64,000 nt of DNA from Methanobacteriota archaeon (lineage in GTDB: Archaea > Halobacteriota > Bog-38 > Methanoflorentales > Methanoflorentaceae), in contig CAVVIU010000002.1 of NCBI GenBank assembly GCA_963748445.1, positions 8,974-72,973 on the forward strand, given 5' to 3'. Below the pieces are notes generated by a model that saw nothing but the letters and a program-made list of their open reading frames with translations, had not been told where the DNA came from and searched no databases. The position numbers and the translations under genes are program-made. Positions 1-64,000 of this stretch are shown here, piece by piece (the stretch's first letter is position 1; each line of letters begins with the position of its first letter).

Positions 1-262
1 CAAAAATACCTTTGAAAAGGTTCAATCGTGGCCTTCGCACGGTCTTCTGCTTGTAGTGCCCTTTTATGTTTTTTGTAAAATACTTGAGGTCATTCTTTTC
101 TGGATCTAACCCAAGTGAATCCACAAACCCGGTGACAACTTCCTGGGGCACACCTGAATATTGATAGACGCTCGAATCACAAAATTCTACTTCAAGCGTC
201 GACGTCTCTTTATCGTATCCCACAGCTCTGACGCTGATAGAAACAACAATCTCACGATCCAT
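1..262 (-). CDS. KTSC domain-containing protein (partial, continues beyond window start)
   Basis: Minus-strand ATG at 262-260. My translation MDREIVVSISVRAVGYDKETSTLEVEFCDSSVYQYSGVPQEVVTGF fits the KTSC pattern (VGYD...L.V.F..G..Y.Y..VP). The frame stays open to position 1, so it is absent from the ORF track. Confidence 0.5.
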   Translation of the reverse strand, partial: MDREIVVSISVRAVGYDKETSTLEVEFCDSSVYQYSGVPQEVVTGFVDSLGLDPEKNDLKYFTKNIKGHYKQKTVRRPRLNLFKGIF

Positions 263-417
263 AATCTTACTCTGATTTAACTATATATAACTTTTCTGAG
301 TTTAAAAATTTCGTTCAGTCAGACCCGAAGGGGCAGTGCGAGAAATGGCCTGTTCACTTTATTATTCGCTTTATCTCATTTCATTGAATATCTGTTCGGC
401 ACTTGGCTATGTGGAAG

Positions 418-1242
418 CTAGATATGAAGTCGAAGCCTTGTCCCGACTGAAGTGAAAATGAACTCAGATTGTGTGCACATAATTCCTGCAGCATTCCAGC
501 CGGTACAATGCGATGCAGCAATATATGTAATCTCACGTTCCTTAAGAAACGTTGCAACCGCACATATCTGTGCCTCCGTTGCATCGATGAGGTGCATACC
601 GCCGATAACTCCGCAAACCGGTTTGTCTGTTATCGTTTCAGCCTGCCTGATTGTGTTGCAAACGCCCGCATGTGCACAACCGAGCAGTAAAATCGACTTC
701 TGTGCTCCTTCTACGACAACTGCCACATCATCCCAAACGTGATCTGTAAAGCAACCGTTAGAGTCCAGAAATAAGCCGTTGAGGGCCTGGTCTTCTGGGA
801 TGGGACGATTGATTTGACCTGTCGTCCAGATCCCTTCCATTTCTTCCTTCGGTTCCTTCTGCAAGCGAAGGTGCGCACCGCGATGCTCCAACTCCTCCTT
901 GCTAATCGCCATCCCGACACTGCGCACTTCCCTCCCAGATCCAGTTATTGAAAAACGCTCGGAAAAAACGTCAGGGTGTGCTATTATATTCATCTCTGGA
1001 AAAATGCGTAAAAATGAGCACAACCCTCCGGTATGATCATAGTGGCCGTGGCTTAGGATAATGGGGGGATTGTAGAACGTTGTACCGAGAATCAAAGCGT
1101 TGTGCACCGCAGCGCTAGTCTGCCCGACGTCAAACAGTATCTGCCGCCCGCTTCTTTCAAGCAGAATAGAAAGCCCGTGTTCGGCGATCAACCCTCGCGT
1201 GTTCACTGTATTGTCGCAGAGAATCGTAATATCAATCTTCAT
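418..1242 (-). CDS. MBL-fold metallo-hydrolase (COG1237-like)
   Basis: ORF 418..1254; the likely start is the internal MKIDITILCDN. LSHGHYDHTGGL is the metallo-beta-lactamase HxHxDH motif. The N-terminus MKI.I..DN....L..EHGLS is typical of the COG1237 family. Confidence 0.7.
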   Translation of the reverse strand: MKIDITILCDNTVNTRGLIAEHGLSILLERSGRQILFDVGQTSAAVHNALILGTTFYNPPIILSHGHYDHTGGLCSFLRIFPEMNIIAHPDVFSERFSITGSGREVRSVGMAISKEELEHRGAHLRLQKEPKEEMEGIWTTGQINRPIPEDQALNGLFLDSNGCFTDHVWDDVAVVVEGAQKSILLLGCAHAGVCNTIRQAETITDKPVCGVIGGMHLIDATEAQICAVATFLKEREITYIAASHCTGWNAAGIMCTQSEFIFTSVGTRLRLHI

Positions 1243-1484
1243 TCTACATTCCACCCTACTCTGTAACCGTATACTTATTTATACTTGTAGAGTAAGAGCA
1301 TGCCATGCAGGATTCTGACAGAACAAGAGTATCGCTGCGTTTCAACGCTGTCACAAACAACCCTGTGGCAGTGTTGTTTTCATTTATATGAAGCGTATGC
1401 AAACGGCTATTTTTGTGTTAATCTATCAGATATCAAGGCACGATTCTTTCGTGACTTCTAAAAGTATTACCCTCGCCCATGTTC

Positions 1485-1878
1485 CTATCTACTCAATAGT
1501 TCGGAACGAGCGCGGTCATTTCCAGCCGTATCTCTTCGAGCCGTCGCTGAGAGTGCCTTTATCTCCTCGTCAATTTCTAGTTGTTTTTTCCAGTCGGCAA
1601 CTCCCCTGTTCGACTCTCACCAGCTCCTCTCCCGTAACATACTGCCATTTTCCGCGGCACCTCGAAGGTTCAAAGTAGTGATAAGGGCCGTGTAACTGCC
1701 CTTGCCTGCACCTGCAGTTGCGCTTGCCACAACGGATATGCCGCCGCCGCAGTGAGCCAGGAAGTGGTTGCAATTGGTCTCTTTCTATTTTGAGGATGTT
1801 AATCTGGTCAACTATCCTATTGCTCTCATCCAATAGTCTCTTAACATCACGTAACGTTTGTTCGGTGGTTTCCCGCAT
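1485..1878 (-). CDS. hypothetical Cys-rich protein (DUF6788-like motif), apparent frameshift near 1597
   Basis: ORF 1570..1878 contains CGKRNCRCRQGQLHGPYHYF. After a one-base shift near 1597 the frame continues as ADWKKQLEIDEEIKALSATARR to a stop at 1485-1487. The family assignment is from memory only. Confidence 0.35.
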
Positions 1879-2037
1879 AGGTATCGTTAATGTTCCTTAA
1901 TTCTTGCTTTCTAGGATATGTAGTCCTGTCCTGTATATGTATATATATTACTTTCTTACACTTATAATGTTTCAATATGCTAATATCAGAGTAAGATTTA
2001 TATGATAGAACATCAGAGTAAGATACGAAGATGTATT

Positions 2038-2916
2038 ATGACAACTCGAAATGATAGTGAAACTCACGTACCACTGAAACAACATCCCAGCACTGCTCGT
2101 CTGCGAACGTTGGCAAGGCACTGCATCATCGTGATGAGCGGAAAAGGCGGCGTTGGGAAATCGACGATATCAGCCAATCTTGCGGTAGCGCTTTCTAACA
2201 AGAGTTACGCGGTAGGGTTGCTGGACGCAGATCTGACCAGCCCGAGCATCCCGCGCATATTGGGGTTGCACGGGAATGTGACGTGTGAAGACAACCAGTT
2301 AGTGCCCATATCATATTCAGAGAGACTCAAAGTGCTCTCGACAGGCTTTCTAATCCCGTCGTCGGACTGCGCAATCGTGTGGCGAGGTGGTCTCAAAATG
2401 GCCGCAATCAGGCAGTTCATTAACGAGACAAAGTGGGGCACACTCGACTTTATGGTCGTTGATCTTCCGCCAGGCACCAGCGATGAACCCTTATCCATCG
2501 CACAGGACCTCACACCTGATGGAGCACTGATTGTCACTACCCCCCAAGATGTCGCTCTCATCAGTTCAAGGAAATCGGTTGACTTCGCCCGCAAGTTGGA
2601 GGTACCAATTATTGGCATCATCGAAAACATGAGCGGATACACGTGTCCAACGTGCGGCACGCGTGTGGACATATTCAAGAGTGGCGGTGGAGAGCGATCT
2701 GCCGGTGAACTTGGGGTTTTATTTATTTGCCGCGTGCCGCTCGATGCAACTATCTGCGAATCAGGGGATAGCGGCAGACCGATCGGGGAAAATAGCGCGA
2801 ACTGCCTGCACGCAGCAGAGAGCATGGAAGTGATTGCAAACAGCGTGTTACAATTTTACGGGATGAAAGAGAGTGCTTTCACCATGACCAAAACACGACA
2901 AGGAGGTGACAAATAA
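2038..2916 (+). CDS. Mrp/NBP35 (ApbC) family Fe-S cluster carrier ATPase
   Basis: ORF 2002..2916. Deviant Walker A VMSGKGGVGKST, DADLTSPS, DFMVVDLPPGTSDE, and CPTCG in ENMSGYTCPTCG. The ATG at 2038 (MTTRND) is the preferred start. Confidence 0.85.
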   Translation: MTTRNDSETHVPLKQHPSTARLRTLARHCIIVMSGKGGVGKSTISANLAVALSNKSYAVGLLDADLTSPSIPRILGLHGNVTCEDNQLVPISYSERLKVLSTGFLIPSSDCAIVWRGGLKMAAIRQFINETKWGTLDFMVVDLPPGTSDEPLSIAQDLTPDGALIVTTPQDVALISSRKSVDFARKLEVPIIGIIENMSGYTCPTCGTRVDIFKSGGGERSAGELGVLFICRVPLDATICESGDSGRPIGENSANCLHAAESMEVIANSVLQFYGMKESAFTMTKTRQGGDK

Positions 2917-3257
2917 TGCCCGGATTTGATAGAACTGGACCTGTTGGTTGCGGCCCCATGACCGGAAGGAGACAGGGGCTCTGCACAGGTTTGACATCTC
3001 GCAGGTTTGCCGATTGGAGATCGCCAATACTCGGTAGGGGCGGAAGAGGCAGAGGCTATAGGTGGTGTTACTACGCTACAGGCCTACCCAGATGGGCGCG
3101 AACTGGCCCTTTCGAAGACGTTCCTTTCGATGTAGACAAAGCGACAATTAAAGAAGCTCTTGAAGAAGAGGCAAGCTTGTTGGCAGATGAGCTCAATAAA
3201 ATCAAAATGCGACTTGAAGAAATCAAAACTGAAGAAGACAACAGGGATGCGCAGTAG
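2916..3257 (+). CDS. DUF5320 family protein
   Basis: The N-terminus MPGFDRTGPVGCGPMTGRRQGLC, an RGGRGRG tract and a C-terminal coiled coil (EEEASLLADELNKIKMRLEEIK) are characteristic. The start overlaps the Mrp stop (ATAATG). Confidence 0.7.
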   Translation: MPGFDRTGPVGCGPMTGRRQGLCTGLTSRRFADWRSPILGRGGRGRGYRWCYYATGLPRWARTGPFEDVPFDVDKATIKEALEEEASLLADELNKIKMRLEEIKTEEDNRDAQ

Positions 3258-3286
3258 ACTGTCGCATAACACGAGAGGTAAATACA

Positions 3287-3607
3287 ATGCGAATTGCTGT
3301 TACCGCCCAAGGTAACGATGTGACAGCGCCTGTAGATTCACGGTTTGGGCGCTGTCAGTACTTTATTATCTACGACACAGATACAAATGAGTTTGTGGTC
3401 AGAGCGAATGAAAGCGCAGCAAGATCAGGCGCAGGCATTCAAAGTGCACAATTCATGATCGACCACAACGTGCAGGTGGTCATCTCCGGTGAGGTAGGGC
3501 CAAATGCACGACAGGTATTGCAGAGTGCAGGAATTGAAATACGAACTACAACTGCTAGAACGGTACGAGAAGCCGTGGAGCAGTTTCTCAAAGGAGGTTA
3601 CACATGA
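3287..3607 (+). CDS. NifB/NifX-family (COG1433) cofactor-binding domain protein
   Basis: MRIAVTAQGNDVTAPVDSRFGRCQYFIIYD ... GAGIQSAQFMIDHNVQVVISGEVGPNA matches the NifX/NifB C-terminal-domain pattern. Confidence 0.8.
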   Translation: MRIAVTAQGNDVTAPVDSRFGRCQYFIIYDTDTNEFVVRANESAARSGAGIQSAQFMIDHNVQVVISGEVGPNARQVLQSAGIEIRTTTARTVREAVEQFLKGGYT

Positions 3608-3966
3608 AAATTGCTATTGCTACAGAAAACGGAGAAGTGTGCGGACATTTTGGACATTGCCCTGAATACACACTATACACAGTTGAAGACACAGAGATAC
3701 GAGTAAAAGAGGTGATTCCAAATCCTGGACATAAGCCGAATTTTCTGCCAGGATATTTGCACCAATTTGGCGTAGACGTAATTATTGCCGGAGGCATGGG
3801 GCCAAAGGCGCAAACGCTCTTTGCCGAAGCAGGCATCGATGCCATACTTGGCGTCGCGGGGACCACCGAAGAGACCATTGAACGATATGTAAAAGGGACA
3901 CTTCAACCGGGAGCGAGCAGCTGCGAGCACGGAAGCTTCAGCCACGCAGGCTGCCCTAACCACTGA
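3604..3966 (+). CDS. NifB/NifX-family (COG1433) cofactor-binding domain protein, second subtype
   Basis: MKIAIATENGEVCGHFGHCPEYTLY ... NPGHKPNFLPGYLHQFGVDVIIAGGMGPKA. The start overlaps the preceding stop by 4 nt. Confidence 0.8.
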   Translation: MKIAIATENGEVCGHFGHCPEYTLYTVEDTEIRVKEVIPNPGHKPNFLPGYLHQFGVDVIIAGGMGPKAQTLFAEAGIDAILGVAGTTEETIERYVKGTLQPGASSCEHGSFSHAGCPNH

Positions 3967-4003
3967 GCTATTGGAAAATGTAAGGAAGGACGCGCACGAG
4001 ACT

Positions 4004-4868
4004 ATGATCATCTCAGTCGCAAGCGGGAAAGGGCGGCACGGGTAAGACAACAGTAGCAGTCAACTTAGCTCTTGCCGTCGCACGTGAGTCAAAAGTCCAA
4101 TTTTTTGATTGTGACGTCGAAGCGCCCAATGCACAATTCTTTTTACAGCCTCAATTTGACCATCGCGAAGCGGTGAAGGCAGCGTGCCCTACGGTTAACG
4201 GAACTCTCTGTACGTTTTGCGGTAGGTGTGCCGAGGTGTGCGCATTCAACGCGCTTGCAGTGCTGAAAGATCGCGTGCTCGTATTTCCAGAGCTCTGCCA
4301 CGACTGTGGCGGATGCGCACGGTTCTGTCCAGAAAACGCCATTGGCAAAAAAGAGCACGACATCGGCTTTGTAGAATCTGGATATGCGGGAACTATTGAG
4401 TTCTTTCAAGGGACGTTAACCCCGGGGGAGGCATTTGCACCCCCCATTATCTGTGCGCTCAAGCGCAAAATGAGCGATGATTCGATCGTTATAGTAGATG
4501 CGCCACCGGGCACCTCGTGCCCTGTTGTTGAAGCGATACAGGGAAGCGATTGTTGTCTGCTAGTAGCAGAGCCTACTCCCTTCGGACTACACGACTTAAC
4601 CCTCGCGGTGGAGCTCGTGCGTAAGTTGCGGTTACAAGCAGGTGTCGTCATTAACCGTGCGGACGTGGGCGACAATAAGGTGGAGGCGTATTGCATCCAC
4701 GAAGGGCTTCCCGTGATCATGAAGCTCCCGTACGACAAACAGCTTGCAATCAAGTACGCTGAGGGTACGCCAGCAGTAGATGTGCTTCCGACGTACAACG
4801 AGAAGTTCTCTCAACTTTACTTGGATATAAAAACCTTACACAATAACAAGTATTTCCGTACAACATAA
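4004..4868 (+). CDS. MinD/ParA-type P-loop ATPase with inserted 2x[4Fe-4S] ferredoxin domain (COG1149), frameshifted in the P-loop
   Basis: ATG 4004 gives MIISVASGK, then a stop at 4043. Removing one G from the run 4031-4033 restores GKGGTGKTTVAVNLALAVARESKVQFFDCDVEAPN, which joins ORF 4173..4868 (CPTVNGTLCTFCGRCAEVC, CHDCGGCARFCP, VDAPPGTSCP). Confidence 0.75.
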
Positions 4869-4903
4869 CGAACTCATATCGATATGAAAGAAGGAGTGAG
4901 AAC

Positions 4904-5766
4904 ATGAAGACATTGACCGTAGTGAGCGGCAAAGGGGGCACCGGAAAGACGTCAATCGTAGGATCGTTTGCAGCGCTATCAAAGAACTCGGTTTTTGCTG
5001 ATTGCGATGTTGACGCAGCCGATCTGAGCCTCATTATGGACTGCACAGTTGAGGGAGTCGCACGATTTTGTAGCCTCTCAGAAGGCGCAGATAGATGTTG
5101 ATAAATGCATTCAGTGCGACATCTGCGAGGAGGTGTGCCACTTTGATGCAATTCACGCCTATCGCAGTTGACCGCCTGTCGTGTGAAGGGTGTAAGGTGT
5201 GTTCTCTTGTGTGCCCAAAACAAGCCATAACGATGGAAGATGCGCTATCTGGGCAACTTTTCGTCTCGGACACTCCTTACGGACCACTAGTTCACGCACA
5301 GCTTGAACCAGGCGAGGCTAACTCAGGGAAACTCGTCACGCTCGTGCGGCAGACAGCTGAGAAGATTGCAGAAGAGACCACGCGTGAGTGTATTATAATT
5401 GATGGGCCGCCCGGCATTGGATGCCCGGTAATTGCATCCATCACAGGCGCAACAGCAGCCCTTATTGTGACCGAGCCCACCCTCTCAGGAATTCGCGACC
5501 TGACACGGGTGCTATCTGTTTGTCAACATTTCAATGTGCCCACGTTTGTGTGCGTCAATCGGTATGACTTGCACGAAGGCAATACCAAGCATATTGAAAA
5601 ATTCTGTCAGGAAAAGGGTATAGAACTCATAGGAAAGATCCCATGTGACCTAAACGTCACACGTGCTATTGTCTACCAAATTCCGGTAGTCAGATACGCC
5701 GCCAGCAAGGCGCCACAAGAAATTAAGAAGCTCTGGAACCGATTGACGGAACAAGCGCAATTATGA
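4904..5766 (+). CDS. MinD/ParA-type P-loop ATPase with inserted 2x[4Fe-4S] ferredoxin domain (COG1149), two frameshifts
   Basis: MKTLTVVSGKGGTGKTS (frame 2). KAQIDVDKCIQCDICEEVCHFDAIH (frame 0, 5061-5156). PIAVDRLSCEGCKVCSLVCPKQAI ... IIDGPPGIGCP (frame 1, ORF 5095..5766). Extra bases lie at 5060 and 5157. Confidence 0.75.
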
Positions 5767-5796
5767 GCTGTGAAGCTGAATTTTTATTCCGTGAAC

Positions 5797-7016
5797 ATGG
5801 AGCAGATAACGACAGCTACTCCTGATGGCACCAGAGTAAGTGTCATCGCTATCATTGCCAATATTCTGCTAATGGCAAGTAAGATCACAGTGGGAGTGTT
5901 GTTCAGGAGCGTCGGTTTAATTGCAGACGGCGTACATTCCCTAGCTGATATATTTGGCGTCGGCGTAGTTCTCATCGGATTGAGAGTTTCTAGCCGTCCA
6001 GCAGATGTTGAGCATCCGTACGGCCATTCAAAGGCAGAACCGATTGCCGAACTCGTGGTAGCATTCATCGTTATACTAACGGGTCTTTTCATTATCTACG
6101 ATTCTATTACGGCTTTGTTGACCAAAAGCGTAGCGTCTGAAGTCCAAATTGGCATTACCGTAGCTGGTATATCAGCGGTAACAGCGTGGGTTTTATCACA
6201 CTATAAAAAAATGGTGGGAAATCAGATTAAATCAAGCGCTCTCATAGCAGAGTCAAAACACTCAGTAATTGACGCTATCTCCTCGCTGTCTGTTGCGGCG
6301 GGCCTTATTTTAACAAGTCTTGGTTTCTGGTACATGGATCCGATAGTCGGTATAGTGATTTCAATGCTTATCATACAGATTGGTATAAGCGTGACGAGGA
6401 CATCTGTTGACACGCTTATGGACAAAGAGGCCCCTCCTGAACTACGTGAACGTATTAGAGAGGCCATTGAAAGCGTGCCTGAGGTTAAAGGGGTAAATTA
6501 CATACATTCGAGAGGCAGCTGGAACTATAAGATAGTGGATGCGTCTATCACAGTAAGTAGAGGGTTAACGGTAAGTGATATCTCCGCGTTACAGGAGAGA
6601 ATAAAAGAGGGAATATTTTCAGCGATTCCTGAGGTCCACCAGGTAAATGTGATGGTGAATGAGTATACAGATATCATAACTGTTGCGGCAAGCTCAACCG
6701 GGATTGGCCTAGAGGCTGCATTTGCCAATGACTTAGGAAATTGCGACTATTTCGTTATTGCAACCGTGCAGAAAGACGCAATTAATGTGGTAGCGTCATT
6801 TGAAAACCCGTACAAAGAGCTCTCGCGAAAGAAGGGGCAAAAATCGCCGATTTTATGCACGATCATAAGGTTGATGTGGTCATTACGGGCCACGCAGGTG
6901 AAGGTGCTATGCAGTGGCTGAGAGGATACGGTATAAACATTAAAGTAGTCGATGGCTCGGGTTTACGTGTTTTTGATGCTATAAACTCTGTAAAATTATT
7001 CGCTCAAAAGAATTAA
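5797..7016 (+). CDS. cation diffusion facilitator (CDF) transporter fused to a C-terminal NifX-like domain; frameshift near 6830
   Basis: ORF 5770..6921 has CDF motifs (HSLADIFG, HPYGHSKAEP, six TM helices, a cytoplasmic domain). It runs without a stop into IITVAASSTGIGLEAAFANDLGNCDYFVIATV. After a -1 shift near 6830 the domain continues as GAKIADFMHDHKVDVVITGHAGEGAMQWLRGYGINIKVV to a stop at 7014-7016. Confidence 0.7.
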
Positions 7017-7357
7017 CTTCATAACTGTTAGCCGCATGAGATGGCAGAAAGCGAGGAAGAGTGAACTAGTATGCTTAACATTCGAAGTTGTATCTTTATC
7101 TTTGTGTTCAATCTATCTTGCGCCATGTTTTTCTATTTATGAGTATTAACTATCGATAAATGCTTCCTCTACGATAGGTTATATGTTATCTAATAATCTA
7201 GTAGCTTCATCTTCAGACTCTACACCGTGAACCCACATAATGTGAAGACAATAATAGTGATGACCAACATTCGTCAGTTCAGTTAATACGCGCAACGAAA
7301 TCGCGGCTCATATAATATTAATTATATGTCTTTGTAGCTACAAATATACTAGATAGT

Positions 7358-7732
7358 ATGAACGAATCTTTTGTGCTTTCGGCGAATTCAACCAGTCGTG
7401 ACCTGCTACCAGTCGCTATGGCAGTGCACGAAATACTCAATCGACTGCCGGTAACGATGCGCAGCAAAAACAACCGTGGAATCAAAATCGAGAACGGAGA
7501 AGTAAAAAGTGAGAGCTATACGGGGCCAGTTCTGGAAATAGTGTTAAAGGAAAATCTAACGATAAAGACAAAGCCAGAATCTGGCGACTATAAAGATATA
7601 CCAGTGATTGTTGCCCCTATACGGGACAGCACGGGGTTGCCGATCGCTGCGATAGGTATTGTCGATATTACCGGTATCTTTGATCTGGCAGACTTAATGA
7701 AACATCAAACAGAATGGTGGAAAAAGGGCTGA
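7358..7732 (+). CDS. conserved archaeal hypothetical protein (possibly DUF2111-like)
   Basis: Clean 124-aa ORF preceded by an AT-rich region. Its resemblance to small methanogen-specific proteins is from memory and unverified. Confidence 0.4.
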   Translation: MNESFVLSANSTSRDLLPVAMAVHEILNRLPVTMRSKNNRGIKIENGEVKSESYTGPVLEIVLKENLTIKTKPESGDYKDIPVIVAPIRDSTGLPIAAIGIVDITGIFDLADLMKHQTEWWKKG

Positions 7733-8362
7733 AGACAGAAGATGAGAGATCTAATCTAGCAGACTTACCTGCCTTTAGGGCCAGCAACGCGAACGTTGGG
7801 CACCTGCTGACCTTGTTCTTGTGGCAATCGGATACCACTTAGCAATCAATAAATACTGATTATTCTGTGCACGTTGTTGATCCGTTGTTAACGCACGGCA
7901 AGTGCGCTTGTCAGCGGGCTATCAATGGGAACATTGCATCCAGTGCGAGGTCAACCGCCTGGACGGACAGTTTTAACAACTCTAGAAGCAACGCACTGTC
8001 CCGAATGAATCCAACGCTAGAACTCCCTAAAGTAAGATGAGCGTTCTGCACCACTTGTTTGGTGTAGTAAGAGACGTCCTCATTCGGTGCCTTACTCATC
8101 TAAAAAGGTCATGGCTAAAATGCAAAGGAACGATAGATGGTCTTCTTGCATTGACGGATTGAAACAATTTTAGTTTTGAACGCTAACAAATATTGGTAAT
8201 TCTTTCTTATTTCCCAAAACGAGGTGTTTCTCTGCCTTGCGAGACGATAGTTTGTGCCATAAAAAAGGGATTTAGCTATCCGTTCACATTGTGAATTTAA
8301 CTTCTTAAAATTCTACGTTGTTATACCCCTCTCACAAGTCCTTCACAAGTCCTCATCTTTAA

Positions 8363-8458
8363 CTAGAGGCATAGCTGGGTAATGTTGACGTTGGCGTGGC
8401 CTAACAGCAGCTGGACTGTCCGGATGTCCGCTCTCGGCCTCAGCATGGCATTGGCATT
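8363..8458 (-). pseudogene. tyrosine recombinase (integrase) C-terminal remnant
   Basis: The minus-strand translation NANAMLRPRADIRTVQLLLGHANVNITQLCL* contains the recombinase box II signature (D.R.VQ.LLGH....T). The catalytic Tyr is recovered only after a 1-nt shift (ITQ-YASS). No upstream recombinase body exists because the ABC permease occupies that space. Confidence 0.4.
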
Positions 8459-8571
8459 GACGTGGACATTGACATCATGTTCATCATGGACATCATATCA
8501 GTCATGGGCATCAGGATATAGCACACCATTAACACCATGTCTGGCATAAACGGCATTAAACAAAAAGGCAT
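8440..8571 (-). CDS. Met-rich 43-aa small ORF (16 Met); putative, function unknown
   Basis: Not in the track because it is under 60 aa. GAGGTGA lies 6 nt upstream of the ATG at 8571. Translation: MPFCLMPFMPDMVLMVCYILMPMTDMMSMMNMMSMSTSMPMPC*. It sits directly downstream of the ABC-2 permease on the same strand. Confidence 0.3.
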   Translation of the reverse strand: MPFCLMPFMPDMVLMVCYILMPMTDMMSMMNMMSMSTSMPMPC

Positions 8572-8688
8572 TTTTTCACCTCTAGCGTTTTTAGCACGTT
8601 TACTTAATTTAAAGCCTTTGGGTTTTCGTTTATGTTCGACTGCAATGACGTACGTAGCGGTGGGACGTCGATACGCGATCGCGGTGAG

Positions 8689-9460
8689 TTACAGGCCTTT
8701 CATGAGATTGCGCTTGTGCATCGCGCTGGCGAGCACTACGAATACGACACTGAAGCCTATCATGGCAACCCAATCGAGCATAGGGAGAATCACAGAAGCA
8801 GAACTGCCGAGCAAGCTCCGATCGAATCCATCGACCAGATAGGTTATCGGGGAACAGTAAACGGCCGCTCGTCGCTATCCCGTGGAGGCTCGCTATCGGC
8901 ACGAAAATGCCGCTGATGAAGATCAAGGGAAAGCGGACGAGGCTGGAGAGCATCATGATGTTGGAAGGGTTGGTGCTTGCCGGGGAGGCGAGCAGTACCC
9001 CCAGCGATGAGAAACAGAACGCACCGAGGAGGAGGCTCACGGCCATAAGGAGGGCCCCGCCAACGCTTACCGTGTACCCGAGCGCCACCACCCCTACGAC
9101 TAAGATGATGAGATTGATGATGATGCCGTAGAGCATGCCCGCTACGACGTCTCCGAGAATAAGGGTGTTGACGGTGACGGGAAAGGAGAGCAGTCGCTCG
9201 TACGTCCCTGCCCGCTTCTCCCACGGGGTGATCAGCGGGCCGACTGATGAGGCGATAAAGAACACGAACATCGCCAAAAGCCCGGGGAAGAACGCGTGAA
9301 GGTCAGCCTCTCGCCCGAAGAAAAACGCGAGGAACATGAAGAGCGGGAACAAAAACCCAAACATGAGCACCGGCGGTTTCGTGTAGTAAATCCGCATGTC
9401 CTTTTCGGCGACGAGGAGCACGCCGCGGAAAAACTGGCGGTTCACCTCGCTAGGGTACAT
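8689..9460 (-). CDS. ABC-2 type transporter permease; frameshift near 8866
   Basis: ORF 8630..9460 is a polytopic membrane protein. Its C-terminus degenerates into Arg/Cys-rich nonsense. Shifting one base at 8864-8869 gives AVYCSPITYLVDGFDRSLLGSSASVILPMLDWVAMIGFSVVFVVLASAMHKRNLMKGL*, with a stop at 8689-8691. Confidence 0.75.
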
Positions 9461-10411
9461 CGCGGCCCCCCTTCTGTTAACTTTACGAAGGCATCCTCAA
9501 GGCTTGCCCCGCATATCTCGAGACAGGTAAACGTTAACCCGTGTTCCTGCGCACATGTCGTTAGATACTTCACGAGCTGGTCAGGATCGTCGGTGTAGAG
9601 TTTCCACTTGTCTCCGACTTTTTCGATCTCGTTCACGATGCCACTCTCCTTCACGATGCTCGCATCGATGGGCGTTGGTGAAGGAGACCTCAACCGATTG
9701 CGTCTGTTGAAACGTCCGCTTCAGCTGTTCCGGGGCATCAATCGCCGCAATGGTGCCTTGATTGATGATCCCCACTCTGTCGCACAGGAGGTTTGCCTCT
9801 TCAATGTTATGGGTGGTGAGGAAAATCGTCGTACCGTGCGCATTCATCTCCGTGATAATCGTTCTGATTAACCGTTGACTGTGCACGTCTAACCCCGAGG
9901 TTGGCTCATCGAGAAACAGAATCTCGGGTATATGAACGAGGGCGCTCGCAATCAGCACCCGCTGTTTCATTCCCTTTGAAAAGGTCTCAACGTGGTCATC
10001 TCTCCTCTCGTACAGTTCAAACTGCTGCAAAAGACGGTCTGCTCTCGTCTCAAGCTCTCGTCTGGGCATCCCATAGAATCTGCCTGCCAGGATGACGTTC
10101 TGCTTTGCGGTCAAGTCAACATAGACGTTGCTCATTTCCGGGATGATCCCCATGTTCATTTTTGCAGCGATCGGGTGCTTTTGTATGTCAATGCCGCCAA
10201 TGAAGATGTCCCCAGCATCCGGAGTGAGCAGGCCGGTGAGCATCCTGATCGTCGTGGTCTTCCCGGCTCCGTTGGGGCCGAGGAAACCAAATATTTCGCC
10301 TTTTGTAACGCTAAACGAGATGTTGTTCACAGCGGTGATGGAGCCGAACCGCTTGGTCAATCCCCTCACTGCAATAACGTCGTTGTGTCCCCGTTCCATT
10401 GCTACCCTCAT
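9442..10411 (-). CDS. ABC transporter ATP-binding protein; frameshift near 9675
   Basis: Walker A GPNGAGKTT, Q-loop, signature FSKGMKQR, Walker B ILFLDEPTSGLD, and H-loop TTH. ORFs 9581..10411 and 9442..9693 join as SVEVSF..IDASIVKESGIVNEIEKV. Confidence 0.85.
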
Positions 10412-10542
10412 TAATATGTTCGATGTGGCCTCTTCCTGTCTTTGTTCAAGCTAAATCAGCACGCTATGCTTGAAGTACACATCGGGAATCGGCATTACGT
10501 TCGATCCAGCATTTGTTCTCGCAATGTTTTCCCTGCAAATAC

Positions 10543-10586
10543 TGTAAAGTTTACATATCGACGTTATGTATAACAATGTTACATAA
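10543..10586. promoter_or_regulatory. two palindromes in the ABC/PadR divergent intergenic region (candidate PadR operator)
   Basis: TGTAAAgTTTACA at 10543-10555. TTATGTA-N9-TACATAA at 10564-10586, which ends 20 nt before the padR start codon. Both contain ATGT/ACAT-type half sites as reported for PadR-family operators. Confidence 0.3.
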
Positions 10587-10605
10587 GATAATCGCGTGAA
10601 GTACC

Positions 10606-10997
10606 ATGTGCAAGCAGAACCACGGTACTTGTTGGCAAACGTATCCAGAGCGCAGCTGGATACAGTTCCTCATACTCCGGACTCTCTTTGAGACGCCGAC
10701 GTACGGGTATCAACTCCTTGACGAGATTGACGAAAGAAGCTGTGGCTGTCATAAGCTCGAGCCCGGAAGCATCTATACCGTGTTGCGACGGATGGAGGAG
10801 AAGGGGCTGCTTTCGTCGACGTGGGAACGGGTCAGATTCCGGTCCGGATAGGAGAATTTACACCGTGACCGAGAGGGGCGCTGAAGTTCTGAAGATGGGG
10901 CTGAGCACCATTGTACGGAGGAAACAGACTCTTTGATGATTTAATTGCTTTCTATGAAAAGCGTTTCAAAAAAACAGAACAAGGAGGTGAACAGTAA
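10606..10997 (+). CDS. PadR family transcriptional regulator; two frameshifts (near 10828 and 10924)
   Basis: WIQFLILRTLFETPTYGYQLLDEI ... GSIYTVLRRMEEKGLLSSTWE is the PadR winged helix. It continues in frame +1 as GSDSGPDRRIYTVTERGAEVL, then in frame +2 as RLFDDLIAFYEKRFKKTEQGGEQ*. Confidence 0.75.
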
Positions 10998-11252
10998 ATG
11001 TGTGGACAGGGTAGTTGTTGCATCTCATATGGAGAGGAGTACCGTTGTGGGTGTAGCTGTGGTTGTTGCGGGAATCATCGCCATCACCACCATGAGCATC
11101 ATGAGCCAGGAATGAGTATGGGAATGGACATGGAATCCCCGGTGCCGTTGATGGACGTTGATGAAGAAATTAAAATGCTTGAAGAATACAAAGACGCACT
11201 GACCAAGCAACTGGAACGGGTTAACAAACGGCTTGAGGGGTTTAAACGCTGA
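10998..11252 (+). CDS. Cys/His/Met-rich small protein with DUF5320-like C-terminal coiled coil (putative metal-binding)
   Basis: MCGQGSCCISYGEEYRCGCSCGCCGNHRHHHHEHHEPGMSMGMDM, followed by EEIKMLEEYKDALTKQLERVNKRLEGFKR. A strong RBS AAGGAGGTGA is present, and the ATG abuts the padR stop. Confidence 0.6.
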   Translation: MCGQGSCCISYGEEYRCGCSCGCCGNHRHHHHEHHEPGMSMGMDMESPVPLMDVDEEIKMLEEYKDALTKQLERVNKRLEGFKR

Positions 11253-11505
11253 AACATTACGTGCCACCCTTATTTTTTTAAAATTACTTATTAATGGCAT
11301 ACTTACACAAACAACAGAAGTATATGAAAGAACAGCATATGAGAATCTTGTTTTAGTTACGAGGATCTAAAACCCAACTCTATCGCAAACCTCTTTCACA
11401 TTTTCATCTCTGAAATGTAACGAGATTATATGAAGATTAACTTACACCTGCCGTAACGTTAAAAACAAGTGTAATAGTTTTATCTATAGCTTAATATTTC
11501 ATATT

Positions 11506-12057
11506 ATGCCAATTATAAAGAGGTTAGAAGGAAAGCGTGTACTAATTCTCATGGCTTCAGAATATGAAGATTCTGAGTTTAGAGACGTTGCAGGGTCACT
11601 CTCGTTAGAAGGCGCACAAATTGTGGTCGCAAGCATTACAATGGGTGAGCTAAAAGGCAAAAGGGGCGAGGTCACGGTAATACCAGATATCATAGTAGAC
11701 AAAGTAGACATAGATTCTTTCGATGCGATCTATATACCGGGAGGGAGATCTCCTTCAAAGTTGAGAAGTAACTTGACAGTTCAGAATATAGTCAAAGAGG
11801 CATTTGACAAAGGATTACGCATTGGAGCTTTATGTCACGGACCGCAAGTCTTAATATCTGCAGGAATTGTGAAAAACAGAACTATGACTTCATACCCGAA
11901 AGTGGGAGAAGAGTTAGAGCAGGCTGGAGCTAATTACACTGGAAAACCCGTTGAGAGAGATGGCAATATTATTACAGCAACTGATCCGACGGCCATAGCT
12001 GAATTTAATACAGTTTTTATTCAAGAAATTGAGTGTTGTGAAGTCTTTTATCCTTAA
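11506..12057 (+). CDS. DJ-1/PfpI family intracellular protease/deglycase
   Basis: GKRVLILMASEYEDSEF ... FDAIYIPGGRSP ... IGALCHGPQVL (nucleophile elbow Cys-His). Confidence 0.85.
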   Translation: MPIIKRLEGKRVLILMASEYEDSEFRDVAGSLSLEGAQIVVASITMGELKGKRGEVTVIPDIIVDKVDIDSFDAIYIPGGRSPSKLRSNLTVQNIVKEAFDKGLRIGALCHGPQVLISAGIVKNRTMTSYPKVGEELEQAGANYTGKPVERDGNIITATDPTAIAEFNTVFIQEIECCEVFYP

Positions 12058-12332
12058 GTCACAAGCACTTATAACTTAGACAAACCGAATACGAGAGTTT
12101 CACTTAGCCTCTCGCGAATCTATTTGCCGCCATGAATTGTATCACGACTAGCTGTTCCCTTGCAATTGAAATCAATGGTAACCGCAAGTCGCTAACAATC
12201 TCTTGAACAACGTCCAATGTGTGAATCACCTTAAAAGGCTGAAATGTCGTTTTAAACAGGTGAGAGTGTATTGACACACTTACAGAGTGTTGTCCAAATA
12301 AATGCTACTGTAAAAAAGGGCGTCCAAGCGTC

Positions 12333-13004
12333 CTATGAAAGCTTCTTCAACGCGCTAACTAAGTCTGGTAACAACTTTATCGGGATTCCCACAATGAGCT
12401 CATCTTCGCGAACCTTTGCAAATTTCCTCGATCCACTACAGCCGAGCGTAAAGTTGATAGTACCTCTCATCAGTGGAGCCGCGACCGCATCTCCGCATAG
12501 CGATTGTATCCCCGAAAAATCAGCTATGTTTCTTGAGTGTAGTTCGTAGACATTCGCTTGAGCGATTAGCATAGCTTGCTGTGGGTTGCACAGCAACACT
12601 ACCACGTCAGGAGTAAAAGACGCCTCTTTAAGCGGGGCATAAACCGTCGCGTAGGTCTTAAAGTCTACATATGGGATATCACTCATCGTTTGTTCCGCGT
12701 GCTCTATAGATGAAAATCTACCGAGTTTGTGATAAAACTCTCCAGATTTGACGTTTTCTGGTATATCGATAACGCCGAGCATCCCTGCCCCCCCTTTACA
12801 TGCGTGTTGTTCAACTGTTGCGTAAAACTTAGCACCGCGCCGCGCCATCTGTACCATTTCACAGTGACGAAGCACTTCATTTAAGTGACGATATCCCTTA
12901 GGGACATTACCTTCAGTTTTTGCCAGTTTAACTGCTACCGGAAAGCCATCAAGCTTCAATACATCTATCAACACTTGTGATAATTCACTACAATTTTGAT
13001 CCAT
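12333..13004 (-). CDS. DUF169 domain-containing protein
   Basis: 223 aa. PVAVKL, LRHCEMVQMARRG, ACKGGAGMLG and FTLGCSGSR fit the DUF169 (COG2043) family pattern. Confidence 0.65.
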   Translation of the reverse strand: MDQNCSELSQVLIDVLKLDGFPVAVKLAKTEGNVPKGYRHLNEVLRHCEMVQMARRGAKFYATVEQHACKGGAGMLGVIDIPENVKSGEFYHKLGRFSSIEHAEQTMSDIPYVDFKTYATVYAPLKEASFTPDVVVLLCNPQQAMLIAQANVYELHSRNIADFSGIQSLCGDAVAAPLMRGTINFTLGCSGSRKFAKVREDELIVGIPIKLLPDLVSALKKLS

Positions 13005-13117
13005 ATTATCACTTATCTCAATTTAATACATCGTGATATTTACAGTTATCCACGCTCGCAAGGCACAGCATTACAATAGATCTTCAATCAAGACTTTATA
13101 ACGTTACAAGTGAACAG

Positions 13118-13832
13118 TTACAGTGAATGGGTAAGCGACGCTAAATTCCTGACATGTTCAGCCTTGATGGTGCCACCGAACCTGTCCCCGCCAGAGCATA
13201 CAGCACCTCTTATTCCAATAACATCGGCTCCTAGCTCTATCAAGGTCGGTACGTCCTTCTTTTTAATTGATCCCGCTAGCGCTACTTCAAGTCCTTCTGC
13301 GTGCCCCAACTCCACAAAGCTTCTGCACGCTTCAACGTCCATAAAGTCAAACAGGCGTTTTCCATCCTTAACAAAGGTATCAACCATAACAAGATCACAG
13401 CCAGATTGTTTGGCAACATCAGGAAGGATCATCGGATCTATGGTATTCGCCCTTTCATGATCTGCATAGCCAGCTGACAACTACTCTGATCGTAGGATCG
13501 TAGTCCTTCACTGCTTTGTTGACGTTCTCCATTAAAAAAAGTGCATCGTCAAACGTCTTTGACCCCAACAAGCCGATTTTTATGAAGTTGGTCCCAGAAA
13601 CCGCCGCCCCAAGTGCGGCTAATGACGCTGAACCAGGGAGATGAGGAAAGTCGCCTAACGTTGCCGATATGTCAATTGAACGTGGCACAATTTCTCGGAT
13701 TCTTCGTATGACCCACGGAAAATTGGCCCCGAGTGAACCCTCAGAGGGGTTTTTAACATCTATGATATCAGCTCCTCCATTGACTGCTTCTACTGCCTCA
13801 GCTTCATTTTTAGGGCTGATTAGTATCTTCAT
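13118..13832 (-). CDS. mfnB: (5-formylfuran-3-yl)methyl phosphate synthase (methanofuran biosynthesis); frameshift near 13478
   Basis: MKILISPKNEAEAVEAVNGGADIIDVKNPSEGSLGA (UPF0264/MfnB N-terminus). It joins ORF 13118..13480 as VVV-SAGYADHERANTIDP...DLVMVDTFVKDGKRLFD. Confidence 0.7.
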
Positions 13833-13899
13833 GCTCACTCGCACAATGATATTTTGTGCTTATATACCTTTTGAGAGCTTCGATCAAAATCGTAAACCT

Positions 13900-14224
13900 T
13901 AAGCTAAAAAGCGAAACGACTATATAAGGAACGTAGCTTTATGATTTTTATAATAATATTAAAATATAAATTTGTAGCCTTTTATTTGACGAGATCTCAA
14001 TACTAATATATAGAAACAAACCAAAGCGCAAAACTGCGCATTTTGAACCAAAGTTTAATAAACTATAAAGTTGCTTCTTTAGTTAACCCGAGGATGTACT
14101 ATGCACGTCAACAAATGCAACTCGATAACATCTTTGGTAACGGGTTGTGTTCGCTTTTTTATCAGTGATTTTTGCAGTTAGAATTAGTGGCTCTGTATAG
14201 TTGCCATTCTCGAGGAGGGATAAT
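13900..14224 (+). promoter_or_regulatory. AT-rich mcr upstream region with several TATA-like elements and a leader
   Basis: About 300 bp of non-coding sequence with TATATAAGG, TTTTTATAATAATATTAAAATATAAA and TTTAATAAACTATAAAG. RBS GAGGAGGG precedes the mcrB ATG. The transcription start cannot be fixed from sequence. Confidence 0.25.
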
Positions 14225-15545
14225 ATGGCAAAATTTGCAGACAAAGTCGATATCTATAACGACATGGGCCAAAAGGTTGGTTCGAACATTCCGATCGAAT
14301 CGCTGAGCCCTACCAAGAACGCGGCTATAAAAAAGATCATACACACGCACAAAGAGGACTGTAGCCGTGAACCTTGCGGGAGTCGAGCAGGGATTAAAGA
14401 CGGGAGCAGTCGGCGGCAAAGGTCGAATGATCATGGGCCGTGAGATGAACCTTGACCTCGTAGGCAACGCAGGTGCGATCGCGGACAAGATGGCAAACCT
14501 TATCAGGGTAACGGACGGCGATGACACCGTCGTAAAGCCTCTCGGTGGAGGAAAGCAGTTGATGTCACAAGTGCCAACTGCACGCCTCGACGCGGGAGCC
14601 ACATACGTTGCGGGAACGACTGCCACGAGCAGCGCGTTGGTTGAGACTATCATTACCATGTTCAACGTCAACATGTTTAACGCCGACATAATCCACGCGG
14701 CAGTCTGGGGGCAGTACCCGCAGACGCTCGATAATGAGGGCGGCAACGTCAAGTCGATGCTCGAGACTCCACAAAAGGATGAGGGCTACGGCTATTCGCT
14801 GAGAAACGTGTCAGTGAACCACGTCGCGGCAGCTACTGGCAAGCGAACGATGAATTCCGCCGCGCTGTCATCGATATTCGAACAGACGGGCGTCTGGGAG
14901 ATGGGCGATGCACTCGGATGGAACGAGAGACTACAACTCTGCGGACTGGCAATGCAGGGATTGAACGCTAACAACCTTACTTATTCGCTCGTCAAGGAGA
15001 ACGGACAGAGCGGTACAATCGGAACAGTAGTTGCATCAACGATCGATAAGGCGATAGCTGACGGCGTTATTAAGGTCGATAAGACGATGTCGTCGGGATT
15101 CAAGGCGTATAAGACGGACGATGTGGCCAAGTGGAACGGCTACGCGGCAGCATGCACGCTCGCTTCAACGATTGTGAACTGCGGTGCGGCACGAGGTGCA
15201 CAAGGTGTATCATCAACGCTGCTCTACGCCAACGACTTGCTCGAGCACGAGACGGGATTACCCGCATGTGACTTCGGTAAGGTAATGGGTACCGCAGTCG
15301 GATTCTCGTTCTTCAGCCACTCGATTTACGGCGGCGGTGGTCCAGGAGTATTCAACGGTAACCACATCGTGACGCGGCACTCAAAGGGATTTGCAGTTCC
15401 GTGCGTCGCTGCTGCTGTAGCAATTGATGCAGGCACCCAGATGTTTTCAGTAGAGGCGACATCTGCGTTGATCGGCATTGTGTACGGCGATTTACCCGAG
15501 TTCAAGGACCCAATAACGGCTGTTGCCAAAGCAGCGGAGATGTGA
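14225..15545 (+). CDS. mcrB: methyl-coenzyme M reductase subunit beta; frameshift at 14357
   Basis: [20 protein letters not shown]-terminus and [38 protein letters not shown]. The frame breaks at AAA GAG g ACT GTA (14351-14363). Removing one base gives ...[22 protein letters not shown], joining track ORFs 14201..14443 and 14367..15545. Confidence 0.93.
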
Positions 15546-15589
15546 TCAAAATAAGATTAACCAACTAAGCGGGAGGTTTAAGATATATA

Positions 15590-16075
15590 ATGGTTACAAC
15601 AGTCCCGGATTCAAACAATCCTATCCAAATAGAGATATTTCCACAACGACTCTTAAATCCAGAAACGGTCCAGCAGTTAATAAGTGAGCTGCAGGGCATC
15701 AATGGCATAATGCGTGCGATCTTACACGGTCCGCGTATTGCATCAACAGTGCCGTCAGGACCAGCTAAGGGAGCTCCAAATCCACACGAGGCGAGGAAAA
15801 ACATCACGTTTGGAGGAGAGGAGATTGAACTGGGAGTACAAGTCGGAAGAATTTGGCTTGAACTTGAAGATGAGGACGTGATCGATCACATCAAAGCCGC
15901 TTGTGAAAGAGTTTTGCCTTGCGGCTTCCAGATTAATCAAGGATTATACATCCGCACGCGTCCGACGCAGACTGATTATGCTAAATGGGGCGTAATCAAG
16001 GACAAGAACGTTATTGGCATGGTAGATCCGAAGTCAAAGACTCAGATCTGCTCGTGTTATCCCTTCAAGAGGTGA
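15590..16075 (+). CDS. mcrD: methyl-coenzyme M reductase operon protein D
   Basis: IQIEIFPQRLLNPETVQQLISELQGINGI ... VGRIWLELED. Position between mcrB and mcrC. Confidence 0.9.
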   Translation: MVTTVPDSNNPIQIEIFPQRLLNPETVQQLISELQGINGIMRAILHGPRIASTVPSGPAKGAPNPHEARKNITFGGEEIELGVQVGRIWLELEDEDVIDHIKAACERVLPCGFQINQGLYIRTRPTQTDYAKWGVIKDKNVIGMVDPKSKTQICSCYPFKR

Positions 16076-16701
16076 CAATTATAGTTAGCCGTGCGACGCA
16101 CATCGTAGATTGCCGTGAATCGATGGGGCTTGGCAGAGGTGGAGGACTTGCCCAACGAGGCACGATCTCCGAAACTGGCATTCCTGACATCATCGCAATT
16201 TCGATGTCTCCAGGGCGGCGACACATAACCAAGCCGATATGCGAGATAACCCACGGCCTGAGAAATGAAGGTTTTCAGGTAGGCGTACTCGTGTTAAATG
16301 CAGGCAGCGGCGTTCCCGCTGATGCCCCCGAGAGCGCCCGAGGTCTTGGGCCAAAGTTCGGCCTTTCAATCAAAGAAGTCGAACAAATGGCTCGCCATAA
16401 GCTTGCCATAATCCACCTTGGAGGCGTTAAGACTCACATAATTTACAAGGCGAGGAATATTCTACGATTTGTGGATATCCCTGCAATTGTCGTGAGTCAA
16501 GCGCAGGTTGACTATGAGGACTTTGCGCGAATAGGGATAAAAACCCGAGTGGTCATGCCAAAACCTGAAGAGGTTCTAGCCGCAGGAACGATTGTTGGCA
16601 TTGTAACCAACGTGACTCGTGGACAGACTATCCCACGGGATAAGCTGAACGAGATCATTAAATGTATCAATAACTTCAAACGCGCCCAAAAAAGGAGTTG
16701 A
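16072..16701 (+). CDS. mcrC: methyl-coenzyme M reductase operon protein C
   Basis: The GTG at 16072 overlaps the mcrD stop (GTGA). HIVDCRESMGLGRGGGLAQRGTISE ... SPGRRHITKPICEI. Confidence 0.88.
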   Translation: MTIIVSRATHIVDCRESMGLGRGGGLAQRGTISETGIPDIIAISMSPGRRHITKPICEITHGLRNEGFQVGVLVLNAGSGVPADAPESARGLGPKFGLSIKEVEQMARHKLAIIHLGGVKTHIIYKARNILRFVDIPAIVVSQAQVDYEDFARIGIKTRVVMPKPEEVLAAGTIVGIVTNVTRGQTIPRDKLNEIIKCINNFKRAQKRS

Positions 16702-16707
16702 AAAAAA

Positions 16708-17454
16708 ATGGCTATAAATTACCCCGGTACTTCAAACGTAGCGGCGAATAGAAGGAAGGCACTCGATCCAACAGTGAAGTTGGAAAAGGTCCGTGACGTG
16801 CCAGACGATGACATTGTAGCAATACTTGGACATCGCACGCCTGGAGCAGCATATCCGTCCACTCACCCACCACTTTCTGAGATAGGTGAGCCAAAGGATC
16901 CCATGAGGGAGCTAGTTAAGCCGACAGACGGCGCAGCAGCGGGTGACCGTATTAGGTATGTTCAGTTCACTGACTCAATGTACTTCAGCCCATCGGTGCC
17001 CTATGTGCGATCGTGGATGGCGTCAACGAGGTTCAGAGGTGTAGACCCCGGCACGCTGTCAGGTAGGCAGATCATTGAGTGCAGAGAGAGAGACCTCGAC
17101 AAGATCGCCAAAGAACTGATAGAGTCATCGATGTTCGACCCCGCCCGTACAGGTGTACGAGGCTGTACGGTGCACGGGCACTCATTAAGACTAGATCAGA
17201 ACGGTATGATGTTCGACATGCTCGCACGATCAGTTATGAAACCTGATGGATCCGTGCAAATTGTCAAGGACCAGGTAGGAAGACCCCTTGACAAGGCCGT
17301 TCAAGTTGGAATGCCCATGTCAGACGACGAACTCAAGAAGAGAACGACCATTTATCGCGTCGATGGCGACGCTGCACGAGCGGACAAAGAGATGGTCGAT
17401 TATATCCAAAGAATTCACACAATGAGAACCATGTGGGGATTCAAGCCAATGTAA
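16708..17454 (+). CDS. mcrG: methyl-coenzyme M reductase subunit gamma
   Basis: 248 aa. GHRTPGAAYPSTHPPL, RYVQFTDSMYFSPSVPY, and LSGRQIIECRERDL. Confidence 0.95.
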   Translation: MAINYPGTSNVAANRRKALDPTVKLEKVRDVPDDDIVAILGHRTPGAAYPSTHPPLSEIGEPKDPMRELVKPTDGAAAGDRIRYVQFTDSMYFSPSVPYVRSWMASTRFRGVDPGTLSGRQIIECRERDLDKIAKELIESSMFDPARTGVRGCTVHGHSLRLDQNGMMFDMLARSVMKPDGSVQIVKDQVGRPLDKAVQVGMPMSDDELKKRTTIYRVDGDAARADKEMVDYIQRIHTMRTMWGFKPM

Positions 17455-17469
17455 TAAGAGGTGAAAAAA

Positions 17470-19137
17470 ATGGCTACGAAGAAAACAGAAAAAATGTTTT
17501 TAGAGGCGATGAAAAAGAAATTCGCCGAGGATCCCACTTCAAATAAGACGACTTACAAGCGTATAGGCTACACGCAGTCAAAGGACAAGCGTGAGTTCCA
17601 AGAATGGGGAGCGAAGATCGCGAAGGAGCGCGGCATTCCTGCATACAACGTTAACGTCCACCTCGGTGGTATGACGCTCGGTCAAAGGCAGCTCATGCCC
17701 TACGAGGTCTCGACGACCGGCGTGATGTGTGAAGGCGATGACCTGCACTACGTCAACAACCCCGCGATGCAGCAGTTCTGGGATGACATACGGAGGACGG
17801 TTATCGTCGGCCTCGACCAAGCCCACGAGACGCTCACCAAGAGACTCGGTAAGGAGGTGACGCCTGAGACCATAAACGGCTACCTCGAGGCACTCAACCA
17901 TACGATGCCCGGTGCCGCCATTGTACAAGAACACATGGTCGAAACCCACCCCGGTCTCGTCTCAGACTGTTACGTCAAGGTATTCACCGGAGACGATGAC
18001 CTCGCTGCGGAAATAGACAAACCGTTCCTCATCGACATCAACAAGAACTTCCCCAAAGCACACGCCGAACAGCTGAAGAAGGCTATCGGCAAGACGCTGT
18101 GGCAGGCAGTCCACATCCCGACGATCGTATCGAGGACCTGTGATGGCGGTAACTCCAGCAGATGGTCTGCTATGCAGATCGGTATGTCGTTCATCGCCGC
18201 GTACAACATGTGCGCCGGTGAAGCGGCGGTCGCGGACCTCGCCTTTGCAGCGAAGCACGCGAGCCTCGTAGAAATGGCGAACATGCTGCCAGCACGGCGT
18301 GCCCGTGGTCCGAACGAGCCTGGTGGTCTGTCATTCGGGTTCATGGCTGACATTTGTCAGAAAGATCGAATTGCGCCCGACGACCCGGTACAGGTCTCGC
18401 TCGAAGTTGTCGCTGCGGGCTGTATGCTATACGACCAGATATGGCTCGGATCATACATGTCCGGCGGTGTAGGTTTCACCCAGTACGCCACAGCTGCGTA
18501 CACTGATAACATTCTGGATGACTACTCCTACTACGGATGGGACTACGCTAAGAAGTACGGAGCGGACGGAAAGGCCCCCAGGACTATGGACGTCGTAAAC
18601 GACCTTGCCACTGAAGTCACCCTTTATGGTATCGAGCAGTACGAGAAGTATCCGACCACACTTGAAGACCACTTCGGAGGTTCACAGAGGGCAACGGTAC
18701 TGGCAGCTGCATCTGGTGTCACAGCAGCTATCGCAACAGGGAACTCGAACGCTGGGCTGAGCGCCTGGTATCTGTCAATGCTCCTGCACAAGGATGCGTG
18801 GGGCAGACTCGGCTTCTACGGTTTCGACCTGCAGGACCAGTGCGGTTCAACCAACGTGTTCTCAGTCAGATCTGACGAGGGAGCTCCGGATGAACTGCGC
18901 GGTGCGAACTACCCGAACTACGCAATGAACGTCGGTCACCAGGGCGGCTACGCCGGTATCGCTAAGGCCGCGCACATCGGTCGCGGTGATGCATTCGCCG
19001 TAAGCCCACTTGTTAAAGTCTGCTTCGGTGACGACAGCCTGTCGTTTGACTTCAAGAACGTAAGGAAAGAGTTTGCAAAAGGCGCCCTTAGGGAGTTCAT
19101 GCCTCAGGGTGAGAGAGCGCTCGTCTCTCCAAAGTAA
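17470..19137 (+). CDS. mcrA: methyl-coenzyme M reductase subunit alpha
   Basis: [55 protein letters not shown] and [21 protein letters not shown] 17470 follows RBS AGAGGTGA. Confidence 0.97.
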
Positions 19138-19150
19138 ACGAAAAATCAAA

Positions 19151-19185
19151 GGAGTGATTGATATCACTCCTCCTACACTTTTTTT
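19151..19185 (+). terminator. mcr operon terminator (hairpin plus T7 tract)
   Basis: GGAGTGAT-tgat-ATCACTCC (8-bp stem, 19151-19170), followed by TTTTTTT at 19179-19185. It starts 14 nt after the mcrA stop. Confidence 0.55.
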
Positions 19186-19559
19186 GATATCATTATCGCA
19201 ATTCATTAACTGCTTTTTAAGAACATCTGTTCGCATTGTTTGTGAGAGTAAGGAGCAAATTACAAGTTCAGCAACAGTGCAGAAACACAGCGAGCAAATT
19301 TACAGGATCATTTTATCAATCTTGTAAAACTTCACCAGTTGAACCCTAACAAAGTCCAGATTGAAAGAATGATAACTAGACAACCCTCAAGCCACCTAAG
19401 AAGTCTCGGCTATTTGATTGTGAACCCCAACTAACTAGTTAAAGAATTGTGAAAACAAGACAAATCTTGCATATGTGCGAAGAAACCAAAATATATACGT
19501 TGATCGAGGGATAAATACGTCAATACATAAAAGTAGTCAATGTACGGACGGATCAACTC

Positions 19560-20063
19560 ATGCAAAGGGAAACAATTGAAATCTCAAAAGGCGTCGCTGG
19601 GATTACAAGACCTTTCAAGGACGCCATTGAAAAGTTAAAGATAGGTAATGAAGATATAATACTGTATATAGGACTTCCTGGGGTCTGTACGCCTTTTATC
19701 GAACTGCTCTCATATGCGATACGAACCTTAAATTTAAAGCAAGTGTACGTACCAGTTATCAATCTCGAATCCGCAATGGAGGTAATTTCAGTAACCAATG
19801 TCGGAATACAATTCGGCAGCTTTGTCTCTGTTAAGAGGGCTAAGGTGGTCGTCGTTCTCGGAGGCCTTTCCATGCAAATTTCTCCAGTAAACTCCGACGA
19901 CGTCAATCTGTTTATAAAAAACGTTTTAGCAGAGGGAGGAACGGTAATTGGAATTAGTTTTATGAATATGTTTGATAAGGCGGGGTGGAGCTCTGCAATT
20001 CCGTTCGATTATATAATCGACGCGACGATCGATCCGGTAAAAGTAGAGCGATTCGTCAGATAG
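19560..20063 (+). CDS. conserved hypothetical protein (possibly DUF2124-like, methanogen-associated)
   Basis: Clean 167-aa ORF between mcr and cofH. The family name is recalled, not verified. Confidence 0.4.
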   Translation: MQRETIEISKGVAGITRPFKDAIEKLKIGNEDIILYIGLPGVCTPFIELLSYAIRTLNLKQVYVPVINLESAMEVISVTNVGIQFGSFVSVKRAKVVVVLGGLSMQISPVNSDDVNLFIKNVLAEGGTVIGISFMNMFDKAGWSSAIPFDYIIDATIDPVKVERFVR

Positions 20064-20131
20064 TTATAAGGAATCAAAAGTTGCAGAGATGTTCGACTTA
20101 TTACGTTCTGCACTACTAGTTCAGGGGAGTT

Positions 20132-21244
20132 TTGGTGTTTCTGGAAAAAGAGCTTGACTCGTCAGTTGCCAACATCTTGGAGAGAGCAAAGAGCAATAAA
20201 CGGCTTGACGAAAAGGATGCCCTGGAATTGCTAAATGTGAAGGGGTCCGAACTACACGCGGTAATTGCAGCTGCAGATTCGATAAGACGCCAGCGTGTAG
20301 GCGACGACGTAACCTACTTGATAAACAGAAACATAAACTTCACAAACATATGCATCGGCTCGTGTGGATTTTGTGCATTTCACAGGACGGAGACAGATCC
20401 AGAAGCATATTTCCTCACAGTGGATGAGATTGTTAAAAAAGCCGTCGAAGCGAAAGCGCTTGGCGCGACCGAAGTGGGCATATTCAGCGGTCTCCACCCG
20501 AAAATTGATGGAAACATGTATGTAGAAATTGTAAGAGAGATCAAGAAAGCCATCCCCGATATGCACATACACGGGTTTTCACCATCTGAAGTGGCGTACG
20601 GAGCTGACAAGCTCGGCATACCTTATGTAGAGATGTTACGGATGTTAAAAGATGCCGGGCTCAATTCAATGCCGGGTACGGCGGCGGAAATACTAGTTGA
20701 TGATGTGCGGAAGAAGATTTGTCCCCAAAAAATAAACACGGAAACATGGAAGTACATCGTAATTAACGCTCATAAAATAGGCATCCCAACAACGTGCACG
20801 ATGATGTACGGGCACGTTGAAACACACGACGATCTCGTTAATCACTTAAAGTTGTTGCGGGAGATACAGGATTTAACAGGAGGGTTCACAGAATTCGTCC
20901 CACTAACGTTTATACACTACAACACGCCGATATTTCGTGCCGGCCTCGCACGGCCCGGAGCTACTGGACGAGAAGATTTACTGATATATGCGCTCGGAAG
21001 GATGTATCTTGATAACATTCCACACATTCAGGTCTCGTGGGTCAAACTCGGCACGAAATTTGCACAAATCGCGCTCTGTTGTGGGGCAAATGACCTTGGG
21101 GGCACCTTGATGGAGGAGAACATTTCAAGGAGTGCCGGAGTGACAACAGGGCAAAATCTTGCGCCAGAAGAGTTCATTAGGATAATTGAAGACATTGGGA
21201 GACGTCCGAGAATTAGAGATACCCTCTACACGACCCTGAGCTAA
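20132..21244 (+). CDS. cofH: 7,8-didemethyl-8-hydroxy-5-deazariboflavin (FO) synthase subunit CofH (radical SAM)
   Basis: YLINRNINFTNICIGSCGFCAFHR is the CofH/MqnC-type CxxxCxxC motif. 370 aa. The methanogen context favours CofH. Confidence 0.75.
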   Translation: MVFLEKELDSSVANILERAKSNKRLDEKDALELLNVKGSELHAVIAAADSIRRQRVGDDVTYLINRNINFTNICIGSCGFCAFHRTETDPEAYFLTVDEIVKKAVEAKALGATEVGIFSGLHPKIDGNMYVEIVREIKKAIPDMHIHGFSPSEVAYGADKLGIPYVEMLRMLKDAGLNSMPGTAAEILVDDVRKKICPQKINTETWKYIVINAHKIGIPTTCTMMYGHVETHDDLVNHLKLLREIQDLTGGFTEFVPLTFIHYNTPIFRAGLARPGATGREDLLIYALGRMYLDNIPHIQVSWVKLGTKFAQIALCCGANDLGGTLMEENISRSAGVTTGQNLAPEEFIRIIEDIGRRPRIRDTLYTTLS

Positions 21245-21866
21245 TTGACCAACAAAATTTATTCGCAGCAGTGTGTTTTGCGGCTTTATGATAGCGATCA
21301 TATACACTCTAAAGTAAGCAAAGCCAAGAGACTACAGCAGGCTGGCTAGAATGTCACTATTGATCGCGGTATTCAAATACCTAGATTCACTTGCGTTACG
21401 ATGACAAAAACTGATAGAGTCTATGAACGTAAACTCTCTTAATAAGTATCAAGCTATTACTGTTCTTAGACTAATAACACCATCGCAAAATAATGGATTG
21501 CAGTCATCGATAACAGCTGAAAAACATGTTAATAGTTCTTTCCCCAGTAAAGTGCAGGATAGTCATAAAAGCTCATTTATGCCCGTGGAAAAACGTAAGA
21601 AAGTTATAAAAAGACTAAAAGCGCTCTAAAAACGATTTTTTTAACGTGTTTTCAGCGTATCTTGTTGCATTCGATTTGTTTTATGAATAATTTTAAATAG
21701 TATTATTAATCAATTGTTAGTAATCTTACGAACCCAAATAATCCCAATTTAGACCGTTTTAACCGAATTTAATCCCAGAGACAGCTAATAACTTCTCGGG
21801 TTCGTCAGATAAATTGACAAGAGATCTGGGCTGTATAGCCATTTACCATACAACGGAGGAGGTTAA

Positions 21867-22763
21867 ATGGATCCGCAAATGATGGTAGAATTAGGCGCTT
21901 TAGCGCTAGTTGGCGGAGCAGCCCTTATTGCTGGAATAGCTGAGGATCTTGAATCTGATGTGGGTTCTCAAAGTAATCCAAATTCTCAAGTACAGCTGGC
22001 GCCCCAGATGGGGTACTTGCACAGGTTGTACAACAAAGCAATATCTGGAGAACCAGCGTCTTATCCCTTCTATGCAGCAATGGGAGCCGCCACAGCGTTG
22101 TCGGTCTTAACTGTAACCAAAAATTACAGCTTGATCGGCGTATTCTTCGCTCTAATTGCCGGTGCTTTTGTCACATCACTTATACATGGCGTGTACGCAA
22201 CAACGTCCTATATGGGCAGACTAGCAAGTCAATCGAGATTTGGACAGCCCATATACTTGGACATTCTCAGAACGCACACGCCTGTGTTGATGGCGCACGG
22301 CTTTATAGCGAACTTTAGCGTGTTATTGTTAACATGGGTATTGATAGAACAAAAATTGAGCCCATTCCCCTTTGTAGTGTTAGCATTTATATGGGGAGTG
22401 GCGCTAGGTGGTGTAGGGTCAGCAGTAGGTGATGTGCACCTCGGCACTGACAGGTATTACCAAGACAGACCGTATGGTTCGGGAGTCAACGCCGCCCATT
22501 CAGGCAGCGTTGTACGAAAAGCTGAATCTGGTCTCAGAAACTCAATTGACTGCGCGTGGTTCTGTTCTAAGTTCGGGGGTCCGCTCACTGGTCTTGGCTT
22601 CGGCCTTGTCGTTTACCTGCACTTCTGGAAAGAAGTCGTGGTAAAGGACTGGTGGTCGCCCGTCGCAGGAGTAGTGATTATCGTAGTGTTCATAGTCATG
22701 AACATCTACCTTGAAAGGTACTCACGAAACAGGTACGGACCGTATAAAGAGGAGTCGGAGTGA
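21867..22763 (+). CDS. mtrE: tetrahydromethanopterin S-methyltransferase subunit E
   Basis: EDLESDVGSQSNPNSQVQLAPQM and NKAISGEP. Polytopic. RBS GGAGGAGG is present. Confidence 0.93.
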   Translation: MDPQMMVELGALALVGGAALIAGIAEDLESDVGSQSNPNSQVQLAPQMGYLHRLYNKAISGEPASYPFYAAMGAATALSVLTVTKNYSLIGVFFALIAGAFVTSLIHGVYATTSYMGRLASQSRFGQPIYLDILRTHTPVLMAHGFIANFSVLLLTWVLIEQKLSPFPFVVLAFIWGVALGGVGSAVGDVHLGTDRYYQDRPYGSGVNAAHSGSVVRKAESGLRNSIDCAWFCSKFGGPLTGLGFGLVVYLHFWKEVVVKDWWSPVAGVVIIVVFIVMNIYLERYSRNRYGPYKEESE

Positions 22764-22769
22764 TGCTAA

Positions 22770-23510
22770 ATGTTTGACCTGATATTTTGGTTTTACATCA
22801 CCCTAGGCGGGATCTTAATCGGTGTTGGCGTGCATTTTATACCAGTCGGAGGCGCTCCAGCAGCGATGTCACAAGCAACAGGTGTCGGTACAGGTACCAC
22901 AATGCTTGCAGCAGCGGCTGGCCTAACCGGGCTTATAGGTGCCGGTACAGCATACTCCGTCATGCCTGGTAACTTCGCTTTTACCATTATAATGGGTGGA
23001 GTGAGTGCGGCGTTGATGATCTCAATTCTCGCATTTATCGCCAACGTAATGTACGTTTACGGGGCAGGAGTGCCGTTAGCATCAGCTAAGATAAAATACG
23101 ACCCCATAACTAAGTGGCGACAAGACCTCTATGTCTCTAGAGGCACTGAGGGTCACGGGTCGCCAATGGTGAGCTTTATAAGCGGCATACTGGGTGGCTT
23201 AATTGCAGGGTTCGGTGGTGCGCTCGTTTACTTTGGACTCGCCGAAGCTTACAAAAAGATTCCGCTCTTAAACACTGTGCCGGGCGCGGCTCCGCTATAT
23301 ACCGCGAACTACATTGCGCTTGCAGCGGCATTTGCCATAGGAATATTCTTCTTGAATGCAGTTATGGCATCGTACAACATAGGCGGAACAATTGAAGGAT
23401 TCCACGACCCCAAGTTCAAGCGCGTCCCGCGATCGGTAATAGCGAGCTTAGTCGTCTCATTAGTCGGCGGGCTGTTTGCATTGCTCATAACAACTATGTT
23501 GGGAGGTTAA
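22770..23510 (+). CDS. mtrD: tetrahydromethanopterin S-methyltransferase subunit D
   Basis: 246-aa polytopic protein in the mtrEDCBAFGH order. Contains GGTIEGFHDPKFKR. Confidence 0.9.
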   Translation: MFDLIFWFYITLGGILIGVGVHFIPVGGAPAAMSQATGVGTGTTMLAAAAGLTGLIGAGTAYSVMPGNFAFTIIMGGVSAALMISILAFIANVMYVYGAGVPLASAKIKYDPITKWRQDLYVSRGTEGHGSPMVSFISGILGGLIAGFGGALVYFGLAEAYKKIPLLNTVPGAAPLYTANYIALAAAFAIGIFFLNAVMASYNIGGTIEGFHDPKFKRVPRSVIASLVVSLVGGLFALLITTMLGG

Positions 23511-23513
23511 AAA

Positions 23514-24325
23514 ATGGCTGAAAATGACATACCCCCTAACCAGCTCTTGGTACTCGGTATTGTAGGCGGACTCGTCTTCATTTACCTTGCCACAGGGTTA
23601 AACAACGCATCTGGTACGGCGTGGTTCTCATTCCTAGGTGCAATGGGGCAGTATTTGCAGTGTTCTGGGGTGCAGATGCGGTAAGAAGGGTTGCGAGTTA
23701 CGGACTTGGTACTGGCGTGCCGTCTATAGGTATGCTTTCAATCGGCGCAGGCATCGTGGCAGTCTTGCTCGGTCTTGCAGTTGCAAAGAACTATAACATT
23801 GGGATAGCAGCGCCAATTATCGCTCTAATATTATCAGCGATTATCGGTGTAATTAACGGGATAATGGCTCGAAGAGTCCTTAGGATGAACATTGCGATAA
23901 TGGAACGATCTATGACAGAAATTGCAATGGCATCCTCTCTAATAATACTCGGATTCAGCACCACAATAGCCGGTGGATACGGGTTTGACAAAATCCTCAG
24001 TTACGTTGTCGCGACAGGATTTATACTAGCAGTCTTCATCACTGGCGGTATGGCAATGCTCCATCCGTTTAACGCAAATCTCGGTCCTGACGAGAGACAG
24101 GCAAGAACTCTTAACCTCGCAATAGCGTGCGCGTTCCTGGCAATGATCATAACCGGAATAGCAGCAGGTGCGATTAACGGAGTTCCGGCAGCAGTTCCAA
24201 CGCTGATTGTTGCAATAGTTGGCTGGATAATTTACTACCTGAGATTCTTCGACGATGTTAAGAAAGACGCAGCGGCAGTACTTTCAACTGGCCTTATACC
24301 GAAAGAGGAGGAGGTAGCAGCATGA
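23514..24325 (+). CDS. mtrC: tetrahydromethanopterin S-methyltransferase subunit C; frameshift in G-run 23645-23648
   Basis: ATG 23514 gives MAENDIPPNQLLVLGIVGGLVFIYL...FSFLGA. It then joins ORF 23621..24325 as GAVFAVFWGADAVRRVASYGLGTGVPSIGM after a -1 correction. Confidence 0.88.
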
Positions 24326-24633
24326 AATTCGTTGATGTCTCATCTGATGTCGGCCTGCGAATGGACGTAGACGAGTTTGTTGTAGCAAAGGAGAGAGAGG
24401 ATCTCATATTTTACTCGTTAGAACCACTAAGCGCTCAGATAGACGAGTACGAGACGATCGCCGAGGGCTTTATGAACTCTTTAGCCGCAAATAAACCGCT
24501 TATCGACACCTACCCAGGCAGAGAACGGGCACACTATTGGGCAGGCATGTGGACAAACGCATTTTACGGGTTTACCGTTGCGATGATCCTGCTTGCGCTC
24601 ATTGCCGTCGTCCTGGCCATGAGAGGTGGCTAA
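24322..24633 (+). CDS. mtrB: tetrahydromethanopterin S-methyltransferase subunit B
   Basis: 103 aa with a C-terminal TM helix. Supported by operon position and the PGRE...AG.WTN.FYG pattern. Confidence 0.88.
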   Translation: MKFVDVSSDVGLRMDVDEFVVAKEREDLIFYSLEPLSAQIDEYETIAEGFMNSLAANKPLIDTYPGRERAHYWAGMWTNAFYGFTVAMILLALIAVVLAMRGG

Positions 24634-25345
24634 TATGGTCGAGAAAGTTGCACCATCAGAAAAGTGGCCAGTCGTAAAAGGAGACTTTTTTGCAGGAGAC
24701 CCCAATAGCCCCGTCGCAGTAGTCACGCTCGGATCCCACTTTGGTCCAGTCTTTACTGAAATCGGAGCTGCAATTGAAGGAACTGCAAAGACGGAGAACA
24801 TTGGCTTAGAAAAAGTCATTGTCAACATTATCTCAAACCCCAACATTCGATTTCTGATCTTATGCGGCTCAGAAATTATGGGCCACGTGACAGGACAGTC
24901 GCTAGAAGCATTATATAAAAATGGAGTAAAAGAAGGACGCATTATTGATGCAAAAGGAGCAATCCCGTTTATCGAAAACCTAACCGAAGAACATCTCGAG
25001 AGGTTCCAAAAACAAGTTGAACTAATCAGCATGATCAACAACGAGGACGTCAGCGCCTTATCAGCGAAGGTCAAAGAGCTTATCGGAAAAGATCCAGGAG
25101 CGTATCCAGAACCTCCAGTAGTCGTCGAGATCAGAGAGAAAGAAGTAGAAGAGGCAATCGTAGAGGCCCCAATGGCAGCTGAACTTTCAGCCTTACAAGC
25201 TCGTATACAAGATCTACAATTCCACGTTAAAACGATCGGCAATTTCAACAAACTTGCAGCCGGTGTTTACGCTGGCAAAGTCGAGGGAATTGTCATAGGG
25301 CTGTTGATTTCAATAGCTATCTTGGGGTTGCTATCCATAATCTGA
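24626..25345 (+). CDS. mtrA: tetrahydromethanopterin S-methyltransferase subunit A (corrinoid-binding)
   Basis: EKWPVVKGDFFAGDPNSPVAVVTLGSHF and NIRFLILCGSEIMGHVTGQSL, with a C-terminal TM anchor. Confidence 0.95.
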   Translation: MANMVEKVAPSEKWPVVKGDFFAGDPNSPVAVVTLGSHFGPVFTEIGAAIEGTAKTENIGLEKVIVNIISNPNIRFLILCGSEIMGHVTGQSLEALYKNGVKEGRIIDAKGAIPFIENLTEEHLERFQKQVELISMINNEDVSALSAKVKELIGKDPGAYPEPPVVVEIREKEVEEAIVEAPMAAELSALQARIQDLQFHVKTIGNFNKLAAGVYAGKVEGIVIGLLISIAILGLLSII

Positions 25346-25353
25346 GGTGGAAA

Positions 25354-25641
25354 ATGGCAGCAGAACGATTTGGTGGAGGCGGCGCAGCGCCAGCAGAAGG
25401 CGAAGAAGCTGCAGCCGTATCGATGATTGAGTACGATCAGGGAATAGCTAAGCCCATGGCTCCTAGCATGGCAGCATTTGATGCATTGTTCAACGATATC
25501 AAGTACCGCGCCTTAGTCACGACGCGAACCTTAAAACTCGATTCTGGTTATGGCATAACATCTACGCTTGGATTTGCACTTGGGTTTCTTGGGGCACTGT
25601 TAGTGATGGGACTGCCATTGCTCTATTACTTCTTAAAGTGA
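25354..25641 (+). CDS. mtrF: tetrahydromethanopterin S-methyltransferase subunit F
   Basis: DIKYRALVTTRTLKLDSG followed by a TM helix. Supported by operon position. Confidence 0.8.
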   Translation: MAAERFGGGGAAPAEGEEAAAVSMIEYDQGIAKPMAPSMAAFDALFNDIKYRALVTTRTLKLDSGYGITSTLGFALGFLGALLVMGLPLLYYFLK

Positions 25642-25652
25642 GGTGAACAAAA

Positions 25653-25886
25653 ATGCCAAAAGCATTCCCGCAAGTAATGGTGGATCAAACGGATTACCGT
25701 GAACTCCAGAAGCGGCTCGACTCTGTGGAAGAGAAGCTTGAGTTTACAATGGCAGAGGTTTCACAAAGGTATGGTCAGCGCATAGGGAGGGACATAGGCA
25801 TTTGCTATGGACTCATTGGCGGAATAGTACTGTACCTCGTGATGACAAATCTCATGAACTTGCTGTCGGTGTTCAGGATATTCTAG
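25653..25886 (+). CDS. mtrG: tetrahydromethanopterin S-methyltransferase subunit G
   Basis: 77 aa. RLDSVEEKLEFTMAEVSQRYGQRIGRDIGI followed by a TM helix. Confidence 0.9.
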   Translation: MPKAFPQVMVDQTDYRELQKRLDSVEEKLEFTMAEVSQRYGQRIGRDIGICYGLIGGIVLYLVMTNLMNLLSVFRIF

Positions 25887-25917
25887 AGGTATGACGACTT
25901 AAGGAGGATCATAAACG

Positions 25918-26859
25918 ATGTTTAGATATGATAAGAACCAAACTGTATTTGAGGTAGGGGGCTTCAAGGTCGGTGGTCAGCCCGGTGAATATCCAACCGT
26001 ACTGGCAAGCTCCATGTTCTATGGTAGGCACAAGGTAGTTTCAGATCACAACAAAGGTATATTCGATAAAGAAGCTGCCGAGGCTCAGTGGAACACACAG
26101 GTGGAACTATCGGATGAAACAGGTATACCGTACTGGAACCAACTGATTGCAGAAACTGATACAGCGATGTCAAGCTATATCGACTGGCACCTTGAAATTG
26201 CACCTGGTATAGCGTTTCTGATAGACTCTAGTGTGCCTGATGTACGTATGCACGGCGCAAAATACGCAGATGAGATTGGAGCGGCAAAGTTAGCTGTTTA
26301 TAACTCTGTAAATGCGAGTGCAATGCCTGAGGAATGGGAGGCGATAAAACAGACGGCTGTTGACTCGGCCATCGTCCTTGCATTTAACCCAGCAGATGTA
26401 AGCGTTAAAGGCAGGATAGAAATGCTTACCACGGGCGGCACGGGTCAGGACAAGGGATTGCTAACATCAAGTGAAGAGGCGGGCATAACGAGACCGTTAT
26501 TAGATGTCGCATCGTTAGCGCTTGGCGTTGGCGCAGGACCCTCGATACGGTCTATGGTAGGCTTCAAGGGAGTCTTGGGCTTGCCAGTAGGAGGAGGACC
26601 GCACAACATCCCTGATGCCTGGACATGGCTTAGAAAATACAAGAAGGAGCGCTATCCAGAAGCATTTGAACCGTGCAGTATTGGGTCAAACATGATTTGC
26701 GGAATTGTCGGTGCCGACTATCTGCTATATGGTCCAATAGACCTTGCACCATTGATATTCCCAGCAGTTGCCATGATAGACATAATAGTTGCTGAGAGCA
26801 CGCGCGAACTTGGAGTTGAACCACAAACAGAAAACGCACCTATATTTAAGCTGGTTTAA
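25918..26859 (+). CDS. mtrH: tetrahydromethanopterin S-methyltransferase subunit H
   Basis: MFRYDKNQTVFEVGGFKVGGQPGEYPTVL; 313 aa. Confidence 0.95.
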   Translation: MFRYDKNQTVFEVGGFKVGGQPGEYPTVLASSMFYGRHKVVSDHNKGIFDKEAAEAQWNTQVELSDETGIPYWNQLIAETDTAMSSYIDWHLEIAPGIAFLIDSSVPDVRMHGAKYADEIGAAKLAVYNSVNASAMPEEWEAIKQTAVDSAIVLAFNPADVSVKGRIEMLTTGGTGQDKGLLTSSEEAGITRPLLDVASLALGVGAGPSIRSMVGFKGVLGLPVGGGPHNIPDAWTWLRKYKKERYPEAFEPCSIGSNMICGIVGADYLLYGPIDLAPLIFPAVAMIDIIVAESTRELGVEPQTENAPIFKLV

Positions 26860-26909
26860 ACACCAGCACCTATTTTATTTATTTTTCCTTATTTTTTCAA
26901 ACTGAAATG
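26850..26909 (+). terminator. mtr operon terminator region (small hairpin across the stop codon plus T-tracts)
   Basis: CTGGT-ttaaac-ACCAG spans the stop. It is followed by TATTTTATTTATTTTTCCTTATTTTTT. Confidence 0.4.
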
Positions 26910-27058
26910 ATTTATACTATAATCTTTATTAACAAGTGCAATATACGCCGATTTATTCCCAGATTTTTTGAGCTAAATAACAGCAACTCCAGTTTGTTGT
27001 GAATGCACATATTATAAGTAATGTGTAATCTGTTCAAGGCTGTCTAGAGTGGTTGAGA

Positions 27059-27700
27059 ATGAAGTTAGTAGACCTTTCTCATCTTATCGACAACACCATG
27101 CCAGTATACCCAGGAGACATCAAACCGTTGGTCGAACCTCTTAGTTCAATCGAAGAACATGGCGCAACTGTTGCTAAACTGATACTTGGTACGCATACAG
27201 GCACCCACACTGACGCTCCAAAACATATGTTAAAAAGAGGGCGGGCTGTGCACGAGATTCCGCTTAAAAACTTTGTGGGAGATGCGTGGGTTTTTGATTT
27301 TTCATACAAAACGAGAGGCACTGGAATAGTGAAGGATGACCTCGAAGATAAAACACATGTACATCCCGGTGACATTGTCATCTTTTATACAGGTGCAAGT
27401 GAAAATTTAGAAAATGAGGGTTCAGACACTCAGTATGTATATATAAGCAAATCAGCTGCCGACTGGCTTGTCAGAAAAAAGGTCAAGGCCATTGGAATTG
27501 ACTCGCTTTCAGTTGAAAGGTTTGGATCAAAAGATTGCGATGTTCATAAAACACTGTTAAGAAATGGGATAAGCATAATAGAGAATTTGTCAAGCAATTT
27601 AAAATTTTTAACGGGCAAGAAAGTGTTTTTTATTGGCGTTCCGTTAAAACTAAGAGAGGCGGACGGTTCTCCTATCAGGGCTTTTGCAGTTATTTGGTAG
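27059..27700 (+). CDS. cyclase family protein (kynurenine formamidase-like)
   Basis: MKLVDLSHLIDNTMPVYPGD ... LGTHTGTHTDAPKH is the cyclase/arylformamidase signature. Confidence 0.8.
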   Translation: MKLVDLSHLIDNTMPVYPGDIKPLVEPLSSIEEHGATVAKLILGTHTGTHTDAPKHMLKRGRAVHEIPLKNFVGDAWVFDFSYKTRGTGIVKDDLEDKTHVHPGDIVIFYTGASENLENEGSDTQYVYISKSAADWLVRKKVKAIGIDSLSVERFGSKDCDVHKTLLRNGISIIENLSSNLKFLTGKKVFFIGVPLKLREADGSPIRAFAVIW

Positions 27701-27954
27701 CCATCGTCAGCTCTTAGTCAAGAGCAATGTATACGTTATCAGTGCCACCGATTATCGTTGCGGACATAAGTAATATATTTTAGATCAAAAACCTATAACA
27801 GACTCGCGCGTGAGACTAACGCAATACCCATTTTCAAGTCTTTAACTAGCAACATCTGGGCAGAGTAGGCTTAAGCGTTCCCTCGTGGAAAAAACTTTAC
27901 TACCTTGTAGTATAAAATAATAAATAATAGAGATTTGGGTGGTGAGAACGAGAC

Positions 27955-28257
27955 ATGGCCGAAGCAACTATCTGTGATATGAGGGGCAATACTATTTCCA
28001 CGGGCACATATGTTAAGTATTTCGGAACTAATACGAGAGGAAAAGTCAAAGAGATACAGTCAGACGGGAATAAAAAGTGGGTGCTGCTTGATTCGACCGA
28101 GTTACTTTACGATTCGAATTTTTTAGAAGTGATACGAGAAGAAGAAAAAGCGTCAGACAGAGAGGCCCAATCACTAGAAGAATTTAGAAAGAGGCTCGAA
28201 GAAAAGCGCGCGACTCTTCAGCGAGAAATGACTAACGTGGATGAGTGCGGCGCTTAG
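27955..28257 (+). CDS. hypothetical protein
   Basis: 100-aa ORF with RBS GGGTGGTGA. It has a beta-rich N-terminal half and a charged helical C-terminus. No family could be assigned by eye. Confidence 0.4.
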   Translation: MAEATICDMRGNTISTGTYVKYFGTNTRGKVKEIQSDGNKKWVLLDSTELLYDSNFLEVIREEEKASDREAQSLEEFRKRLEEKRATLQREMTNVDECGA

Positions 28258-28325
28258 ATAACAGTACCGTAACAACATGGGCCTGACCTTTGGAGAGACA
28301 AGAGTAACTCATGTGATTTCTTACG

Positions 28326-28598
28326 CTACTCTTCTATGAACTTTCTAGTTTCTTCTATCAAAAATTCCCGTATTTTTTCAATGGTCTCCTTGTCCGCTCT
28401 AAAACCCAGCAATTCTCTCGTGACCGTCTCTTCAAAAGCCGTTTCTAGATTCGCAGAAATTTTTACAACATCTAAGTTAAATTTCTTACTCGCCGCTATG
28501 ATGACTTTGCTCGGAATTCCAGGCGGAATGATGACTTCATAAAGGTGTTCTTGATTTTCACTTCCAATGGGCTCTTTTTCCTCAGACATGACATTCAT
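28326..28598 (-). CDS. hypothetical protein
   Basis: 90-aa ORF with plausible composition. No recognisable motif. Confidence 0.35.
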   Translation of the reverse strand: MNVMSEEKEPIGSENQEHLYEVIIPPGIPSKVIIAASKKFNLDVVKISANLETAFEETVTRELLGFRADKETIEKIREFLIEETRKFIEE

Positions 28599-29003
28599 GA
28601 ATATATAATGTACTACTTTTACCTATCGACAAACGAGTTCCTCCGTGTTTGCCAATGTCACGCAGTATGTTGCCACTTTAATTTAAGTAAACGTCACAAC
28701 GAGTAGTACGCGATTTGGTCTTAGAGTTATCTTATGTTTGCTTACACGTTTAAGAGAAGGCTTTATTTACGTACAGCAACAAGTTAAACATTGATACCAC
28801 AAGAGCACTGAAACATAACGTGAGGGCTTTTACGCAGCGGATCAATTAAAACCTAAATTTATACCCTTAACTGCGATTACGAGACATTGTTACCATTTTG
28901 GAATAAGTAAATGAAGACCGACAAATAGCCTGATAACGAATTTAAAACTACAGACTGTAAATGAGATCTATTTTTCTCGAAATAGCAAATACGAGGCGAC
29001 CCA

Positions 29004-30203
29004 ATGACAGCACGAATTGAGCTACATTCATCTCCAAAGGCGTATTACATCGACACCCACAGAGTAATGCCTCCGGCGGAGACGTTACAACGCGTTAACG
29101 CGAAAGTGCCAAACGTCGGAGTCACACGAATCGCTGACATTTCAGGACTTGATAGGGTAGGGATCCCCGTTTTTTCGGCAATACGACCTTCTGCTGCGGA
29201 CGGCGCGATATCAGTGTACGCCGGCAAAGGAACGACGGAAACAGAGGCGAGAGTTTCGGTCATAATGGAGGCCATCGAGAGATTTGCGGCCGAAGTAGGG
29301 AATTTTAAAGGTACATTAGTTTTTGGCTCATTTAACGAGTTGCGTGACGACTACAACGTAGTAAGCCCGCAGAGTCTGATACTACCTGGCTCGTTCCCGA
29401 GTGAAACGCCGATTGAATGGTACCAGAGCTGGGATTTGTTGAACAATGAAGACGTGCTCGTTCCAGCAAATGCCGTATTCCACCCGTACACGCCAACAAA
29501 AGGCAGATGGCAACTATTTAGAAGCAACACGAATGGCCTAGCTTCAGGCAACGTCATGGAGGAGGCAATTTTTCATGGCCTCATGGAAGTTATCGAGAGA
29601 GATGCCTTGAGTATAGCAGAGGCAAACAGAGACCCAGGCGCAGGACTTGAAGCAAGTAGCGGCATTATCTACGAACTTGTACACAAATTTAATGCTCAAG
29701 GTATCGCAATTAAGCTGTGGTATCTCAAAGTGGATACGGGCATTCCCACGGTCGTTGCAGCTTCAGATGATGAGCGTTTACGTGATCCAGCATTACTAGT
29801 GATAGGAGCAGGGACCCATATGGATCCGACAATTGCGACCATCAGAGCGCTTACTGAGGTGGCTCAATCCCGGGTGACTCAAATTCACGGAGCGAGAGAA
29901 GATACAGATAGAGAATCATTAACGAGGCGTATTGGCTATGAAAGGATGAAAAGGCTCAATAACCACTGGTTTAAGGAACCAGATGAGGTGTTGAGTCTTG
30001 AAAACATTCGCAACATTTCAACACCGTCACTCGATGGGGATATCAAAGCTGCACTTAATCTGTTAGAGAGCGTTGTCGAACGAGTTATAGTTTCAAATAT
30101 CACCGTTGACGCAATCGGTGTCCCGGCGGTAAGAGTTATAGTACCAAGCTATGAAGTTTATTTTATCGACAAAGAACGCATAGGACCGCGATGTAAAAGA
30201 TGA
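29004..30203 (+). CDS. ycaO: YcaO-related McrA-glycine thioamidation protein
   Basis: 399 aa. GIPVFSAIRP, YAGKGTTETEARVSVIMEAIERFAAE and SNTNGLASGN (YcaO ATP-binding motifs). The stop overlaps the tfuA start. Confidence 0.85.
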   Translation: MTARIELHSSPKAYYIDTHRVMPPAETLQRVNAKVPNVGVTRIADISGLDRVGIPVFSAIRPSAADGAISVYAGKGTTETEARVSVIMEAIERFAAEVGNFKGTLVFGSFNELRDDYNVVSPQSLILPGSFPSETPIEWYQSWDLLNNEDVLVPANAVFHPYTPTKGRWQLFRSNTNGLASGNVMEEAIFHGLMEVIERDALSIAEANRDPGAGLEASSGIIYELVHKFNAQGIAIKLWYLKVDTGIPTVVAASDDERLRDPALLVIGAGTHMDPTIATIRALTEVAQSRVTQIHGAREDTDRESLTRRIGYERMKRLNNHWFKEPDEVLSLENIRNISTPSLDGDIKAALNLLESVVERVIVSNITVDAIGVPAVRVIVPSYEVYFIDKERIGPRCKR

Positions 30204-30935
30204 CAAAGAGAAGGTGTATCATTTTCACAGGTCCGAGTCTGAGCTTCGAAGAAGTTAAACAGTATGATCCAGATATAGAATGCCACCCCCCAGTAAGTCG
30301 GGGCGACGTGAAGAGAGTAGTTGAATTAGGAATAAAAATAATTGGAATTATTGATGGCATCTTTTACAACAGAGCTGCCGTATCTCACAGAGAGATACTT
30401 GATGCCTTACGGTCGGGAGTGGTGGTTGTGGGAGGCTCCAGCATGGGTGCTCTTAGAGCATATGAGCTCGACAAATTTGGCATGATAGGGATTGGTAAAA
30501 TCTATAGTTGTTACAAAAAAGGAGTTATTGAAGCGGATGACGAAGTCGCTTTAGCTTTTAATCCAATCACATATGAGGCAGTCTCTGTCCCCCTTGTAAA
30601 TATTAGACACGCATTAAAAGCTCTCGAAGAGACAAAAATTTTGAACGTCAAACAACGAGACAAAATACTAAAGATCGCGCAGAATCTCTTTTATCCCGAC
30701 AGAAGATTTGAAACCATATTGGAAAATGCACTACGTGAAAAAGTCATTGGCGCGGAAGATGCTAGAGAGAATTGAAACGTTCATAAAAGCCAGTGATGTT
30801 GACTTAAAAAAACAAGATGCCATCGAAGTTGTAAAAGAGATTATCAGAATAAAAGACGATACAGAACGTTCGACCTCAACTAGTCAAATCAGGTCTAGAT
30901 TACTAACGTCGGACTACGTGACGACTGTCAGTTAA
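30200..30935 (+). CDS. tfuA: TfuA-like protein; frameshift near 30770
   Basis: IIFTGPSL...PPVSRGDV...IGIIDGIF...VSHREILDAL..GVVVVGGSSMGALRA is the TfuA core. The C-terminus continues in ORF 30708..30935 as ETFIKASDVDLKKQDAIEVV. Confidence 0.85.
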
Positions 30936-31016
30936 GACGATACGACGCAACAGGTGCACAAGTTCTAAATACCCATCACGGTTTCGACGGCTCATATCTC
31001 GAGGTCATAGTGTAAT

Positions 31017-31515
31017 ATGCAGCGGTTTGAATCCACACTCTTGTTAAAGATAGGAAAACTGCACGGAACAAGAATCGTGCTGATGGGGATAGGTAATGAG
31101 CTACGGCATGATGATGGTGTTGGGCAGAGCATTATTAAACGATTAAACGAATGTGCTGGTGACACTATTTCTGTGGTAGACTGTAAAGACGTACCAGAAA
31201 ATTATACTAGTTATGTTAAACGTTTCAAACCAACTCATATAATTTTAATAGATGCGGTAGATTTTGGCGCAAATCCTGGCGATGTTGACATTTTTGAAAT
31301 TCAAGATATTGAATCCATCGGGATTACCACCCATAAGGCGTCGCTTACAGTCATGGCTGACTACCTTCTTCAAGAGACCTCTGCTCGTGATTTTCGTGAT
31401 CGGCATACAACCAGCTAATTCAAGCTTTGGAATCGGGCTAAGTCTGGACGTAAAAAAAGCTGTAGACTTGATCGTTGGATCATTAAGAACAGTTTTAAAT
31501 TGCACGACTGCATAA
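31017..31515 (+). CDS. hydrogenase maturation protease (HycI/FrhD-like); frameshift near 31386
   Basis: IVLMGIGNELRHDDGVG and IILIDAVDFGANPGDV. It continues in frame +1 as VIFVIGIQPANSSFGIGLSLDVKKAV. Confidence 0.75.
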
Positions 31516-31541
31516 ATCATACTTTGAGGGTTTGACATAAT

Positions 31542-32480
31542 ATGGAACTTGATGAATTCGGTCACATTCCGTGGATAGTTCCCTATCACGACATTTTAGC
31601 TATAGCTGGTAATAACTATGTGGAATTAATCGAATTTACAAACTGCTACGGAGGAGCTGCTTGGGCGAGGTATCACTACACCAAAGCGAGTCCATTAATT
31701 ACAGCAAGCCGCTCGATCGGAAGTACCACCCGTTACATGCTCAAAATAGGAAGTTCAAGCCTTAATTTAATTCCATCTACGTCTGCAGGTGGAATTGAAT
31801 CGGTCGAAGTTGGTGAGGATATTGTAGATGTTACATACGCAGGTCTTGGCGGCGGTGGCGTCGGCGCTACGATGTGTCGAGCTCAGGCGCGTGATGTAAT
31901 AAAGTATGACCTCACGCCTGCAGGAGGGAGCATGCTTAGCAGGGGAACTCTATCGCTTCCAAAAAGATCAAGGGTAATTATTGGCGTTGATGATACAGAC
32001 ACGAAAGACGAAGGCGCCACGTGGTCACTTGTTCACAATATCGCTAATAGAGTGGATAGTAAAGAGTTTCGGTACGTCTCACATAGCATTGTTCAACTTT
32101 ATCCTGTTAAGGCCAAAACTAAGAACTGTGTTGCTACGGTCGTAGAATTTGCAAGCTTAAAGAGCGACCAAAAGATCAAAAAGTTTTCAAGGTTGCTTGA
32201 AAAATATTCGTTATCTGAACATACCGGAATGGCCGTGCTACAGTCGTTCAACGCTAAAAATCTTTTACATTACGGAAATGCAGCGCGATCTGGAGAAGTC
32301 ACTATGTCGACGGCCTTAGAGGCAGCTTCATGCGTAGGTGTTAAACTGTTTCATGAAGGCAGAGGGATCATAGGGGCTGTAGCATGTCTACCGTTCTTCG
32401 CGCAGCCTGATGAATCAATCAAGCTTGATTTGATTAATTACAATCGATCTAGTAATTTTTACTCTAATGCGGTACCATAA
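31542..32480 (+). CDS. conserved methanogen protein with TiaS-like (DUF1743) domain; likely methanogenesis marker protein 11
   Basis: 312 aa. VIIGVDDTDTKDEGATWSL resembles the GxDDTDS motif of the TiaS N-terminal kinase-like domain. The marker-11 name is recalled, not verified. Confidence 0.5.
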   Translation: MELDEFGHIPWIVPYHDILAIAGNNYVELIEFTNCYGGAAWARYHYTKASPLITASRSIGSTTRYMLKIGSSSLNLIPSTSAGGIESVEVGEDIVDVTYAGLGGGGVGATMCRAQARDVIKYDLTPAGGSMLSRGTLSLPKRSRVIIGVDDTDTKDEGATWSLVHNIANRVDSKEFRYVSHSIVQLYPVKAKTKNCVATVVEFASLKSDQKIKKFSRLLEKYSLSEHTGMAVLQSFNAKNLLHYGNAARSGEVTMSTALEAASCVGVKLFHEGRGIIGAVACLPFFAQPDESIKLDLINYNRSSNFYSNAVP

Positions 32481-32716
32481 GCAACGGTGAACTTACGCTG
32501 TCGACGCGTTAGCATCTATAGCGTAACTGCCAACTGGCATACGTTTTCACTTTGGGGTTAGGGAGAGAGCGATAGCCTTGCAATTAATGCGACGTTTATC
32601 GCCTGCGCGTGCGCGACTGGCTGTACGTGCCGAAAGTTAACTTCGCCCAACGTATGACATATTGCTCCACATTTGGCTACTATTTTAATTAAAAAGTAAC
32701 AAATTAGCTTATTTAT

Positions 32717-32932
32717 CTAACCGCCTGAAACGATTTTCAATATGTTGACTTTCTCGACTTTTACATTTTCATCAAGAGGGACTGGAAGACCGTTCGAAAA
32801 TATAAGAGTTTCCTCAGGGTTTATTTCCATCTCTAACAACAGTTGTTCGTAGTTTGAACCTTCTGGAATGCTCACCTCACACTCTTGGCCTTTAATTGCA
32901 ACAGTCACTGAAATAATCCCATTGTTTTTCAT
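32717..32932 (-). CDS. MoaD/ThiS-family ubiquitin-like small protein (SAMP-like), C-terminal GG
   Basis: 71 aa ending in ...ILKIVSGG*. Its beta-grasp-like pattern (V.V...G....V....G.....LL) supports the call. Confidence 0.7.
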   Translation of the reverse strand: MKNNGIISVTVAIKGQECEVSIPEGSNYEQLLLEMEINPEETLIFSNGLPVPLDENVKVEKVNILKIVSGG

Positions 32933-32988
32933 CCAACAAATATCTATATAAGAGGTAATATATGAAAGATCTGTAGCAAGTCTTTTAA

Positions 32989-33125
32989 GCCGGGGTGGCA
33001 GAGTGGACTAATCTGCTAAAGAGTCCAAACGCGGCAGGCTCGAGACCTGTTGATGCCTTGAATGTGAAGGCTTGCCGGGCTTTTGTAGGGGATGCATCGC
33101 TTGGGTTCAAATCCCGACCCCGGCG
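32989..33125 (+). tRNA. class II tRNA, probably tRNA-Ser(CGA), 137 nt with about 50 nt of inserted (intron-like) sequence
   Basis: Acceptor stem GCCGGGG/CCCCGGC with discriminator G. D-arm GCAG-AGTGGACTAAT-CTGC. Anticodon arm GCAGG-CTCGAGA-CCTGT (33034-33050, anticodon CGA at 33041-33043). Variable-arm stem GATGC/GCATC. T-arm TTGGG-TTCAAAT-CCCGA. Extra 17 nt lie at 33017-33033 and 37 nt at 33057-33093. Confidence 0.75.
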
Positions 33126-33195
33126 CTTATTTTATGAAAAACGCAGTTTATGAGACGCTTACCTTAGTTTTCCCAAATGAATCTCAATTTGAAGT

Positions 33196-33525
33196 TTATT
33201 CGAATTCAAGTTTATTTTCTATGTAGTTCATCAGTTGACCGACCTTCCAGTAAACATCAAGCAATTTTTCCTTAACATGTACAACATCGGTAAAGTCATC
33301 GCCAGTATAGTCGTATAATTTAATCTGGGTTATGACATCAAACAACTCGTCTTCTTCGAGTTCCGAAGTCACTTCAGTCAAGTACTTATTATAGAGTTTA
33401 ATATACGGATTCACGTCAATGTGACTATTTATTAAAGAAGTGTCGAGGACATTTTCTAATTTAACGTGAAGATCTGAAACTTCCTTTAACGCATCTCCTA
33501 ACTTTAATTTTATCTGTGGATTCAT
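33196..33525 (-). CDS. hypothetical protein
   Basis: 109-aa acidic, helical ORF with no recognisable motif. Confidence 0.35.
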   Translation of the reverse strand: MNPQIKLKLGDALKEVSDLHVKLENVLDTSLINSHIDVNPYIKLYNKYLTEVTSELEEDELFDVITQIKLYDYTGDDFTDVVHVKEKLLDVYWKVGQLMNYIENKLEFE

Positions 33526-33755
33526 AGCTCTAAGTATTTAGTCGAGTGTTGCACTGATTTTTTTTAATTTGGAGAGCTTTGTTGAATGCGCGAACACATC
33601 CAACAATTCACAATCTAAAAGTCAAATTAAGTGTAGTTCATTTAATATCTTTCGCTTTGTGTAAGCAACGATAAGAGTGACGATAATTAGTCTTTGTGAA
33701 ATATCATTCAAAAAAAGCATCAATCTTATACGCTTATAAGGTGCAAACAAGTTCA

Positions 33756-34576
33756 ATGATCGAAATAGGCATAGCAGGCATACCGTCTAACGTTGAAAGG
33801 TAAGGGGACGAGCGAGGGCATAAAATATCTGTCGCAGATTGGTCTCGACGCAATGGAGGTCCAATTTGTAAGAAGGGTATCCATGAAAGAGGAGACTGCA
33901 CGGGAGGTAGGTCGGGTTGCTAAGGAGTATAACATTGCCCTTTCAGTTCACGCTCCTTACATGATCAATCTAGCGTCTGAAAATCCAACGATTATTGTGG
34001 AGAGTTTGGGCAGGATTAAACAGTCGGTTGCTAGGGGGTGGGCGCTCGGGGCGTCCATTGTGGTATTTCATTCTGCCTACTACACAAAAAAATACACCAA
34101 AGATGAAACCTATGAATTTGTGCGGGCTGGATGCTCAGAGGTGCTCGACTACATGGAAGAGAGTGGCTACCGTGGGATCAAATTAGGCGTAGAAATTATG
34201 GGCCGACAGAGCCAGTTTGGAACAGTTGATGAGCTGTATAAACTTACAAAAGAAGTAAGTGGTGTTGTACCCGCAGTGGATTTTGCTCACCTCAACGCTA
34301 GGTGCAACGGGTGCATGAAGGCCAGTTGAAGACTACTCCTCGGTTCTTTTAAAGCTTTTTAATAAAGATGACCGGGTACACATACATTTTTCGGGCATTG
34401 AATTTTCTAATGGAAACGAGAAACGGCACTTGCCTGTCGACTTCAATCAGTTTAAGCTCCTTATCACAGCGCTTGAAAAAACAAGATGTAATGCCAGAAT
34501 AATCTGTGAATCTCCCTTGCTTGAACAAGATGCGCTAAAAATGAAATCACTCGTTGTAAAAACATCGAAAAACTGA
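33756..34576 (+). CDS. nfo: endonuclease IV-like TIM-barrel protein (xylose isomerase-like fold); two frameshifts (near 33795 and 34320)
   Basis: MIEIGIAGIPSNVE (33756) joins KGTSEGIKYLSQIGLDAMEVQFVR...LSVHAPYMINLAS (ORF 33793..34329). A third frame gives VEDYSSVLLKLFNKDDRVHIHFSGIEFSNGNEKRHLP...ICESPLLEQDALKM to a stop at 34574-34576. Confidence 0.7.
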
Positions 34577-34669
34577 TCTATGGTATGGAAACAGCTAAAT
34601 AAGTTGGAAAGCTTTATGTACCATAACTTTTGTTTTTGTAACATTAACAAAAAAAACGTGAGGTTCAGT

Positions 34670-34944
34670 ATGACAGATGATAACATTATATACGTAGGCA
34701 ACAAACCTGTGATGAATTACGTACTAGCCGTTGTCACCCAATTTAACAATGGTGCAAATGAAGTCTTGATAAAAGCGCGGGGTCGTGCAATTTCACGAGC
34801 GGTCGATGTAGCCGAGATTGCAAGGAATAGATTCCTTACTGAAGTGCGATGTTAAAGACATCGCCATATCAACTGAGAGTCTCGGCTACTGAAGACGGAG
34901 ATACTACCAATGTATCAGCTATCGAGATAACAGTTGCAAAATAG
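34670..34944 (+). CDS. albA: DNA/RNA-binding protein Alba; two frameshifts (near 34847 and 34884)
   Basis: [56 protein letters not shown], then [12 protein letters not shown], then [19 protein letters not shown] in successive +1 frames. Confidence 0.85.
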
Positions 34945-35142
34945 ACCTCATTTTTTAACTTAGGCCTTATTTTTTTAACTTTTACTTTTTATTACATATC
35001 TATATCTTGAGTACCTCTGCTTGACATAGTTGAATAGCCATCAATTTTTTGAGTTTTGAGTTCGTAATACTTTGTAAATAACTGTAGCATATGTTCATGC
35101 CAGCTTAATAAGAGAACAAAAAAACGTTTGTATGTCGATAGA

Positions 35143-36044
35143 TTAGAGGTAATCGCGGAGGTTCTCAATATTTTTTAAAAAAAGACCTTTTCTGCTTCCG
35201 AATTGCGAAAGGGACATAGAAGCAAGCAAATTGCCATAACGTCCGCAAGTGTACGTATCCTCACCAGCTAACATGCCATAGATAAAACCCGCTGCAAAAG
35301 CGTCCCCCGCCCCTAACGTGTCAGCAACTGTTGATTCATATGGCGGAACGTGACTGGTGTAATCGTCTGTTGCCAAAAAACAACCGAATTTACCAAGAGT
35401 AACGACTACTAACTGAGCACCCATCGCAACTAACGTAACGCACCCTCACAGTAATCGAGGTCTGTAAGCAGTTCAGTCTCATATTTGTTGAGAAAAACGA
35501 CGTGGCTTGACTCTATTATCGGTGTTAAGGCATCTAGACCAAAATTTGAATAAATGTCTCCCGGGCTGAAAGATATTTTTGTCTTCGAGCTTCTTAACTG
35601 TTTGACAAAACTTATCTGCATCTTCAGCTGCTCAACATTCCCGAATGAACACACGTGCAAAAACTTCGCTGTTTTCGCATAATCATAATCACTCGCAAAA
35701 TAATCATCATTCACACTCGGTAAAATATAGATAGTTCGTTCTCCGTATTTATCAATAAATATCAACGCAGTCCCAGTGTTGCCCTCTCGAACCTTAATCC
35801 CTGTTACTGCTACTCCTTCTTTTTTTAAGTCGTTTAATAATGCGTTTCCTTCTCTGTCTTGTCCTATAACGCCAATAATCCCAGTCTTAACGCCCAAACG
35901 TGCAAGTCCTACAACGGTATTAGGGGCAGAGCCTCCCGGCTGATAAGCAGCAGACATAACACCTACTTCTTGTCCCGGCGACGCAATTCTGTCAACTTCG
36001 TATATTTTGTCGCAATTAATAGCTCCAAATCCAATCACGTCCAT
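35143..36044 (-). CDS. PfkB-family carbohydrate kinase (ribokinase-like); frameshift near 35432
   Basis: MDVIGFGAINCDKIY ... GGSAPNTVVGLARLG (N-terminal part). GAQLVVVTLGKFG ... DTLGAGDAFAAGFIYG (C-terminal PfkB signature). The two parts are separated by a one-base shift. Confidence 0.8.
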
Positions 36045-36101
36045 GTGTGAAAATTTGTCAGCTTAATATAAATACGCGATGAAAAATTAAAAGATGAATA
36101 A

Positions 36102-36871
36102 ATGCCTTTACATAGATCGATGTATGTCAGAAATGTTGAGCTTACTGATATTGTGATTGAATGCAGCGACATAAAGACTTTTTTCTTCGATCACCGTTTC
36201 GACTTTATCCCGGGACAGTATGTAATGATTTGGATTAGGGGTGTTGACGAAATACCGATGAGCCTTTCGTATGCTGATGCGATTACTGTGAGAAGCGTTG
36301 GCGAGGCGACTTCGGAACTATTCAAATTAAGCATAGGAGACGAAATTGGAATAAGGGGACCCTATGGTAACGGATTCAAGGATCCTGATAACTCCGTTCT
36401 ACTTATTGCTGGCGGGCTAGGAGCAGCTCCGCTCAGCCCCCTTGCGGAAACATTAAACAGGCGAAGTGATAACAATACTTGGGGCAAAAACGAAAGACGA
36501 ATTGCTATTTGTAGACAGATTCACAAACGTTGGCGATGTGTTAATCACTACAGACGACGGATCGTGTGGACACGCGGGCTTTCCGGTAGATCTTCTGGGG
36601 CAAGTTAAGGGCTATAATGAGATCATATCATGCGGACCGGAAAAAATGATGAAAGCGGTACTTGACTTTGCTACGACCGTGAACCTACCGACCCAGTTCA
36701 GCTTGCAAAGGTACATAAAGTGCGGGATCGGTCTATGTGGCTCGTGTTGCATAGACCCTGATGGCTTAAGGGTTTGTACAGACGGTCCTGTCTTTACTAG
36801 TGAGCAATTACTGGCAGTCTGAATTCGGTTACTATACGAGGGATGCGAGTGGAAGAAAGGTGGATCTGTGA
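36102..36871 (+). CDS. pyrK: dihydroorotate dehydrogenase electron-transfer subunit; two frameshifts (near 36465 and 36815)
   Basis: FIPGQYVMIWIRGVDEIPMS, GIRGPYGNGF and LLIAGGLGAAPL, then ITILGAKTKDELLF...CGIGLCGSCC (Fe-S motif), then SEFGYYTRDASGRKVDL* in a third frame. Confidence 0.75.
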
Positions 36872-37593
36872 TAGGGAGATTCAGAAAGGACCACAGAGTC
36901 TTTTTCGGTACGGTGAATGGTGATACCGTCACATCAGATGGCAGGGAATATGAGTTAACAGATCTTAAAATACTTCCGCCGACTCTTCCTAGCAAAATAG
37001 TGTGTGTGGGTCTAAATTATATCGATCACGCACGGGAATTGAACTACCCAATACCTGAGTGGCCCATATTGTTCATAAAGCCTTCAACGAGTGTAATAGG
37101 GCACATGGATAACATTGAATATCCAAAGATGAGTTCATTAGTTGAGTATGAGGGAGAATTGGCGGTGGTAATAGCAAAAAAATGTAAAAACGTCAAGGAT
37201 CCTGAAGACGTAATATTAGGGTACACCTGCATTAATGATGTAACGGCAAGAGATATCCAAAATAAAGACGTTCAGTGGACGAGAGCTAAGAGCTTCGATA
37301 CATTTGCACCGATCGGCCCTTTTATATCAGCAGATATAAATTCAGAAAATGTTCGTATCAAGACGAAAGTTAACGGCAAGACTCGGCAGAAATCGAACAC
37401 CAAGAATTTAATTTTCAACGTGGACTATCTCGTCAGGTTCATATCTGGCGTAATGACATTAAACGAGGGGGATATCATCGCCACTGGTACTCCCTACGGC
37501 GTTGGTGAACTGACGGCCGGTGATACTGTAGAGATCGAGATAGGGGGCATAGGAGTTCTTTCAAACAATGTAATAGAGGAAAGAACCACATAA
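36868..37593 (+). CDS. fumarylacetoacetate hydrolase (FAH) family protein
   Basis: KIVCVGLNYIDHARE, YEGELAVVI, NDVTARD and GTPYGVG are FAH-family motifs. Confidence 0.85.
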   Translation: MIGRFRKDHRVFFGTVNGDTVTSDGREYELTDLKILPPTLPSKIVCVGLNYIDHARELNYPIPEWPILFIKPSTSVIGHMDNIEYPKMSSLVEYEGELAVVIAKKCKNVKDPEDVILGYTCINDVTARDIQNKDVQWTRAKSFDTFAPIGPFISADINSENVRIKTKVNGKTRQKSNTKNLIFNVDYLVRFISGVMTLNEGDIIATGTPYGVGELTAGDTVEIEIGGIGVLSNNVIEERTT

Positions 37594-37628
37594 TAATTCC
37601 AAATCATACTACTAAATTCAAAAAGAGC

Positions 37629-40257
37629 ATGACGATGGACATTCCAAAAAATTACAATCATAACTACGTTGAATCCAAGTGGTTATCTAACTGGGATTTA
37701 CGCATGTATCAGTATAAGGACAGCGATAAGAACAACTTTATAATTGACACTCCCCCGCCATATCCGACTGGGAACTTTCATTTGGGAAATGCATTAAACT
37801 GGTGCTATATTGATTTTATAGCCCGTTATAAGCGCATGAAAGGATTTAACGTGATGTTTCCGCAAGGATGGGATTGCCACGGGCTCCCAACAGAGGTTAA
37901 AGTTGAGCGAATATACAACGTAACGAAGAATCAGATACCGCGGTACGAGTTCCGCGGGTTGTGCGAAAATTTAACTCGTGAGAACATAGCCCTTATGAAA
38001 CAGACGATGAAAAGATTGGCATTTTCGACAGATTGGACTCAAGAATTCATAACGATGAACAAGAACTACTATGCTAAGACACAACAGTCGTTCGTTCAAA
38101 TGTATAAGAGTGGCCGTATTTATCGAAGTGAGCACCCGGTAAATTGGTGTCCAAGATGTGAAACAGCGATAGCGTTCGCTGAAGTCGATTATAAGTCGCG
38201 CTCCACAACTCTTAACTATATTCGATTTAGAGGAGCCGACGGAAGCGAAATAGGCATAGCAACAACTCGCCCGGAGCTTCTTTTTGCCTGTGTTGCGGTG
38301 GCGATTAACCCGAATGACGAGCGACATTCCTATCTCGCAGGGAAGAAACTCAAAGTTCCCCTTTACGATCATGAAATTGAGGTTATAGCTGACGAGAATG
38401 TTGATCCTGATTTTGGTACAGGGGCCGTTATGATTTGCACATTTGGGGACAAACAAGACGTAAGGTGGTGGAAAGAGCATAATCTGCCGTTGAGACAGGC
38501 GATTGCAAAGGACGGGCGACTTATAGACGATAGGTATCGAGGGATGACTATAGAAGAGGGAAAGGCTCGCATAATTGGTGATCTCGACAACAGCGAATTG
38601 CTCTATAAGCAAGAGCATATTGAGCAAAATATCGGAATTCACGACAGATGCGAAACGCCGATAGAGATTCTTTCAGAAATGCAGTGGTTTGTGAAGGTAG
38701 ACAAAGAGATAATACTTAAAAGAGCGGATCAAATTCAGTGGATCCCGGCATACGCACTAACGCGGCTAAAAAACTGGACTGAAAGTTTAGACTGGGATTG
38801 GTGCATTTCTCGCCAGAGAGTATTTGCAACGCCGATCCCGGTGTGGTACTGCCGGGAATGCAACAAGATAATGGTCGCCGAAGAAGAGTGGTTACCAGTT
38901 GATCCTACCGAGGAAGAGCCGAAAAGCGTATGTGAGTGTGGCTCCAGCATATTCACGCCGGAAACAGACGTCCTCGACACGTGGATGGACTCCTCGATAT
39001 CAGCTCTCCACGTTTCAGGTTGGCCGAATGTGGAACTCTTCGAGAAGCGGTTTCCGACGCAATTACGCCCTCAAGGTCATGACATTATTAGAACATGGGC
39101 TTTTTACACCATCCTGCGATCGGACGCGCTGGCTTCTAAAAAGCCCTGGGAAACTATAGTAATCAATGGCATGGTTTTGGGTGAAGACGGACAAAAAATG
39201 AGCAAATCGTTTGGCAATATCATAGCCCCTGAAACAATAATAACAGAGTATGGAACCGATGCTCTGAGGCAGTGGGCTGCAATAGGCGGATCGGTCGGCT
39301 CAGATATCGCGTATAATCTTAAAGATATAATCGCGTCGGCGACGATTTCTTACAAAACTATGGAACGTGTTCAGGTTTTCGATGATTCACCTTTCAAAAG
39401 GTGTAAATGAAGCTATAGAGTTTAATCACTTAAAAACAACAGACCGATGGCTTATATTGAAATTAACTGAACTGATAGTTTCTGTGACTGAAAACATGGA
39501 GCAGTATGAATTTGATGAAGCGCTAAAAAAGATAAGGACCTTTGTGTGGAATACTTTAGCTGATAACTATATTGAGCTAGCAAAGGGACGACTTTACAAA
39601 GGCGACGAGTCTGCAAAATATGCGCTACATACTGCTCTTGGAAATATCGTAAAACTGTTGGCGCCTTTTTGTCCATATTTTACAGAGGAGGTATTCTTCC
39701 ACCTTAGTTCTGGTCGAGACAGTGTTCATTTGCAGCGTTGGCCTGAAGTTGACGTTAAAGTGAGTGATATTATTGCCACAAAAGGTGTAGAAGCACTTGC
39801 AGCTCCACTTCAATCAGGCGAACTGATAAAGAACATAGCGAGTGGGATACGGCGTTATAAATCGGAACATAAAATTGCGCTAAATGCAAGAATGGAGGGC
39901 ATAAAAGCCTACCTTACACGCGACATAGAGGACGGGGAAGAAGATATAAATAACGCGGTTAACGCGGAAATTGAATTTAACCTGGGAGCACCAACGCTCG
40001 TTGAAACAATAAAGAGTATACAGCCTAACATGAATTTGATAGGACCTAGATTCAAATCTGAGGCTAAAAAAATTGTCGAATTAGTCCGCAATACGCCACC
40101 TGACAAAATAGCTGAGCAGCTGCGTATGGGCGTGATTCAGCTCAATGGATATAAACTTGAACCCTCAGACGTTAGCGTTGTAAGGGAATTGTCGTTTGAA
40201 GGGATGGCTGTAGATGTAGTTGCAGTAGAAGGTGCTACAATTCTTATACGTAAATAA
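37629..40257 (+). CDS. valS: valine--tRNA ligase; frameshift at 39331-39340
   Basis: PPPYPTGNFHLGNA (HIGH) and KMSKSFGN (KMSKS). Track ORFs 37629..39410 and 39367..40257 join as DII..RRFLTKLWNVFRFSMIHL. Confidence 0.9.
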
Positions 40258-40268
40258 AGGGAGTAAGC

Positions 40269-40940
40269 TTACCATTTTTCTTTCTCAATTTGATATTTAC
40301 GTAGACAGTTTAAGACCTCATCATCAGTGAGATCGTAAAACTTCGTATAAAAGCTCGCGACAGCAAACCAGGGTCGATCGCTCGTCAATGGACATATGAA
40401 ATTATCGACTTTTGATTTTATCAAATTTTCAGCGCTTTTTGATGAAACTGGAACCACAACAACAACCTTTTCAGGCTCCAACTTTTTTACAAAGTTGACA
40501 GCTGCAAGTGCTGTGTATCCTGTGGCTAGACCATCGTCTACAATTATCGCTATTTTGTTTTTTACTTCAGGAAAGGGTTTGTCGCCCCTGTATCGTTCCG
40601 TCCTTCGTCGTACCTCCTCTAAAACACGGTTCGCAATACTGTCGATCTCCCAATCAGTTAGCCCCAGATACTGAACCATGTCTTCGTTTAAAACTCTCGT
40701 ACCGTCTTCGGTTATTGCACCGAATCCAGCTTCCGGATTCCCTGGAATTGGAAGTTTTCTAGGTATTACCAGATCTAATTCGGCTCTAAGTCTAGCAGCA
40801 ATGGGGTACGCAACTTGAATGCCACCACGCGGTATAGCCAGAACCACTAGCGTTTGACCTTCATACCGCACCAATCTCTCTGCGAGCACCTGCCCGGCCT
40901 GAAGCCTGTCTTTATACATATAAAGCATTGTTGAACGCAT
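40269..40940 (-). CDS. phosphoribosyltransferase family protein
   Basis: AIIVDDGLATGYT is the PRPP-binding loop. FKDRxxAG-type N-terminus (YKDRLQAGQVLA). Confidence 0.8.
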   Translation of the reverse strand: MRSTMLYMYKDRLQAGQVLAERLVRYEGQTLVVLAIPRGGIQVAYPIAARLRAELDLVIPRKLPIPGNPEAGFGAITEDGTRVLNEDMVQYLGLTDWEIDSIANRVLEEVRRRTERYRGDKPFPEVKNKIAIIVDDGLATGYTALAAVNFVKKLEPEKVVVVVPVSSKSAENLIKSKVDNFICPLTSDRPWFAVASFYTKFYDLTDDEVLNCLRKYQIEKEKW

Positions 40941-41244
40941 ATGTTTTTATAACTATTTTCTTGATTCGACAATTTTTTACCCTTTAATAAATGTAATAAT
41001 TGGATATAGACTAAAAAAGCAGATTGAACTAGAAATTCAAACAAAAAGTTCGGCTGCTGGTCTTCTTCTTCACCCTCGACATCCAACGTAACACTGCGAT
41101 GATGAACTGTATCTATTAGCAGACTAGAGCGACACATAGCCTTCTATCTGCCACCTTCTGTTCATAAATTATTATATATAATATAGTGATCTCGTTATCT
41201 CAATAAATAATCGTTACTGTATAAAAATAGCATTGAGGATTATA

Positions 41245-42565
41245 ATGAACGAAATAAAAGTCGTACTAGATGACGATGAGATGCCCAGACGTTGGTATAA
41301 CATACAAGCCGACCTGCCGGTCAAGAATTGCGCCACCTCTCAATCCAAAAACTATGGAACCTGCAAAGCCTGAAGATTTACTGGCAATATTTCCAAAATC
41401 GCTTGTAATGCAAGAAGTAAGCAAAGAGAGGTATTTAGACATACCAGATGAAGTATTAGAAGCGTATTTCAGAGTAGGGCGCCCTACACCGCTCTACCGG
41501 GCCAAACGGCTTGAAGAATACCTTAAAACTCCTGCAAAGATTTACTACAAACGTGAAGATGTATCATTTGCCGGATCGCATAAACCAAATACCGCAATTG
41601 CTCAGGCTTACTTTAACATGACCGATGGAATCGAACAACTGACGACGGAAACTGGAGCAGGTCAATGGGGGACAGCTCTTGCGTTGGGGTGTTCGATGTT
41701 CGGACTTGGCTGTAAAGTATTCATGGTGAGGGTGAGCTATGATCAGAAGCCATATCGACGGACACTTATGAAGCTTTATGGTGCTGAAGTTATACCATCA
41801 CCCTCGAATCTTACAACGAGCGGAAGTGACATTCTTTCAAAGAATCCAAATCACCCTGGATCACTTGGACTTGCAATAAGCGAGGCTATAGAAACTTCAT
41901 TGGCTGCTGATAAGACCAAATACTCACTTGGTTCAGTTCTGGAGCACGTCCTGTTACATCAAACGATTATCGGCCAGGAGACTGTAGAACAACTAAACAA
42001 GATAGATACAACTCCAGACGTAATGATCGGGTGCGTGGGTGGCGGCTCGAATTTTTCAGGATTTATATATCCTCACCTTGGAGATCAGCTGCGAAAAGGC
42101 AGCAGCGAAACCAGATTTGTTGCCGTTGAACCCGAAAGTTGTCCCACGCTGACTAAGGGCGAATACAGATATGACCTTGGAGATGTAGCTGGTTTTACAC
42201 CTCTACTCAAAATGTATACGCTGGGACACGATTTTGTCCCCTCGCCGATCCACGCAGGCGGGCTTCGATATCACGGAGATGCTCAAAGTTTGAGCCTACT
42301 CAAGAACCTTGGCTACATAGATGCGGTGGCTTATAATCAGCTTCAAACTTTTGAAGCAGGCGCGCTGTTCCAGAGAACAGAAGGAATAAATCCAGCTCCA
42401 GAGACAAGTCATGCAATCAAAGCAGCTATCGATGAAGCATTAAAATGCAAACAAATAGGTGAACAGAAGACCATTGTGTTCAATTTGAGCGGTCACGGAT
42501 TGCTCGACTTACACGGATATCAGAAGTATCTTGATAACGAGCTTGAGAACAACGGAAATAATTAG
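41245..42565 (+). CDS. trpB: TrpB-like pyridoxal-phosphate enzyme (tryptophan synthase beta, TrpB2 type); frameshift near 41318
   Basis: [25 protein letters not shown] (ATG 41245) joins ORF 41270..42565 as [18 protein letters not shown]...[16 protein letters not shown]...[12 protein letters not shown]. Confidence 0.85.
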
Positions 42566-42685
42566 GCGCACGTTAATTTATTGCGTCACGAGTATGAGAA
42601 AGGGTGATGGGACAAAAAAGCAGATATACTCACCTAATTAAATGAGGCAGCTATGTAAGATATGGTTCAAGAAAGAGTTGCAATC

Positions 42686-42741
42686 TCGTCTTTCTTATTT
42701 CGAGCTAATCGTCTTTCTTATTTCGAGCTAATCGTCTTTCC
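42686..42741. repeat. 23-nt tandem duplication (2.4 copies) spanning the stop codon of the 42728..43177 gene
   Basis: TCGTCTTTCTTATTTCGAGCTAA at 42686-42708 and 42709-42731, followed by the partial copy TCGTCTTTC. Confidence 0.9.
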
Positions 42742-43177
42742 ATTGCTCCTGCATTTCGGGGTTGTCAGTGTACGCTTCTCTCTTTTTCTTGTATACTCTA
42801 TCTCTGCCTTCCATATACCAAACTTCTTCAGACGTAATTTCATCTTCCTCAGCAAGCTCATTCCGGCCTTCCGGCGTATATACTCCTTCTCCAGACGAGA
42901 GTTCTTTTTCTGTAATTTCTTTGTCATACTGGAAACCATAGTCTTTCTCGTCGCCCCAGTAGTCATGGTCAACCTCTTCTAGTATCTCACCTGTGTGATT
43001 TTCTTCACGTTCTTCTATTTTAGATTCAAGAGAGCCATCGTAGACTTCCATATCTTCTTTTTGATCTTCGCCTACAACTACTCCCAGATCTTTAGGTTTA
43101 ACACGTTTTAGGTCATCTTTTTCATCTAATAATGGCTTTCTTTTTTCCTTTTTTACGCCCGATTCCTCTTCTGCCAT
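42728..43177 (-). CDS. acidic hypothetical protein
   Basis: 149 aa, very rich in Glu/Asp/Lys, with no recognisable domain. Confidence 0.4.
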   Translation of the reverse strand: MAEEESGVKKEKRKPLLDEKDDLKRVKPKDLGVVVGEDQKEDMEVYDGSLESKIEEREENHTGEILEEVDHDYWGDEKDYGFQYDKEITEKELSSGEGVYTPEGRNELAEEDEITSEEVWYMEGRDRVYKKKREAYTDNPEMQEQWKDD

Positions 43178-43365
43178 CTGTACCCCTCACTTACAAATTA
43201 CGTTTCACTCTTAAAAAGTGTTATTATTCATAAAGAATGACATCAATGCATTAATTTGTTACTATCGTTTTTGTCTTTAATAACTCTCATTTCTAACATT
43301 AATGAGGAGCTTAATAGTTTATTGTAAACGATAATAAGCAGTGATAAAAATAAGAAGTTATCCTA

Positions 43366-44524
43366 TCATTTGAGTTGTTCTATCCACTTCTTAAAGAGCT
43401 CATATTGGGTGTACAAATCTAAAACATCTATACCAATTGGATCTTTAAAGTACATCGCAAGTTTTTTTACTACACCCACGATTCCTTTACGTTTAGCGAG
43501 CTCCATTAACCGGATAAGATCGATTACAAGTGGTGCGGCGAGAATACTGTCACATCCTTGCCAAGTAAACTGCATATTCATACGATGATTCAAGAAACCT
43601 CTAAATGCAATAAAGTCCCAAGCTACTTTGTGATCAATAAGAGGCGGGAAGTAGTCGATTCGGCTGCCAAGATGAGGCTCATATCCTAACATTTTTGGCA
43701 CGACACTTGTTTTCGTTATAAGCTTAGATTGCTTATTCTCCGGATTATTCAAAATACGTCCATCTAAGTTGCCAAGGATATTGCTTCCATACCACCCTTC
43801 GATTACAAGATTACGCAACTTAAACATCGGAACTAACGCAGTTTTTACAAGTGTTTCGCCAGTTTTGCCATCTTTGCCGCAATGTGGAACTCCTTCTTTT
43901 TCAGCAAGTTCTTTTATTGCCGGAATATCATTTCCCAAGAGACGGTGTAAAGTTAATGTAGGGCATACCATTTTTGATAGCACAATAGGCATAAATCGAG
44001 CTTGCAGGTATTCTTTTAGAGCCCCTCTGTATTGCATTTTCAAATTTATCCAGAGTAGAATAATCATCGTGTGGTGGGAAAAAAGGCTCTGTAGACGCAA
44101 GATTTACCACGATGCAATCCTCACCACTCGCAAACTCGTAAAGCTCATTCGACACTTGCTCTTGTGCTTCGCTCAACGTTAGCTGCTTATTTTCACACAG
44201 TGACGAAATCGCACTTCCGCAGTTGTTTAATATGCCACATTTCACAGGAATCGCGTCAAGTTCATCCTTTAATTCTGAAAGTTGATAAACATTAAAGGTA
44301 CCGTTGTCTCGAAAATTTTGATACGCAGCATCGTGAAGGGCTATACTCCTTATGTCATGCCCTCCAAATTCTAAGTCGTCCAATCCTACGAGATTGCATT
44401 CTTTAAAATACTCTCCTTCTGTAGGGACCCCTGTATTTGAACTCAGCCCGTTTCGTATTGCAAGAGTACCTACTATCGTAGTTGTAGCAACTGCACCTTT
44501 TATGCCTATTATCCACACTTTCAT
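43366..44524 (-). CDS. ino1: inositol-3-phosphate synthase (archaeal type); frameshift near 43933
   Basis: MKVWIIGIKGAVATTTIVG (NAD-binding N-terminus). ...YINFTPSLG joins NDIPAIKELAEKEGVPHCGKDGKTGETLVKT...IEGWYGSNILGN. Confidence 0.8.
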
Positions 44525-45102
44525 GCTGAGCTAAGTCTCTCGTTAATCTATAAAAATTCTTTTAAAAATAAAAGCATCCCAGTTTAAATCACGAATGAGT
44601 CGAGCTGTGATGTTGACTTCTGCCTGCAATCTATTTTAATGATTGAGATTGCAGAAAGATGAGGTTCAAACATGATCTGCAAATTTCTACGTAGTTGTTG
44701 TTGATTATTTGCGTTACTAACATAGGGTGCTTTATGTTTGATCTAGAGCAAAGTTCTGCAACTAAATCGTAGTAAGATATCTTACTACTGAATTAATCAT
44801 CTGTTGATTAAAACGAGCATCTGTGGTTAATAGCGTTAGTTCTCGGAACGGCGAATTTTAACAAAAATTCGGGCATGAAACGTAACTTGGCCATAAACTA
44901 CGTTTGTTCTCAACAATACTAACAATGCAAAGCTTGTTGATGAAATCGTCCTAGTCAAAAAATTCAGCGATTAGATGATTCGATATTTTCTTTTTTATGA
45001 GTCTAAATTTAGTATCTTTCTATGTTGGAATTTAAAAATTTTTATTTGCTGACTTACGTGAATAACTTTTGGGAAACAATCAAAGTGCAAGAAAAAGAGG
45101 GA

Positions 45103-45303
45103 TTACTTCTTTTTCTTTTCCTCTGGTTTTTCACATATTCCTTCTTCGTCCGGACCTAAGTCGCAAACTTCGAGTTTATTCCTGTCTTCTAGCTCCTTTT
45201 TCGTCCCGTAATTGGCGTCGTAACCCACAATGTCGGTTTCATTTTCAGTTCCTGATTTGATATCTTTTTCAAATTTGTACTCTTTCTTTTTTTCTTCAGG
45301 CAT
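45103..45303 (-). CDS. small charged hypothetical protein
   Basis: 66 aa with Lys/Glu-rich termini. Weak coding evidence only. Confidence 0.25.
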   Translation of the reverse strand: MPEEKKKEYKFEKDIKSGTENETDIVGYDANYGTKKELEDRNKLEVCDLGPDEEGICEKPEEKKKK

Positions 45304-45636
45304 GTCGTTACACCCAGTGTAGTTGATGGACGTGATCTCTTTAATTTTTATCGGTCCATTGTCTAACCGATTTTTTTTATGTCCCTTTAATATTATTGAA
45401 GATAAGACAATGTAAGCACGAGCGGAATTTTTAGTTCAAAATTGGCTTTCTTTTGGCTTTATTATTCATAATTACTTATAGTTTAGAACTTTTCATTAAA
45501 GATATAACAGGCGATGAATAATTCAGCGGAGTTACATAAATAGTTCCAACTTTTTGTCATGATACTATTATATGGTAAGTTAACTATACTATCATACACA
45601 GAGGGAGATGATTCAATTCCGAGTCTAAACAGTTCA

Positions 45637-46899
45637 ATGAAGGTAAACTTTGTAAGCTCATTTCCCCCAAGGCAATGCGGAATCGCTACTTTTACTAGAG
45701 ATTTAGCTGACAATATTTCAAAAGTTTCAAATAAAGTTTTTTGGAACGTTAGCGCAATAGAACAGTGTAAAAAGAATTTAAACTTATTATCTACTACACG
45801 GTATCCCGTAGTAAAAATATTTCAAACGCTAAAAGATTGCGATTTTTCGACGTATCTACAAGCTGCTAATAAAATAAACTCTTCTAAAATTGATGTAGTT
45901 AACATACAACATGAATTTGGACTCTATAAAGGGGATTATGGAGAATATATACTCAGCTTCTTAGAGAGGTTAGAGAAACCGGTTGTCACGACCTTTCACA
46001 CTGTTTTACCAGATCCTCCCTACGCAATGAAGAGTATTGTAAAAAAAATATACGATCTTTCAGATAAAATTGTCGTCTCTGCTAACGTAGGAGTCGATAT
46101 ATTAAAAAGCACGTTTCAGCTTCCTCTTACAAAACTAACTGTCATTCCTCACGGGGTACCTGATGTTCCCTTCATAGACACTGAAAGACCGAAAAAATAC
46201 ATTGGATTACCGGGCAAATTTGTAATAGGAAGCTATGGATTACTCAATCCTGATAAAGGGATTGAATATGTTCTTGAAGCACTGCCACAGATCATCGACA
46301 ATAATCCAGATAAGGATATTGTGTATATGATCGTCGGGGCATTACACCCTGCGCTGGAAAAATCTGTGAGAGACGGATATCGCCAGCTATTAAGAGATAT
46401 TGTCAAAGAGCTAGGATTGAAAAAGAACGTTAAATTTGTCGAAAGATATCTCTCTAATAGGGATATGATATTGCACTTCTTAGCGACTGATCTCTGTGCA
46501 ATCACCAATATGAATCGCAAACAAATATCGAGTGGGGTGCTGTCACAAGCAATAGGCTGTGGTAAACCCATCGTTGCAACAAGATTTATGCACGCAGCAG
46601 AAGCTCTCGCTGACGGTAAAGGTCTTCTAGTTGACTTTGGTGATGTGGATAGTCTGTCTAACCAGCTGAGCTTTCTTGTAAGTAATGCTGCGTTACGAAA
46701 GAATATGGCGCTTAACACTTACCGTTATGGAAGGACAATTACTTGGAGCGAAGTTGCAAAAATGTACATCAATGCTTTCAGTAGAGTAAAAGCTCCTAAA
46801 GTCGTCACTCCATCGGTAACACCATTGAGAAGTTATGATACTCTCAGAAAGCCAATAGATAAAATTCACACTATTGAAGAGAAGAAGACTAAGCTTTGA
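45637..46899 (+). CDS. glycosyltransferase family 4 (GT-B)
   Basis: MKVNFVSSFPPRQCGIATFTRDL N-terminus; the C-terminal half has an EX7E-like region. ORF 45559..46899, with the internal start preferred. Confidence 0.75.
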   Translation: MKVNFVSSFPPRQCGIATFTRDLADNISKVSNKVFWNVSAIEQCKKNLNLLSTTRYPVVKIFQTLKDCDFSTYLQAANKINSSKIDVVNIQHEFGLYKGDYGEYILSFLERLEKPVVTTFHTVLPDPPYAMKSIVKKIYDLSDKIVVSANVGVDILKSTFQLPLTKLTVIPHGVPDVPFIDTERPKKYIGLPGKFVIGSYGLLNPDKGIEYVLEALPQIIDNNPDKDIVYMIVGALHPALEKSVRDGYRQLLRDIVKELGLKKNVKFVERYLSNRDMILHFLATDLCAITNMNRKQISSGVLSQAIGCGKPIVATRFMHAAEALADGKGLLVDFGDVDSLSNQLSFLVSNAALRKNMALNTYRYGRTITWSEVAKMYINAFSRVKAPKVVTPSVTPLRSYDTLRKPIDKIHTIEEKKTKL

Positions 46900-47043
46900 T
46901 TTCCACTCGCTCTGGTTTTAGTCTTTTAAAAGTGTGTTTAATAAACAGCAATATAGCTAAAATCCAACTTAAAAATTTAAATTTAACCATTTTTGTTTGA
47001 AGTACTGTTTGACCTAATACTATTTGAAACTGAATTCTCTTTG

Positions 47044-47406
47044 TCACATTAAGTCCATCTTCCTGAGTGACTCAAACGATTCGGCACAATATGTTGTAAT
47101 TTCACTTAACGCCTCGCCAAAACACTGTCTCGCTTCTTCATATTCCTTCAGGTCAATTCTTCCAATTGATTCTGTCAGCTTTCTCGAAGTTTTAGAAAAA
47201 ATTACCTTAGATCCAAGTACATTTCGAGCTATTTGTATATCAGTCAAAATAGCATTAATATAGGCTTCTATAATTTTCTTTCCGCCATTAAACTCATCAT
47301 CCTTTAAACCTATTAGCTGTTCGAATAGTTGATGCGCTATTGACACTTCAGCTTTTATCCTCTCTGCGTACTGAAACTTATAGATTAAATCTTTTGAGCT
47401 AACCAT
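47044..47406 (-). CDS. hypothetical helical protein
   Basis: 120-aa ORF with no recognisable motif. Confidence 0.35.
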   Translation of the reverse strand: MVSSKDLIYKFQYAERIKAEVSIAHQLFEQLIGLKDDEFNGGKKIIEAYINAILTDIQIARNVLGSKVIFSKTSRKLTESIGRIDLKEYEEARQCFGEALSEITTYCAESFESLRKMDLM

Positions 47407-48497
47407 GCAATCTCCTCAGAGTGTGTTATATCTTAATCCACGTTTATAAGCTTTTTAAAGTCTTTGCTTGAACGTCAAGATATAATATTCATGCAGCCTT
47501 TGTTGAGTATTAACGTGCCGGAATACTCGGTATGAACACGAGTTGTTAGAGGTTTGGGAACCCCACAACCTGAAAGGTCTGAAAATCACTTGAAATCCCC
47601 GATGCCATCCCTCTTCAACGAAGATGATATTATTGATTTACAGACTCAATGCGTGCGAAAATTGTTATGGAAATCTTACAGTTTATCTTCGCTCGATTGT
47701 GACTGAGTCCATTTATTAACGAGAAGCGACGGTGTCTCAAGCCACTGTAAAATGGGTGGGACGCGATGCCTATGCGGTGATATTCCCATAGTTCAATCAG
47801 ACGCTATGTGGTAAAACGCAGGAATGCAAGCGCATCAGCGGCCTGCGATGCCTTACGTAAACTTTCAAGAAATAAGAGGGAAAATGGGGAGGAAAAAGTC
47901 AGGAAATCATTGGATATCACCCACCTAATATGAAGAGGCAATTTTCACCACAACCAGCTCTAAGGCGGTTTCGTGCTGTTGCAGATAATGTTGTTTATTA
48001 GAAGGAGGTTCCAAACATAGGATTTTAGTGTGTTTGGTTGAGACGCCGAGCTCACAGGATGTTTATTTCTCTCTCGTATCTCTTCAATCGTCTTCTTCAA
48101 TTCACTCTCGTGTTTTATTTATTATCACGATCTCAGCACTAAATCACGATGCATCAGTTTATGGGATTGAATGCTGCTCACGATTATATCCCGATAACTC
48201 CTACCTGCACTCTGCTATACCAAGTTATTTGAATAAATAACAAACAAGAATTCGGTTTTTTTTACTATTAACGTCCACAGTGTGTCACCGCTTTTCAAGC
48301 TTTCAGAGCTGTCTGATTTTTTTAAGTTCGCTCTATTTTGTGGACTAAAGACGATTAATTTGATTATTATATTGGTGTAGGTACAGCAACGTTAGGACAG
48401 CACATTCATAAGTGTCTTAGAGATTACCTTGAAGTCACAAAAATTCAGGCATAACCTAAGGGAGATATTATAGGAGGAGTTAGGTATTTGCATATAG

Positions 48498-49878
48498 TCA
48501 CGCTTTGGCAAATTTATTAAAATTCGTGTTCTGCTCAAACTGGTATGCAATATTAAACAAGGTCGACTCGTCAAACATATCCCCTATAATTTGCATTCCT
48601 ATCGGTAGGCCGTTTTTAAACCCACAAGGAACTGAAAGAGAAGGAACATTTGCAATGTTTATAGGAACGGTATTGATGTCAACCAAGTACAGTGAAAGCG
48701 GATCCTCGATCTTCTCTCCTATCTTAAAAGCAACATACGGCATCGTCGGGGCTACCAAGGCGTCAAAATTTTTGAAAGCTCTCTTGAAATCATTTCGGAT
48801 CAGTGATCGGGCCGCAAGGGCTTTTATGTAATACTTGTCGTAGTAACCTGCTGAAAGTGCATAAGTTCCGAGCAATATCCTCCTTTTGACCTCCTTTCCA
48901 AAGCCAAGGGATCTGCTCTGTGAAAAAGTCGTATGCCAGTCGTGATCTTTTTGAACTCTATAACCATAGATTATACCGCTAGTATCTCGCGAGATTTGAT
49001 GATGCCTCACACATCGCTTGAACGTAATAAGCAGATAATGAATACTTCAAATGTGGAAGACCAATCTCTTCATAGCTTACTCCCATTGCTTCTAGAGCGT
49101 TTATCGAATCCCAAACAGCCCGTTCTACGTCTGAATCTATTCCCTCACCAAAAAATTCACTTGGAATCCCTATCTTTAAACCCTTGAGTTCTTTGCTAAG
49201 TAGTTTGGAATAGCTCGGAACGGGGACGTCAACACATGTATTATCACGCGGGTCATACCCCGCCAAAACTTCAAACAATAAAGCGCACTCCGGCACAGTT
49301 CTTGCCATAGGCCCTATTTGTTCGAGAGAGTTACCGTATGAGACAAGTCCAAACCTTGAAACCCTTCCGTATGTCGGTTTGAGTCCCACAATTCCGCAAA
49401 ATGACGCCGGACATCGTATTGACCCACCTGTATCAGAACCCAGAGCCATATCAGCCTCCAACGACGCAAGCGCAGCTGCGCTTCCACCTGAAGATCCGCC
49501 AGGAACCCGTGAGATATCCCACGGATTTAAGCACGTGCCAAAATAGCTAGTTTCTGTCGATGTTCCCATCGAGAATTCATCCATATTCGTCTTGCCCAGA
49601 ATTATCGCACCTTCCTCGCGCAACTTCTTTACTACGAAAGCATCATAAGGAGGTACGTAGTTTTCGAGCATACGCGATGCACAAGTGGTTCTTAAGCCTT
49701 TTGTTGATATCGCATCCTTTACCGCAACAGGAACCCCTGCGAGCTTGCCATCCAACTCTCCCGAATCTGCTCGTTCAGCTTGCTCCCGCGCGTGGATATG
49801 ATCCACTGTGATATAGGCATTGAGATTACTTTTTGCTATCCGAGTGAGCATTTCCTCAACGCGTTCAACGTGACTCAT
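48498..49878 (-). CDS. gatA: Asp-tRNA(Asn)/Glu-tRNA(Gln) amidotransferase subunit A; frameshift near 48980
   Basis: Amidase signature GGSSGGSAAALA with GSDTGGSIRCPASFCG. EASSNLARY joins .GIIYGYRV...GFGKEVKRRILLGTYALSAGYYD. Confidence 0.9.
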
Positions 49879-50144
49879 AATATCCTCGGACCTTTGAAAT
49901 ATCCATCCTCTGTTTTGGGTGCATTAAAAAGGGCTTCTTCCTGAGATAAGCTTGGAAGGACTTCATCGGCCCTCAGCTCGTTAAGCCACTCTTTATCTGT
50001 CTCAGGTGCTTTCTGTATCTCTGAGAGCTCGTCAAAGTACGACAGTATCGAGTTAAATTGAACGGTAAACTCTTGAAAATCATCTTCGCTAAGTTCTATA
50101 CACGCGAGCCTCGCTATGTGTTCTACGTGCGATTTAAGTATCAT
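49875..50144 (-). CDS. gatC: Asp-tRNA(Asn)/Glu-tRNA(Gln) amidotransferase subunit C
   Basis: 89 aa. HIARLACIELSEDDFQEFTVQFNSILSYFDEL...LRADE. Overlaps gatA by 4 nt. Confidence 0.85.
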   Translation of the reverse strand: MILKSHVEHIARLACIELSEDDFQEFTVQFNSILSYFDELSEIQKAPETDKEWLNELRADEVLPSLSQEEALFNAPKTEDGYFKGPRIL

Positions 50145-51466
50145 TCAGCCACCCGAATATTATTCTCTTCAGCCACCGCTTTGAGATACCTGCCTACGAT
50201 ACCTCTCTTATCTTCCTGCCTGCAAAAATAATTCCGCGCCAACGTATTTAAGACTCGACTCACGCCCGAGCCATATTGCATCGCCTTTTTGTCCCGATAG
50301 GCTATTTGATCTGGTAAGAATCTAGCTGCAGCTTTTCTTAAAATATACTTATTGATGCCGTCTTTTATTTTCAATTCTACTGCAATTTTCGAGGCGAAAT
50401 TCACGACGTTAAGATCAAGATATGGAAGTATTAGTTCCACCGTGTTAGACGAGGCGATCAAGTTATCTCGTTCCAAGTTGTTCCGTGCTATGTTTAGGAT
50501 GTCCTGTCTCATCATTTCAGAGAGCACATGTTGTGAGGATCCGTGAGCATTGAGGTGTCTCTTATATCCCCCGAAGAGTTCATCTGCTCCTTGCCCAGTT
50601 ATAACCAGCCTATTCCCATCTTTTCGTGAAGAATTAAAAATCGCATATAAAGGGATGGCTATTGCTACGTCTACGGGATTATGACTTTCTATTGCTCTTA
50701 TAACTTGAGGGATGAGATACTCGATGTCAGCTAATGTCAATTGTATTATCCTGATGTCTGCATTCAGTAGGCGTGCTGAATTCATTGCACCTTTTATGTC
50801 GTGCGAATCAGCTATTCCTACCGTATACAAGATCGTGTCTTCTCGATCCTCTAATAATGCCCACAAAACCGTGCTGTCGACTCCACCTGAAAAAGCGAGT
50901 CCGATATTGCAGTTCGAATGTTTGTTTATCGTCGCTTTTAATAATTTTACTAACTCGTCAACAGCGTACATCTCGTCGTAAATAACAGCAGTGTCTCGAA
51001 GAGGGTGATAAATTCTCCTACGCTTTTCAATAGTGTTTAAATCGCTAATGTCGATTATTTGACCGGGTTCAACTCTCTCCGTATGATCGATTTCGATCTC
51101 CCACAACGCCTTTCTCTCAGACGCAAAGGCAAGTGTGCTTGCAATAGCGTCTATTCCATAAAACAGCGGCTTGACCCCAACAATGTCTCGTTCCAATCTG
51201 ATATATCTTGAATTGTTGACTGTTACTTTCGCAAATTGTGCTTGAGGGCAGCCGTCGCATGCTGTTGGGCGTCCTTTTGTTGTTTCAGGTTGGAGCCGCG
51301 AGGCGTCTTGTTGCAGAGCAACTGCTCCAACAGAATATTCTACTCCATTAACCAAGTGTCCGAAAAAAACTTGACCGCGATATAGACCTCCATGCTGTAG
51401 GACATCGAGCATCAGGGCAACTTGTTCCTCTGACTTTCTCCCAATTACACCTGCTATTCCTGGCAA
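50141..51466 (-). CDS. asparagine synthetase B-like PP-loop ATPase lacking the N-terminal Cys nucleophile
   Basis: SGGVDS PP-loop (GLAFSGGVDSTV) and GQGADELFGGY. The N-terminus reads (TTG)-PGIAGVIG instead of MCGI.G, with RBS GAGGAG 6 nt upstream. Confidence 0.7.
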   Translation of the reverse strand: MPGIAGVIGRKSEEQVALMLDVLQHGGLYRGQVFFGHLVNGVEYSVGAVALQQDASRLQPETTKGRPTACDGCPQAQFAKVTVNNSRYIRLERDIVGVKPLFYGIDAIASTLAFASERKALWEIEIDHTERVEPGQIIDISDLNTIEKRRRIYHPLRDTAVIYDEMYAVDELVKLLKATINKHSNCNIGLAFSGGVDSTVLWALLEDREDTILYTVGIADSHDIKGAMNSARLLNADIRIIQLTLADIEYLIPQVIRAIESHNPVDVAIAIPLYAIFNSSRKDGNRLVITGQGADELFGGYKRHLNAHGSSQHVLSEMMRQDILNIARNNLERDNLIASSNTVELILPYLDLNVVNFASKIAVELKIKDGINKYILRKAAARFLPDQIAYRDKKAMQYGSGVSRVLNTLARNYFCRQEDKRGIVGRYLKAVAEENNIRVAE

Positions 51467-52797
51467 TACGCACTCCTCAATTTTGAAACTACTTGTTCAA
51501 CCTGTTCTACAGCAGTGCCGATGTAATTCTCAGGCCGCATCATCCACGCGATTTGCTCAGCTGACAGGTATTCGACCACCATCGGTTCTTTCGATAATGC
51601 TTCGACAAGATTTTCTCCACTTTCATACGCCTTCAATGTTGCCGCTCGTATAATCTCGTGTGCCCGCTGCCTTCCTATCCTCTTAGCTAAATATATCATC
51701 ACAGCTTCGCCCATGTTTAAGCCGCGCATAAGTTTAAGGTTTTTTTCTATGTTGTTTTTATCAAGCTGTAGATTTCCGATGATGTTGATTGAAAGTGTCA
51801 AAATATGGTCTGTTAAAATCGTTGCCTCAGGAATAATTACCCTCTCACACGATGAATTGGTTAGATCTCTCTCATCCCATAGAGTGTTATTCTCAAGTGC
51901 TGGCAAAACATACGCTCGTATCACTCTTGCCAGACCACAAACCTGTTCTGATCTTATGGGGTTCCGCTTATGAGGCATCGTTGAGGAGCCGATTTGTGTG
52001 CGTCCAAATGTTTCTGATACCTCAGCTATCTCGCTTCTCTGTAACGTCCTGATTTCAACACAGATCTTATCTAACGTCGTTGCAACGTTAGCAAGAAACA
52101 TGACGTATTCGGCGTGCCTATCTCTCTGTATCACCTGACTTGACACTTCAACATGCCCGATTTCGAGAGAGGCCATCATCTTTTCTTGTACGTCCATGCC
52201 TCGTTTGCTAAAAGCTGCTTGTGTACCGACTGCTCCTGTAAGTTGCCCGACCACGACGCGACTGTAGAGCTGTCCAAGCCTTAATAAATGCCTCTCTACT
52301 TCTTTGGCCCAAATTGCAAACCTGAGGCCATAGGTCGTCGGAATTGCGATTTGACCATGTGTTCTCCCTGCACAAACCAGCGTTTTGTGCTTATCGGCTT
52401 GGATGATGAGGACTTTAAGAAGTCTTACAAGTTTCAGTTCAAGGATTTTTAGAGCATCGCGAAATTGCAGCGCCAACGAGGTGTCCAGAATATCGTTTGA
52501 CGTAGCCCCATAATGAACGTAATCATCTTCCTGATCAATCTTTTCAGATATAGCTCTCACAATCGCCATCATATCATGATGTATCTCATCTTCTATCACC
52601 TTAACCCGGCTCAATTTAACCTTCCCTATGGCTTTAAATATGGACTTGGCTGCAGGTTTTGGAATCATTCCGAGATCGGCCTCTGCTTTTACGAGTGCGG
52701 CCTCAACTTCTAGCACATACTGGAGCTTATTCTCTTCGCTCCAAATATCCTTCATTTCTGAAGTTCCATATCTATATTCGATCGGATGTATCGGCAT
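51454..52797 (-). CDS. purB: adenylosuccinate lyase
   Basis: 447 aa. YRYGTSEMKDIWSEE and GSSTMPHKRNP (fumarate lyase signature). Confidence 0.92.
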   Translation of the reverse strand: MPIHPIEYRYGTSEMKDIWSEENKLQYVLEVEAALVKAEADLGMIPKPAAKSIFKAIGKVKLSRVKVIEDEIHHDMMAIVRAISEKIDQEDDYVHYGATSNDILDTSLALQFRDALKILELKLVRLLKVLIIQADKHKTLVCAGRTHGQIAIPTTYGLRFAIWAKEVERHLLRLGQLYSRVVVGQLTGAVGTQAAFSKRGMDVQEKMMASLEIGHVEVSSQVIQRDRHAEYVMFLANVATTLDKICVEIRTLQRSEIAEVSETFGRTQIGSSTMPHKRNPIRSEQVCGLARVIRAYVLPALENNTLWDERDLTNSSCERVIIPEATILTDHILTLSINIIGNLQLDKNNIEKNLKLMRGLNMGEAVMIYLAKRIGRQRAHEIIRAATLKAYESGENLVEALSKEPMVVEYLSAEQIAWMMRPENYIGTAVEQVEQVVSKLRSAYCQE

Positions 52798-52916
52798 GTT
52801 GCGACCTCTTACAATGTATGCGATATTTCGCTATTTTTGTGCTTAAAACACGTCAAATTCACAGTACATCTACGATACCGCAATCAAACGTTTAATTTTT
52901 TGTATCAGCAATAAAA

Positions 52917-54134
52917 TTATGCGCCAAATTTCTTGCCCTTCCCTATAAGATCGATGAGCGTTGGCATGAGATCGAGACCTCTTATGCGGTTCATACCACC
53001 TAGTGCAGCAGTCATTTCATTAAATTTATGCAAATGGTCCGTCCTTACTCCTATTCCCCGTATTAAAAACGGAACAGGATCACCAGCATGTTCTCGGAGA
53101 CTTACGGGCGTTGTGTGATCTGCAGTTATTGAGATTAGTATTGATTCGTCTATTTCCAAATTCGAGAGTTCCTTATCTACTCGACTTAAGAATGCCGCTT
53201 TTTTTTCGAAGTCTCCATCGTGTCCAGATTCGTCCGCGCCTTTTATATTCAAAAGCACGAAACAATGGTCTTTCAACGCTTTATTGACATTCTCAATTTT
53301 TCCAGTTAAGTTTGTATCGACGCCGCCGGTCGCTCCAGCTGTGGGTATGAAATCCATCCCAGTCAGCTTCCCTATTCCAATGACAAGCGCCGTAGCTGCG
53401 ATGACCGCCGCTTTGAGCCCCCAACGATCTTCAAAAGATTGCAGGTGTGGCACAACTCCAGCACCTCTCAATAGCACTATGTTCGCAGGAAGCAGTCCCT
53501 TTTTTTCCCTATCTACATTTACTGGATTGTCTTTAAGAATTTCAAAAACTTGACGCGTGAACTCGTTAAGAATACGCGCGGTTCGCTTTGACCCCGCGTC
53601 ATCGGTAGTAGGTCTTACTACTTTCATTTTTCCTATGTGCAATGGATCTGAGGGCGTTACGTGCTGGCTTAAACTTTCTTCACGTAACACCAACGCTGCC
53701 CTGTGTCCAGCAGATTCTTTAAAGATAAACTCAGCATCCAAATCCAATTTTTCTTGTATCGCTTGAGCAAGCTCGTGCGTATCTCGTATGCGTCCAGCCC
53801 TTCTATCAACGACTTCTCCATCCCTTACCGTAGCAAAGTTGCCCCTAAAAGCGATATCCCCGGGCTTTACGTCTATCCCCACGCCAGCAGCTTCAAACGG
53901 CCCTCTTCCAGTATATATTTCACGTGGATTATAGCCCAATAAAGATAGATGTGCTGTATCAGACCCAGGAGGTCTGCCAGGAGCTATTACATCCATAATC
54001 CCCAATATTCCCTCGTTTGCCAACTTGTCTAGATATGTCGTAGTGGCACTCATAAAAGGAGTTTTGCCTTCATAAGTCGGTCTGTCTGATGCACCATCTA
54101 ACACGATTAAAAGAATTTTTTCGGCAGCGTCCAT
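52917..54134 (-). CDS. apgM: 2,3-bisphosphoglycerate-independent phosphoglycerate mutase (archaeal ApgM type)
   Basis: [26 protein letters not shown] and TADHTTP. Confidence 0.88.
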
Positions 54135-54175
54135 GCGTTAAACTTACGCTGCTAAGTAAAAAAAATTGCGCTCAT

Positions 54176-54760
54176 TTAAGGCTCTGCTAATATTTTCGTC
54201 TTGCCAATTTCAACTCGTCTGAGCGGATATATGTGCTTAGATTCTTTATAAATATCGAGAGCCAATTTTCCGAGTACGACTTCATGCATAAATTGATCAA
54301 AATTTAACTCATTCGCGCGAATACGGACAATGTCATTCATGATATCTCTTATTGCCTTGATCTGAGATGATCGCGCCCTTTTCACGGTAAATGACATTGG
54401 CTTTATTCGAATTTTATACCCATCTTTTGTTGTGGTCAACACGTTTAATTCAACAAGCGACGTACGTCTTTTCACTAGGCTTCTCAAGTAGTCCCTTGTC
54501 ATTTCGTGACCTATGAACTTTGTGATAGCAGTCTCATCGCTGATGTTATTAATTTTAAAGTGCATTTTAACGTTTTGCTTGGATAGGTCGTTTGTTATTT
54601 CACCTAAGGTCGTATCAACCACCCTCCCAACTAACTTAGAAGGTTCATCTGCCGGGGTGCTACCAATATTTATCCTTCCAAACATATCCGGGGCCGTGAC
54701 ATTAAACCACTTCTTAGCCTTCCACCCTTCGACTTTTTTTCTTAACTGTCGTCTAGCCAT
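54176..54760 (-). CDS. rps3ae: 30S ribosomal protein S3Ae
   Basis: KKVEGWKAKKWFNVTAPDMFG N-terminus; 194 aa. Confidence 0.9.
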   Translation of the reverse strand: MARRQLRKKVEGWKAKKWFNVTAPDMFGRINIGSTPADEPSKLVGRVVDTTLGEITNDLSKQNVKMHFKINNISDETAITKFIGHEMTRDYLRSLVKRRTSLVELNVLTTTKDGYKIRIKPMSFTVKRARSSQIKAIRDIMNDIVRIRANELNFDQFMHEVVLGKLALDIYKESKHIYPLRRVEIGKTKILAEP

Positions 54761-54897
54761 TTATGTTACCTCTAACGTCAAATCGACATTATTCGCTTAA
54801 ATTAAATCTTATTGTGCCAATCAATTCTAACCCGATTAGCTAAGTATGATCCAACAGTTTCATTCGTATGTTGACAATCATATGATATAACCCTTAT

Positions 54898-56412
54898 TCA
54901 TAAAAATTTGATTGCATCCGGCAAATTATCAATCAGCTTTACAAATTTTTTTGGCCAGTCTTCAGGGTCGAAACCCCTTTGTGCGAGGAACGCTGATGTC
55001 CACCTTTGAAGTCCAACTCCAGAACAACCAGACCACAACTCTCCCTTTTGCGCCTTTATATTAAAGCCCTTTGGATATTTATCTCCATTTACGCTCAAGT
55101 TTTGGAATTCAAGCCATTCGCTCATCGTGCGGTTACCTCTATATGGCATATACGCCTCGTAATCTATCGTTCCTACCCTAATATCACCTGCTAATCCGAT
55201 CATTCCCTCTTGTGCCATAAACCAAGGAGTTACCCAAGCCATGCGCCATTCGAGATCTAATATGTCATTAAAGATATGCTCATATCGACGCTGAAGTAAC
55301 TTCGATTCCTCTACGACTTGTTCTGGGGTACCTATCCATACAATTTCTATCCTGTGGAATTCATCTACTCTCTCTATCCCGTGGATGCCGCCGCTTTCAT
55401 ATCTGTGGGACGTGCCAGACCTGTCAAATACTCGAATGGGCAATGAATCAGTTGAAAGAGTCTCGCCCTGCAGGAATGGGTAAAACGACGGACACTGAGC
55501 ATAACACATCCCTCCTATGGGGCTATCTATTTTCTCTCTAATGAGATCGGTTGGAATTTCTTGCGTGACCTTATAATAGTCTATTACATCTTCCCAGAAT
55601 TCAGCATCTCGAGTCTTTGGCGTGCAAACATAATAAATCTCAGGATATATCCCTTTTGCGTGTCCCGAACGGCGCCAGACCTCCCAAGGAACTAACTTAG
55701 GGAAAATCATTTCATGGTAATGAAGTTTATCTAAAATCTCTTTGACCACTATGCGCTCAAACGTCCTAAATATCTTTGTTACTTGTGGCCCGTATATCCA
55801 TTGGCCCCTACTTCCCCCGTGCTTTATCCAGCGAAGTTTAATTAACATTTCGGTCGGGTCTTTACTAAAGTTCATTTCTTTTTCAGGGCTTTCCCACATC
55901 AGCTCCCAGTTTTCAGCTTTAGCGCCGTATAAAACCTGTCGAATCTTGTCCTCAACGAGACTTACAATCCTATCAGGAATCTTTCTGTCGATGTCTTGTT
56001 CTTGCACGTTAAGTTTGAGCATCAGAACCTTGTTTTCATAAGAAAATTCGGTTATAAAGGGAATTTTAATCTGGATTGGCTGTTCAGCTTCCATCCTTAT
56101 AGTAAAATCTTCAACATCATAGCCACGCAACCCCACGTGATATTTTGAACCTAGGGCCTTAGCAACGACTTTTTTGAATCGTGTGAGAGCATCATGAGAC
56201 CTCGTAAACCGCCCGCTTACTATCCTAAGATAAACTTCATTAGCATGCAAGTGCCATTCTATAATCTTCCCAGCTTCTCTAATTGAGTCCTCGGGCACTC
56301 CTTTTAAAAAGATATGATTATTTGCATCGTTGATAAGTGCATTCAATTCAGATTGAGCTTCTTCAGGTAAATCTTCACTAAACTTAAGATGGACTTTTAA
56401 ATCAAACTCCAT
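54898..56412 (-). CDS. serS: serine--tRNA ligase, type 2 (methanogen-type)
   Basis: 504 aa. It has no coiled-coil N-terminus of the bacterial type. GGMCYAQCPSFYPF and RVFDRSGTSHRYESGG match my memory of the Methanosarcina barkeri-type SerRS. Confidence 0.75.
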   Translation of the reverse strand: MEFDLKVHLKFSEDLPEEAQSELNALINDANNHIFLKGVPEDSIREAGKIIEWHLHANEVYLRIVSGRFTRSHDALTRFKKVVAKALGSKYHVGLRGYDVEDFTIRMEAEQPIQIKIPFITEFSYENKVLMLKLNVQEQDIDRKIPDRIVSLVEDKIRQVLYGAKAENWELMWESPEKEMNFSKDPTEMLIKLRWIKHGGSRGQWIYGPQVTKIFRTFERIVVKEILDKLHYHEMIFPKLVPWEVWRRSGHAKGIYPEIYYVCTPKTRDAEFWEDVIDYYKVTQEIPTDLIREKIDSPIGGMCYAQCPSFYPFLQGETLSTDSLPIRVFDRSGTSHRYESGGIHGIERVDEFHRIEIVWIGTPEQVVEESKLLQRRYEHIFNDILDLEWRMAWVTPWFMAQEGMIGLAGDIRVGTIDYEAYMPYRGNRTMSEWLEFQNLSVNGDKYPKGFNIKAQKGELWSGCSGVGLQRWTSAFLAQRGFDPEDWPKKFVKLIDNLPDAIKFL

Positions 56413-56466
56413 ACTGACCCCGTCATAACATCACCTCTCATCTATCGAGAATCATCGACTCTTAAC

Positions 56467-56676
56467 TTATTTCATCTCTAGAATATCTTTTGCTATCTTA
56501 ACATTTACAAGGTAGTCATCTACTGCTGCAATAAGTGAGCCTAGACTTCTTGTTGTTATCTCTGCCATTATAGTTTTTCTTCTCACCCTCATTTCCATGT
56601 ATGAGGTATTGTCAGGCCTAACTGCATCCGCAATTAAGTGTGATTTCTCGTGTTCAAATAACAGTACGCACTTCAT
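56467..56676 (-). CDS. pcc1: KEOPS complex subunit Pcc1-like
   Basis: 69 aa. The pattern beta-strand (CVLLFEHE), ADAVRPDN, ...LGSLIAAVDDYLVNVKIA resembles Pcc1. kae1 and bud32 lie 2-3 kb away. Confidence 0.5.
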   Translation of the reverse strand: MKCVLLFEHEKSHLIADAVRPDNTSYMEMRVRRKTIMAEITTRSLGSLIAAVDDYLVNVKIAKDILEMK

Positions 56677-56951
56677 GTAATCGCTATGAGGTAATTCAAT
56701 CTTACCTGTAACATCCTAAATCTCAGTTCAATAAAATCTTCTTCTGCTTTCATTACAGAGGTCAAAAACTTCTATATTGCGACTTGCGCCATTTTTTATA
56801 GAGCGTTTATTTTGAACCTCATCAATCTTAGTATACTAACTAAATAAACAATTTGCAGTCTCACAGTACTTTCTATTGCAATGTATATCCCAACCACCTC
56901 AAACAACGTTTTGTGCCTTTCAATACGGACTGCGTTATTTCTTTTAACATT

Positions 56952-57791
56952 TTATCTTTTGTGGGATTGTAGCTCCTCAATCCTTTGTAGCCTGTTATTA
57001 ATAAGCCTTATTTTAGCATCTTGCAGTGCTTTACCATCTTTCAAACAGAGGGAAAGAACCAAACCAGGCGCATCTAAACAGACTTCTATTGTGGTTACAA
57101 ATCTGTGCACAGTGGAAATAAGTTCGTTATTGAGAACAATTACATTGTCAACAAGTTGCTTTTCATCCTGGTCGATTGATTTTAAAATTAGTAAGGAGAT
57201 AAGTTTGCTCATCTTAGTTCTATCTAGTGACTTGACATCCCCAGAGATATCAAGTAATTTTAAGAAATGATCAACGGCTTTAGCATCTCCCGAAATATCC
57301 AAAATGGGTTCAGTCAAATAAAGAATTGACTCCTTTACACCATCAAAATAAAACTTTGCACCTTTCAACACATCTACAATCCCGCAGTTTCTGCTCTCTT
57401 TTATGATGCGCTCTCCTATGTCAAATGCGCTTTCATAAAAACACGCAGTTACAGCAAGTCCGGCTAAATCCAAGTTCCGCTTGTCAATAGCTTTCACCAT
57501 GTAATAAACAGACGCAGATAACGGCACATTGTTGGGGAACTCGAGCTTTAAACTGTTTGAGTTTGTTGACAAAATTAGAGCATGAAGGTCCCTTAAACCC
57601 CAACTTACGTGAAAACCCTTTTTTAATCTTATAAGCATCCGGCACATTAAGCCGGAACTTACTATCCCATTCGCAGAGCTATTGGATTTAACACGGATGT
57701 AATCTGAGCGACTGATAAAATTTTTCGCGGCATCGGCATAGCACTCTACTGCGAGATCAACATTTCCGCCCTGTCCAGTCTGTATACCCAT
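56952..57791 (-). CDS. hypothetical protein, possibly a degenerate DHH (RecJ/Cdc45-like) domain
   Basis: 279 aa. YIRVKSNSSANGIVSSGLMCRML aligns by eye with DHH motifs I-II (V..H.DADG..S..I) but lacks the acidic and His residues. Lies downstream of rps15 and overlaps it by 46 nt. Confidence 0.35.
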   Translation of the reverse strand: MGIQTGQGGNVDLAVECYADAAKNFISRSDYIRVKSNSSANGIVSSGLMCRMLIRLKKGFHVSWGLRDLHALILSTNSNSLKLEFPNNVPLSASVYYMVKAIDKRNLDLAGLAVTACFYESAFDIGERIIKESRNCGIVDVLKGAKFYFDGVKESILYLTEPILDISGDAKAVDHFLKLLDISGDVKSLDRTKMSKLISLLILKSIDQDEKQLVDNVIVLNNELISTVHRFVTTIEVCLDAPGLVLSLCLKDGKALQDAKIRLINNRLQRIEELQSHKR

Positions 57792-58198
57792 TCTTCTGGC
57801 AATACACCCCTGCCTTTGTAATATTTGATGAGTCTCCTGATCTTCGATTCTGTCAGTTGAAGCGCTCTTCTATTGTGAAGGTCTTTCTTATTATCTTCAA
57901 GATGCTCTCTCAAGTTGAGCGCTTTTACGATGAGATTATATAAATCTTCGGGCACCTTAGGAGCTACTCCGTTATCCTGCAGTATTTGAGTCATCTTCTT
58001 CTTTGTCGCGAGCATCACGTCGGGTATGCCATATTTATCTCTTAGAACGATGCCAATCTGGCTTGAAGACATCCCTTGGTCTCGTAACTCAATAACATGT
58101 TTTTCCATTTCCCCGACACTCATTTCAATGGGAATAGTGCTCTTGATTGGTTTTGATGATTTCGATTTTCCCTTTTTCCTTGCAAACATTCTCGCCAT
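57746..58198 (-). CDS. rps15: 30S ribosomal protein S15 (uS15)
   Basis: MARMFARKKGKSKSSKP N-terminus; 150 aa. Confidence 0.92.
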   Translation of the reverse strand: MARMFARKKGKSKSSKPIKSTIPIEMSVGEMEKHVIELRDQGMSSSQIGIVLRDKYGIPDVMLATKKKMTQILQDNGVAPKVPEDLYNLIVKALNLREHLEDNKKDLHNRRALQLTESKIRRLIKYYKGRGVLPEEWVYRLDRAEMLISQ

Positions 58199-58261
58199 CT
58201 GACAGCCTCAGTATGATATTTAAATATAATACGCTCTTGTACTACGCTTCTATTCTGCGCC

Positions 58262-58807
58262 TTAACTGTTATATAATTTTTGAGTCCATTTAATAAATTT
58301 ATTCATTGATTTGCTTCTGTGTGATAGTAGATTTTTTTCCTCTGTATCCATCTCAGCAAAAGTGCGGCCTTTATATTCGAAAATAGGATCAAATCCAAAT
58401 CCCATAGTTCCGCGTGGATTTACAAGAATCCCGTCGACTGTTCCTTGAAATAGTTTAATATCACCATAATATACACCTATGACAGACTTAAACCTCGCTT
58501 TGGTTCTTTCCTCTGCTAACTTCAGCAAACCATTACAACCAATAGTTTTAAAGGCATAGGCTGAGTAAGGACCTGGAAAGCCGGCTAAATCATCTATGAA
58601 AAGTCCTGAATCCTCTATAATAAACGGTGGATCACAAAACTCTTTACAATATTGAAGCGCGTGTTTCGAAACCTCAACGAGTGTATCGGCTTGGAGCTCA
58701 GGATAACTAGACTCGATGTGCGTGATTTTAATTGGCGAAGCTTTAACCTTTGCCCTAAGCTCTTTCACCTTGCCCTTGTTCTTAGTTATGAACTTAAACG
58801 CAATCAA
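58262..58807 (-). CDS. XTP/dITP diphosphatase (RdgB/HAM1 family)
   Basis: FITKNKGKVKE, EDSGLFIDDLAGFPG and GFGFDPIF. The TTG start at 58807 overlaps the bud32 stop. Confidence 0.85.
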   Translation of the reverse strand: MIAFKFITKNKGKVKELRAKVKASPIKITHIESSYPELQADTLVEVSKHALQYCKEFCDPPFIIEDSGLFIDDLAGFPGPYSAYAFKTIGCNGLLKLAEERTKARFKSVIGVYYGDIKLFQGTVDGILVNPRGTMGFGFDPIFEYKGRTFAEMDTEEKNLLSHRSKSMNKFIKWTQKLYNS

Positions 58808-59391
58808 AGATAACGCCCTCGTTCTTTTATCTCCTCGACCTTGTCCAAAACCTCGTTGACGTCGAGGCAATGTTTGCCATACCCTAGTATAAAAGCGTCT
58901 TTCAGAGGTTCAAATTTTTCATGTGTGCTTGCAAGTGTCTGAAAAAACACGTGCAAATCTACTCCTCTAGCCTCGAGGGAGCCATCGTAATATGCGAGGC
59001 CAAAATCAATCAGATAAACCCTATTTTCGGAATACATCATATTGTACGTGGTCGGATCACCGTGAGCAATGCCAGCGAGATGAAGTATACAGAGCGTTTC
59101 TCCAGCTTTCTCACAGATTTTTTCATTTAGTATAAATTTAAGGGCACTGCCTTTGACCCTCTCCATAGCAATGCTGAACGTTTCAATGTCGTATATTATT
59201 GGCGTAGGCACTCCAGACTTTCTCGCATCAGATTGTATCTTTGCTTCAGATCTAGTTCGCTCTTTTCGGAGTTTTAAGTCCAGCTCTTTTACCCTATAGC
59301 CTTTTTGAAGGCGACGTTTAATTACAACGTCACCATATATTTCAACGACAGCTTCGGCGCCTTTGAATTCTGTAATTAGCCTGTTATCCAA
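58804..59391 (-). CDS. bud32: Kae1-associated kinase Bud32
   Basis: 195 aa. GAEAVV, HGDPTTYNMM and LIDFGLA kinase motifs. Overlaps the kae1 end. Confidence 0.85.
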   Translation of the reverse strand: MDNRLITEFKGAEAVVEIYGDVVIKRRLQKGYRVKELDLKLRKERTRSEAKIQSDARKSGVPTPIIYDIETFSIAMERVKGSALKFILNEKICEKAGETLCILHLAGIAHGDPTTYNMMYSENRVYLIDFGLAYYDGSLEARGVDLHVFFQTLASTHEKFEPLKDAFILGYGKHCLDVNEVLDKVEEIKERGRYL

Positions 59392-60350
59392 TTAACCTCA
59401 ACCTCATCTGGCCTGAAACTTGGATTGGCACCAGAAAATTCTATAGGAGTTTCTATCCCACTTTTTATCATAATCATTCCAGTATGCGCTATCATGGTGG
59501 CGTTGTCCATCATATATTCAGGTTTTGGAGCAAAAAATTTAGCGTCTCGCTCTTCACACATGATAGAGAGCATCTCTTTAATCCTTTTATTCGCACCGAC
59601 GCCGCCTGCCAGGAGAGCTTCAGACTTTCCAGTTTGGGATAACGCTCTCTCAGTAACTTCAACGAGCATTGAAAATGCCGTTTCCTGAAAGCTATAGCAG
59701 ACATCTTCAAGGTTCGCATAACTTAACGCCTCCTTTGCTGCTGTCATAATCCCGGAAAAAGAAAAATCCATACCCTTTACCACATAAGGCATATGTATAT
59801 AGTTGCTTGAATTTTGAGCTAGTCTTTCTACCTTCGGCCCACCTGGATGTTGCAATCCAACCGAACGAGCAAGTTTGTCTATTGCATTTCCTATCCCTAT
59901 ATCGAGTGTTTCCCCAAGGATCCTATACCTTCCTGATCGATATGATAAAACTTGCGAGTTTGCCCCACTGACGTAAAGTACAACAGGATCTTTTAAATTC
60001 GTTTTCCAGCGCTCTACTTCTATATGGGCGATGCAGTGATTAACACCAATTAATGGAACTTTAAGCTTCAATGATAGAGCTCTTGCAGCCGTCGCTACAA
60101 TGCGTAAGCAAGGACCTAAGCCTGGCCCCTGTGAAAATGCGACAGCATTTACCTCCCGGGGCTCAATTTTGCTGAGTAATTCTCTTATTACTTGACTGAT
60201 ATTGTTTGAAAAGTGCTGTGCAGCATCACGGGGATGAATTCCGCCAGTTTGTGGCAAGTACGGAGAGCTTACTTCATATATAACTTCATTTTCCCCAACG
60301 AGGCTTGCGCTGAGGTTCCAAGCTGTACCCTCTATGCCCAAAACAATCAT
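59376..60350 (-). CDS. kae1: tRNA N6-adenosine threonylcarbamoyltransferase Kae1
   Basis: MIVLGIEGTAWNLSA, VNHCIAHIE and LAGGVGANKR. Confidence 0.92.
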   Translation of the reverse strand: MIVLGIEGTAWNLSASLVGENEVIYEVSSPYLPQTGGIHPRDAAQHFSNNISQVIRELLSKIEPREVNAVAFSQGPGLGPCLRIVATAARALSLKLKVPLIGVNHCIAHIEVERWKTNLKDPVVLYVSGANSQVLSYRSGRYRILGETLDIGIGNAIDKLARSVGLQHPGGPKVERLAQNSSNYIHMPYVVKGMDFSFSGIMTAAKEALSYANLEDVCYSFQETAFSMLVEVTERALSQTGKSEALLAGGVGANKRIKEMLSIMCEERDAKFFAPKPEYMMDNATMIAHTGMIMIKSGIETPIEFSGANPSFRPDEVEVNWITG

Positions 60351-60373
60351 TTAATCGAATTATTCGAAATACA

Positions 60374-60532
60374 TCACTTCTGAAATTTTGTGTATCCGCA
60401 TTTACCGCAAGAAAGTCTGTCGTCATGCTTTGCTAAAAATACACCCTCTCCACAACGCGGACAAGCCTGCCGAATCCTCGCAAGCTCATTATCCACTATT
60501 TCATATAGGTCACTTGTTTTACTCTTCCTCAT
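60374..60532 (-). CDS. rps27ae: 30S ribosomal protein S27ae (eS31), zinc ribbon
   Basis: Not in the ORF track (52 aa). My translation is [52 protein letters not shown]. Directly downstream of rps24e, as is usual in archaea. Confidence 0.85.
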
Positions 60533-60836
60533 CCGCTTCCCCTCCTGTCACCGGCGGTGTATTTCTCTTCAAAATGTGCTCCCTTTCAACAAGTTTTGCC
60601 GCCTCTGTTGTCTCATAGATTTTAATATATGCTTTTGTTTCGCTCTTTCCAAACTCACTTTTCATTTTGTCGATTATAACAAGGTCGGGATCTACGTTAA
60701 ACTTCATTGCAACGTTCTTTTTGACTTCCACACGCGACGGAGTGGCTGCATTATGATCGATTTTAAGTTTAAGCTCCCTGCGGTTCAACAACGTGTTATC
60801 TTTTTCTTCAATAACTTCAAGATCCATTTCAATCAT
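60519..60836 (-). CDS. rps24e: 30S ribosomal protein S24e
   Basis: [22 protein letters not shown] and [12 protein letters not shown]. Confidence 0.9.
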
Positions 60837-60865
60837 CTCACGATTAATGTTATTTTTACTAGAAC

Positions 60866-61369
60866 TCAGTTCGTTATCATTTTTAGTAGATATTCTGCCC
60901 GTTTTTTCTTTTCTCGTGTTACTTCGACAAGTACCATTCCTTCGCCAGGTTGTCCATAAATGACAGCTGTGCCCGCAGGTGCTGATACCACTGCTGGAAT
61001 GACAGCAAGATCCTCTTCACCCTCTACTACAATCCTTACACGCTTGGAATCTTTCATAGCTTCCATCGCGGCGACTATGCCGTCAATTAATTCTACAGAT
61101 ATGCTCCCAGCAGCATTGCTGACTTTTAAGACTTCAAATTTTTCGGCGTTTATTCTATTGCGTACTTCCTCAGGTACCTTTTCTCTCATTGTAATATCGT
61201 CTGTTATGCAAATGTTTGGCACAATACCGTATTGGAGGACGTTATAAGTAGTGATGTCGCCGACGCTAATTATTTTGTCAAACTTATTTAACCTTTCTGA
61301 GCATTTACCTTTCTTGCATAAATAGCCAAATGGTTTCTTTAGCTGTGCCCTCAAATTTTCGTCGAGCAT
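60866..61369 (-). CDS. GTP-dependent dephospho-CoA kinase (DUF359/UPF0218)
   Basis: 167 aa. ISVGDITTYN, DDITMRE and VEGEEDLAVIPA. Sits in the conserved spt4/rps24e neighbourhood. Confidence 0.7.
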   Translation of the reverse strand: MLDENLRAQLKKPFGYLCKKGKCSERLNKFDKIISVGDITTYNVLQYGIVPNICITDDITMREKVPEEVRNRINAEKFEVLKVSNAAGSISVELIDGIVAAMEAMKDSKRVRIVVEGEEDLAVIPAVVSAPAGTAVIYGQPGEGMVLVEVTREKKKRAEYLLKMITN

Positions 61370-61376
61370 GTGGGCA

Positions 61377-61562
61377 TCATCGCACCTTAAGCGCGTATTT
61401 GCCTGGAAGATCTATATTTATAGTCTTCGCTATTAGCGAGCGTTTTGCATCGATTATTATTAAGTATCCTCTCCAGTCTCGTCCGAGCGAGCTTGATCCG
61501 CAGATTGGACAGACGATCCCTTCGACTATTCTATGACATGCTTTACATACTTGCTCTGGCAT
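61377..61562 (-). CDS. spt4: transcription elongation factor Spt4
   Basis: [26 protein letters not shown] zinc ribbon followed by [10 protein letters not shown]. The internal Met start is preferred. Confidence 0.85.
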
Positions 61563-62129
61563 TTTCTTCCTGCTCCTTTTTCTGCTCCTCTCGAGCTTCA
61601 ATCAGCCACTCTATCTTGCCGAGGGCTGCCTGCCTCATCGTTAGTCCTATCTTGCTCTCTCGAGGTTCCCTTTCGTTTAGACTCACAGCTACAACGCGTG
61701 CGCGAACTTTGTCTCCTTCAGCTATTGCCTTGTTAGTTTCCTTACCCACAAGTCTCGAGTTTTTTTCGTCGTAGGATATATAATCGTCAGCTATTTGACT
61801 TACGTGAAGTAGTCCGTCAAGCGGTCCTAAGCCGATGAAAGCTCCAAATTCCACTACTTCAACGACTTTACCTTCTACAATTTCCTGCAGTTCAGGTTTG
61901 AACGTTACGCTTCAAAAGTTATATCGTAATAAACTGCCCCATCCCCGGCTAATATCTTTCCTTCGCCTATGTCAAGCACATTTGTAACAGCAATAATGGA
62001 TCCAAGCGTCTTGTCTATTCTTCCTTCAAGCTTTTCTCGTAGCAGATCTTTTACAACTGTTACTGTATCCTCTCCAAACCGGTCTGGTGGCAGTCTAACA
62101 GTATCAACCAAAGTAACTTTCTTATACAT
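61543..62129 (-). CDS. rpoE: DNA-directed RNA polymerase subunit E' (Rpo7); frameshift near 61908
   Basis: [15 protein letters not shown]...YYDITFEA joins [38 protein letters not shown] (S1 domain). Confidence 0.88.
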
Positions 62130-62652
62130 CCTTCATCCTCGTATAAAGATCCATAGCATATTTGATGCAATCCTTCGCAACATCCGCACTTTCCCAACCT
62201 AAAATCTCCGTCACCTTACCCTCGAGCTTCTTATACACCTCAAAAAAGTGTGCTACTTCCTTCAAAAAATGACTTTGTACGTTGCTAATATCTTGATATT
62301 CGGCATATTTAGGATCGTGTACTGGCACGCAGAGCACTTTATCATCCTTATCGCCACCGTCAAGCATTTTAAGTAAGCCGATAGGTCGCGCATCAATAAC
62401 GCATTTTGGATAAGTTGGCTCGTCCATAATTACAATGGCATCGAGAGGGTCATTATCGTCGTAATAAGTTTTTGGTATTAATCCGTAGTCACCTGGGTAG
62501 TGAAGTGGTGAATAGAGAACTCTATCTAGATGAATTGTATCCCATTCCTTGATATATTCATATTTGTTACGACATCCTTTAGGGATCTCAACAACTACGT
62601 ATATCTCGTGAGGCGGATTCGCTCCAGTCTCGATGTCTTTCCAAAGATTCAT
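62122..62652 (-). CDS. ppa: inorganic diphosphatase (family I)
   Basis: VVVEIPKGCRNKYEY, YPGDYGLIP and DGGDKDDKVL. Confidence 0.92.
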   Translation of the reverse strand: MNLWKDIETGANPPHEIYVVVEIPKGCRNKYEYIKEWDTIHLDRVLYSPLHYPGDYGLIPKTYYDDNDPLDAIVIMDEPTYPKCVIDARPIGLLKMLDGGDKDDKVLCVPVHDPKYAEYQDISNVQSHFLKEVAHFFEVYKKLEGKVTEILGWESADVAKDCIKYAMDLYTRMKDV

Positions 62653-63011
62653 TCAATATCAACCTCTAAATACTTCAATTGACGTAATTGTATTATAGGT
62701 ATATTATTCTGGCGAAGTTTTGACTGTAATTCCTTGTCGTTGGTTACAATAGCAGCCTTATATTTGCGTGCTGTGTTTATGAGTATTTCATCAACGGATT
62801 TTCCCTTTGCAGCTTCAAGCATTTCACACCGACGGGACAGTTCTATCGCAAGCTTAGAACCTTTTAATCTTTTTTTGTTGAGGTCTTTTAGCTCATTTAT
62901 CACAGGTGGTATCGTGGCCGGAATATAACCAAGTTTCATTAACTCGCCAAACACGTCAACTTTGAAATTAAATGGTATAAGTAGCGCATTGGAGTCAAGT
63001 ATAGCAATCAT
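62649..63011 (-). CDS. PIN domain protein (Fcf1-like)
   Basis: [11 protein letters not shown] (first acidic PIN residue) and VTNDKEL. The start abuts the aIF2-gamma stop. Confidence 0.6.
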
Positions 63012-64000
63012 TTGGCGATTATTCCTGCTCCTATGAGGCGCCATCTTGAGCCTATCCGCCTCGAAATCGCAACTCTTGATCCAACCCCCGCACATACAGG
63101 CCTTTTTAAAGTGACATTGAGCTCTGAATTACGAACACTCGTTACGACGCCCACAGTCGTCGCCGTTCCAATACTCAACATGAGCGGCTCCCCAGTTCGA
63201 ATAGAGGCCACATTGAGCTCGGCCGCAGATCCGACAACACGCTCCAGAAGCTTAAACTGCATTATAAATGAATTCCAAACAGGGGGTAGGGTTCCGGGCG
63301 CGCCAGCGATCTGCCCCACGAGGGAATCACTCTTTACTAGGGCAGGATCAAGTTTTGTCCCGATACCAATGAGCCCACCGGGGGTGGCTTCTTTTAACTT
63401 CTCCTTCTCTGATATAATGCTTGATATGATCGTTGTAATGGGTGTCCATTCAGTTCTTCCGCCAATCTCTACCCGTCTCCCCGGTCTAATCTCTATTTCG
63501 TCTCTAACACTAAGCTGTCCTTGATTCAACGTACCGCCTATCACTCCGCCAACAAGCTTTGATGTGCTTGTTCCGGGTTTATTGACATCAAATGACCTCG
63601 CTATAAACATCTGTGCAGGTTTACTGATGTCTCGTGTTAAACAGGGTATATGGTGCTCTATGAGTTGTATAAGCAGGTCAATATTCACGTTTTGTTGCGC
63701 GGATATGGGAATTACTGGAGCATTTTCTGCAACTGTTCCCCGTACGAATTCTTTAATTTGCATGTAATTTTCAATGAGGTCTTGCTCAGAGACAAGGTCA
63801 ATCTTATTTTGCACTATGATTACGTTTTTTATGCCCACAATGTCAAGAGCCATAAGATGCTCTTTCGTTTGAGGCTGAGGACAAGGCTCATTAGCAGCTA
63901 TGACTAAGATGGCGCCATCCATTATAGCAGCTCCAGAAAGCATAGTTGCCATTAAGGTCTCGTGACCGGGCGCATCCACGAAAGAAACAGTCCTCAACTC
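63008..64000 (-). CDS. eif2g: translation initiation factor 2 subunit gamma (partial, N-terminus beyond window end)
   Basis: [41 protein letters not shown] and NKIDLV GTPase motifs. Confidence 0.92.

Follow-up and report, generated by a model that had tools for sequence, protein, structure and literature searches.

The closest described relatives of the locus examined here are the orange protein (ORP) clusters of the sulfate reducer Desulfovibrio, a type of module that is spread among anaerobes and whose members Orp3, Orp4, Orp5, Orp8 and Orp9 have been studied since 2007-2011. There, the Orp9 protein MrpORP binds a [4Fe-4S] cluster and passes it to Orp3/Orp4, and its Di-Nase domain holds a [3Fe-4S] cluster at -445 mV (PMC6345978). 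More broadly, small NifX-like proteins of this kind bind [3Fe-4S], a Mo-Cu-S cluster or thioferrate (PMC6345978, PMC5524996), and one of them, IssA, which pairs a NifX-like domain with a cationic tail, stores thioferrate and rebuilds ferredoxin clusters (PMC5524996). In Methanococcus voltae grown on FeS2, the IssA-like proteins Mvol_0689 and Mvol_0693 are up 2.3-5.0-fold together with Mvol_0691 and Mvol_0692, which are encoded between the IssA-like genes and are annotated as Fe-S proteins of the 'cobyrinic acid a,c-diamide synthase' type (PMC8516115 supplement).

We analysed a 64,000-nucleotide stretch of DNA (the window) from an uncultured methane-metabolising archaeon, in which seven co-directional genes (g1-g7) occupy positions 2038-7016 of the + strand. 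An earlier note had singled out these genes as a tightly packed cluster, and this description stands: g1 and g2 overlap by 1 nt at 2916, g3 and g4 by 4 nt at 3604-3607, and the remaining gaps are short (29, 37, about 35-57 and 3-30 nt). Its family calls for all seven products were likewise upheld by Pfam profile searches, but g5, g6 and g7 are broken by indels that it had overlooked, and their assignments were made on frameshift-corrected translations. An identical seven-gene set, with every gene intact, is found on four contigs that are ~87.6% DNA-identical to the window. The note further held that every product is predicted to bind a nucleotide, an Fe-S cluster or a metal, which goes too far for g2, a DUF5320 protein without a demonstrated ligand. 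As it had reported, nifHDK and nifB/E/N are missing: none of them was among ~50 larger ORFs that were scanned throughout the window, which carries mcrBDCGA, mtr and ycaO-tfuA instead. This absence is unremarkable for a NifX-like clade that includes IssA, MTH1175 and ORP.

The first gene, g1 (2038..2916, +; intact), encodes an Mrp/NBP35 ATPase of the [4Fe-4S] carrier type (PF10609, 3e-88) with a deviant Walker A motif (GKGGVGKS) and a CPTC (CXXC) motif; its orthologue in relatives has 292 aa. It matches the NCBIfam MrpORP model NF041136 over positions 5-258 with 324.7 bits, against 213 bits for ApbC, and is the counterpart of the N-terminal domain of MrpORP. Over positions 265-365, the same model is matched by g4 (3604..3966, +; 103.9 bits), a NifX-like carrier of the 'Di-Nase' type (Nitro_FeMo-Co PF02579, 1.7e-21) whose counterparts are the MrpORP C-terminal domain and Orp5-like proteins. 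The g4 motifs VCGHFGHCPE, NPGHKPNFLP and SCEH agree with those reported for the [3Fe-4S]-binding Di-Nase domain (PMC6345978). Because both proteins match this curated model as its two halves, g1 and g4 are, by these profiles, a split MrpORP (Orp9). Mrp::NifX fusions occur at nine of the loci surveyed below, and all nine are of the g4 subtype.

The second NifX-like protein, g3 (3287..3607, +; IPR003731; PF02579, 3.7e-24), is a small carrier without a tail, of the ORP/Orp8, MTH1175 and IssA type. Its matches among solved structures are TM1290 (1RDU, 1.1e-16), D. gigas ORP (2WFB, 1.2e-16) and MTH1175 (1EO1, 1.3e-14), and it matches the ORP of Desulfovibrio sp. X2 with 58 bits. The adjacent g2 (2916..3257, +) is a DUF5320 protein (PF17253, 80.2 bits, 2.7e-22) with the conserved motifs MPGFDxTGP and YYATGLPRWAR. 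A cationic, Gly/Arg/aromatic-rich segment at residues 1-64 (pI 11.5, 3 Cys) is predicted to be disordered, the N-terminal half containing 14 Gly, 12 Arg/Lys and 8 aromatic residues; in the AF2 model, pLDDT is below 50 at residues 1-50, and residues 75-112 form a single long acidic helix that is a coiled-coil candidate. In 23 loci, DUF5320 and ORP-type NifX domains are parts of one fused protein (Pfam, 38.8-43.9 bits), and the NifX partner is always of the g3 subtype. In composition and in its fusions, the cationic disordered arm resembles the IssA tail.

Next in the operon are two ATPases of the Orp3/Orp4 type, g5 or A1 (4004..4868, +; frameshifted at 4025, +G, and 4835, -A; repaired stop near 4846) and its paralogue g6 or A2 (4904..5766, +; frameshifted at 5042, +T, and 5166, +A), whose intact orthologues have 280 and 286 aa. 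Both combine a P-loop domain of the CbiA/MinD type (MinD/Mrp class) with an inserted 2x[4Fe-4S] ferredoxin (two Fer4 motifs by Pfam). The eight ferredoxin Cys are invariant in A1 and A2, as is a switch-region Cys seven residues past the Walker B Asp, located in DAPPGTSCP of A1 (80/80) and DGPPGIGCP of A2 (77/77). At the level of sequence, this residue may be likened to NifH Cys132. The AF2 model of g5 (pLDDT 93.7) has MinD, ApbC, ATPase-type HypB, Cfd1 and NifH as its nearest folds.

The last gene, g7 (5770..7016, +; likely start ATG at 5797; frameshifted at 6834, -G), encodes a CDF::NifX fusion (Cation_efflux 1.3e-42, ZT_dimer 1.6e-12, C-terminal Nitro_FeMo-Co 1e-10) with HxxxD motifs in TM2 (HSLAD) and TM5 (HSVID); intact orthologues have 403-406 aa. 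Its NCBIfam scores, all under the curated cut-offs, are 174.7 bits for MamM, 171.8 for MamB, 126 for FieF, 121 for MntE and 69 for ZitB, and the sub-threshold similarity to MamM, MamB and FieF hints at Fe2+ as the metal. The same fusion is present in 42 of the best 150 representative clusters.

Upstream, two copies of the 13-mer ATCAGAGTAAGAT, 27 nt apart (1982..2024, +), sit between a TTATAA box (~1962) and the g1 start codon as a candidate operator or leader element, and both are exactly kept in the related loci L001-L004, where the flanking bases vary. Because a third exact copy (264..276, -), kept at the orthologous site in the same four loci, abuts the ATG of a minus-strand KTSC-domain gene, shared regulation of this gene and the operon is suggested. 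Between them lies a divergent gene for an MBL-fold protein (418..1254, -; Pfam Lactamase_B) that is syntenic in relatives and is possibly associated with the system, because its family recurs beside A1-A2 pairs (18/80 loci).

We surveyed 80 loci, which span no fewer than 14 bacterial and 4 archaeal lineages. The tandem ATPase pair was present in 78, a NifX-like gene in 77, DUF5320 in 52 and Mrp in 43, and the paralogue order was constant, with A1 before A2 in 79/79 loci. This core combination recurs beyond chance, because it is found in 80 loci of many phyla, whereas the flanking DNA, 359 kb in all, gives a background of 3-5 matches for each family. The co-occurrence of COG1149, COG1433 and DUF5320 that the earlier note proposed to check is thus overwhelmingly confirmed, with the exception of the CDF: the transporter, which the note included in its proposed pathway, is not a core part of the system and adjoins the ATPase pair in only 3/80 loci, the CDF::NifX form doing so in L060 and L077. 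Among the recurrent neighbours are families linked to iron and Fe-S clusters, namely a NifU_N scaffold (27/80), Fur (12/80) and a DUF364 'metal chelation' protein (9/80), as well as a radical SAM family.

We consider it reasonably probable that the operon encodes an ATP-driven system by which inorganic iron-sulfide-type clusters are loaded onto small NifX-like carriers, held there and handed over, with all of the biochemistry taken from homologues that are 25-60% identical. In such a system, a g1 dimer would hold a bridging [4Fe-4S] cluster on its CXXC motif and deliver clusters to the inserted ferredoxins of g5 and g6, as Desulfovibrio orthologues do in vitro. The latter two are ancient paralogues, presumably paired as an A1:A2 heterodimer, and may link the binding and hydrolysis of ATP to the transfer of electrons or clusters, and g3 (ORP/IssA type) and g4 (Di-Nase type) would carry the inorganic species. 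The g2 arm and coiled-coil helix, judging from fusions and composition, might neutralise and oligomerise carrier-bound anionic metal-sulfide in the manner of the IssA tail. The weakest step concerns g7, a lineage-specific accessory and probably an Fe2+/H+ exporter, whose cytoplasmic NifX-like domain could tie the efflux of iron to how far the carriers are loaded. The fusions NifX::DUF5320, Mrp::NifX and CDF::NifX point to physical coupling of these parts, and the earlier idea of a dedicated pathway in which ATPases and small carriers exchange a metal cluster agrees with the evidence; in Desulfovibrio, the orthologous Mrp protein does transfer [4Fe-4S] clusters to the two ferredoxin-insert ATPases (PMC6345978). 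Counting against iron-sulfide hand-over are the native D. gigas ORP, which holds a Mo-Cu-S rather than an Fe-S cluster, the cell-division role that the Desulfovibrio group proposes for the ORP complex, the absence of a sulfur donor (cysteine desulfurase) and SufBC from the seven-gene cluster, the rarity of the CDF and the frameshifts in three of the seven genes.

A possible, though on balance unlikely, alternative is that g3 and g2 form a 'split IssA' nucleating a thioferrate-like iron-sulfide polymer, which the ATPases re-solubilise while the CDF vents surplus Fe2+. The place of g3 in the MTH1175/IssA-type clade (PMC5524996), the IssA-like chemical character of the g2 N-terminal half, the restriction of NifX::DUF5320 fusions to the g3 subtype and the recurrence of Fur and NifU would all suit such a depot, as would the rise of the M. 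voltae IssA-like proteins and intervening ATPases in cells accumulating thioferrate-like iron (PMC8516115). However, P. furiosus IssA functions without any shown ATPase requirement, g3 is tailless, the coiled coil and two conserved motifs of g2 would be superfluous in a purely electrostatic wrapper, and isolation of the Desulfovibrio ORP proteins yielded a soluble complex of five proteins instead of nanoparticles.

We regard as improbable a cell-division or positioning device, in which MinD-like ATPases localise to membranes or poles, with the metal clusters serving as redox sensors only. MinD proteins are indeed the nearest solved folds of A1, ORP proteins are 'putatively involved in cell division' with MrpORP at a cell pole (PMC6345978, PMC3897727), and redox potential switches orp expression (PMC8359166). 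Yet this fold is common to ApbC, HypB, Cfd1 and NifH, the fusion partners are an Mrp Fe-S carrier, NifX domains and a metal transporter but no division proteins, and the recurrent neighbours of the surveyed loci comprise NifU, Fur, radical SAM and metal-chelation families, with no MinC, MinE, FtsZ or CdvABC among them.

We also strongly doubt that the module handles heterometal sulfides (Mo/W-Cu-S), the sequestration of thiomolybdate or thiotungstate with copper being one such role, a reading that arises because the native orange protein contains such a cluster. [quoted passage not shown]

There is, further, only a slight chance that g5-g7 are decaying pseudogenes and that the cluster no longer works as a unit in this organism. 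All five single-base indels, called against the intact orthologue L003, are confined to these three genes, with g1-g4 free of them, and those at 5042 and 5166 fall outside the homopolymer runs that hold the other three. They nevertheless look like assembly noise, because frameshifts also interrupt mcrB, LeuRS and GatA elsewhere in the window, as well as the genes for inositol-phosphate synthase, PadR and ABC transporters; such lesions in mcrB, LeuRS, GatA and others would be lethal if real. In addition, L002, a second assembly of a relative, is fragmented at different positions, and the g5-g7 frames are otherwise conserved, with repaired g5 92-94% identical to its closest database relatives and repaired g7 87% identical to the L003 protein.

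Least probable of all is a role in mcr-bearing archaea in which the NifX-like carriers bring L-cluster-type [8Fe-9S-C] cofactors, made by NifB, to the MCR activation complex (McrC, Mmp7). This complex contains L-cluster-like cofactors whose shuttling route the literature leaves open (PMC12176620, PMC13474568), diazotroph NifX proteins carry NifB-co (PMC13474568), mcrBDCGA is ~7 kb from the operon in the window, and a related archaeon has a paralogous cluster 3 kb past mcrA. However, these two cases are close relatives and not independent (McrA 91% identical), the module occurs mostly in bacteria without MCR, mcr is absent within 10 kb of the other methanogen-lineage loci, L064 and L085, the radical SAM protein among the recurrent neighbours does not match NifB, and the scanned ORFs of the window include no nifB.

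Returning to cluster loading and hand-over, the reading we favour, the earlier view of an undescribed system fails in the face of the ORP literature and the curated MrpORP model, and an existing assignment for orthologous clusters is found in part, through the ORP cluster. Its statement that the combination has no experimentally defined role holds for the physiological role of ORP-type clusters but not for their biochemistry, which exists for Desulfovibrio. The likeness extends to the orp locus of Desulfovibrio sp. X2, where genes for OrpR-like EBPs are followed by the order X-A1-A2-X and the ATPases score 224-229 bits against window-type A1 and A2. With g1 and g4 corresponding to Orp9 (MrpORP), g3 to ORP/Orp8 and g5/g6 to Orp3/Orp4, the genes make up, as judged from their families, an archaeal counterpart of the Desulfovibrio ORP cluster, gathered in a single operon, rather than a new kind of system.

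Seven co-directional reading units lie on the plus strand between 2038 and 7016 in the ORF list of the window. The first four are intact, namely g1 (2038-2916), an Mrp/NBP35 protein (PF10609, 3e-88, 295.8 bits against a cut-off of 27.1), g2 (2916-3257), a DUF5320 protein (Pfam PF17253, 2.7e-22), and the NifX-like genes g3 (3287-3607, 106 aa) and g4 (3604-3966), which match Nitro_FeMo-Co at 3.7e-24 and 1.7e-21, respectively; g1 overlaps g2 by 1 nt and g3 overlaps g4 by 4 nt. The other three are frameshifted: g5, the first ATPase, opens at ATG 4004 (MIISVASGK) and jumps frame within its P-loop, g6, the second ATPase (4904-5766), changes frame twice, and g7, the CDF gene (5770-7016), changes frame once ahead of the end of its C-terminal domain. 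When repaired, g5 and g6 each contain a CbiA/MinD-type P-loop and two Fer4 motifs, and g7 contains Cation_efflux (1.3e-42), ZT_dimer (1.6e-12), and Nitro_FeMo-Co (1e-10) domains. The seven-gene cluster that an earlier note had described here is thus real, and each of its family calls is borne out by Pfam once g5-g7 are repaired, though the frameshifts had gone unreported. Its statement that the window lacks nifHDK and nifB/E/N also stands, as no nitrogenase or nifB/E/N family was found among the ~50 larger ORFs scanned across the rest of the window.

Judged from sequence, this is an archaeal, single-operon cluster of the ORP ("orange protein") type, in which MrpORP is split, DUF5320 is a partner, and CDF::NifX comes last, and the earlier claim of an undescribed system therefore fails. 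The ORP cluster of Desulfovibrio vulgaris Hildenborough encodes Orp3 (DVU2103) and Orp4 (DVU2104), which resemble one another and each have two [4Fe-4S] ferredoxin motifs; Orp5 (DVU2105), a homologue of a [2Fe-2S]-binding protein; Orp8 (DVU2108), the orange protein, whose homologues hold a non-covalent Mo-Cu-S cluster; and Orp9 (DVU2109), or MrpORP, which carries an Mrp/NBP35 domain and a "Di-Nase" NifX-like domain in one polypeptide (PMC6345978, PMC8359166). The curated MrpORP model (NCBIfam NF041136) was matched by g1 at positions 5-258 (324.7 bits, compared to 213 bits for ApbC) and by g4 at positions 265-365 (103.9 bits). Neither protein alone reaches the cut-off of 450 bits, and the fused state is absent in the window, where each half has its own gene and two further genes lie in between; since g1 and g4 cover the two halves, the window encodes a split MrpORP. 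[quoted passage not shown] 2019, PMC6345978): CxHFGHC(P)E, a proline-rich motif, and C(E/D)H.

An orp locus of Desulfovibrio sp. X2, retrieved with an ORP sequence, encodes OrpR-type PAS-sigma54 activators, ORP, A1 (the g5-type, Orp3/Orp4-like ATPase), its paralogue A2, and a second NifX-like gene. Its tandem ATPases align with g5 and g6 at 224-229 bits in identical order, A1 then A2. The g3 protein matched D. gigas ORP (2WFB) at 1.2e-16, with TM1290 and MTH1175 matching equally well, and the X2 ORP at 58 bits. The NifX-like gene after A2 in X2 scored 44 bits against g4, and the post-A2 position in the window is occupied by the divergent NifX domain within g7. Every ORP-complex protein has a predicted counterpart in the window, with the Di-Nase/Orp5-like g4 as a candidate for that of Orp5. 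Equating DUF5320 with Orp7 was rejected, because the small G/R-rich proteins of the X2 orp locus gave no Pfam DUF5320 match.

The A1 family is very large, with at least 8000 database proteins at E<=1e-10 in a word-indexed search, and bacterial members share 55-59% identity with the archaeal query. With an alignment of 13 A1 proteins, a single genome for each GTDB species was scanned; this confirmed at least 567 relatives, and 80 loci were examined. Of these, eight come from archaea (Bathyarchaeia, Thermoplasmatota, Methanocellaceae, Methanolliviera, and a Nitrososphaeria-labelled MAG) and 72 from bacteria, which represent at least 14 phylum-level groups, among them Chloroflexota, Bacillota, Desulfobacterota, Planctomycetota, Omnitrophota, Ignavibacteria, Zixibacteria, WOR-3, Acidobacteriota, Bipolaricaulota, Armatimonadota, Spirochaetota, and Verrucomicrobiota. 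All six-frame ORFs were scored with HMMs built from sequences gathered in this analysis, and partners were counted on the same strand within 5 kb of the A1 anchor; as many contigs are short, these counts are lower bounds. A tandem second ATPase was present in 78 of the 80 loci, at least one NifX-like gene in 77, two or more in 63, DUF5320 alone or in fusion in 52, and Mrp in 43, compared to 3 Mrp, 5 NifX-like, and 4 DUF5320 matches in 359 kb of flanking DNA beyond the 5-kb zone. The A1-like gene preceded the A2-like gene in all 79 loci with exactly two ATPases, two of them orp loci found through D. gigas ORP homologues (that of Desulfovibrio sp. X2 and a metagenome contig). The anchor selects A1, and the identity and downstream position of the partner were not imposed by the search; together with the counts, this supports the co-occurrence that the earlier note had proposed for COG1149, COG1433, and DUF5320, and extends it to Mrp. 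The same proposal does not hold for the transporter as an integral part of the core, because CDF was found in 3 of the 80 loci, 2 of which carry CDF::NifX.

The eight ferredoxin cysteines are invariant in both A1 and A2. A further cysteine, in D-x-P-P-G-x-x-C-P, is invariant in A1 (80/80) and A2 (77/77), at a position where g1 carries Asp (DLPPGTSDE), and a cysteine in D-C-D is found in 75 of 80 A1 and 44 of 77 A2 proteins. The invariant position may correspond to Cys132 of NifH (Asp125...Cys132, switch II), a ligand of the inter-subunit [4Fe-4S] cluster. The predicted A1 model (pLDDT 93.7) is nearest, among solved folds, to archaeal MinD, ApbC, FleN, ATPase-type HypB, Cfd1, NifH, and BchL (TM-scores to the query of 0.55-0.65), and PDB sequence and fold searches returned no solved structure for the ferredoxin-insert subfamily.

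Comparison of NifX-like subtypes gave two classes, g3 grouping with ORP and g4 with Di-Nase/Orp5-like proteins; all NifX::DUF5320 fusions belong to the g3/ORP class and all nine Mrp::NifX fusions to the g4 class. Neither protein grouped with NafY (1P90 against g4, E=0.16 only). The g3 protein matched MTH1175 (1EO1) at 1.3e-14, a member of the IssA clade (PMC5524996), so that its placement in this clade is by match rather than phylogeny. The DUF5320 profile (PF17253) is covered by g2 in full (positions 1-99 of 99, 80.2 bits, cut-off 27), with a conserved N-terminal motif (MPGFDxTGPxGxGPxTG...G.C), a Gly/Arg/aromatic-rich spacer containing YYATGLPRWAR, and an acidic C-terminal helix. Residues 1-64 of g2 have a pI of 11.5 and include 14 Gly, 12 Arg/Lys, 8 aromatic residues, and 3 Cys; in the AlphaFold2 model, residues 1-50 have pLDDT <50 and residues 75-112 form a confident helix. 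An ORP-type NifX domain followed by (GMGR)n-like repeats and a DUF5320 helix was found in 23 of the 80 loci, with Nitro_FeMo-Co and DUF5320 both above Pfam threshold in three fusion examples. In Pyrococcus furiosus, IssA combines the IPR003731 domain of the MTH1175 clade with an unstructured, cationic, glycine- and aromatic-rich tail of 70 residues (pI 10.7), proposed to wrap anionic thioferrate; a 20-nm IssA particle stores ~6,400 Fe, and the protein is able to rebuild the [4Fe-4S] cluster of ferredoxin (PMC5524996). From this published description, we infer that g2 may supply in trans what the IssA tail provides in cis. Our literature searches on DUF5320, COG1149/COG1433, and "inserted ferredoxin domain" found nothing relevant. 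A second DUF5320-like ORF lies at 10998-11252 (+), after a PadR gene, with a Cys/His-rich head (CGQGSCC...CGCSCGCCGNHRHHHHEHHE), a coiled-coil tail, and a Pfam score of 25.1 bits, just below the 27-bit cut-off; in relatives, PadR and this ORF follow the CDF::NifX gene by ~600 nt. A short variant, in which the N-terminal motif (MPxGDGTGPxGxGPxTGRG) is joined straight to a C-terminal zinc ribbon with no coiled coil, was seen in six loci (26 bits, profile positions 1-52), including as small ORFs by the cluster in L015 and L036.

The g7 protein passes the CDF superfamily threshold (TIGR01297, 216.9 bits against 82.35), has HxxxD motifs in TM2 and TM5 as read from its sequence, and scores 174.7 bits for MamM, 171.8 for MamB, 126.2 for FieF, 121 for MntE, and 69 for ZitB in NCBIfam, all below the curated cut-offs (350-420 bits for the MamM, MamB, and FieF equivalogs). 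Its C-terminus, and hence its NifX-like domain, is presumably cytoplasmic given established CDF topology. The CDF::NifX architecture is recurrent, being found in 42 of the best 150 clusters in a HMMER pass over 1.84 billion representatives, with only one cluster closer than 50% identity. The two surveyed loci with CDF::NifX next to their own A1-A2 pair are in a Vecturithrix MAG and a Chloroflexota MAG; the proteins (L060, L077) align end to end with g7 at 24-27% identity, with weak NifX subtype scores.

On balance, we consider it moderately probable that the module is an ATP-driven system that loads, holds, and hands over iron-sulfide clusters. Mechanistically, Mrp would mature the ferredoxin inserts of an A1:A2 heterodimer, as shown in vitro for Desulfovibrio, and the heterodimer would couple ATP to electron or cluster transfer; carriers of the ORP/IssA and Di-Nase types would hold inorganic species, as shown for homologues, DUF5320 may neutralise and oligomerise these carriers, and, as the weakest step, the CDF::NifX protein of this lineage might tie the pool to iron export. 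The earlier idea of a metal-cluster handling pathway was therefore right in spirit, and wrong in calling it undescribed and in making the transporter integral. A storage depot, or "split IssA," is a possible though rather doubtful alternative, which agrees with the IssA analogy and with proteomics of Methanococcus voltae. In cells grown on FeS2 compared to Fe(II)/sulfide, the IssA-like Mvol_0689 and Mvol_0693 were 2.3- and 4.3-fold up, respectively, as were Mvol_0691 (5.0-fold) and Mvol_0692 (2.6-fold), both annotated as "cobyrinic acid a,c-diamide synthase" and flagged as Fe-S binding, and the FeS2-grown cells had ~2x iron and a thioferrate-like EPR signal (PMC8516115). The gene order and annotations of Mvol_0689-0693 fit an X-?-A-A-X module, as judged by annotation rather than sequence; if this match is correct, an orthologous methanogen cluster is co-expressed and Fe/S-responsive.

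Unlabelled ORFs around the 80 anchors were also clustered for recurrent families, and these show a clear iron/Fe-S theme: NifU_N Fe-S scaffold (27 loci), radical SAM (22), Zn_ribbon_8 (20), the MBL-fold family of window 418-1254 (18), DUF89/ARMT1-like (16), DUF134 regulator (15), sigma54 EBP (13), Fur family regulator and SAM methyltransferase (12 each), and DUF364/DUF4213 "metal chelation" (9). The radical SAM neighbour is not NifB-like, as it gave no NifB match, and PadR, present in 1 of the 80 loci, was set aside as lineage-specific. A role in cell division, as proposed for Desulfovibrio, is very unlikely, because division genes are absent from the families recurring near the 80 anchors, and Mo/W-Cu-S handling is just as improbable, with no Mo, W, or Cu genes recurring there.

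Four related contigs, one of them an NCBI MAG labelled "Halobacteriota archaeon," were reached via a 77%-identical DUF5320 protein, and their DNA is ~87.6% identical to window 3-7011; an exact search with the window's own DUF5320 gene matched no recorded contig. In three of the four, g5-g7 are uninterrupted ORFs, and L003 has all seven genes (292, 113, 106, 120, 280, 286, and 403 aa for g1-g7). With L003 as reference, the window carries single-base indels in homopolymer runs at 4025 (+G), 4835 (-A), and 6834 (-G), and outside such runs at 5042 (+T) and 5166 (+A); L002 is fragmented at other positions. Genuine pseudogenisation of g5-g7 is highly improbable, since essential genes elsewhere in the window carry frameshifts too, and because indispensable genes are also broken, the indels are best read as assembly errors rather than cluster-specific decay. 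Overall, the pattern points to an error-prone, probably long-read, assembly. The other frameshifted genes are mcrB (~14330), a class I aminoacyl-tRNA synthetase (~39400), inositol-1-P synthase (~44000), GatA amidase (~49000), PadR (10606-10936), and two minus-strand ABC transporter genes (8630-10411). The latter lie in a 3.3-kb segment (7011-10323), together with a DUF2111 gene (7358-7732, +), that is absent at this position in L001-L003, whose flanks are contiguous.

Upstream of the operon, a 13-mer, ATCAGAGTAAGAT, occurs in three exact copies (1985-1997, +; 2012-2024, +; 264-276, -), with ~0.002 expected by chance; two copies are just upstream of g1, 27 nt apart, and the third borders the ATG of a KTSC-domain gene encoded on the minus strand. 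All three are exact at orthologous places in the four related contigs, where flanking bases vary, and they may act as a common operator or leader element. A uORF of 10 codons (MAEYQSKIWR-stop), which begins at the ATG following the first copy, overlaps the g1 start in the relatives. Encoded divergently from the operon (1570-1878, -) is a DUF6788 protein that carries a Cys-rich motif, RCGKRNCRCRQG; it is syntenic in all four related contigs, and could be a putative regulator reading these repeats.

The window also holds housekeeping genes and a methane-metabolism island (14200-30800) comprising mcrBDCGA (~14.2-19.1 kb), DUF2124, a CofH-like radical SAM gene, mtrEDC.A..H, and the McrA thioglycine modification genes ycaO-tfuA; no tRNA or Rfam match was found in the window. 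The host is an mcr-bearing "Halobacteriota" archaeon, and several 90%-identity cluster members carry bacterial labels that are evidently mis-binned (Acidoferrales, Nitrospirota). In a related archaeon with 91%-identical McrA (L005), a second, paralogous Mrp-DUF5320-DUF5320-NifX-A1 cluster lies at 6923-9649, 3 kb downstream of mcrA and ahead of DUF364/DUF4213. The DUF5320 of this cluster shares only 49% identity with g2, and such archaea may therefore carry two ORP-type clusters. Trafficking of the L-cluster to the MCR activation complex is the least probable alternative of all, for although how methanogens shuttle cofactors is a recognised gap (PMC12176620, PMC13474568) and the two archaeal clusters are 7 kb from mcr and 3 kb from mcrA, respectively, the module is mostly bacterial and these two cases are not independent. 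Proximity to mcr was rejected as a general rule, as only one close relative shows it.

A more ambitious joint reading, which we regard as unlikely in its entirety, would see Mrp-DUF5320-NifX-A1/A2 as a near-universal strict-anaerobe machine for the ATP-driven deposit and re-mobilisation of an iron-sulfide polymer or cluster pool, with DUF5320 as a free-standing equivalent of the IssA tail, A1:A2 as a NifH-like ATP-gated reductase or extractor using the switch-region cysteines, and CDF::NifX as an iron overflow valve; in mcr-bearing archaea, the assembly of complex clusters for MCR activation would draw on this pool as well. Of the anaerobe metalloprotein gene clusters without a settled physiological role, ORP-type modules belong to the most widespread, and their unsettled role is where the interest lies; the window itself contributes only one further example, which is error-laden and comes from an uncultured organism. 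Fe-S demand is very high in methane-cycling archaea, and the storage and routing of iron-sulfide species in them, complex clusters included, is a recognised gap (PMC8351635, PMC13474568). Our comparisons recast a vague "metal-handling" label as specific hypotheses testable in tractable methanogens and Desulfovibrio, with new details in the fixed A1-A2 order, the invariant switch-region Cys, the split MrpORP, the conservation of DUF5320 as a partner, its frequent fusion to ORP/IssA-type carriers, and its proposed link to the IssA tail, the recurrent NifU and Fur neighbours, and the presumed M. voltae counterpart co-induced on pyrite.

Each component can be set beside a known system. A1 and A2 share the Walker A GKGGxGK[ST] and MinD-like fold of the SIMIBI metal-centre ATPases (NifH/BchL, ApbC/Cfd1/Nbp35, HypB, CooC, MinD), from which a dimer-dependent ATPase logic is expected; unlike these, they are an obligately paired paralogue set with a 2x[4Fe-4S] ferredoxin inserted after the first strand-helix unit, and they have the single invariant Cys in D-x-P-P-G-x-x-C-P where Mrp has CXXC. 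The Nitro_FeMo-Co (PF02579) fold of g3 and g4, a non-covalent binder of complex inorganic clusters, is shared with NifX, NafY, and NifB C-terminal carriers, but the two genes lack a nifHDK/nifENB context. IssA and g3 belong to the same IPR003731 clade (MTH1175 type), but g3 has no tail; the 23 NifX::DUF5320 fusions carry an IssA-like cationic, Gly/aromatic-rich disordered segment in cis, and in the window the adjacent g2 has one. The conserved N-terminal motifs and coiled-coil helix of DUF5320 are not described for IssA, nor is any need of IssA for the ATPases reported. With MamM/MamB (magnetosome iron) and FieF, g7 shares Cation_efflux, ZT_dimer, and the HxxxD/HxxxD metal-site motifs; it differs from all three in its extra C-terminal NifX-like domain, and from MamM/MamB in lacking a magnetosome context.

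The closest comparison is with the ORP cluster of D. vulgaris, which shares with the window paired, tandem paralogous MinD-type ATPases with two [4Fe-4S] ferredoxin motifs each, an ORP-type NifX-like protein, a Di-Nase-type NifX-like module, an Mrp/NBP35 Fe-S carrier, and a clustered, anaerobe-specific gene arrangement. Regulation and fusion state differ. The D. vulgaris genes form two divergent operons controlled by sigma54, IHF, and OrpR, an Fe-S redox sensor, and are expressed only at very low redox potential (PMC6345978, PMC8359166), whereas the window has a single co-directional operon and no EBP gene among its scanned ORFs (including the ~50 larger ones); sigma54 EBPs flank the ATPase pair in only 13 of the 80 loci, on Desulfobacterota-type contigs. 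In the window, MrpORP is split into g1 and g4, a CDF transporter carrying a NifX-like domain sits after A2, a DUF5320 gene is present, where the 112-aa G/R-rich protein of X2 does not score as DUF5320, and the host is an archaeon with mcr.
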